Positions 1 to 32,993 of a stretch of 32,993 nt of DNA are shown piece by piece. The DNA lies in the NCBI GenBank assembly GCA_043777715.1, contig JAYWHL010000080.1:1-32993 (forward strand). Reading direction: 5' to 3'. Positions within the stretch are counted from its first letter, which is position 1. Each line of letters begins with the position of its first letter. The position numbers and the translations under genes are program-made. Origin of the DNA: Cytophagaceae bacterium. Its GTDB lineage: Bacteria; Bacteroidota; Bacteroidia; Cytophagales; Spirosomataceae. The notes under the pieces were generated by a model. The model did not search any database and had not been told where the DNA came from. It saw nothing but the letters and a program-made list of their open reading frames with translations.

Positions 1-136
1 TCCATATTTTATACTTTTTTAGTTTACAAAGCTAATCAAATTTATGTCAATATTACAAAAAAATCTCTTTTGACTAACTTCAAAATAACTCATAATATAC
101 TAATTACTAGTACATTATGAATTATTTTTTCTACTT

Positions 137-1915
137 TTACTCATACATACTTCCAATCAACTTTTCATATTTTGCACCAATTGCTTTTCTTTTTAGCTTC
201 AATGTTGGAGTTAGTTCGCCTCCTTCAATTGTCATTAGTTGAGGTAATAATCTTATCTTTTTTACCTGTTCGTATTGGGCAATGTTTTTGTTAATTATTT
301 TTACCTCCTCTTCAATTTTGTCAATTACTTTTTTGTTCATTATCATCTCGGCATCAGTTGTATAATTGATTTCATTTTCTTCACAGAATGCTCTCACTGC
401 TTCAAAATTAAGTGCAACTATTGCCGACGGAAACTTTTGGCCTTCTCCCACCACAACGGCTTGTTCAATAAACAATGACTCTTTTAGTTTATTTTCTATG
501 CCTTGTGGAGCTACGTATTTACCTCCCGATGTTTTGAAAATTTCTTTCTTTCTGTCGGTTATTTTTAAATATTTGCCGTCTCTAAATTCCCCAATGTCTC
601 CCGTATGAAACCAACCGTCTTTGTCTATTACCTCGGCTGTAAGGTCTGGGCGGTTGTAGTAGCCTTTCATTATGTTTGGTCCCTTGGCTAGGATTTCTCC
701 ATCTTCTGCTATTTTTATTTCTACACTTGGAATAACCACCCCAACCGTTCCTATTTGTAAATTGATGGGGTCCACACAACTTGTTGTTAGCACAGGCGAG
801 GTTTCTGTAAGGCCATATCCTTCTGAAATTGGAATACCCGCTGCCCAAAATATGCGTAACAATCTCGGTTGTAAAGCTGCTGAACCCGAACTTATTACTT
901 TTATATTTCCCCCTAGGGCAGCTTTCCACTTAGAAAAAATGAGTTTTCTTGCTACTTTTAATTGTAAATCATACAAAAAGCCCATGTTTTGCATTGGGTC
1001 ATATTTTAGCCCTAAGTTCACAGCCCAAAAGAATATTTTTTTCTTTAAACCCTTCTGTTCCATACCTTTAGATACAATTTTATCATATACTTTTTCTAAA
1101 AGTCTCGGCACACTCGTAAAGGTATGTGGCTTTACTTCGTTTATATTTACGATGATGGTATCCATACTTTCGGCATAATAAATGGCTACGCCTAGCCTCA
1201 TGTAGATATACAAAACCGTTCTTTCGTATATATGGCAAAGTGGTAAAAAACTCAATGCTTTTTCTCCTTCACTAACTGGTATCATGGCAATTACGTTTTC
1301 TACATTGCTCATTACATTCCCATGCGATAGCATTACGCCTTTTGGGTTTCCTGTTGTTCCTGATGTATAAATTAATGTTAATAAATCGTCTGTACTTACT
1401 GCTTCTTTTAGTTTATCAAGGTCTGTTTGTTTTCCTTCGCTTCCGAGTTTTTTTACTTCATTCCAATTTCTTGCATTTTCTACTTCATCAAACGTAAAAA
1501 CTGCTTCAATTCCCTCAATATCTTTTATGGCTAAGTTTACTTTTTTGTATAAATCTTCGTTGGCCACAAAGATTATTTTTACGCCAGCATCTTTAAAGAT
1601 AAACTTATAGTCTTCAATGGTTATGGTGGGGTACATCGGTACCAATACGCCTCCAATTTGTTGTACGCCAAGGTCGATAAAGTTCCATTCTGGCCTATTG
1701 GGAGATATTACCGCCACTTTGTCGTTTTTGTTGATTCCTAGTTTTACGAGGCCATGGCTAATTGCATTGGCATTTTCTTGAAATGCTTTTGCTGAATATT
1801 TTATATACTCGCCATTTACTTTATTGGCCAAAACATCAGGTAAATCATATTTTGCTACATAATTGTCCATGAGGTCGAAGACCCTTCCATAATTTTTTTC
1901 TGCTCTGTTCTCCAT
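137..1915 (-). CDS. AMP-dependent synthetase/ligase, long-chain fatty-acid--CoA ligase-like
   Basis: 592-aa ORF. It carries the adenylate-forming (ANL) motifs YTSGTTGNPKGVMLSHGN, GYGLTETS and GWFHTGDIG...ITDRKKE. Confidence 0.9.
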   Translation of the reverse strand: MENRAEKNYGRVFDLMDNYVAKYDLPDVLANKVNGEYIKYSAKAFQENANAISHGLVKLGINKNDKVAVISPNRPEWNFIDLGVQQIGGVLVPMYPTITIEDYKFIFKDAGVKIIFVANEDLYKKVNLAIKDIEGIEAVFTFDEVENARNWNEVKKLGSEGKQTDLDKLKEAVSTDDLLTLIYTSGTTGNPKGVMLSHGNVMSNVENVIAMIPVSEGEKALSFLPLCHIYERTVLYIYMRLGVAIYYAESMDTIIVNINEVKPHTFTSVPRLLEKVYDKIVSKGMEQKGLKKKIFFWAVNLGLKYDPMQNMGFLYDLQLKVARKLIFSKWKAALGGNIKVISSGSAALQPRLLRIFWAAGIPISEGYGLTETSPVLTTSCVDPINLQIGTVGVVIPSVEIKIAEDGEILAKGPNIMKGYYNRPDLTAEVIDKDGWFHTGDIGEFRDGKYLKITDRKKEIFKTSGGKYVAPQGIENKLKESLFIEQAVVVGEGQKFPSAIVALNFEAVRAFCEENEINYTTDAEMIMNKKVIDKIEEEVKIINKNIAQYEQVKKIRLLPQLMTIEGGELTPTLKLKRKAIGAKYEKLIGSMYE

Positions 1916-1956
1916 AATTGATTAATATTGTTTTTTCAAGTTTAAATTTCCTTTTT

Positions 1957-1964
1957 CAAATTTA
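1957..1964 (-). promoter_or_regulatory. -7 box TAAATTTG (TAnnTTTG) upstream of the acyl-CoA ligase gene
   Basis: The reverse complement of caaattta is TAAATTTG, about 42 nt upstream of the ATG at 1915. Confidence 0.35.
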
Positions 1965-1984
1965 ATCAAATCTCTTTATTCATT

Positions 1985-2752
1985 ATGATTTATAACGATA
2001 TTTCCTTGACTATTAGCGGTGGTATTGCTCGTTTGATATTAAACAGGCCATCAGTTTTGAATGCCCTTAGCCCAAATTTAATGGCTGAATGGCTTGATGC
2101 TTTGCAAAAAATAAATGTGGATAAGTCTGTTAAAGTATTGATAGTGAGGGGCGAAGGTAGGGCGTGGTCGGCTGGGGTAGATTTACAAGCCCTTAACGAA
2201 AGCATAAAAGGCGGGCAATTTGCTGCCGACCAAATTTTGCTTGATGGTTGTGAGGTTATCCGATTAATGCAAAGCCTTGATGCTGTTACTATTGCTTGTG
2301 TAAATGGATTTTGTTTTACTGGTGCTACCGAAATGATGTTGGCTTTTGATTTGATTTATGCTGCCAACGAAGCCAAAATTGGCGATACGCATGCCAAATG
2401 GGGAATTGCTCCTAAGTGGGGAATGACGCAAAGACTTCCTTTGAGAGTTGGGTTATTAAAAGCCATGGAATTATCCTTTACGTGCGTACCTGTGAGCGGG
2501 CAAGAAGCCGAGCGTATTGGTTTGGTTAATAAGTCTTTGCCCTTGGCCGATCTTGATGCTTTTGTTGATGGCGTTGCTGCCCAAATTTGTAGTAATTCCG
2601 CCCAAACGATTGCTGCCATGAAAGCTCTTTATTATCAGGGTAGTTATGGGACTTTGAGCGATGGCATAAACATTGAATATAATGCCGATATTCAGATTTC
2701 TGACCGTGCTGAATTTTTGAAAGATTTTAAAGAAAATAAGTCAAAATCTTGA
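1985..2752 (+). CDS. enoyl-CoA hydratase/isomerase (crotonase) family protein
   Basis: 255-aa ORF with a crotonase-fold signature (VRGEGRAWSAGVDL, NGFCFTGATEM). It is divergent from the acyl-CoA ligase gene. Confidence 0.85.
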   Translation: MIYNDISLTISGGIARLILNRPSVLNALSPNLMAEWLDALQKINVDKSVKVLIVRGEGRAWSAGVDLQALNESIKGGQFAADQILLDGCEVIRLMQSLDAVTIACVNGFCFTGATEMMLAFDLIYAANEAKIGDTHAKWGIAPKWGMTQRLPLRVGLLKAMELSFTCVPVSGQEAERIGLVNKSLPLADLDAFVDGVAAQICSNSAQTIAAMKALYYQGSYGTLSDGINIEYNADIQISDRAEFLKDFKENKSKS

Positions 2753-2761
2753 TTTATTTTT

Positions 2762-2795
2762 AGTTATCCACATAGACTATTTTATGTGGATAACT
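2762..2795 (+). terminator. 13-bp perfect hairpin downstream of the crotonase gene; its arms are two inverted consensus DnaA boxes
   Basis: The arms are agttatccacata (2762-2774) and tatgtggataact (2783-2795), with an 8-nt loop, followed by ttgtttatt. TTATCCACA lies at 2764-2772 and TGTGGATAA at 2785-2793. Confidence 0.5.
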
Positions 2796-2838
2796 TTGTT
2801 TATTACATTTAACTTGCTGATAATGAATTATTTATAAT

Positions 2839-3984
2839 TTATTTTTTACTTACTTTTGCATCATTTCTATAATAACTTACTTCTTGGTTTCCGTCTGCAT
2901 AAACAATTAGTCCTTTTCCGTTTCTTTTATCATCTTTAAAATCTCCTACAAAAACATCTCCATTTGCATAAAAGTAGGTTCCCCGCCCGTTCATCAGATT
3001 ATTACTGAATGTTCCTTCATATCTATTTCCATTTCTAAAATAATAGATACCTTGTCCCGCTTTCCCCCCGTTCCTGAACTGTCCTTCATATTTTATATTT
3101 CCGTCTTTATAAAATTGTTTTCCGTGGCCGTGGCGTTGGCCTTCTTTCCATGTTCCCTCATATTTTTCTCCTGCTTCATGTACGAAAATACCTAGTCCCG
3201 TTACACAATCCCCATCCAAACACCCTGTTCTTATTGTCTTAATTTCGTTATTTTCTATTTCTTGTACCAGTACAATTGTTTCGGTTTCTGCTTTTTGTTG
3301 TTTTTCAACAGCCTCAGGTCGTTGAGTTACTTCGATTTTGGCATTTTTTTCTTCCTCTACGGGCTTATCTTCCTTAAATCGTGGGTATTGTTGTTCTGCT
3401 TCTTTCCAGCCCTTTTCGATGTACTGTAACCTCAAACTCCGTGGCGGGTGGGTGCTTGTACCAACTTCGTCTTGTAGTAATCGCATCGCTATCTGAGATT
3501 GTGCCAAATCAGCACCCATTTGATGCAGCACAAAGCCCGAAAATTTGTCAGCTTCTAGTTCTTTGTCAGGGCGACTTCCTTTGCCGTCTATGGTGTGGCC
3601 TTGTAAATGATGCCCCACTTCATGTGCCAAAATGCTTATGGCTGCCCAGTCTGTTTGTGCATCGTTTTCTACTCTTCTAAAAAACGCCCTGTCATACACC
3701 ACATACCTAACTCCTGCCATGGTGGTAGCAAAGCAATTATCAATATTGGGACATTCCATTACCACAAAATTTTTGTTGAGTCCTATGGGTTTTAATATCT
3801 TTTCTACTACTGCTTCGGCGTGTTTGTTGTTGCTAATATAACCTTGCATCTGGCATATTTTCTTATGGTCGATGTTGCCACCATAATATCTACAACCAAA
3901 GGTAAAAGTCTTATCTTGTGCTTTAATTTCTTGAAAAACATTACTTAAAACTATTAAAAAGGCAATTTTGATGCTAATTTTCAT
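2839..3984 (-). CDS. secreted HExxH zinc-metallopeptidase-like domain fused to C-terminal MORN repeats
   Basis: 381-aa ORF. It has an N-terminal signal peptide (MKISIKIAFLIVLSNVFQEIKAQ) and the motif LAHEVGHHLQGH followed by ELEADKFSG. An acidic/lysine-rich linker follows, then about 5 MORN-type repeats (YEGTWKEGQRHGHG, YEGQFRNGGKAGQG, YEGTFSNNLMNGRG, FVGDFKDDKRNGKG). Confidence 0.75.
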   Translation of the reverse strand: MKISIKIAFLIVLSNVFQEIKAQDKTFTFGCRYYGGNIDHKKICQMQGYISNNKHAEAVVEKILKPIGLNKNFVVMECPNIDNCFATTMAGVRYVVYDRAFFRRVENDAQTDWAAISILAHEVGHHLQGHTIDGKGSRPDKELEADKFSGFVLHQMGADLAQSQIAMRLLQDEVGTSTHPPRSLRLQYIEKGWKEAEQQYPRFKEDKPVEEEKNAKIEVTQRPEAVEKQQKAETETIVLVQEIENNEIKTIRTGCLDGDCVTGLGIFVHEAGEKYEGTWKEGQRHGHGKQFYKDGNIKYEGQFRNGGKAGQGIYYFRNGNRYEGTFSNNLMNGRGTYFYANGDVFVGDFKDDKRNGKGLIVYADGNQEVSYYRNDAKVSKK

Positions 3985-4023
3985 GCTTTTTTGATTGATA
4001 TTTTCTATGAATTGGGTAAAAAA

Positions 4024-4046
4024 AAAGAGAGCTAGTTGCTCTCTTT
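4024..4046 (-). terminator. intrinsic terminator after the TPR gene
   Basis: Stem aaagagagc/gctctcttt with loop tagtt. On the minus strand it is followed by a run of 9 T (plus-strand A-run at 4015-4023). Confidence 0.7.
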
Positions 4047-4062
4047 AATAAAGTTTTTTTTG

Positions 4063-5877
4063 TTAATTTATTGTATCGCCCCTTAAAATTCGATACCTTT
4101 TTCTAGCTTCCGAACCATACACACTACCTGGATATTTTATCAAAATTTCTTGGTATAGCTTCATAGCTTTTGCCTTATCATTTAGTTTTTCTTCTGTGAT
4201 GCTTGCCAATAAATACCTCGCATCGTCGGCCAGTACATCGTAACCATGGTCTTTTATGATACTTTCTAAACTCTGAATCGCACTTTCTATTTTGTTTTGT
4301 TTGAGTTCTGTTTTTGCTTTTAGCCACAAAACCTCATCTGCCAAAGGGTGAGAAGGGTATTTTCTGGTCATGGTTTCAAGGTTTTTTATGGCCTCTTCTG
4401 TTCGGTTCTGAAACAAAAGTAGTTCTATGGCTGCGTATTCTTTCATGGCCTGTTCGCTCGTGTCAAGGCCAATGTTATCTTGAATCAAAAGTCCTAAATC
4501 TAGGGCATCGTTTGCTATTTCACGGGTCGTAATAATTTTCAAAACGTCTAATATATCTTTTGCTAACTCAAAATTTCCCTCAAAATACCTCAATCTAGCG
4601 TTCCTGAGCTTGGCTTCGTTACCCATAGGGCTATCTTTTTCAGATTTTTCTACCTGTGCATATAATAAAGTTGCTTCCCAAGGCTCATTTTTAAGTAGGT
4701 AAATATCTCCTAAATCCAATTTACATTTATCCTTAAATTCTCTGTCCTGTCCACTCAATTCTATGGCTAAATTTAGTACCGATGTTGCTGTATCTTTTTC
4801 GTTTAGATAAAATGCGTAGAGGTTTGCGGTGTTTCTGAGTGCCTCTAAGGTTTTCTGATTTTTACCTAATTCATCAAACATTTTTTGATATTCTTTTATC
4901 AAAATCCTAATGTCTGATGCTATAATCGGGAACGTCGATTTGATAACTTCTTCTTTGGCACTTATCAACATCGTCCTAAACATCGGGTAGTTTTGACTTT
5001 TTGGATATTCTTTTACTAAATACTCAAAAATCGTTCCTGCTGCCTTGTAATCTTTGTTTTGTTTGGCCATAAAACCCAATTCCAACACCCTCGAACCCTC
5101 ATATTTGTATCTTTTGTCCAAGGCTTTGCACTGCACAAATGCCCTTCCAAACTCTTTTAACTGCACTAAATGCCAAATCAACATTTCGTTATAATAACTC
5201 TCGTTTGGGTATTTTTGTACCTTTTCATACAGTACTTTCTCTAGGGCATTTATGTCTTTTTCGTCTTTAAAAGTATCTTGTATCAACGCCTTTACTGCCA
5301 TTCTGTTTTCATAATCTTTTCCTAAATTCAGATATTCCTCTATCATGGGTTCTATTTGCCCAAGTTTTCTATACAGTTTTGCTATTTCGCTGGCATATTT
5401 GGTTTCGTCTTTTGCGTTTATTCTCCCAATTTTTAGTGTTTTAATTCCCCATTCAAATTGCTCGTTTTCATCAAAGTCTCTGGCCAACTCTTCTATTTGT
5501 TCACCAGTTTTGGCTGTTTTATCTAGTGCTTTTTCGTACAATTCCAGAGCTTCTTTGGTTTCTCCTTTTGCTTCCAACATTCTTGCCAATTCAACCAAAT
5601 AAACGGCATTATTTTCATTGTTTTTAATTTGTTTTTTTAAGAATTTTTCCGCCTCTTCTTTTTGGTTTAGTTTTTCTAAACAGTTCAAATATTTTTTGTG
5701 AATCCCTTTGGCCTGTTCTTTATTTTTGGCCAATTTTTGATAAATACTTTTCGCCTTTTCGTATTCTCCATTTTTTAGATATTCGTTTGCTATTTCGGCC
5801 TCTTGACCAAAAACTAGATTTCCTAAAAAAAAGAATCCCATTAAAAGCGGGACTAATTTATTTTTCAATTTTTCCAT
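4063..5877 (-). CDS. TPR-repeat protein with signal peptide
   Basis: 604-aa ORF with an N-terminal hydrophobic leader. It has many 34-residue helical repeats of TPR type (e.g. ANEYLKNGEYEKAKSIYQKLAK, ARMLEAKGETKEALELYEKAL). Confidence 0.7.
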   Translation of the reverse strand: MEKLKNKLVPLLMGFFFLGNLVFGQEAEIANEYLKNGEYEKAKSIYQKLAKNKEQAKGIHKKYLNCLEKLNQKEEAEKFLKKQIKNNENNAVYLVELARMLEAKGETKEALELYEKALDKTAKTGEQIEELARDFDENEQFEWGIKTLKIGRINAKDETKYASEIAKLYRKLGQIEPMIEEYLNLGKDYENRMAVKALIQDTFKDEKDINALEKVLYEKVQKYPNESYYNEMLIWHLVQLKEFGRAFVQCKALDKRYKYEGSRVLELGFMAKQNKDYKAAGTIFEYLVKEYPKSQNYPMFRTMLISAKEEVIKSTFPIIASDIRILIKEYQKMFDELGKNQKTLEALRNTANLYAFYLNEKDTATSVLNLAIELSGQDREFKDKCKLDLGDIYLLKNEPWEATLLYAQVEKSEKDSPMGNEAKLRNARLRYFEGNFELAKDILDVLKIITTREIANDALDLGLLIQDNIGLDTSEQAMKEYAAIELLLFQNRTEEAIKNLETMTRKYPSHPLADEVLWLKAKTELKQNKIESAIQSLESIIKDHGYDVLADDARYLLASITEEKLNDKAKAMKLYQEILIKYPGSVYGSEARKRYRILRGDTIN

Positions 5878-6015
5878 AAACCAATGTATTTATAATATAA
5901 TTTTTTTAAAAATCTTTATTTGTTATTCTTTATTAGCTCTGTTAATAAGTGCAAAACTATTTATTGGCTTTTACTTGACATCATTTTTAGGCTATTTATC
6001 TACTTTAAAATTAGT

Positions 6016-6024
6016 TTATCCACA
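6016..6024 (+). promoter_or_regulatory. perfect consensus DnaA box TTATCCACA
   Basis: Exact 9/9 match read directly from the sequence. Confidence 0.6.
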
Positions 6025-6173
6025 CCTAAAAACTTCAAAATCAGACATATAATTATTTATTAACTTATACAATTTATACCTATGTGCAAAACTTTACTGT
6101 TTTTTACTACTTTTTAAAGGTTAGTTTCTTGTGTTTTTGTTGTGGTTATTTTGGGCTTTTTCCCCAGAAAAAC

Positions 6174-6182
6174 TTATCCACA
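6174..6182 (+). promoter_or_regulatory. perfect consensus DnaA box TTATCCACA
   Basis: Exact 9/9 match read directly from the sequence. Confidence 0.6.
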
Positions 6183-6499
6183 TAAGTATTAAACATATCC
6201 ACCGTGGTTTGCCTTATTTCTTTTCACATTCAAAAGGCCATTTTTCCACCTTGTTAGGTTTTTTTCCACATTGTTCTCCACTTTAAACTATAATATTTTA
6301 AATATTGAATTGACCTTTTTTTAGTTAGAAGCTGTTTTAACTTTTGGTTTTAGGTCAAAATGAATTTGTTTTTTGTCCATACGCAGATTTTTTGAGCCGA
6401 AGTGGAACGTGCGTAGCATCGCTACGGACAACAAAAAATGAAAAGTATGGGCTGAAAACAACTCCTTTTAGAGCAAAAGAAATAAGTTACAACAGCTTC

Positions 6500-8134
6500 T
6501 TAATCTATTTCAATGTCATTTCCCACCAAATCAAAGTTCGATTTCAATACGATTTCATCAGGATAAAAAACGATTCTTTCTGGTTGAATGTATTTTTCGG
6601 GAATCCCTGTATCCCATTTTTTATTGTTATTTAAATCTTCAATCACTCTTATTTGATACACGCCTGTTTTCAACCATTCAAAATTATAAACTCTAGTAAA
6701 CTGTTCTTGAATCACTTTTTTAGAATTTTTGTCGATTAACTGAACGACGACTCCTGTTTTCGGATTCTTTGTTTTAACTTCTCCAGCAATCGTGCCATAA
6801 TTTTCCACTTCTTTTAATTTATATTCTTTTTCAAATGGTTTTAACGTATCTTTTTCTATTGATTGTATTGCCCCTTTTTGTATTTCAAAAGTTATAACTC
6901 GATTAAATTTTATAGATTTCTTTATTTCCAGTTCTGTTTTATTAGGATTCCATTTATAATCTTCGGTTTTTAATTCCACTTTTCTGAGGGTGTCTTCTGT
7001 TAATTTAATTTTTGATATATCTAAGAATGCCACGGGTTTTGTGAACTTTAGTTTGTATTCAAATTCTTTTAGATATTCAAAGTCATCATCTACATTTGGG
7101 CTTACTTCAAAGGCTTCTTTTACAGCTTCTTTTTTGGTTGGTACTCTAAACTTTAATTTTTGATCATGACTAAACTTGTTTCCTAGCGAGTCTATTACTT
7201 CAATTTTAACTTTTAAGGTATCATTCGTTTTTTGAGTATTATAAAACTTGAGGGTTTTGTTTTCTGAAATGATATATGGAATGCTATCTTTTTTATTTTC
7301 AAAATCAACTTTAAAATCCATAACTCCTTTTAGGTAGTCTATATAATAATAGTTTACCGAGTTTCTAGTTTTTAGAATTTTTTGTTTGATACCATCTGCC
7401 AAAAAAATATTTATTGCTAAATCAGTTTTGTTTTCTTTCAAATCCAAAGCATCTTTTTCAAATCCAATGTTTTCGTTTTCTGGATTATATAATAAATTAC
7501 TGTTGGCATCTCCAAGAGCAATAATTTGATATTTACCTGATTTTATATTATTGAGTTGAAATTTACCAGCACTGTCTGTTTTAATAAAATAGTAAGGTTT
7601 TTCTTTCTTAATGTTCAAAGTATCAGAATATACATACAAGCCAACTAAAATATCCAGTGCCGATTTGCCAGTTTGAATATTTTTTACCTGTCCTTCAACT
7701 TTTAGTGAATCTATCATTTTACCCGTGCTAAAAACCAACCTTACGTTTTTAGCAACATTTCCTTCTGACGCATCTTTTATGGCATCTCTAAAATTTAGGG
7801 AATAGGTTACGTCATTTTTAAATTCTTTATCAAACAAAATCGTTAGGCCCTTTGGATTTATTTTTTGGGTATATAAGCCTTCAATCGCTGGCGTTATCAA
7901 TAATTTTTGGGGTAAATTATCTATGGTTACATACTCATCAAATTCTAGTTCTACTTTCTTTTCTTTGAAACTCGTTGTTTGATTTAATGGGTACGTTCTT
8001 ACCAATTTTGGTAATATTTTATCTCGTTTCCCACCCGTTGGAGCAACTGGCTGCGCACAAGCATTGATTATTAAAACTACAATTATATAAATTAAGCTAT
8101 TTTTCATGTGTTTAAATAAAAACCCTCTGGTCAA
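6500..8134 (-). CDS. Ig-like (SbsA/Big-type) domain lipoprotein
   Basis: 544-aa ORF. It has a lipobox-like leader (LIINACAQPVAPTGGKRDKILP) and a beta-rich, K/N-rich body typical of Bacteroidota Ig-like domain lipoproteins. The true start may be the MKNSLIY methionine at 8107. Confidence 0.6.
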   Translation of the reverse strand: MTRGFLFKHMKNSLIYIIVVLIINACAQPVAPTGGKRDKILPKLVRTYPLNQTTSFKEKKVELEFDEYVTIDNLPQKLLITPAIEGLYTQKINPKGLTILFDKEFKNDVTYSLNFRDAIKDASEGNVAKNVRLVFSTGKMIDSLKVEGQVKNIQTGKSALDILVGLYVYSDTLNIKKEKPYYFIKTDSAGKFQLNNIKSGKYQIIALGDANSNLLYNPENENIGFEKDALDLKENKTDLAINIFLADGIKQKILKTRNSVNYYYIDYLKGVMDFKVDFENKKDSIPYIISENKTLKFYNTQKTNDTLKVKIEVIDSLGNKFSHDQKLKFRVPTKKEAVKEAFEVSPNVDDDFEYLKEFEYKLKFTKPVAFLDISKIKLTEDTLRKVELKTEDYKWNPNKTELEIKKSIKFNRVITFEIQKGAIQSIEKDTLKPFEKEYKLKEVENYGTIAGEVKTKNPKTGVVVQLIDKNSKKVIQEQFTRVYNFEWLKTGVYQIRVIEDLNNNKKWDTGIPEKYIQPERIVFYPDEIVLKSNFDLVGNDIEID

Positions 8135-8146
8135 GAGGGTTCATTA

Positions 8147-9040
8147 TTAGATTTTATTTTTTTCAATAACGTAAATCAGGCTGGAATATTCTTTACTTTT
8201 CATCGCTTTTATATTTGAAACAAATCCAGTCCACAAAGCACTAATCGGTTTCATTTTGCCCTCTTTGTATTTAGAACTTAATAAACTTACATAAAACGAA
8301 TCAAAATACATCGGAATTAAATCTATCACTTTTAGACCTTTCTTTTCAGTTAGATTTTTTATCGAATTTTGGTCAAAATGATACAAATGTCTCGGCAAAT
8401 CATAAGCCGCCCAATGTTCCTTATATTTTAGTGCATCATACGATTTATGATTAGGAACGGCAATAACCAATCTACCATTTTCGTCAAGTTTTTCAATTAA
8501 CCAATCTACCGTCTCGTCTAGGTCGTGAATATGTTCTAGTACGTGCCAAAGTGTTATTATTGAATATTTTTTGTCATTATTTTCTTGCTCTTTTGAAATG
8601 CTAATTTTGATATTCGTTTGTTCCTCAGCAATCTTTCTTGCATTATCATTTGGCTCAATTCCTGATATTTGCCAACCATTTGCTTTACATACTTCTAAAA
8701 ATCCTCCAGTTCCACAACCATAATCTAACAGCTTTTTTTCTCCTTTTTTATACTTGTCGATTAATTTCACTTTCTGCTTCAAGGCTATGTTTCTAACCAA
8801 GTGATAAACTTTTTCGAGTATTCCGTTCTTACGATTGGTGTGTGAAATGTACGTTTCAGATTCGTAATATTTGCCTATTTCGTTTTTGTTGGGTCTTGGA
8901 TTTGTAAATAAAAACCCACAGGAATTACATTTTACAATTATAAAATTTTCTTTACTAACTGTATTGTCTTTGGCTATTATAATGTTTTTATAACCTAAAT
9001 CATTACAAATTGGACAACTTTGAATAGTTTCTGATTGCAT
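8147..9040 (-). CDS. class I SAM-dependent methyltransferase with N-terminal Cys4 zinc ribbon
   Basis: 297-aa ORF with CPICN...CNSCG cysteine pairs and SAM motif I LLDYGCGTGGF. Its start codon overlaps the mnmG stop codon by 1 nt (TAATG on the minus strand, 9038-9042). Confidence 0.8.
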   Translation of the reverse strand: MQSETIQSCPICNDLGYKNIIIAKDNTVSKENFIIVKCNSCGFLFTNPRPNKNEIGKYYESETYISHTNRKNGILEKVYHLVRNIALKQKVKLIDKYKKGEKKLLDYGCGTGGFLEVCKANGWQISGIEPNDNARKIAEEQTNIKISISKEQENNDKKYSIITLWHVLEHIHDLDETVDWLIEKLDENGRLVIAVPNHKSYDALKYKEHWAAYDLPRHLYHFDQNSIKNLTEKKGLKVIDLIPMYFDSFYVSLLSSKYKEGKMKPISALWTGFVSNIKAMKSKEYSSLIYVIEKNKI

Positions 9041-10905
9041 TATCTACCTAAATATATGATGATGATTGAAATATCTGATGGCGAAACACCGCTTATTCTC
9101 GAAGCCTTTCCTATTGAACTCGGTTTTATTTTCTTTAATTTTTGACGTGCTTCTATCGAAATGGCTTTTAATTTATCGTAATCAAATGTTGCTGGAATTT
9201 CAAGATTTTCAAATTTTGTTTGCTTTTCAACGTTACTCTGCTCTCTTTTTATATAGCTTTCGTATTTAATATTAATCTCGGTTTGCTCCTTTTCTTCTTC
9301 TTTAAACAACTCGTTTACCATCTCTTTTATATCCTGCCTTAAACCTATAATTTGATTTATCGAAAGCTCTGGTCTCTTTAATAAATTTATCAAATTCGTT
9401 CCCTCTTTTAATATTGTTGAATTTAATAACTCCAAACCCTCATTCACTTCCTCTGGTTTTATCTTTGTTACTTCCAAGTATATGCTTAGTTTTTGAACTT
9501 GTTCTTTTTTATGATTTACTTTTTCTAATTGCTTATTGCTCGCCAATCCTACATCAAATCCTTTTTGGGTTAATCTTATATCGGCATTATCTTGTCTTAA
9601 CAAAGTTCTGTACTCTGCTCTTGAGGTAAACATTCTATAAGGCTCGTCTGTACCTTTATTTATTAGGTCATCTATCAAAACCCCTATGTAAGCCTCGCTC
9701 CTACTCAACACAAATTTTCCTTTTTTATTTGCCTTTTGGTGAGCATTTATTCCTGCCATTAGTCCCTGACAAGCTGCTTCTTCGTACCCAGTTGTACCAT
9801 TTATTTGCCCTGCAAAAAATAAATTTTGTATTAATTTAGTTTCCAAAGTATCCTCTAATTGCGTTGGAGGAAAATAATCATATTCTATTGCGTAGCCAGG
9901 CCTAAACATTTTCACATTTTCAAAACCTGGAATCAACTTCAATGCTTGAAACTGTATTTCCTCTGGTAACGATGTCGAAAATCCATTTACATACATTTCT
10001 TCTGTATCCCAGCCTTCTGGTTCCACAAATATTTGGTGTCTGTCTTTATCTGCAAATCTATTTATTTTATCTTCAACTGAAGGGCAGTATCTCGGGCCAA
10101 GTCCTTTTATTCTTCCTGCAAACATTGGAGATTTATCAAAACCTTCTCTTAGTTTTTCATGAACTGCCTCATTAGTATAGGTTATCCAACAACTCCTTTG
10201 CTTTTCAAGGGCTTTCGTGTCCGAGTATGAAAATTTGGTTGGAATTTCATCACCTTTTTGTTCCTCCATTTTAGAATAATCCAAACTCCTACCATCTACT
10301 CTTGGTGGCGTACCTGTTTTCATTCTGCCTGATTCAAACCCTAATATTACCAATTGTTCGGTTAATCCACTTGCCGATTTTTCTGCTGTTCTTCCACCGC
10401 TAAAGTTTTTCTCCCCAATATGTATCTTGCCATTTAGGAAAGTTCCATTTGTTAATATTACAGTTTTGGCTTTTATTTCCAATCCCATTTGAGTTATTAC
10501 TCCTATCGCTTTATTATCCTCAATAATCAGATTTATAACGGTTTCTTGCCAAAAATCCACATTTTTATTCTGTTCTAGGGTATCTCTCCATTTTTTTGCA
10601 AACAACATTCTATCACTCTGACATCTAGGACTCCACATTGCCGGCCCTTTTGATTTATTCAACATTCTAAATTGTATCATTGATTCGTCTGAAATTATCC
10701 CAGATTTACCACCCAAAGCATCAATTTCTCTCACAATTTGACCTTTTGCAACGCCTCCCATTGCAGGATTGCACGACATTTGTGCAATGTTATTCATGTT
10801 CATTGTTATCAAAAGCGTCTTGCTTCCCATTGCCCCTGCGGCGTGTGCTGCCTCACACCCAGCATGGCCACCCCCCACTACGATTACATCATATAATTCA
10901 AACAT
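9040..10905 (-). CDS. mnmG: tRNA uridine-5-carboxymethylaminomethyl(34) synthesis enzyme MnmG (GidA)
   Basis: 621-aa ORF. It has the FAD-binding N-terminus YDVIVVGGGHAGCEAA, and SCNPAMGG, GPRYCPS and FFAGQINGTTGYEEAA motifs conserved along the full length. Confidence 0.97.
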   Translation of the reverse strand: MFELYDVIVVGGGHAGCEAAHAAGAMGSKTLLITMNMNNIAQMSCNPAMGGVAKGQIVREIDALGGKSGIISDESMIQFRMLNKSKGPAMWSPRCQSDRMLFAKKWRDTLEQNKNVDFWQETVINLIIEDNKAIGVITQMGLEIKAKTVILTNGTFLNGKIHIGEKNFSGGRTAEKSASGLTEQLVILGFESGRMKTGTPPRVDGRSLDYSKMEEQKGDEIPTKFSYSDTKALEKQRSCWITYTNEAVHEKLREGFDKSPMFAGRIKGLGPRYCPSVEDKINRFADKDRHQIFVEPEGWDTEEMYVNGFSTSLPEEIQFQALKLIPGFENVKMFRPGYAIEYDYFPPTQLEDTLETKLIQNLFFAGQINGTTGYEEAACQGLMAGINAHQKANKKGKFVLSRSEAYIGVLIDDLINKGTDEPYRMFTSRAEYRTLLRQDNADIRLTQKGFDVGLASNKQLEKVNHKKEQVQKLSIYLEVTKIKPEEVNEGLELLNSTILKEGTNLINLLKRPELSINQIIGLRQDIKEMVNELFKEEEKEQTEINIKYESYIKREQSNVEKQTKFENLEIPATFDYDKLKAISIEARQKLKKIKPSSIGKASRISGVSPSDISIIIIYLGR

Positions 10906-11105
10906 TTTTTAGACTTTTAAATTTAAACGTTTCACGTGGAAACCTTTTTAAAATAATATTTTTCGATTAAAATAAGAGATGTAAAATTAAAGATAAAGAA
11001 TGATAAACCAGTAAGTAAAATCATAATAAACCATAAAATTTAAGATGATTAAAGAAAATTTAAAATCATTGTGTATATTAGTACAGAAAACTTAAACAAA
11101 TAAAA

Positions 11106-12584
11106 ATGAAATACATAGGAGCAATTGACCAAGGAACAACGAGTACAAGGTTTATCGTATTTGACAAAAAAGGAAACATAATTGTATCAGCACAAAAAGA
11201 ACATGAACAGATTTTTCCGAAAGCTGGCTGGGTTGAACATAATCCAAAAGAAATTTGGGTAAATACTAAAGAAGTTATAAACGAGGGTTTGAGAAAAGGA
11301 GATTTGACAACAGATAACATTGAGGCAATCGGAATTACAAACCAACGTGAAACGGCGGTATTGTGGAATAAAACAACAGGGGAATATTATTATAATGCGA
11401 TAGTTTGGCAGGACACAAGAGTGGAAAGCATGGTGAAAGAACTACTAATAAGTGGAGTTGAACCCTTGGTAAAGAAAAAAACAGGACTGCCATTGGCAAC
11501 TTATTTTAGTGGATTAAAAATAAAATGGATTATCGAAAATGTTAAAAATATTAAGGAAGATATAGAAAAAGGAGAAGTCTGTTTTGGAAATATGGATACT
11601 TTTTTGTTGTGGAAATTGACAGGAGAATTTAAAACAGACGTTACAAATGCAAGTAGAACTCAATTAATGAATTTAGAAACACTAGATTGGGATAATGAAA
11701 TATTAGAAATATTTGGAATACCTAGGCAAATTTTACCACAAATTGTGTCTTCGAGCGAAATTTATGGTAAATGTAACGGAGTTTTAGATGGAGTTAGGGT
11801 TGCTGGTATTTTAGGAGATCAGCAAGCGGCTTTGGTTGGACAAACTTGTTTTGAAGTTGGAGAAGCAAAAAATACGTATGGTACTGGTTGTTTTATGTTG
11901 ATGAATACGGGCGAAAAAATTGTACCATCACAATACGGATTATTAACAACGGTTGCTTATAAATTTGGAAACGAACCAGCAAAATATGCTTTGGAAGGTT
12001 CGGTGGCAATAGCTGGGGCTTTGGTACAATGGTTGCGTGATAATTTGGGAATTATTGAAAAAAGTTCTGATATTGAAGAATTGGCAAAAAAGGTAGAGGA
12101 CAATGGTGGCTGTTATTTTGTGCCTGCATTTTCTGGGTTGTATGCCCCCTATTGGAAAATGGATGCAAGAGGAACGCTGGCAGGTATGACCAGATATACA
12201 AACAAATATCATATTGCAAGGGCAGCATTAGAAGCTACGGCTTTTCAAACAATGGAAGTTTTGGAAGCAATGGAAAAAGATTCAAATGTTAAGATAAAAA
12301 GTTTACAAGTTGATGGCGGAATGACGATTAATGAAATTCTGATGCAATTTCAATCAGATATTGTGGAAGTAACTGTTACTAGGCCAATTGTGATAGAAAC
12401 AACAGCACTTGGAGCAGCGTACTCAGCAGGGTTGGCGGTTGGATATTGGAGTGATTTGGATAATCTAAAACAAAATTGGGGAATAGATAAACAATGGTTT
12501 CCAAAGATGGAGGTAGAAATATTAGATGAAAAGAAAAAATATTGGAAAAAAGCGATTGAAAAATCAATGGATTGGATTGATTAG
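11106..12584 (+). CDS. glpK: glycerol kinase
   Basis: 492-aa ORF. N-terminus [22 protein letters not shown]-family motifs ITNQRET and [10 protein letters not shown], and NTYGTGCF, are present. Confidence 0.97.
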
Positions 12585-12602
12585 AATATACAATAAAAAT
12601 CC

Positions 12603-12610
12603 TAAATTTG
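12603..12610 (+). promoter_or_regulatory. -7 box TAAATTTG upstream of the thioredoxin-fold gene
   Basis: Exact TAnnTTTG match 41 nt upstream of the ATG at 12651. The TTG at 12577-12579 is a slightly over-spaced -33 candidate. Confidence 0.35.
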
Positions 12611-12650
12611 AGTTGGAATAAAAATCTGAAATTTAAATTTAAAAAAGATT

Positions 12651-13265
12651 ATGAAAAAAATACTGAACAATACAATCAAAATGGGAATACTAGCATTACT
12701 CCTGTTTCCGATGATGTCATTCAAAAATGAGCCACAAAAACCTATTGATGGAAATAGTAAAATACAATGGCTTACGATTGAAGAAGCATACAAAAGATGG
12801 CAAAAAGAACCTCGAAAATTTGTGATTGATGTTTATACGGATTGGTGCGGTTGGTGCAAAGTGATGGACAAAAATACTTTTATGAATCAGACGGTAGCCG
12901 ATTTTGTAAATAGGTCTTATTATCCTGTAAAACTAAACGCCGAGCAAAGAGCAGACATAACTCTAGGTACACAGGTTTATAAATTTGTTGATAATGGCCA
13001 AGGCGGTGGCGTACATCAATTGGGAGCTTCGTTACTTAATAATCAGCTAAGTTATCCAACCGTTGTATTCCTTGACGAAAAAATGGGTATGATACAACCA
13101 GTTCCAGGTTACAGAGATGCACTTGAGTTTCATCAATTACTAACTTATTTCCAAGGGAATTATAATAGGATTGAGCAATTTGATAAATACAAAACAGAAA
13201 CTTATTTACAAATATATGCCACAACCAAACCTGTTGTAGAAGCAGTTAAGGAAGCAGGTCATTGA
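12651..13265 (+). CDS. secreted thioredoxin-fold protein (CxxC)
   Basis: 204-aa ORF with a signal peptide and a DWCGWCK redox motif in a thioredoxin-like context. Confidence 0.7.
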   Translation: MKKILNNTIKMGILALLLFPMMSFKNEPQKPIDGNSKIQWLTIEEAYKRWQKEPRKFVIDVYTDWCGWCKVMDKNTFMNQTVADFVNRSYYPVKLNAEQRADITLGTQVYKFVDNGQGGGVHQLGASLLNNQLSYPTVVFLDEKMGMIQPVPGYRDALEFHQLLTYFQGNYNRIEQFDKYKTETYLQIYATTKPVVEAVKEAGH

Positions 13266-13282
13266 ATTTAAGTTAAGAAAAC

Positions 13283-13316
13283 AAAAAAAGCCATTCAAAT
13301 TTGAATGGCTTTTTTT
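13283..13316. terminator. bidirectional intrinsic terminator between convergent genes
   Basis: A7-agccattcaaa/tttgaatggct-T7 forms a perfect 11-bp palindromic stem flanked by A and T runs. It lies between the thioredoxin-fold gene (+) and the DUF349 gene (-). Confidence 0.85.
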
Positions 13317-13332
13317 GTTTTAAATCAGATTA

Positions 13333-14598
13333 CTATTCTTCTAAAAGTTTATTCAGAACATCTCTTAATTCAATCAAAATCATATCTTTTACAGCAACTT
13401 TCCTTTTTTGAGTATTTGCCTTACGTTCGGTTTCTTGGTCAAGTTTAGCTCCTGGGTAAGCATAAGCATCGAGTTCGTTTTTCTCTTTTTTAACCAAATA
13501 ATCCATTTGATGAATTTGGATTTTGAGTTGGTCTCTTTTCGGTTTATCCAAAAAATCGGGGTGTCTATAACTAATTACACGCATGAGATAATTCATCTCA
13601 AAAACTTTATCACAAGCAATTCTAAAACGATTTGAGAGAGCGTAATCTATATCACGGGTTTTGAGCGTAAGTTTTTTCCAATCGTTTAGTAAGGCCTTAG
13701 CACGGTCGGCGGCAACATTAATATCTGGACGATATGGTAACGATTCGGCTTCGGTTGCCATTTTTTGTGCTTCTTCCAAGAATGGATTAACCCTTGGCTT
13801 AGGCGTAATCCCTTTAACTTTGTTGTATCTCCAAAAGAAGTTATCGTTTGCTCGCTTAAACATTCTCCACAAATCTTTTTTGCGTTTTGGCGGGAGGTCA
13901 GACGGAAGCGTTCGGTATTGTTGTTGAATCTTTTTGATTTCTTCAAATCCAGCATCTACATCAGGAGAATTTCTTAATTCCTCTACCCTTTTGATGAGCG
14001 TTTCAGCAAAAGCGATGTATTCGTCAATCTTTCTATTTTTCTCGATAAAGAACTCCCTCCTATTTTGAAAAAAAGTATCAGTGTGTAACTGAAACTGGCC
14101 TTCAACTTCTTCTTCGTATTGTTTTTCGACGGGGCCAGTTTTCAACCATTTATTTTTCAGTTCGGCCATTTCTTCAGAAGCGATATTCCAGTCGGTTCTT
14201 TCCGAAATTACCCTAACGTCTTCAACCAAGGCTCGTTTAATTTCTAAATTCTTTACTTGGTTATTATTAATCAAACCTTTCAAGTCTATTTCCAAAACAT
14301 CTAGCTTTTCGAGCAAAGGTATAAAGTTGCCTAGACCGTCAAACTCTATCAAAACTTTACGTAATTGTAAAAGTTTGGTTAGATAAGACCCTTTGTTTTG
14401 AGCTTCTTCAACTTGTTGATGTAATAAATCTACTTTACCCTCGGCAATTGAAAAACGATTTCTAAAATATTGAAGTGCTTCTTCGGGCGTTCGGCGAACT
14501 TCGCCAATTTGTCTATCAGGAAAACCTGAATAACCATTTAAAAAAACAAGGCCGTCTTTAATGTAGCCAAATTCATCTTGGATTTGAATATTTTCCAT
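13333..14598 (-). CDS. DUF349-like helical repeat protein
   Basis: 421-aa highly charged helical ORF. It has recurring W/F-containing repeat units (NKWLKTGPV...QF, DLWRMFKRANDNFFWRY, LLNDWKKL) resembling DUF349 repeats. Confidence 0.55.
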   Translation of the reverse strand: MENIQIQDEFGYIKDGLVFLNGYSGFPDRQIGEVRRTPEEALQYFRNRFSIAEGKVDLLHQQVEEAQNKGSYLTKLLQLRKVLIEFDGLGNFIPLLEKLDVLEIDLKGLINNNQVKNLEIKRALVEDVRVISERTDWNIASEEMAELKNKWLKTGPVEKQYEEEVEGQFQLHTDTFFQNRREFFIEKNRKIDEYIAFAETLIKRVEELRNSPDVDAGFEEIKKIQQQYRTLPSDLPPKRKKDLWRMFKRANDNFFWRYNKVKGITPKPRVNPFLEEAQKMATEAESLPYRPDINVAADRAKALLNDWKKLTLKTRDIDYALSNRFRIACDKVFEMNYLMRVISYRHPDFLDKPKRDQLKIQIHQMDYLVKKEKNELDAYAYPGAKLDQETERKANTQKRKVAVKDMILIELRDVLNKLLEE

Positions 14599-14924
14599 GG
14601 ATTAGATGTGATAAGTTGATGGGTTAGAAAAATAATAGGTAACGTAAACTAATAAAACGTTTTAAAAATATATGAGTTAAATGACAATAAAGTTTTTTGG
14701 AAATAACGTGTTGAGTTTTTTATAACACAAAAAAAAGAGGAGAATAAAAATTTTAAATTATTTTTAGTAGAAAGGTCGAAGAAAGACTCAGAATTTAGAC
14801 CCGAAACCCATGAAAACTAAAATAAAACCTCAATTTTGAAAAAAACAGTAAAAACAAGCAACATCGAAACCAATAACTTTCCATTTTTGCAATAATATTA
14901 CAAATAAATAAAAAATAATACTAA

Positions 14925-16592
14925 ATGAGTAACGAAACGATTATATTTTCGATGGAAAGGGTCAATAAAGTGATTCCTCCACAAAAACAAATCCTTAAAA
15001 ACATCTATTTATCCTTTTTTTATGGTGCAAAAATTGGCGTACTGGGCTTGAACGGCTCGGGAAAATCGACACTATTAAGAGTAATTGCTGGTATTGATAA
15101 AGCCATTACGGGAGACGTAGTTTTTTCGACGGGCTACACCGTAGGAATGCTGGAGCAAGAACCGCAACTTGACCCCACCAAAACAGTAAAAGAAATTGTG
15201 GAAGAGGGCGTTCAAGAAATCGTAAATTTATTAAAAGAGTTTGACGAAATAAATGAAAAATTTGCCGAACCCGATGCAGACTTTGATAAATTATTAGAAA
15301 GACAAGGCGAAGTTCAAGAAAAGCTAGACCACCTAGATGCTTGGGATTTGGATAGTCGCTTGGAGCGAGCCATGGACGCCCTCCGTTGCCCACCTTCAGA
15401 GGCCAACGTAGCCAACCTATCAGGAGGAGAAAAACGAAGAGTGGCTTTGTGTAGATTATTGTTACAACAACCAGACGTACTTTTATTAGACGAACCTACT
15501 AACCATTTAGATGCCGAATCGGTTTTATGGTTAGAAGAACACCTTAGGCAATATAAAGGAACGGTAATTGCCGTAACCCACGATAGGTATTTTTTGGACA
15601 ATGTAGCTGGTTGGATTTTGGAACTTGACCGTGGCGAAGGAATACCATGGAAAGGAAATTATTCGTCTTGGTTAGAGCAAAAACAAAATAGATTGGCCAA
15701 AGAAGAAAAACAGGAGTCGAAACGTCAAAAAACCCTACAACGAGAATTGGAATGGGTGAGAATGGGCCCCAAAGGCAGGCAAGCAAAATCGAAAGCAAGG
15801 CTTGGGGCTTACGAAAGGTTGATGTCGGAAGAAGCCCGCCAGCAGGACGATAAGCTAGAAATTTATATACCCGCAGGCCCAAGGCTTGGCACAAAAGTAA
15901 TAGAGGTACAAAATGTGTCAAAATCGTATGGAGATAAGTTACTGTTTGAAAACCTGAGTTTCTCGTTGCCGCAAGCAGGAATTGTGGGCGTGATTGGCCC
16001 AAATGGAGCAGGGAAAAGCACATTATTCAAACTAATAACTGGCCAAGCCCAACCCGACGGCGGAACATTTGAAGTTGGGGAAACCGTGAAAATGGCGTAC
16101 CTCGACCAACTGCATGATAGCCTTAAACCAGAGCAAAGTGTGTATCAAGCAATATCGGGAGGTAACGACCCGATGCTACTGGGTACAAAAATGGTAAATG
16201 CCAGAGCTTATGTAAGTAAGTTTATGTTTGCTGGGGCAGACCAAGAGAAAAAGATTGGCGTACTTTCGGGCGGAGAAAGAAACAGAGTACACCTTTCGAT
16301 GATGTTGAAAGAAGGTGCAAATCTCTTACTTTTGGACGAACCCACCAACGACCTTGATGTAAACACTCTAAGAGCATTAGAAGAAGGTCTTGAAAATTTT
16401 GCTGGTTGTGCCGTTGTTATTTCTCACGATAGGTGGTTTTTGGACAGAGTAGCGACACATATTTTAGCATTTGAAGGAGATTCACAAATTTATTTCTTTG
16501 AAGGCAATTTTAGTGATTATGAAGAAAACCGTAGAAAAAGATTAGGCAACGACCTCACTCCCAAAAGAATAAAATACAAAAAACTAATATAA
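14925..16592 (+). CDS. ettA: energy-dependent translational throttle ABC-F ATPase EttA
   Basis: 555-aa ORF, collinear from memory with E. coli EttA. Shared segments include ILKNIYLSFFYGAKIGVLGLNGSGKSTLLR, LSGGEKRRVALCRLLL, THDRYFLDNVAGWILELDRGEGIPWKGNYSSWLEQK, the second NBD GPNGAGKST and ISHDRWFLDR. Confidence 0.95.
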   Translation: MSNETIIFSMERVNKVIPPQKQILKNIYLSFFYGAKIGVLGLNGSGKSTLLRVIAGIDKAITGDVVFSTGYTVGMLEQEPQLDPTKTVKEIVEEGVQEIVNLLKEFDEINEKFAEPDADFDKLLERQGEVQEKLDHLDAWDLDSRLERAMDALRCPPSEANVANLSGGEKRRVALCRLLLQQPDVLLLDEPTNHLDAESVLWLEEHLRQYKGTVIAVTHDRYFLDNVAGWILELDRGEGIPWKGNYSSWLEQKQNRLAKEEKQESKRQKTLQRELEWVRMGPKGRQAKSKARLGAYERLMSEEARQQDDKLEIYIPAGPRLGTKVIEVQNVSKSYGDKLLFENLSFSLPQAGIVGVIGPNGAGKSTLFKLITGQAQPDGGTFEVGETVKMAYLDQLHDSLKPEQSVYQAISGGNDPMLLGTKMVNARAYVSKFMFAGADQEKKIGVLSGGERNRVHLSMMLKEGANLLLLDEPTNDLDVNTLRALEEGLENFAGCAVVISHDRWFLDRVATHILAFEGDSQIYFFEGNFSDYEENRRKRLGNDLTPKRIKYKKLI

Positions 16593-16611
16593 AACCCTTA
16601 ACAAAACAATC

Positions 16612-17040
16612 ATGGAAATTTTATTAACCCTCCACTCCTACCTCCGTTATGTGATTATTGCCTTGGCTGGATACACATTGGTAAAAGCAATAATGAACAA
16701 ATCAGAATTTGAAGAAAGCCAACGCAAAAGCACCCTATTTTTGATGGTTAGTAGCGACATCATGTTATTGATTGGCCTCGTACTTTATTTTGGAAATGGC
16801 TGGTTTCAGCAATTGACAACAAACCCTGATGCAATGAAAGATGCCAGCATCAGAAAATTTTCGCTAGAACACGCCCTACTAATGATTATCGCTTGGGTGC
16901 TGGTACACGTGGCCTATGCCAAAGTAAAAAAAGGCGTTGGCACAATCAAGGCCAACAAAACAGTAATGATATTTGTAGGTTTGGCCACAGTAATTGTTTT
17001 GGTAGCCATACCTTGGACCATGAGACCAGCCTTTAGATAA
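16612..17040 (+). CDS. small integral membrane protein, function unknown
   Basis: 142-aa ORF with about 4 predicted hydrophobic helices. It is tightly spaced between ettA and the acyl-CoA dehydrogenase gene on the same strand. Confidence 0.5.
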   Translation: MEILLTLHSYLRYVIIALAGYTLVKAIMNKSEFEESQRKSTLFLMVSSDIMLLIGLVLYFGNGWFQQLTTNPDAMKDASIRKFSLEHALLMIIAWVLVHVAYAKVKKGVGTIKANKTVMIFVGLATVIVLVAIPWTMRPAFR

Positions 17041-17074
17041 TCAGAAGAGACCATCAACAAACAACAAGAAAAAT

Positions 17075-18298
17075 ATGGAAGATTTATTTGCAACGGATAG
17101 ACTACGTGAGATTTTACCAAAAATAGAGAAATTTTTAAAAGAAGAAATATATCCACTCGAACCAATCTTTTTGGGAAAACCGTTCTCGGCTGCAGCCAAA
17201 ATACTGGACCAAAAAAGAGAAAAGGTCAAAGAAATGGGTTTATGGGGAATGCAGTGGAGCGAAGCAGAAGGAGGCCTAGGTTTATCGCTTTGCGAGTTTG
17301 GCCAAGTGTCAGAAATGTTGGCCACCACGCCTATGGGGCATTATGCTTTTAATTGCCAAGCACCAGACATTGGCAATATGGAGTTGATACACAAATTTGC
17401 ATCTGACGAAATAAAACACAAATATCTTGAACCCCTAAAAGCAGGGAAAATCCGCTCGTGTTTTTCGATGACCGAGCCAGAGTTTGCAGGCTCTAACCCT
17501 ATAAACCTAGGAACTACGGCTGTAAGAGACGGAGACCATTATGTAATTAATGGCCACAAGTGGTTTACATCGTCGGCTGATGGAGCGGCTTTTGCCGTAG
17601 TAATGGCCGTAACCAACCCCGAAGCTGCCCCGCACCGAAGGGCAAGCCAAATCATCGTACCAACTGATACCCCAGGGTTTAAGATTGTTAGAAATATCAG
17701 TATTATGGGTGACGAAAGCGACCATTGGGCAAGCCATGCCGAAGTAACCTATACAAACGTAAGAGTACCCGTAACCAATCTGATTGGAGGCGAAGGAATG
17801 GGTTTTGCATTGGCACAAGAACGCCTCGGCCCAGGAAGAATACACCATTGTATGCGTTGGATTGGAACATCGGAAAGATGCTTTGAAATGATGTGCAAGA
17901 GAGCAGTGGAAAGAGACATGGGCGATGGCACAATGCTTGGCGAAAAACAATTCGTACAAGGCTGGATTGCAGAAAGCCGTGCCGAAATAGACGCCGCAAG
18001 GCTGATGGTTTTGAGAGCTGCCCGAAACATAGATAAATTTGGAGCTGCGGCCGTAAGAGACCAAATATCAATGATAAAGTTTTTTGTGGCCAATATCATG
18101 CTCAAAGTAGTAGATAGGGCTATTCAAACACATGGGGCGTATGGCATAACAGATGACCTATTACTTTCGTTTTATTACCGCCACGAAAGAGGGGCTAGAA
18201 TCTATGACGGAGCAGACGAAGTACATAAAACATCGTTGGCTAGGGCCATACTAAAAGACTATGGCCTAGATATAAGAAGGAAGAAATCAGAAAAATAG
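17075..18298 (+). CDS. acyl-CoA dehydrogenase family protein
   Basis: 407-aa ORF with ACAD-type segments (CFSMTEPEFAGSNP, INGHKWFTS, QTHGAYGITDD, RIYDGADEVH). Confidence 0.9.
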   Translation: MEDLFATDRLREILPKIEKFLKEEIYPLEPIFLGKPFSAAAKILDQKREKVKEMGLWGMQWSEAEGGLGLSLCEFGQVSEMLATTPMGHYAFNCQAPDIGNMELIHKFASDEIKHKYLEPLKAGKIRSCFSMTEPEFAGSNPINLGTTAVRDGDHYVINGHKWFTSSADGAAFAVVMAVTNPEAAPHRRASQIIVPTDTPGFKIVRNISIMGDESDHWASHAEVTYTNVRVPVTNLIGGEGMGFALAQERLGPGRIHHCMRWIGTSERCFEMMCKRAVERDMGDGTMLGEKQFVQGWIAESRAEIDAARLMVLRAARNIDKFGAAAVRDQISMIKFFVANIMLKVVDRAIQTHGAYGITDDLLLSFYYRHERGARIYDGADEVHKTSLARAILKDYGLDIRRKKSEK

Positions 18299-18305
18299 TG
18301 ATTGG

Positions 18306-18344
18306 GGCAAATGGATTAAAGAATAGTCTATTTGCCTCTTTTTG
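18306..18344 (+). terminator. probable intrinsic terminator after the acyl-CoA dehydrogenase gene
   Basis: Stem ggcaaat (18306-18312) pairs with atttgcc (18330-18336), followed by tctttttg. Confidence 0.45.
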
Positions 18345-18385
18345 ATTTCTTAGATTCAATTAATTAGAAAATAGATTCCATAAAA

Positions 18386-19006
18386 ATGAAAATTTATTTA
18401 GTAGCTATTCTGTTGATTATCAGCAAATTAAGTTTTGGACAAAGCAATGATTACGACCCAGATTTGGCTGCCGATTTTGCAATTAATCAAGGAAAAATAG
18501 CCCCAAATTTTGTGTTGGAAGATAATACTGGAAAAAAAGTAGCATTGTCGGAATTTAAAGGCAAAACTGTTTATCTACATTTTTGGGCAGATTGGTGCGG
18601 CGTGTGCATAGGCGAACTCCCAGCATTGAAGGAACTGTACGAACGCCAAAAAAATGACGATTTGGTATTTATTAACATCGTAATAGATTCTGAAAAAGAA
18701 AACTGGAAAAAGTTAATCAATCAGTACCAAATACCTGGCATTAATTTGTTTGACAACAAAAAAAGCAATGACAAAACCAGAAGCGATGCTGTTTATGGAT
18801 ATTCAGTAGCACCAGCTTATGTTTTGATAGACAAAACAGGAAAAATACTAGGCCATGATGTACCCGCCCCCGACGAAGATATATTTGCAGATTGGGTAAT
18901 TGCCCAAGCCCAAAAGGGTATCCCTACCCGTAAGGCTTATGAACTTTATGCCAAAAATAATTCGGAATATACCAAATGGCTAAAAGGCTATATGAGCAAG
19001 CTCTAA
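18386..19006 (+). CDS. TlpA/ResA-like thiol-disulfide oxidoreductase (secreted)
   Basis: 206-aa ORF with a signal peptide. It has FWADWCGVC in a peroxiredoxin/TlpA-like context (FKGKTVYLHFWADWCGVCIGELP). Confidence 0.8.
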   Translation: MKIYLVAILLIISKLSFGQSNDYDPDLAADFAINQGKIAPNFVLEDNTGKKVALSEFKGKTVYLHFWADWCGVCIGELPALKELYERQKNDDLVFINIVIDSEKENWKKLINQYQIPGINLFDNKKSNDKTRSDAVYGYSVAPAYVLIDKTGKILGHDVPAPDEDIFADWVIAQAQKGIPTRKAYELYAKNNSEYTKWLKGYMSKL

Positions 19007-19030
19007 AATATTTTCCAATCCAAAAATGCC

Positions 19031-20374
19031 ATGATAACAAACTTTCGACTGTTGATATTGATAAGGGTACTCATCATCGTTTTGATGATTATAGGAAGCG
19101 TTTGGCTTTGGAACTACACAACGCTGGTGGTTACAAAATTCATGGCCGTAACCATTACAACTGTGTTGGTTTACGACCTCGTTTTGTATGTAGAACGCAC
19201 CAACCGAAAACTCTCGAATATATTTGAAGCCATTAAATATTCGGACTTTACAAGGAGTTTTTCGATGAACCAAATGGGAAATTCGTTTGATAGTTTGGAC
19301 AAAGCCCTCAACGAAGTAATGGTGTCGTTTCATAAAGCAAGAGAAGAACGAGAAGAAGCCCTTAGATATTTAGAAACCATCGTACAACACGTAGGAACTG
19401 GGCTAATGGTTTTTAACCAAAAAGGGGAAATAGAAACCATAAATGCTGCGGCAAAAAGATTGTTTAATATCTTGACTATCAAGAATATAAAAGATTTAAA
19501 AAGCCTAAGTTTAGCCTTGGTAGATACCCTCGAAACATCAACAACGGGCAACAATCATCTAATCAAAATAAATGCTGGAGGCCAAGAAAAAACCATAGCC
19601 ATTGCCGTAACGGAGTTCCGAAAAAAAGAAAGTATTTATAAAGTTGTGTCGTTTAGGAATATTCAGTCCGAACTGCAAAGCAAAGAATTTGAGGCTTGGC
19701 AAAACATAACGAGAGTAATGACCCACGAAATTGTGAACTCGATTACGCCCATTGCATCGTTGTCGGGTACGGTAAATCAAATGATAGCACAAGAGATTCA
19801 AAGCGATGGAAAACTCACAGACGATACCCTAAAAGACGTACAAGAGGCGATGTATATCATAGAACGCCGTAGCGAAGGACTAAAGCACTTTGTAGATGCT
19901 TATCGTAGGTTCGGAAGTTTGCCAAAACCTAATTTTAAGCCCGTGGCCGTAAAGCAGTTACTAGACCATGCCGTAAATCTTTATAAGGCCGAGAGTGTGG
20001 AATATGGCGTAAGTTTGAAGGCGGAAACAGAGCCACATAATTTGCAGTTTAATGCCGACCCCGAACTGATAGAAATGGTATTGATAAATCTGATTAAGAA
20101 TGCCATGCAGGCCAGCCAAGGTATTGCAAATGCAAGCGTGAAGATATTAGGGAAAATGGATAATCAGGGGCATATCGTGATAGAAATAACCGATAATGGC
20201 AAAGGAATTATACCTGAAGCCATTGATAAAATATTCATTCCGTTTTTTACCACCAAACAAGGAGGCACGGGCATTGGGCTGTCGTTATCAAGGCAAATAA
20301 TGCACCTCCATGATGGTACACTTCAAGTAGAATCTAAACCAGACATCAGTACAACTTTTATGATGAGGTTCTAA
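19031..20374 (+). CDS. membrane sensor histidine kinase (PAS-HisKA-HATPase_c)
   Basis: 447-aa ORF with two N-terminal TM helices. It has the H-box MTHEIVNSITPI, N-box LINLIKNAMQA, G1 ITDNGKGI and G2 GGTGIGLSL. No response regulator gene is adjacent. Confidence 0.85.
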   Translation: MITNFRLLILIRVLIIVLMIIGSVWLWNYTTLVVTKFMAVTITTVLVYDLVLYVERTNRKLSNIFEAIKYSDFTRSFSMNQMGNSFDSLDKALNEVMVSFHKAREEREEALRYLETIVQHVGTGLMVFNQKGEIETINAAAKRLFNILTIKNIKDLKSLSLALVDTLETSTTGNNHLIKINAGGQEKTIAIAVTEFRKKESIYKVVSFRNIQSELQSKEFEAWQNITRVMTHEIVNSITPIASLSGTVNQMIAQEIQSDGKLTDDTLKDVQEAMYIIERRSEGLKHFVDAYRRFGSLPKPNFKPVAVKQLLDHAVNLYKAESVEYGVSLKAETEPHNLQFNADPELIEMVLINLIKNAMQASQGIANASVKILGKMDNQGHIVIEITDNGKGIIPEAIDKIFIPFFTTKQGGTGIGLSLSRQIMHLHDGTLQVESKPDISTTFMMRF

Positions 20375-20402
20375 AAGGTAATAGACTGACTATCAATAAA
20401 AT

Positions 20403-20434
20403 AAAAAGAGAGACTCATCAGAGCCTCTCTTTTT
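20403..20434. terminator. bidirectional intrinsic terminator between the histidine kinase (+) and ybbR-like (-) genes
   Basis: Stem aaaaagagag (20403-20412) pairs with ctctcttttt (20425-20434), 10 bp, with an inner ctc/gag extension. The A/T runs are built into the stem flanks. Confidence 0.6.
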
Positions 20435-21185
20435 ATTTCTTGGATTTCTTTTTTGCTTTTTTAGGTTCTTTAACAACCTTTGGAGTGGGTTTTGGTAAAT
20501 CTTCGATGGGTATTTGTAAAGTAGCAACTTCAAAACTAACCTGAACTTTGGAATGACTAAAACTCAAATTAGTGTTTTGGGGAAATTCAAGAGGGATATC
20601 ATTATCAAAATCAGAATCAATTTTTTTGATTGGAATAGCAATCGTAAAAGTATTATCCAATGATTTTATCAATGACTCGGGCCCAGTTGCCAATATGGTT
20701 CTGGGCGTGATGTTAATCAAACTAGAAACAACATAAGGCTTGCGGAGGTTTATGCCCAAACTATCAACCTCAATTCTAATCTTTTTACTGATTTTTTTAT
20801 CGAAATCAATTTCTAAAGTATCAGTAACTACATAATTGATTTTCAGGTCTTTAACTTGTTCTGCAACCATATCAGTCAGGGCGGAAGTATTAATAAACTT
20901 GGCTTTTAAGGGTTGCAAAATTTCATATTCAAGTGGCAAGGTGTTTAGCGACCATTGCCGTTTGAAGAGCGTCCAGCCATTTCCCGAAACATTAACGCTA
21001 ATTTGTTTTGGCAAAGGCGTAGTAGGGATATAAAGCGTGTCATTATACTTTATATCGAGCGGATAGTCCAGCTTCGTGGTATAGCCATCTTTGTTTAGGG
21101 CGTTCATTAGCCAAAAAGTAGCTGCGGCCAAAAAGCTAAAGAAAGCGACCTTAAAGTCGGGTTTTCGGGAAATAGAACCAGGCAT
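20433..21185 (-). CDS. YbbR-like domain protein (membrane-anchored)
   Basis: 250-aa ORF with an N-terminal TM anchor, a beta-rich body and a lysine-rich tail. It sits downstream of yajC, as in many Bacteroidota. The call rests on context and composition. Confidence 0.5.
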   Translation of the reverse strand: MPGSISRKPDFKVAFFSFLAAATFWLMNALNKDGYTTKLDYPLDIKYNDTLYIPTTPLPKQISVNVSGNGWTLFKRQWSLNTLPLEYEILQPLKAKFINTSALTDMVAEQVKDLKINYVVTDTLEIDFDKKISKKIRIEVDSLGINLRKPYVVSSLINITPRTILATGPESLIKSLDNTFTIAIPIKKIDSDFDNDIPLEFPQNTNLSFSHSKVQVSFEVATLQIPIEDLPKPTPKVVKEPKKAKKKSKK

Positions 21186-21244
21186 TTTAAAGATGATTAT
21201 AGATAAAAGAAACTCGTGTATATAAAATGGAGCTTCTTGGGCTA

Positions 21245-21562
21245 TTATTCTCCAGCTAATCTGCTTGTAGAATCTTTTGAAATAGCCGACTTTTCAAAAA
21301 CAATTCTAAAACCTTTAGACGAATCTACTTCGATAGTTGCTGTTTTTTCGCCAATAGATACCACCGTTCCATGGGCGCCACCGATAGTTATAACTTTATC
21401 ACCCTTTTTTAAGGAATCAATAAAAGATTTTTGGTCTTTCTGTTTTTGTTGTTGTGGCCTAATCATAAAGAAATAAAACACAATAATAATACCGCCCCAA
21501 AGCACTGCTTGAGGTAAAAACGAGGCCATACCGCCCGCCTGCAAAATGATAATAGAAAACAT
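21245..21562 (-). CDS. yajC: preprotein translocase subunit YajC
   Basis: 105-aa ORF with a single TM helix followed by IRPQQQKQKDQKSFIDSLKKGDKVITIGGAHGTV, matching the YajC signature. Confidence 0.85.
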   Translation of the reverse strand: MFSIIILQAGGMASFLPQAVLWGGIIIVFYFFMIRPQQQKQKDQKSFIDSLKKGDKVITIGGAHGTVVSIGEKTATIEVDSSKGFRIVFEKSAISKDSTSRLAGE

Positions 21563-21618
21563 AGTTTATTTGATGGTTAAATATATAAAATACGAAAAAA
21601 TTTGAGCCTCTCCCCTAC

Positions 21619-22080
21619 TCAATTATTCATTTGGCCAGGCTTTGGCAAAACCTCTACCTGAAACGAAATCGAATTAACTTCGGGTTTGGTGTTGGCATAA
21701 ACAGAAACCGTTTTGTTTTGCATACCCTTCTTGTTTATACTCCTAAAAACGACCTTAATTTCGCCTTTTTCGTTTGGTTTAATGGGTTCTTTTGGCCACT
21801 CAGGCACCGTACAGCCACACGAAGCTGAGGCATGGTTGATAACTAAATCTTTACCGCCGACATTCGTAAATTTATAAACATAAACAATAGAGTCGCCTTC
21901 GGTAATTTTCCCAAAATCCTTACTGTTTTCAGCAAATTTCATAACTGGACTCTCTCCTTGATTAGAAATATTTACAGGCGGAGCAACATTAAGGCTTTCT
22001 TTAACTTGGGCTTTTTGATTGTTTTGGCAAGCCGAAAACCCAAAACAAGTAATACAAAAAAGGAAGATAGGTTTTTTCAT
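21619..22080 (-). CDS. DUF1573 domain lipoprotein
   Basis: 153-aa ORF with a lipobox (GFSACQ). The segment FTNVGGKDLVINHASASCGCTVPEWPKEPIKP is typical of DUF1573. Confidence 0.7.
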   Translation of the reverse strand: MKKPIFLFCITCFGFSACQNNQKAQVKESLNVAPPVNISNQGESPVMKFAENSKDFGKITEGDSIVYVYKFTNVGGKDLVINHASASCGCTVPEWPKEPIKPNEKGEIKVVFRSINKKGMQNKTVSVYANTKPEVNSISFQVEVLPKPGQMNN

Positions 22081-22131
22081 GGTTGAATTAAAAATAATTA
22101 TAAATATATTAAAGTGTTGTTTATCAATGCT

Positions 22132-22434
22132 TTATGATTTATTTTTTATTTGTCCCATCAATGTTTCAACGTCTTCGAGTAGTCGTTCGGCTTTTTCTCG
22201 GGCTTCGCTCACAACCTTTTGGCCTTCGGATTTTGCCAAGCTACTTCCAGGCAATTCAGCGTTGTCTATGAGGTCGCCTATCAACTTTTGGAGTTGTTCT
22301 CTATATTTTGCGAGTTTGAACGACAAAAGGTTTCTTGTGTTTTCGCCAGTGTCGGGGGCATACAAAATGCCAAGAACAGCACCAGTGGCCGCACCAGCCA
22401 AAAATGCTACAAGGGTTTTAGATGATTTGCTCAT
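22132..22434 (-). CDS. YtxH domain protein
   Basis: 100-aa ORF with an N-terminal glycine-zipper helix (LVAFLAGAATGAVLGILYAPDTGE) followed by a charged helix. Confidence 0.7.
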   Translation of the reverse strand: MSKSSKTLVAFLAGAATGAVLGILYAPDTGENTRNLLSFKLAKYREQLQKLIGDLIDNAELPGSSLAKSEGQKVVSEAREKAERLLEDVETLMGQIKNKS

Positions 22435-22494
22435 GGTATTTATTGTTTAATGAGATTTGGGTTTTAAGTTACAGAGTTATTTTAAGGGCATACA

Positions 22495-23667
22495 TCATTT
22501 GTTATCAATCAAGCCACGGCCACTTTTACGAATTTTACCCTCTTGAAGGAGTTTGATAGATAGAACGTCTAAGATACCATTTAAAAACTGACCACTTTTG
22601 GGTGTTGAGTATTCTTTGGCCAAATCGATGTATTCGTTAATGGATACTTTTACAGGAATACTCGGGAAATTGAGCATCTCGGCCAAGGCCATTTTTAACA
22701 AAACTTGGTCGGTCATGGCCACACGCTCAATGTCCCAGTTTTGAAGGTTCGCAGCCACCAACTCCTCCAAGCGACTTTCGTTTTCGATAACATAACGGAA
22801 CAAGTCTTCAAAATAATATTGGTCGTCTTCCCAAGTTGGCGATAGTTCTTGAAGGCCAAAGTTATTTTCTTCGTGCGATTTAACAGTTCTTTTGATAATT
22901 CCCTTTACAATGTCTTCGTTTTCTGTCCACAAAAAATCTCTATCATCAAAATAGCTATCGGTTAGTGGTGTTTTCAAAATCAAAGAATTAAAAAGATACC
23001 AAACCATTTTACGATCTTCTTCGGCAGTATGGTTGGGTGCTTTGCAATAGTTTTCAAAGGTAGGGTCTTTAACAACGGTTTCTCTAAAAAACGACCTCAA
23101 CATACCTCGGTCAGCGTCCCAATTTATTTCTCTTCTTATCAATTCGGTTTTTAATAAATCGTTTTCTTTGAGGGCTAAAATTAGCCTATTTTGAGCAAAA
23201 GTGGCCGTTGGGTAATGAATGGGTTCTAGTTTTTCTGAAACTTCGTCATACATTCGGCGGTCATCGGCCAAAAAGGATTCATCGGCCAATTCGGTAAGCA
23301 TCAAAAGTATCTTTAAATAATGATTGTAGATAACATTTGGCTCGGCCATCATTCTTCTAAACATGGCCTTTTGGTCGAATATATTGGCCGCCAAACACTC
23401 TTGTTGAGCCGAAATTGCTATTTTTTTAATGCTGGGGGGCGTTTGGTCGTCAGTTTGTGTTTTGCGATAATAGCCTTCAAAATAGGCAAGGGCAAGCTGT
23501 TTGTTAGACTCTAAAAGGTTAGAATCCTGTTTTTCCATAGAGTTGAGGTCGGGCAAAAAAGCATCAGCAATATTATCTAAAGCCAGAAGATAATTAGCTC
23601 CCTGTGCTTGTTTAATGGCATAGAGTGTTTGCATGACTTTGATTCTAAGAAACCGTCGATTGAGCAT
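22495..23667 (-). CDS. nusB: transcription antitermination factor NusB (expanded form)
   Basis: 390-aa ORF. A NusB-like first helix lies at the N-terminus (RRFLRIKVMQTLYAI). The C-terminal NusB core (ERVAMTDQVLLKMALAEM...VSINEYIDLAKEYS...FLNGILD) is separated from it by a large insertion. Confidence 0.8.
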   Translation of the reverse strand: MLNRRFLRIKVMQTLYAIKQAQGANYLLALDNIADAFLPDLNSMEKQDSNLLESNKQLALAYFEGYYRKTQTDDQTPPSIKKIAISAQQECLAANIFDQKAMFRRMMAEPNVIYNHYLKILLMLTELADESFLADDRRMYDEVSEKLEPIHYPTATFAQNRLILALKENDLLKTELIRREINWDADRGMLRSFFRETVVKDPTFENYCKAPNHTAEEDRKMVWYLFNSLILKTPLTDSYFDDRDFLWTENEDIVKGIIKRTVKSHEENNFGLQELSPTWEDDQYYFEDLFRYVIENESRLEELVAANLQNWDIERVAMTDQVLLKMALAEMLNFPSIPVKVSINEYIDLAKEYSTPKSGQFLNGILDVLSIKLLQEGKIRKSGRGLIDNK

Positions 23668-23698
23668 AATAAAAGAACGTTTGTGTCTGTTTGTCCTA

Positions 23699-23706
23699 CA
23701 AAATTA
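23699..23706 (-). promoter_or_regulatory. -7 box TAATTTTG upstream of nusB
   Basis: The reverse complement of caaaatta is TAATTTTG, about 32 nt upstream of the nusB ATG (23667). Confidence 0.35.
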
Positions 23707-23832
23707 GTCATTTTTTGCCGAAGGGGCTTGAACTATTCATCAAAATGTTTGTTGTGGTTTAGATTATATGCACTACGAGCTAATAAGAAACACAATTCGT
23801 TTTTCTTATCTTAGTACCTTAAAAACAAATTA

Positions 23833-24654
23833 ATGACAATTGCCCGACTAGATAATGAAGTTTTTTTTAAGAAAGCCTTTACCGATAAAATCGTATTTAA
23901 GGCTTTTGTAAAGGATATTGTTGGCATAGAGGTAAATCCTGACACAATTGAAACAGAAAAATCTTTTCAACCAAGGATTGGAAACATAAACTTCAAATAC
24001 GACATTTTTGCCGAGGATATAGCAAAAAGGATTGTTATAGAAATTCAAAAAGTTGAATATGACCACAACTTTGACAGGTTTTTGCACTATCATTTACAGG
24101 CTATAACAGAACAACAACGCAGTAGCGATGATTATTCAGTTGAAAAAACTGTTTATACAATTGTGGTAATGACAGCACCATATAAAATAAATGCAAAAAC
24201 AAGAGAATTTTATAGAGATGAGGTGTTGATATCTAAACTAAATCCTAAAAACTTGGCAGGAATTGAACGAAAATTGTTTAATCACGAATTGATATACCTA
24301 AACCCTAATTATAAAGGTCAAGATACTCCACAAAACTATCGAGATTGGTTAGATTTAATTTATGAAAGTATTCATAATCCTGAAAATCCAAATGTAAATA
24401 TTCAGAATGAGGGCGTAAAAAGAGTAACAGAAATTATGAGTTTTGAGAATATAAACCCCGACGAATGGGAGGCTTCTAAACAAGAAGTAGGAAGACGAAA
24501 AGTGCTGAAATTAGAAAGAGAAGAGGGACAAGAAGAAAAAGCAATTGAAATAGCTAAAAATATGATAGCAGACCATGAATCAAAAGAGAAAATTACGAAA
24601 TATACAGGCTTGTCAATCCAACAAATTGAAGACCTAAAAACCACCTTAAATTGA
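23833..24654 (+). CDS. Rpn-like / PD-(D/E)XK nuclease family putative transposase (PDDEXK_2 type)
   Basis: 273-aa ORF. The N-terminus DNEVFFKKAF and the catalytic-core-like segment DIFAED...RIVIEIQK are typical of this family. A C-terminal helical module (AIEIAKNMIADHESKEKITKYTGLSIQQIEDL) is also present. Confidence 0.75.
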   Translation: MTIARLDNEVFFKKAFTDKIVFKAFVKDIVGIEVNPDTIETEKSFQPRIGNINFKYDIFAEDIAKRIVIEIQKVEYDHNFDRFLHYHLQAITEQQRSSDDYSVEKTVYTIVVMTAPYKINAKTREFYRDEVLISKLNPKNLAGIERKLFNHELIYLNPNYKGQDTPQNYRDWLDLIYESIHNPENPNVNIQNEGVKRVTEIMSFENINPDEWEASKQEVGRRKVLKLEREEGQEEKAIEIAKNMIADHESKEKITKYTGLSIQQIEDLKTTLN

Positions 24655-24734
24655 TTTTTCTTGCATAGTTAATCGCAAAAAAATATCCAAATCGACCTAA
24701 AATTTCCCCGCTTAAATATGTTGTCAGCCACTTT

Positions 24735-26519
24735 ATGAAATCGCTATCACGCCTCAATAAATACTTCCTAAAATACAAGTGGTACTTGGTTTTGGGAACG
24801 ATTTTTACCGTTATTTCAAACCTTTTTGGTATTCTCCCTGCCCAGATTGTCAGGCATTCGCTAGACCTCGTAAAAGAAACCATCGACCTCTACTTTCTGT
24901 ATGATGGTTTTTCGAGCCAAAAAGCTGTTTATGAGATATTTACCTTTAGTATTTTGGTTTATGGCTTACTTATTTTGATGATGGCACTGCTCAAAGGTGT
25001 ATTCTTATTTTTGGTTAGGCAAACGCTTATCGTAATGAGTCGCCATATAGAATTTGACCTCAAAAACGAAATCTACACCCATTACCAAACCCTCCCGCTA
25101 AGTTTTTATAGACGCAACAACACAGGCGACCTCATGGCCAGAATTTCCGAAGACGTTGGCAAAGTGAGAATGTACGTAGGCCCAAGCATTATGTATGGCC
25201 TAAACTTATTAACGCTTTTTGTGATGGTTATTTCTTACATGATTTCTGTAAGCCCCCACCTCACTTTTTATGTATTGTTGCCCCTGCCTATGCTGTCGGT
25301 AAGTATCTTTTTTGTGAGTAGTATCGTGAATAAACGCTCAGAAGAAATTCAAAAAAACCTATCTGACCTTTCTACTTTTGTGCAAGAGGCATTTTCGGGA
25401 ATAAGGGTGTTAAAAGCATTTGTCCAAGAAAAAGTTTCGGGCCAAAGGTTTGCTGTCCAGAGCGAAAAGTACAGAGATAAATCAATGGCACTCACCAAGA
25501 TAGATTCGATGTTTACACCCCTGATTTTTCTATTAATCGGGCTTTCTAATATCCTTACGGTATATGTTGGCGGCCAAGAGGTAATAGCTGGGAGGCTTAC
25601 GGCAGGAAATATTACCGAATTTTTGATTTACGTAAACATGATAACTTGGCCAGTGATAGCTTTGGGCTGGACAACCTCGCAGATTCAACGAGCGGCAGCT
25701 TCCCAAAAACGAATCAACGAGTTTTTAGACATCAAAACAGATATAATTTCACAAAAAGACCTCGTTCAAGAAATTCAAGGCCAAATAGATTTTGAAAACA
25801 TAACCTTTACCTATCCTGATTCAGGAATTACGGCTCTCCGAAACTTTAGTTTGAGTATAAAAGCTGGGGAGTCGGTGGCTATTCTTGGCTCAACGGGTGC
25901 GGGCAAAAGTACCGTGGCCGCACTCCTTGCCCGAATGTACGACCCAAGCGAAGGTCTTATCAAAATTGATGGCCAAAAACTACAAGATTTTAACGTTAAA
26001 GCCTATCGGCAACAACTGGGCTATGTGCCACAAGATGTGTTTTTGTTTTCGGATAGTATCAAAAACAATATAAAATTTGGGTTGGAAGAAATGCCTGAAG
26101 AAAAAATAATTCAAGCCGCCAAACACGCAGACCTTTATCAAAACGTTATAGAGTTTCCTGATGGTTTTGAAACCAAACTGGGCGAAAGGGGAATCACGTT
26201 ATCAGGAGGGCAAAAACAACGACTAAGCATAGCGAGGGCGATGGTAAGAAACCCCAAGATTTTGATACTAGACGATTGTTTGTCGGCGGTGGACACCAAG
26301 ACCGAAAACGTGATTTTGAATAACCTAAAAAGCCTCATGGCTAGTAGGACATCGCTCATTATCAGCCATAGGGTGTCGTCGGTAAAGTTGGCAGATAAAA
26401 TAGTGGTTCTGCACGACGGACAAATTATTGAACAAGGCACGCACGATGACCTCATGGCGGCCAATGGCACTTATAAAGACCTCTACGACAAACAATTAAC
26501 CGACGAAACAACGGCATGA
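24735..26519 (+). CDS. ABC transporter, fused permease/ATP-binding exporter (MsbA-like)
   Basis: 594-aa ORF with a six-helix TMD. It has Walker A GSTGAGKST, the signature LSGGQKQRLSIARA and Walker B ILILDD. Confidence 0.92.
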   Translation: MKSLSRLNKYFLKYKWYLVLGTIFTVISNLFGILPAQIVRHSLDLVKETIDLYFLYDGFSSQKAVYEIFTFSILVYGLLILMMALLKGVFLFLVRQTLIVMSRHIEFDLKNEIYTHYQTLPLSFYRRNNTGDLMARISEDVGKVRMYVGPSIMYGLNLLTLFVMVISYMISVSPHLTFYVLLPLPMLSVSIFFVSSIVNKRSEEIQKNLSDLSTFVQEAFSGIRVLKAFVQEKVSGQRFAVQSEKYRDKSMALTKIDSMFTPLIFLLIGLSNILTVYVGGQEVIAGRLTAGNITEFLIYVNMITWPVIALGWTTSQIQRAAASQKRINEFLDIKTDIISQKDLVQEIQGQIDFENITFTYPDSGITALRNFSLSIKAGESVAILGSTGAGKSTVAALLARMYDPSEGLIKIDGQKLQDFNVKAYRQQLGYVPQDVFLFSDSIKNNIKFGLEEMPEEKIIQAAKHADLYQNVIEFPDGFETKLGERGITLSGGQKQRLSIARAMVRNPKILILDDCLSAVDTKTENVILNNLKSLMASRTSLIISHRVSSVKLADKIVVLHDGQIIEQGTHDDLMAANGTYKDLYDKQLTDETTA

Positions 26520-27112
26520 AAAAACTTCTCTTTTTAGGAATTATCATCGTTTTGGCATCGTGTGGCCGCAAATCACAAGACGATACTGGCTATACCCCCA
26601 AGCCAAAAGGTTATCCTAGATTAGATTTGCCCCAAGTTCAATACACTTCTTTGGGAAATTCACACCCCTATACGTTTGAATATTCTAAGGCTGCCGTTAT
26701 CAAACCTGATACTTTTAAGGGGGCAGAACCCCATTGGATTTTTGTATATTATCCTGCGTTTGATGCCAACATTCAACTAACCTACAAGCCCGTTGGCAAT
26801 GATAAAATAAAATTGGCCAAGATGATAGCCGATGCCCACAAACTCACGGCCAAGCACAACATTAAGGCTAATTCTATCGAAGATTTTTTGATGAAAACAC
26901 CCTCTGGTAAAAGCGTTGGCCTGATGGAACTAGACGGCGAAGTGCCTAGTTATATGCAGTTTTACACCACCGACAGTACAAAACATTTTTTAAGAGGGGC
27001 CTTATATTTCAAAACCGCCACTGCCCGAGACTCGCTTTCGCCTATAATTGCTTATATCAAAAAGGACATTTTGCACTTGATAAATACCCTAAAATGGGCT
27101 GGAGAGAAATAA
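26516..27112 (+). CDS. gldD: GldD-like gliding motility lipoprotein
   Basis: 198-aa ORF with a lipobox (VLASCG). The PKPKGYPRLDLP segment resembles the GldD N-terminus as I remember it. Its start overlaps the ABC exporter stop (ATGA, 26516-26519). Confidence 0.5.
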   Translation: MKKLLFLGIIIVLASCGRKSQDDTGYTPKPKGYPRLDLPQVQYTSLGNSHPYTFEYSKAAVIKPDTFKGAEPHWIFVYYPAFDANIQLTYKPVGNDKIKLAKMIADAHKLTAKHNIKANSIEDFLMKTPSGKSVGLMELDGEVPSYMQFYTTDSTKHFLRGALYFKTATARDSLSPIIAYIKKDILHLINTLKWAGEK

Positions 27113-27185
27113 GAACAAATACGGTTAGTAGCTGTTGGTAATTGGCTTGAAAAACAAGAGATTATAAGTTAAAAAATATCCTTTT

Positions 27186-27216
27186 CCGTGTTTGGTGAGC
27201 CACCAACTACGGAAGA
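27186..27216. repeat. REP-like hairpin repeat, copy 1 (hairpin module only)
   Basis: ccgtgtttggtgAGCcaccaactacgg followed by aaga. It shares the TTTGGTGRGCCRCCAAMTACRGAAG pattern with 31243-31268. Confidence 0.6.
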
Positions 27217-27259
27217 GGTTAAAAGGCCGTTTTACATATAATGAGCTGAATACTAAACC

Positions 27260-27292
27260 TTTGTGTTCTTTGTTCCTTTGTGGTTAATTTTG
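27260..27292 (+). promoter_or_regulatory. full Bacteroidota-type sigma-A promoter match (TTTG-N21-TAATTTTG) with no downstream gene on that strand
   Basis: TTTG lies at 27260-27263 and TAATTTTG at 27285-27292, with a 21-nt spacer. It sits in the convergent gldD/HAD intergenic region and points at repeat copy 2. Confidence 0.35.
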
Positions 27293-27318
27293 TATTTGTG
27301 TTTATTTTTAGAAAATAA

Positions 27319-27385
27319 CCCAAAAATTTGTCAAAGAATATTGCTTTCGCAAAGGTGGTTGCTGAGCCACCAACCACGGGAACAG
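27319..27385. repeat. REP-like repeat, copy 2 (full unit)
   Basis: cccaaaaatttgtcaaagaaTATTGCTTTCGCAAAGgtggttgctgagccaccaaccacgggaacag. The 16-mer TATTGCTTTCGCAAAG (27339-27354) and the 9-mer aaaatttgt (27323-31) are identical to copy 3. Confidence 0.65.
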
Positions 27386-27404
27386 CCAATGTTTGAACAA
27401 ATCA

Positions 27405-28094
27405 TCAAAACAAATCTTTCAGGGTCAGTAGGGAACAAATAGAAAATGTAGCTTGGGGGCAAAGTAAGCCTTCGGGATTGTAATAAACGGTGTCAATACC
27501 TACTAAATTAGCTCCTTTGATGTCGGTTTGGGCGTTGTCGCCAATCATTACCACGTCGTTTTTTTGTAAATGAAGATAATCCAAAACATATTCAAAAATC
27601 CTAGGGTCGGGTTTTTTGGCGCCAGCCCGTTGCGAAGTAAACATCTCCTTAAAATAATGGTCAATCTTAGACGAAGTTAGCTTTTGGCCTTGAATCTCAA
27701 CAAAACCGTTGGTTATTAAATGCAAATCATATTTTGGCAAAAGGTAATCCAGCGTTTCAATAGCCCCTGACATTAAATGAGGTTTCAGAGGGCTTATCCG
27801 CAAATATTCATCGTTTAACTCATCGCAAAGGCTGTGGTCAGACACGCCCAATTGGTCAAAAACCTGCCTAAATCTACGAAAACGTAGCTCTGTTTGCGTA
27901 ATCAAATTTTGGTCGTACAAATCCCAAACCTCGGTATTAGCCACCCCAAAAGCATCAACAAAAGTCTGTGGTGTGGGTATTCCTAAGTTATTCAACTCAT
28001 AAAAATCGTACAATTCAACAAGAGCCTCAGCGGCGTTGCGTTCATAATCCCAAAGGGTGTGGTCGAGGTCAAAGAAAATGGCTTTTTTGGTCAT
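27405..28094 (-). CDS. HAD-superfamily hydrolase (YjjG-like nucleotidase subfamily)
   Basis: HAD motif I FFDLDHTLWDY sits directly after the internal Met at 28094. Motif IV MIGDNAQTDIKGA is present. The longer ORF reaching 28226 adds 44 non-HAD residues and would overlap the upstream gene, so I prefer the 230-aa form. Confidence 0.8.
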   Translation of the reverse strand: MTKKAIFFDLDHTLWDYERNAAEALVELYDFYELNNLGIPTPQTFVDAFGVANTEVWDLYDQNLITQTELRFRRFRQVFDQLGVSDHSLCDELNDEYLRISPLKPHLMSGAIETLDYLLPKYDLHLITNGFVEIQGQKLTSSKIDHYFKEMFTSQRAGAKKPDPRIFEYVLDYLHLQKNDVVMIGDNAQTDIKGANLVGIDTVYYNPEGLLCPQATFSICSLLTLKDLF

Positions 28095-28197
28095 AAAGTA
28101 GGGGAGTGGCAAGTGAAATTTTATGGTAAAGATTAAACAGATCCATTGAAAATACCTTTGTTTTAATGAATCTGTGGCAGAAAACTTTAGCAAATAC

Positions 28198-28827
28198 TTA
28201 AAACAAACTCGTTTGAATACCAGCATTGGCGGGTAACGTAAATATCTTTTTATCGGTAATTAGCTTACGGTTTGTTTCTAAAAAATCAGTAAAAACATCA
28301 AGTTGGTTGAACAAAGGCCGAAAATCATAAGAATCTAAATAATAACTTTCGAGATAAACCTGTTCCATGTCGGTAATGAGGTAGTCTAGTTGATTGATAT
28401 TATATTTTTTAAGTCCCAAAAGGTATAAATTTTGAAAATTAAAAGCGAACTTATCAGTTTCATACCTTCCAGTTGTTTTAATGTCAATGGCTTTGTGGTC
28501 GCCAACCAAATCTACGAAACCATAAATTTCAACGTCTTTTATCACGCACGAAAGATAAACCTGCGTTTTGTATTTTTGGGGAAGATGTTTACGCATACTT
28601 GCCAAAATTAGTGGAGGAAATTCGTCTTCGTCGATTCCTTTGAGCAAAGCGTCTTCAAAATTAATTCCTCTTGTTTGGGCTTCGGTAGCAGGTATTTTTA
28701 CTCGGTTAATGCGGTTTATCATACCCTCAAAATCAAGGTAAGGTTGCCCATTACTGGCCATTTTACCCTCTTGATACAAGGCAAAACTATTGAGCAACGT
28801 TGGGTAAATACGATAGCGAGAAGGCAT
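28198..28827 (-). CDS. standalone PD-(D/E)XK (RecB/Cas4-like fold) nuclease, uncharacterised
   Basis: The motif series GINFED, GFVDLVGD, AIDIKTT and FQNLYLLG fits the G..E / D / (D/E)xK / Q..Y pattern of RecB-family nucleases. The start is placed at MPSRYRIYPT (28827). The ORF could extend to 28902. Confidence 0.55.
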   Translation of the reverse strand: MPSRYRIYPTLLNSFALYQEGKMASNGQPYLDFEGMINRINRVKIPATEAQTRGINFEDALLKGIDEDEFPPLILASMRKHLPQKYKTQVYLSCVIKDVEIYGFVDLVGDHKAIDIKTTGRYETDKFAFNFQNLYLLGLKKYNINQLDYLITDMEQVYLESYYLDSYDFRPLFNQLDVFTDFLETNRKLITDKKIFTLPANAGIQTSLF

Positions 28828-28921
28828 AGGTAAAACAGGAGGGGGTAAAAGATAAAAAAATGATTGCGTTTTTAGGTATGCCACGCTTTCGAAGCGTGCC
28901 ACGCCTCATCTATTCAAAATC

Positions 28922-30397
28922 CTATTCCAAAGCCCTGATACTAAGCCGTTTTACTTGGGCTTTGCCAAATATTTTTAGATTTCTAGGCGAATTGGCTCTC
29001 GGAAAAATCAAATCAGAAACCGTGGTTTTTCCATCATTGATAAACGCCTCAATCGAGCAACGGTCTAGGAGTAATTGCATTTTTAGCGTATTCTTTCCTT
29101 TCAAAACCTTAACGCTTTCTTTACTCATAAATGCAGGGTGGATAACCTCTCCTGATTTTTGTCTGTTTATCTCAAAACGCTCATTACTAGGGCTATACGA
29201 AACTATTGTTTCACTTTCTCGGTCGTCGGTAGCCAACTTAAAGCCAAAATCTTCGGTGTTTTTCCAAACAAAGGTAGCCTCTATCATCAAGGATTTGTTG
29301 GAATAATTGGCCAAAATGTCGTTGAGTTGGGCTTGGTTTTTGTTTTCAAAAAGCTGGGCTTTTTCTTGGCCTATTTTAGCGATTTCCTTAACAGGTTTTT
29401 GGCGAAGCCTCAAGCCTTCGGGTGTTTCATACAAAGATAATTCTCGTGGCGTATTCATCTGGCCTTTCCACGGAAACGTTGGTATTTCGCCCGCATATTG
29501 CCAACTCGACATCCAACCCAAAATAATATTTCGCTGATTTGGGGCATCATAAAACGGCACGGCTGCGTAATGGTCTTTGCCGTAGTCGATGTATAAAGTT
29601 TGTTTTGGAGAAAGACTATTATTAAAGGTTTTGCCGTCAAAGTCTCCCACAAAATACTGCATTCCTACATACCCTTCCTCTGGGCCATTGCTAGATACAA
29701 GCAACACCCATTTTTTTGTTTTTTTGCCTTCAACGGCCACTTCCATCAGGGCTGGGCATTCCCAAATTTTACGCAAATCGCCTTGCTTCCCAAATTCGCC
29801 TAGTTTTTCCCAGTTTTTTAAGTTTTTAGAACCATAAAACAGCACTTTAAAGTCGGTTGGAGCCACCACCGACATCACCCACTGCTGGCTTGGGTTATGC
29901 CAAATGATATTGGGGTCTCTGAAATCTTTGGCATGGTTGAGGTCTAGTACCGAGCCAAATTTTGTCCAAGTACGGCCTTTATCGTTCGAGTACGCCAAGT
30001 GTTGGTCTTCGTATTTGCCGTGGTGGTCGGCGGTGTAAATGGCCACCATACAGGGCTTATTGCCTGTGCCAAAGCCACTTGTGTTGTTTTTGTCTATTAC
30101 CACACAGCCCGAAAATATCCAAACCGAGTCTTGCGGAATGGCCACGGGCAACTCCGTCCAACTAAATAAATCTTTGCTTACGGCATGGCCCCAGCTCATG
30201 TTTCCCCACTGGTTTTCGGTGGGATTATGCTGAAAAAACAAGTGATATTCTCCCTCAAAATAAACCAACCCGTTAGGGTCGTTGATCCAGTTTTTTTGGG
30301 GAGAAAAATGAAAAACAGGCCGCCAATGGTCGGTATTTTGTTGTGCAAAAGCACCCAAAGCCATCAAAAGCAAAAGTATAGATAGAATAATTCGCAT
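28922..30397 (-). CDS. glycoside hydrolase family 32 (beta-fructofuranosidase/levanase-like), secreted
   Basis: 491-aa ORF with a signal peptide. It carries the GH32 catalytic motifs NWINDPNG (nucleophile), FRDPNI (RDP) and WECP (acid/base). Confidence 0.92.
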   Translation of the reverse strand: MRIILSILLLLMALGAFAQQNTDHWRPVFHFSPQKNWINDPNGLVYFEGEYHLFFQHNPTENQWGNMSWGHAVSKDLFSWTELPVAIPQDSVWIFSGCVVIDKNNTSGFGTGNKPCMVAIYTADHHGKYEDQHLAYSNDKGRTWTKFGSVLDLNHAKDFRDPNIIWHNPSQQWVMSVVAPTDFKVLFYGSKNLKNWEKLGEFGKQGDLRKIWECPALMEVAVEGKKTKKWVLLVSSNGPEEGYVGMQYFVGDFDGKTFNNSLSPKQTLYIDYGKDHYAAVPFYDAPNQRNIILGWMSSWQYAGEIPTFPWKGQMNTPRELSLYETPEGLRLRQKPVKEIAKIGQEKAQLFENKNQAQLNDILANYSNKSLMIEATFVWKNTEDFGFKLATDDRESETIVSYSPSNERFEINRQKSGEVIHPAFMSKESVKVLKGKNTLKMQLLLDRCSIEAFINDGKTTVSDLIFPRANSPRNLKIFGKAQVKRLSIRALE

Positions 30398-30574
30398 AAA
30401 AAGAAGTTAAGGAGATTAAACGTGAAGAATAAAGGTAAGGTTTTTTGTCAAATTTTGGGCTTAATCGGCGTAATCGGTAGCTATTTTTGAGTGGAAAAAC
30501 GCAACAGTGCAAAATCTAGGATTAAAAATTAATAATCTTCACTAAATTAGCAACCTAATGAAAACACTTGCCCC

Positions 30575-31201
30575 ATGATAACCACAAAAAGTACTAAAAA
30601 AATACTCCCACGCATTCCTGCCAAAAAAATACCCTCGTCCTTGATTTATGAAATCATGGACGGTAAACCTATTTATTACAAAGGATATAGAGAGGTAATT
30701 GCACAAACTAAAACCAAAGAAGAAATTATGGGCGCCAGTACACTACAAAATACAATCATAGAATACATTTTGAGGATTTTGTTTAGAAATTTAGACGATA
30801 AAAAATTTAGAATCCTCACAAATGAACAAGGTTTGCATATTGGCCTAAAAACAAACTTTTCGGCTGATATTGCTATTTTTGAGACAGAAAAACTGCCCGT
30901 AAAATCTGCCGATAAGCACTATGCCCAAGTTCCGCCAAAAATTCAGATAGAGGTGGATATTGATGCAGATTTAGAAGATTTTGAATTTTTAGATGCCTAT
31001 ATCTATTCTAAAACAGAAAAACTTTTAGACTTCGGTATCGAAAAAATGATATGGGTTATGTCGGGTAATAAAAAAATATTAGTGGCCACCAAAGACGAAA
31101 ATTGGCAGGTAATCAACTGGAATAAAGACATTGAAATAACAGAGGGTATATTATTCAATATCGGAAAATATCTAAAAGACGAAGGCTCTCCTTTTGCTTG
31201 A
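30575..31201 (+). CDS. Uma2-family (DUF820) putative restriction-type endonuclease
   Basis: 208-aa ORF. Its layout resembles Uma2 proteins (ADIAIFE ... PPKIQIEVD acidic core), with the N-terminal part typical of the family. Confidence 0.65.
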   Translation: MITTKSTKKILPRIPAKKIPSSLIYEIMDGKPIYYKGYREVIAQTKTKEEIMGASTLQNTIIEYILRILFRNLDDKKFRILTNEQGLHIGLKTNFSADIAIFETEKLPVKSADKHYAQVPPKIQIEVDIDADLEDFEFLDAYIYSKTEKLLDFGIEKMIWVMSGNKKILVATKDENWQVINWNKDIEITEGILFNIGKYLKDEGSPFA

Positions 31202-31207
31202 TTTTGA

Positions 31208-31268
31208 CCAAAATTTGTTGAAGTATTGCTTTCGCAAAGATATTTGGTGGGCCGCCAAATACAGAAGG
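31208..31268. repeat. REP-like repeat, copy 3 (full unit)
   Basis: ccaaaatttgttgaagTATTGCTTTCGCAAAGatatttggtgggccgccaaatacagaagg. It begins 7 nt after the Uma2 stop codon. The 16-mer at 31224-31239 is identical to copy 2. Confidence 0.65.
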
Positions 31269-31333
31269 ATTTTTCCTCACAATATCCGCCTATCTTCTTC
31301 CTAACCAACGTATTCTACAAACCAACGATTTTG

Positions 31334-31341
31334 TATCTTTG
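31334..31341 (+). promoter_or_regulatory. -7 box TATCTTTG upstream of the unknown lipoprotein gene
   Basis: Exact TAnnTTTG match about 98 nt upstream of the ATG at 31439. I saw no clear -33 TTTG. Confidence 0.3.
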
Positions 31342-31438
31342 CAAATCAAAAATTGATAGAACCCAAAAGGTGTGATGGTTCAAATTATAGAATCTATCAA
31401 TAACCAACAGGAAAATATACCTAAAAAACCAAACATTA

Positions 31439-32884
31439 ATGTTTAGAATATTATCATTGTCTATTTTATTAATAGCTTGTTTTTCAATAAGTTGTACTCG
31501 AACCATAGACAAAACGCCCAATCAGTTAGCGGCAGAATGGCAAGCCAAAAATCCTGATATTGTTAGTAAATTACAAGAACAAGCGGCTGGCGGTGGGGCT
31601 GCCCCACAGGTTTTGCCTTCAAAACCAGAGGATACCGATTTTTTGGATAATGGAATCATCAAAATTGGCGTAAACAAGGGTGCGGGGGCGGCCATAACCT
31701 ACTTGGCAGATAAACAACGAAACCAAAATTTGGTCAATAATTATGACCTTGGTCGTCAAATCCAAACATCGCTGTATAGTGGGCCAGTGCCGTTTTCTCA
31801 AAATGGAAAATCGCCAAATCCTGCATGGACAAACGCAGGTTGGAACCCCGTTCAAGCAGGCGACACTTATGGCAATTGGTCTAAAACACTGGAATTTAAA
31901 AACGACGGTAAACAGATATATTCCAAGGCTATTCCTATGCAATGGGCTTTGAATGGCGAACTTTGCGACTGTATTTACGAAAACTGGATAAGCCTCGAAA
32001 ACAACACCGTAAAGGTGCGTAGTCGGCTAACCAATAACCGCCTAGACCGTAGTCGCTACAATGCTCATTTCCAGGAATTGCCCGCCGTAATACTTAATTC
32101 TTTTTTGTATAAGATTTATACCTATTCGGGTACAAATCCTTTTCAAAACGAAGCCGTTTCTACCATAAACAATCAAGATGTAGCCAATCAGTTTCCTGCA
32201 TTGGAAAATTGGGTTGCCCTAGTTGGAGACGATAATTGGGGCGTAGGTGTTTGGAAACCAGATACTTATCGGTTTGTGGCTGGTTTTTTTGGAAAACCGA
32301 AGTCGGGAGGGGAAACAGAATACGGGACTTCGTACATGGCACCAGTGCAAAACGAAATCCTAGACCATAATATCGTTTATGAGTTTGATTATACCCTAAT
32401 TTTAGGCCAATTAGACGACATTCGGGCTTATGTTTATAAAAACACCAATAACCAACAACGCCTGCCAAACTATCGGTTTGAAAAAGACCGACAACATTTT
32501 TATTATACCGACAAAACCACCGATGCGGGCCTACCCAATGGCGAACTGAATATAAACTTAGACCAACCCCTCACCGAGCTTTATGGGCCATATTGCCAGT
32601 TTAAAGCTACTGATGTGCCTAAAATATACATAACCGCTGCCTACCAAACCAATCAAACCACAGGCAGACTGTACTGGTACAAAGACCCTCGAAGTTTGGC
32701 ATTCGTTCCTGCCGCCAGTATAACGTATCCAATCATTGCCGATGGCCAGTATCACACCTACGAGCTAGATCTCAGCAAACATAGCGAATGGAACGGCAAC
32801 ATATTTAGGTTAATGTTAGCCCCAATAGACCGCCAAACGGGGGGTAATTTTAAAATCAAAAGTATTACTTATCTTAAAAATTGA
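31439..32884 (+). CDS. lipoprotein of unknown function (possibly carbohydrate-active)
   Basis: 481-aa ORF with a lipobox (LIACFSISCT). It is rich in W/Y/N like glycan-binding proteins. The C-terminal beta-sandwich-like segment ends FRLMLAPID. I recognise no catalytic motif. Confidence 0.6.
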   Translation: MFRILSLSILLIACFSISCTRTIDKTPNQLAAEWQAKNPDIVSKLQEQAAGGGAAPQVLPSKPEDTDFLDNGIIKIGVNKGAGAAITYLADKQRNQNLVNNYDLGRQIQTSLYSGPVPFSQNGKSPNPAWTNAGWNPVQAGDTYGNWSKTLEFKNDGKQIYSKAIPMQWALNGELCDCIYENWISLENNTVKVRSRLTNNRLDRSRYNAHFQELPAVILNSFLYKIYTYSGTNPFQNEAVSTINNQDVANQFPALENWVALVGDDNWGVGVWKPDTYRFVAGFFGKPKSGGETEYGTSYMAPVQNEILDHNIVYEFDYTLILGQLDDIRAYVYKNTNNQQRLPNYRFEKDRQHFYYTDKTTDAGLPNGELNINLDQPLTELYGPYCQFKATDVPKIYITAAYQTNQTTGRLYWYKDPRSLAFVPAASITYPIIADGQYHTYELDLSKHSEWNGNIFRLMLAPIDRQTGGNFKIKSITYLKN

Positions 32885-32906
32885 TGGTATTTGTTAATCA
32901 TAAATT

Positions 32907-32993
32907 ATGAATACGATAAACCTTGCCGATTATACTTATCACTTACCCGACCACCGCATCGCTCTTTTTCCTGTCGAACCCCGAGAGCATTCA
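32907..32993 (+). CDS. queA: S-adenosylmethionine:tRNA ribosyltransferase-isomerase QueA (5' fragment, truncated by window end)
   Basis: ATG at 32907. The translation MNTINLADYTYHLPDHRIALFPVEPREHS matches the conserved QueA N-terminus pattern (DFDYxLPxxxIAxxPxxxRdxS). Confidence 0.7.
   Translation, partial: MNTINLADYTYHLPDHRIALFPVEPREHS

Follow-up and report, generated by a model that had tools for sequence, protein, structure and literature searches.

The results of this analysis suggest that the intergenic gap at positions 5878-6499 of the DNA examined here is probably the core of a chromosomal origin of replication (oriC); the wider claim, that the origin region of the chromosome lies in this neighbourhood, is considerably safer. 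The DNA is a 33-kb window (32,993 nucleotides; "the window" refers to this whole stretch) on a metagenome contig from an uncultured Spirosomataceae bacterium (Cytophagales), and homologues of its TPR protein assign it to the Cytophagales, family Spirosomataceae. The locus displays an enrichment of DnaA boxes, conservation in relatives, the architecture of a distinctive module at one end of the box array, origin polarity in the surrounding DNA and identity with the Runella locus recorded in the DoriC database. The gap and its neighbours are arranged as follows.

4063-5877, minus strand: TPR gene, flanking the gap
5878-6499, no strand assigned: candidate oriC gap between the TPR gene and the Big_5 gene, the longest gap, with 12 DnaA boxes in an array shared by relatives
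6500-8134, minus strand: Big_5 gene, flanking the gap on the other side
8147-9040, minus strand: methyltransferase gene, between the Big_5 gene and mnmG
9040-10905, minus strand: mnmG (gidA), first gene of the mnmG-methyltransferase-Big_5 unit, with transcription toward the array

The gap is 622 bp long and is the longest intergenic region of the window, as had been noted in a preliminary description; the next longest measures 326 bp. mnmG, named there as a neighbour of the candidate oriC, is indeed located 2.7 kb from the array, with two genes between, and mnmG-methyltransferase-Big_5 synteny is kept in all 80 GTDB loci with enough upstream sequence. A search of the window for dnaA found none, in agreement with the same description, and dnaA is also absent from all 80 loci and from the DNA past the window's right edge. 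The lack of dnaA and of a local gene-orientation switch had been listed as caveats, and neither is a problem: in the Flavobacteriaceae Mariniflexile litorale and Algorimicrobium, Ori-Finder predicts an oriC that lies beside mnmG, is distant from dnaA and agrees with the skew (PMC11278836, PMC12843772), so the absence of dnaA is to be expected here. These predictions concern the same phylum as the window but a different class. Rfam and tRNA scans of the window yielded no RNA family and no tRNA, and matches in a sigma-70 promoter scan were below chance, with a model that is unsuited to Bacteroidota. An inverted repeat (6327-6382/6445-6500) was considered as a structured RNA or terminator and rejected, its fold z-score (-1.0) not being significant.

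The DnaA boxes of the gap, and a satellite site elsewhere in the window, are listed below.

2762-2795, no strand assigned: satellite DnaA site AGTTATCCACATA-n8-TATGTGGATAACT, two perfect inverted boxes (2764/2785) that form a 13-bp palindrome, in the convergent ECH/M48-MORN gap
5940-5958, minus strand: decayed reverse box pair, TGTTAATAA (2 mismatches) and GTGCAAAAC, homologous to CTGTGGATATGTGGATAA of relatives
6016-6024, plus strand: perfect DnaA box TTATCCACA, 0 mismatches
6083-6091, minus strand: reverse DnaA box TGTGCAAAA, 2 mismatches
6141-6149, minus strand: reverse DnaA box TGTGGTTAT, 2 mismatches
6174-6182, plus strand: perfect DnaA box TTATCCACA, in the repeat unit AAACTTATCCAC, which recurs 21 bp later
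6195-6203, plus strand: DnaA box ATATCCACC, 2 mismatches
6242-6250, plus strand: DnaA box TTTTCCACC, 2 mismatches, within the 15-nt unit TTTTTCCACCTTGTT, repeated after 20 bp
6262-6282, plus strand: tandem pair TTTTCCACA-ttg-TTCTCCACT, both boxes in one orientation with a 3-bp spacing, forming the conserved core of the unwinding-type module (1 mismatch at 6262-6270, 2 at 6274-6282)

DnaA boxes are clustered in the gap far above chance. Twelve boxes with no more than two mismatches (2 perfect and 10 others) were counted where 2.5 are expected, and two perfect boxes where 0.007 are expected, neither count being reached in any of 2000 shuffles; for boxes with at most one mismatch, the gap holds 3 against an expectation of 0.19 (P = 0.0005). 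Shuffles of the window that preserve dinucleotides contain 0.40 +/- 0.64 perfect boxes (no more than 3 in any of 300), and the window itself contains five. The six same-strand boxes reported previously were all found in place (two perfect, one with 1 mismatch and three with 2), as was the single inverted box at 6141-6149; further boxes missing from that account include the reverse or variant ones at 5940 and 6083, together with those at 5996, 6158 and 6373 (2 mismatches), and the second perfect pair at 2764/2785. Box-containing units, also unremarked there, are spaced at 20-21 bp, or about two helical turns. The direct repeat gtgcaaaact, reported at 5949 and 6084, is real, and alignment with relatives identifies it with a decayed reverse DnaA-box pair, the intact counterpart of which (CTGTGGATATGTGGATAA) is a tandem reverse pair at the TPR-proximal end of the relatives' arrays. 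A second repeat, TTTTACT, had been counted three times; only two copies lie in the gap (5969 and 6102), and its frequency in the window (16, with 14.6 expected) is that of chance.

The end of the array facing the Big_5 gene has a particular organization, and the features involved, with a further unstable segment of the gap, are the following.

5887-5926, no strand assigned: least stable 40-mer of the whole window, adjoining the TPR start
6283-6304, plus strand: A/T tract, 95% A/T, directly after the tandem pair, candidate unwinding element
6305-6317, plus strand: conserved 13-mer TTGAATTGACCTT, in which GACCTT is invariant

The last two boxes had been described as 3 bp apart and as abutting an almost pure A/T stretch (6283-6310), and this description holds, the stretch being 93-95% A/T. 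Judged by sequence-based stability, 6283-6304 provides the melt-prone A/T element that an oriC is expected to have beside its boxes. Three of the window's 12 least stable 40-mers lie in the gap (6284-6323, 6039-6078 and 5887-5926), the first of them ranking 9th in the window; the segment at 5887-5926 may represent the promoter of the TPR gene or else another block prone to melting. A module of about 65 bp is kept at the Big_5 end of the array, in the order box, 3 bp, box, about 10 bp, T-rich tract, GACCTT. Across 11 aligned sequences that represent at least six genera, TCCAC of both boxes and TT of the second box are invariant, the two boxes have the same orientation and are spaced by exactly 3 bp throughout, and the T-rich tract is followed by ...ATTGACCTT. 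The equivalent of 6283-6304 is T-rich on the box strand in relatives. The 13-mer TTGAATTGACCTT is exact in the window, in loci L004 and L033 and in about 17 Emticicia-type loci, and its identity persists even though the TPR proteins are only 55-60% identical; close variants are present in locus L003, Larkinella and Rhodocytophaga, always at about -440 to -510 from the TPR start. The module has thus been retained while the non-coding DNA around it has diverged.

The published definition of a basal unwinding system (BUS) asks for a box with no more than two mismatches, optionally followed at no more than 3 bp by a second box in the same orientation (up to four mismatches), and for at least three consecutive NAN DnaA-trios starting within 16 bp of a box (PMC8287927). 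The boxes at 6262-6270 and 6274-6282 lie 3 bp apart on one strand, as this definition describes, and three NAN trios (ATA ATA TTT on the box strand) are found 7 bp past the proximal box; this is the smallest number that passes, and 77% of shuffles of the same 60 bp and 39% of random window positions also pass the trio test, which is therefore uninformative in such A/T-rich DNA. The trios show no GAT-type periodicity. In its arrangement, the predicted module corresponds to the basal unwinding system (PMC8287927, PMC6669920).

The array is not peculiar to this genome. It was examined in 86 orthologous loci, 80 from GTDB species genomes and 6 from other assemblies, and most of them carry it at the same place, between the Big_5 and TPR genes on the downstream side of mnmG; the loci come from more than 10 genera and range from 30 to 56% GC. 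Across the 80 loci, box density peaks sharply just once, within the 750 bp that precede the TPR gene, and no other sharp peak occurs within +/-10 kb. The 500 bp nearest to the TPR gene contain about two perfect and about six one-mismatch boxes per locus, compared with about 0.02 and 0.1, respectively, in each 250 bp of background. The array is present in Arcicella, Flectobacillus, Siphonobacter, Larkinella, Runella, Rhodocytophaga and Xanthocytophaga, is present in a weaker form in Emticicia, and is also found in Fulvivirga, in Microscilla (12 perfect boxes) and in a Thermonemataceae MAG (19 perfect boxes); the window's own array, with two perfect boxes, is weaker than those of many relatives. 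In Microscilla, the array stays at the Big_5|TPR junction even though mnmG is not adjacent or upstream. Smaller box peaks are seen in the 80 loci in intergenic regions downstream of the TPR gene, and the pair at 2764/2785 belongs among these; its site is kept at +3079 to +3111 in loci L003 and L004.

A link to a cultured member of the family is provided by Runella slithyformis DSM 19594, for which DoriC lists a predicted oriC (ORI94030393) with a BUS module at 2,001,477-2,001,511 (PMC8287927, supplement file 3). The complement of this module reads TTTTCCACA-tat-TTGTACACA-t-CTTTTCCTCATA, and it has four matches in all the DNA fetched, each of them upstream of the TPR start of a Runella locus (-457 to -537). 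The module maps nowhere else, which makes the locus studied here the one already catalogued, as a prediction, as the oriC of a cultured member of the family. The DoriC match is a match to a prediction built on the same kind of evidence. Runella and the window share the family Spirosomataceae, the locus and the orientation of the boxes; the architecture is common to both but the sequence is not, and Runella lacks TTGAATTGACCTT.

Around the array, the DNA has the polarity of an origin, and the leading strand is rich in purines (A>T). Neither raw GC skew nor cumulative skew is informative at the gap, both being dominated by the coding strand, and G/C skew at fourfold sites is small and inconsistent between genera, with the exception of Arcicella. 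The A/T asymmetry at fourfold sites, by contrast, tracks the DNA strand and not gene orientation. On the plus strand of the window, T exceeds A in every gene from 137 to 10905, including the single plus-strand gene, and A exceeds T from 11106 to about 30 kb in genes of both orientations, with one exception. The flip occurs in every genus group, including groups with co-oriented genes on both sides. As the sign of the A/T asymmetry alone cannot tell an origin from a terminus, rRNA operons were used as an independent indicator. A complete rRNA operon lies 5 kb beyond the TPR start in Larkinella and is transcribed away from the array; in Flectobacillus roseus, Arcicella aurantiaca and two further Larkinella, the 5' ends of 16S genes are found at contig ends, 5-10 kb past the TPR start, and all read away from the array. 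Some 70% of the genes in the window, taken together with its left extension, are oriented away from the switch, and in Arcicella the fourfold-site G/C asymmetry shows G>C on the side marked as leading by A>T.

The switch itself is not located at the array. Its position was estimated from fourfold A/T sites by a likelihood change-point model that has one term for the coding strand and one for the side, and two features lie there in the window.

10906-11105, no strand assigned: divergent mnmG/FGGY-kinase gap, in which the fourfold A/T asymmetry flips with origin polarity
10930-10942, no strand assigned: palindrome TTTCACGTGGAAA, 25 bp upstream of the mnmG start codon, family consensus GTTYCACGTGRAAC

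A change-point at the 5' boundary of mnmG beats a boundary at the gap by 31.8 log-likelihood units, placing the switch (at about 10.9-11.1 kb) 4.7 kb from the array. In 42 of the 51 full-length loci the model puts the change-point where the mnmG transcription unit begins, and in one locus at the array; the change-point moves with the beginning of that unit, which lies at about -4.0 kb for Emticicia, about -5.8 kb for Arcicella and -7.0 kb for locus L090, so that the distance between switch and array ranges from 4.0 to 7.0 kb according to the genome. The three genes between array and switch have the composition of the TPR-side replichore, and a 3.7-kb ORF-free stretch between the Big_5 gene and the array in Xanthocytophaga (A 1378, T 1081) has the TPR-side sign. 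The non-coding DNA of locus L074 agrees with a switch away from the array, and in Arcicella the fourfold G/C asymmetry also flips at the mnmG-unit start. Block-specific codon bias was considered as the cause of the offset and rejected: a bias of about +0.2 toward A (in Fulvivirga, where the flanks are alike) is too small. In Microscilla marina, which has an array without an adjacent mnmG, strand asymmetry is too weak to place the switch. The offset between array and switch is real and reproducible. The preliminary description had stated that a skew switch elsewhere, with a better box cluster, would speak against an origin in the gap; the switch observed here lies 4.7 kb off and is not accompanied by any box cluster. 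Canonical boxes with at most one mismatch number 0.17 per 300 bp at the switch, versus 8.7 per 600 bp in the array.

This offset leads to the main rival reading, in which the origin is split or displaced, the array being its DnaA-recruiting half or a reservoir, and leading and lagging strands diverging 4-7 kb away at the promoter of the mnmG operon. We regard this reading as possible but rather unlikely. The behaviour of the change-point in the window and in the 42 loci favours it, as do the concordant signals from Arcicella fourfold G/C sites and L074 non-coding DNA. It also draws on the palindrome: GTTYCACGTGRAAC is conserved at the switch in one or two copies across loci, it occurs 78 times in 1.46 Mb, with 68 of these copies immediately upstream of mnmG, and its half-site, TTCCACG, is a box variant enriched in the array. 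Strand divergence in the Cytophagales might, on this evidence, take place at the GTTYCACGTGRAAC-marked start of the mnmG operon and not at the array, with palindrome halves that resemble weak inverted DnaA boxes, a proposal that we advance only tentatively and consider doubtful. If true, it would imply one of two arrangements: an origin in separate parts that extends across the mnmG-methyltransferase-Big_5 operon, or a leading strand that starts away from the site of DnaA assembly. To our knowledge, neither has been described for any bacterial chromosome, and we know of no origin that parts its boxes from its unwinding site by 4-7 kb. Bipartite origins are known in Bacillus subtilis and Helicobacter pylori (PMC3479198). 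Against a split or displaced origin, the switch lacks canonical DnaA boxes, the window has a single copy of the palindrome, and the conserved module of tandem boxes and T-tract sits in the array. The ybeY-mnmG spacer is short (only 58-140 bp in several genomes), with the look of an ordinary promoter with operators and no consistent A/T block. The GTTYCACGTGRAAC palindrome is, to judge from these sequences, most probably a regulator site. The region upstream of mnmG was also considered as an origin by itself and rejected, being promoter-like, with a short spacer and without boxes.

The array could, alternatively, be an origin-proximal locus that titrates or recycles DnaA, of the datA, DARS or B. 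subtilis DBC type, with the origin elsewhere, a reading already raised in the preliminary description; in view of the offset, an auxiliary role of this kind is conceivable, but we consider it improbable. Such loci resemble the array in being dense clusters of high-affinity boxes, the compositional switch does not coincide with the cluster, and satellite box clusters occur in several neighbouring intergenic regions. The array is, however, the sole box cluster within +/-10 kb in the 80 GTDB loci, and the only other one in the 33-kb window is the small 2764/2785 pair. In addition, the array contains a conserved unwinding-type module, and the DoriC/BUS analysis chose this locus as the oriC of Runella.

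The boxes might also be transcription-factor sites that merely place the TPR promoter under DnaA regulation. The array does lie upstream of the TPR start, and transcriptional regulation by DnaA has precedents, such as the gidA promoter of Pseudomonas aeruginosa (PMC13438810). We find this very unlikely: a simple operator does not need 9-17 boxes over 300-600 bp, the most conserved module sits at the far end of the array, about 400-450 bp upstream of the TPR start, and the neighbourhood has origin polarity. As for a replication terminus, T>A marks the leading strand in most bacteria, a rule under which the sign of the switch would mean converging forks, and the locus lies at 49-56% of four chromosome-scale assemblies, but this reading is hardly credible, as it would put the rRNA operons of three genera (Larkinella, Flectobacillus and Arcicella) and about 70% of the genes of the window and its extension head-on to replication, finds no dif-like motif (ATAA-N6-TTAT) clustered at the switch, runs against the G>C of Arcicella on the side marked leading by A>T, and is at odds with the other assemblies, which place the locus at 28%, 29%, 36% and 99.5%. 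Assembly start points are therefore arbitrary, and the position of the locus in chromosome-scale assemblies was for this reason rejected as a proxy for its distance from dnaA.

The reading of the gap as the core of oriC, proposed from the window alone in the preliminary description, is thus strengthened by the conserved array, which forms the sole sharp box peak within +/-10 kb, by its tandem-box/T-tract module, by a switch of origin polarity within 5 kb, by rRNA operons that point away and by a Runella module found at this locus only. DnaA would bind here, occupying the two perfect boxes and the weaker boxes of the same orientation, several of which are about two helical turns apart. A DnaA oligomer may then extend from the terminal tandem pair (6262-6282) onto the A/T tract at 6283-6304, bounded by TTGAATTGACCTT. 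The duplex would open at this putative unwinding site for helicase loading, as in the basal unwinding system of B. subtilis and other bacteria, and replication would start from an active origin. The perfect inverted pair at 2764-2793 may serve as an origin-proximal satellite DnaA site, like the clusters downstream of the TPR gene in relatives.

The origin call itself is ordinary, as it concerns the same locus as the predicted origin of a cultured relative. Its interest would lie in making the Big_5|TPR junction downstream of mnmG a conserved origin locus across the Cytophagales, of use for orienting MAGs, for growth-rate (peak-to-trough) estimates and for the construction of oriC shuttle plasmids like those of Cytophaga hutchinsonii. 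For a phylum in which experimental work on origins is very scarce, the 65-bp module supplies a defined sequence on which to assay unwinding. The offset and the palindrome might be the sole aspects likely to surprise a specialist; if the offset marks the true site of fork divergence, the 4-7 kb involved would bear on the separability of DnaA assembly and replisome establishment.

In E. coli, oriC lies between mnmG/gidA and mioC, far from dnaA. The candidate origin resembles it in being linked to mnmG and unlinked from dnaA, and in having a box in the TTATCCACA orientation that faces the unwinding element. The differences are that mnmG abuts the E. coli origin and is transcribed away from it, whereas here it is 2.7 kb off, transcribed toward the array and separated from it by two genes, and that the window has neither GATC/SeqA-type clustering nor 13-mer repeats. 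The oriC of C. hutchinsonii in DoriC (ORI30030113, at about 4.058 Mb) was confirmed with replicative oriC plasmids by Xu et al. (2012), as cited in PMC3531139. It belongs to the same order and is likewise based on DnaA boxes, and it is evidently not at position 1 of the sequence; its published BUS string has no match in any of the fetched loci. The bipartite origins of H. pylori and B. subtilis, each split by a gene (PMC3479198), recall the window in that clusters of DnaA boxes are parted by genes (here the main array and the clusters after the TPR or M48 genes), but their subregions flank dnaA and are about 1.4 kb apart, whereas the intervening genes of the window are unrelated to replication. 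The basal unwinding system of B. subtilis incC consists of DnaA boxes 6 and 7, DnaA-trios and an AT-rich 27-mer (PMC6669920, PMC8287927). The window differs from it in having no clear GAT-type trio repeat and no GC-rich spacer, in a tract that is bounded by the conserved GACCTT and in flanking genes other than dnaA and dnaN. In both, two like-oriented boxes with a spacing of at most 3 bp sit at the array's edge, directly before an A/T-rich tract, and an upstream gene reads toward the unwinding side.

The strand-bound asymmetry between A and T at fourfold-degenerate sites changes sign where the mnmG transcription unit begins, at its 5' end (10906-11105). This point is 4-7 kb away from the DnaA-box array; in the related loci (L003-L090) it lies at about -4 to -7 kb relative to the TPR gene start. 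The sign change occupies this position in the window as well as in 42 of 51 related loci, and in composition the mnmG-methyltransferase-Big_5 block matches the TPR-side replichore. The region upstream of mnmG also carries a conserved 14-bp palindrome, GTT(T/C)CACGTG(G/A)AAC, located 25-100 bp from the start of the gene and often present in two copies, with a spacing of 40-50 bp. Examples are as follows (negative positions are relative to the TPR gene start):

Window, 10930-10942: palindrome upstream of mnmG
L073, -5056 and -5011: two copies upstream of mnmG
L043, -4112 and -4074: two copies upstream of mnmG

In a search of 1.46 Mb, 68 of the 78 matches to this motif were found at the position upstream of mnmG. 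Its half-sites are similar to weak DnaA boxes, and the palindrome is probably a regulator's operator. The mnmG gene itself is irregular in two metagenome-assembled genomes (MAGs): no gene is called in its slot in L089 (Thermonemataceae, 4416-6605), and it is broken into two ORFs in L043 (Emticicia, about 5956-7819). These cases probably reflect frameshifts or assembly errors rather than real gene loss. In Microscilla marina (L088), a gene resembling that for the major vault protein and a TetR gene are found upstream, in place of mnmG.

Perfect DnaA boxes are also present outside the main gap, and the Big_5 end of that gap contains a long repeat:

2116-2124, minus strand: fifth perfect DnaA box, within the enoyl-CoA hydratase gene
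2762-2795: a pair of perfect DnaA boxes, inverted relative to each other, AGTTATCCACATA ... TATGTGGATAACT, forming a 13-bp perfect palindrome
6327-6382 and 6445-6500: imperfect inverted repeat with arms of 56 nt that are 75% complementary

Counting the box at 2116-2124, none of the five perfect boxes in the 33-kb window lies outside 2116-6182. The inverted pair sits in the 86 bp that separate the enoyl-CoA hydratase gene from the M48/MORN gene, which converge on it; it is kept in the two closest relatives, and could also be used as a bidirectional terminator hairpin. The long repeat lies between the conserved 13-mer at 6305-6317, which follows the A/T tract of the array, and the Big_5 stop codon, and its fold stability is not above that of shuffled sequences (z = -1.0). 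It is probably the Big_5 terminator region, because a close relative (L004) carries an unrelated hairpin at the equivalent place. In Xanthocytophaga flavus (L074), Big_5 and the box array are separated by 3.7 kb (5711-9400) with no ORF of more than 114 aa, for which no Rfam match, similarity to the other loci or tandem repeats were found. Immediately downstream of the TPR gene, M. marina carries a tandem run of nine paralogous genes (12020-17666), each encoding about 134 aa and lacking a Pfam match.

In Larkinella, Flectobacillus and Arcicella, an rRNA operon is located 5-10 kb from the array and is transcribed away from it (L064, 15131-20252; also the ends of L012, L014, L061 and L067), and this operon accounts for the breaks that many draft contigs show at that point. 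No rRNA was found across the 33 kb of the window. Two chromosome-scale assemblies, L053 (Emticicia sp. SJ17W-69) and L090, have a contig boundary that is separated from the TPR gene by about 27-32 kb in the direction of mnmG. Such a boundary would be consistent with assemblies rotated so that dnaA comes first, which would put dnaA some 30 kb away from the origin.

In the window, the genes for DUF349 and ABC-F (13333-16592) lie on the side of mnmG; in L004 (16436-19447) they are inverted and found on the TPR side. Inversions across the origin region are common around bacterial origins, and this swap is an inversion of that kind.
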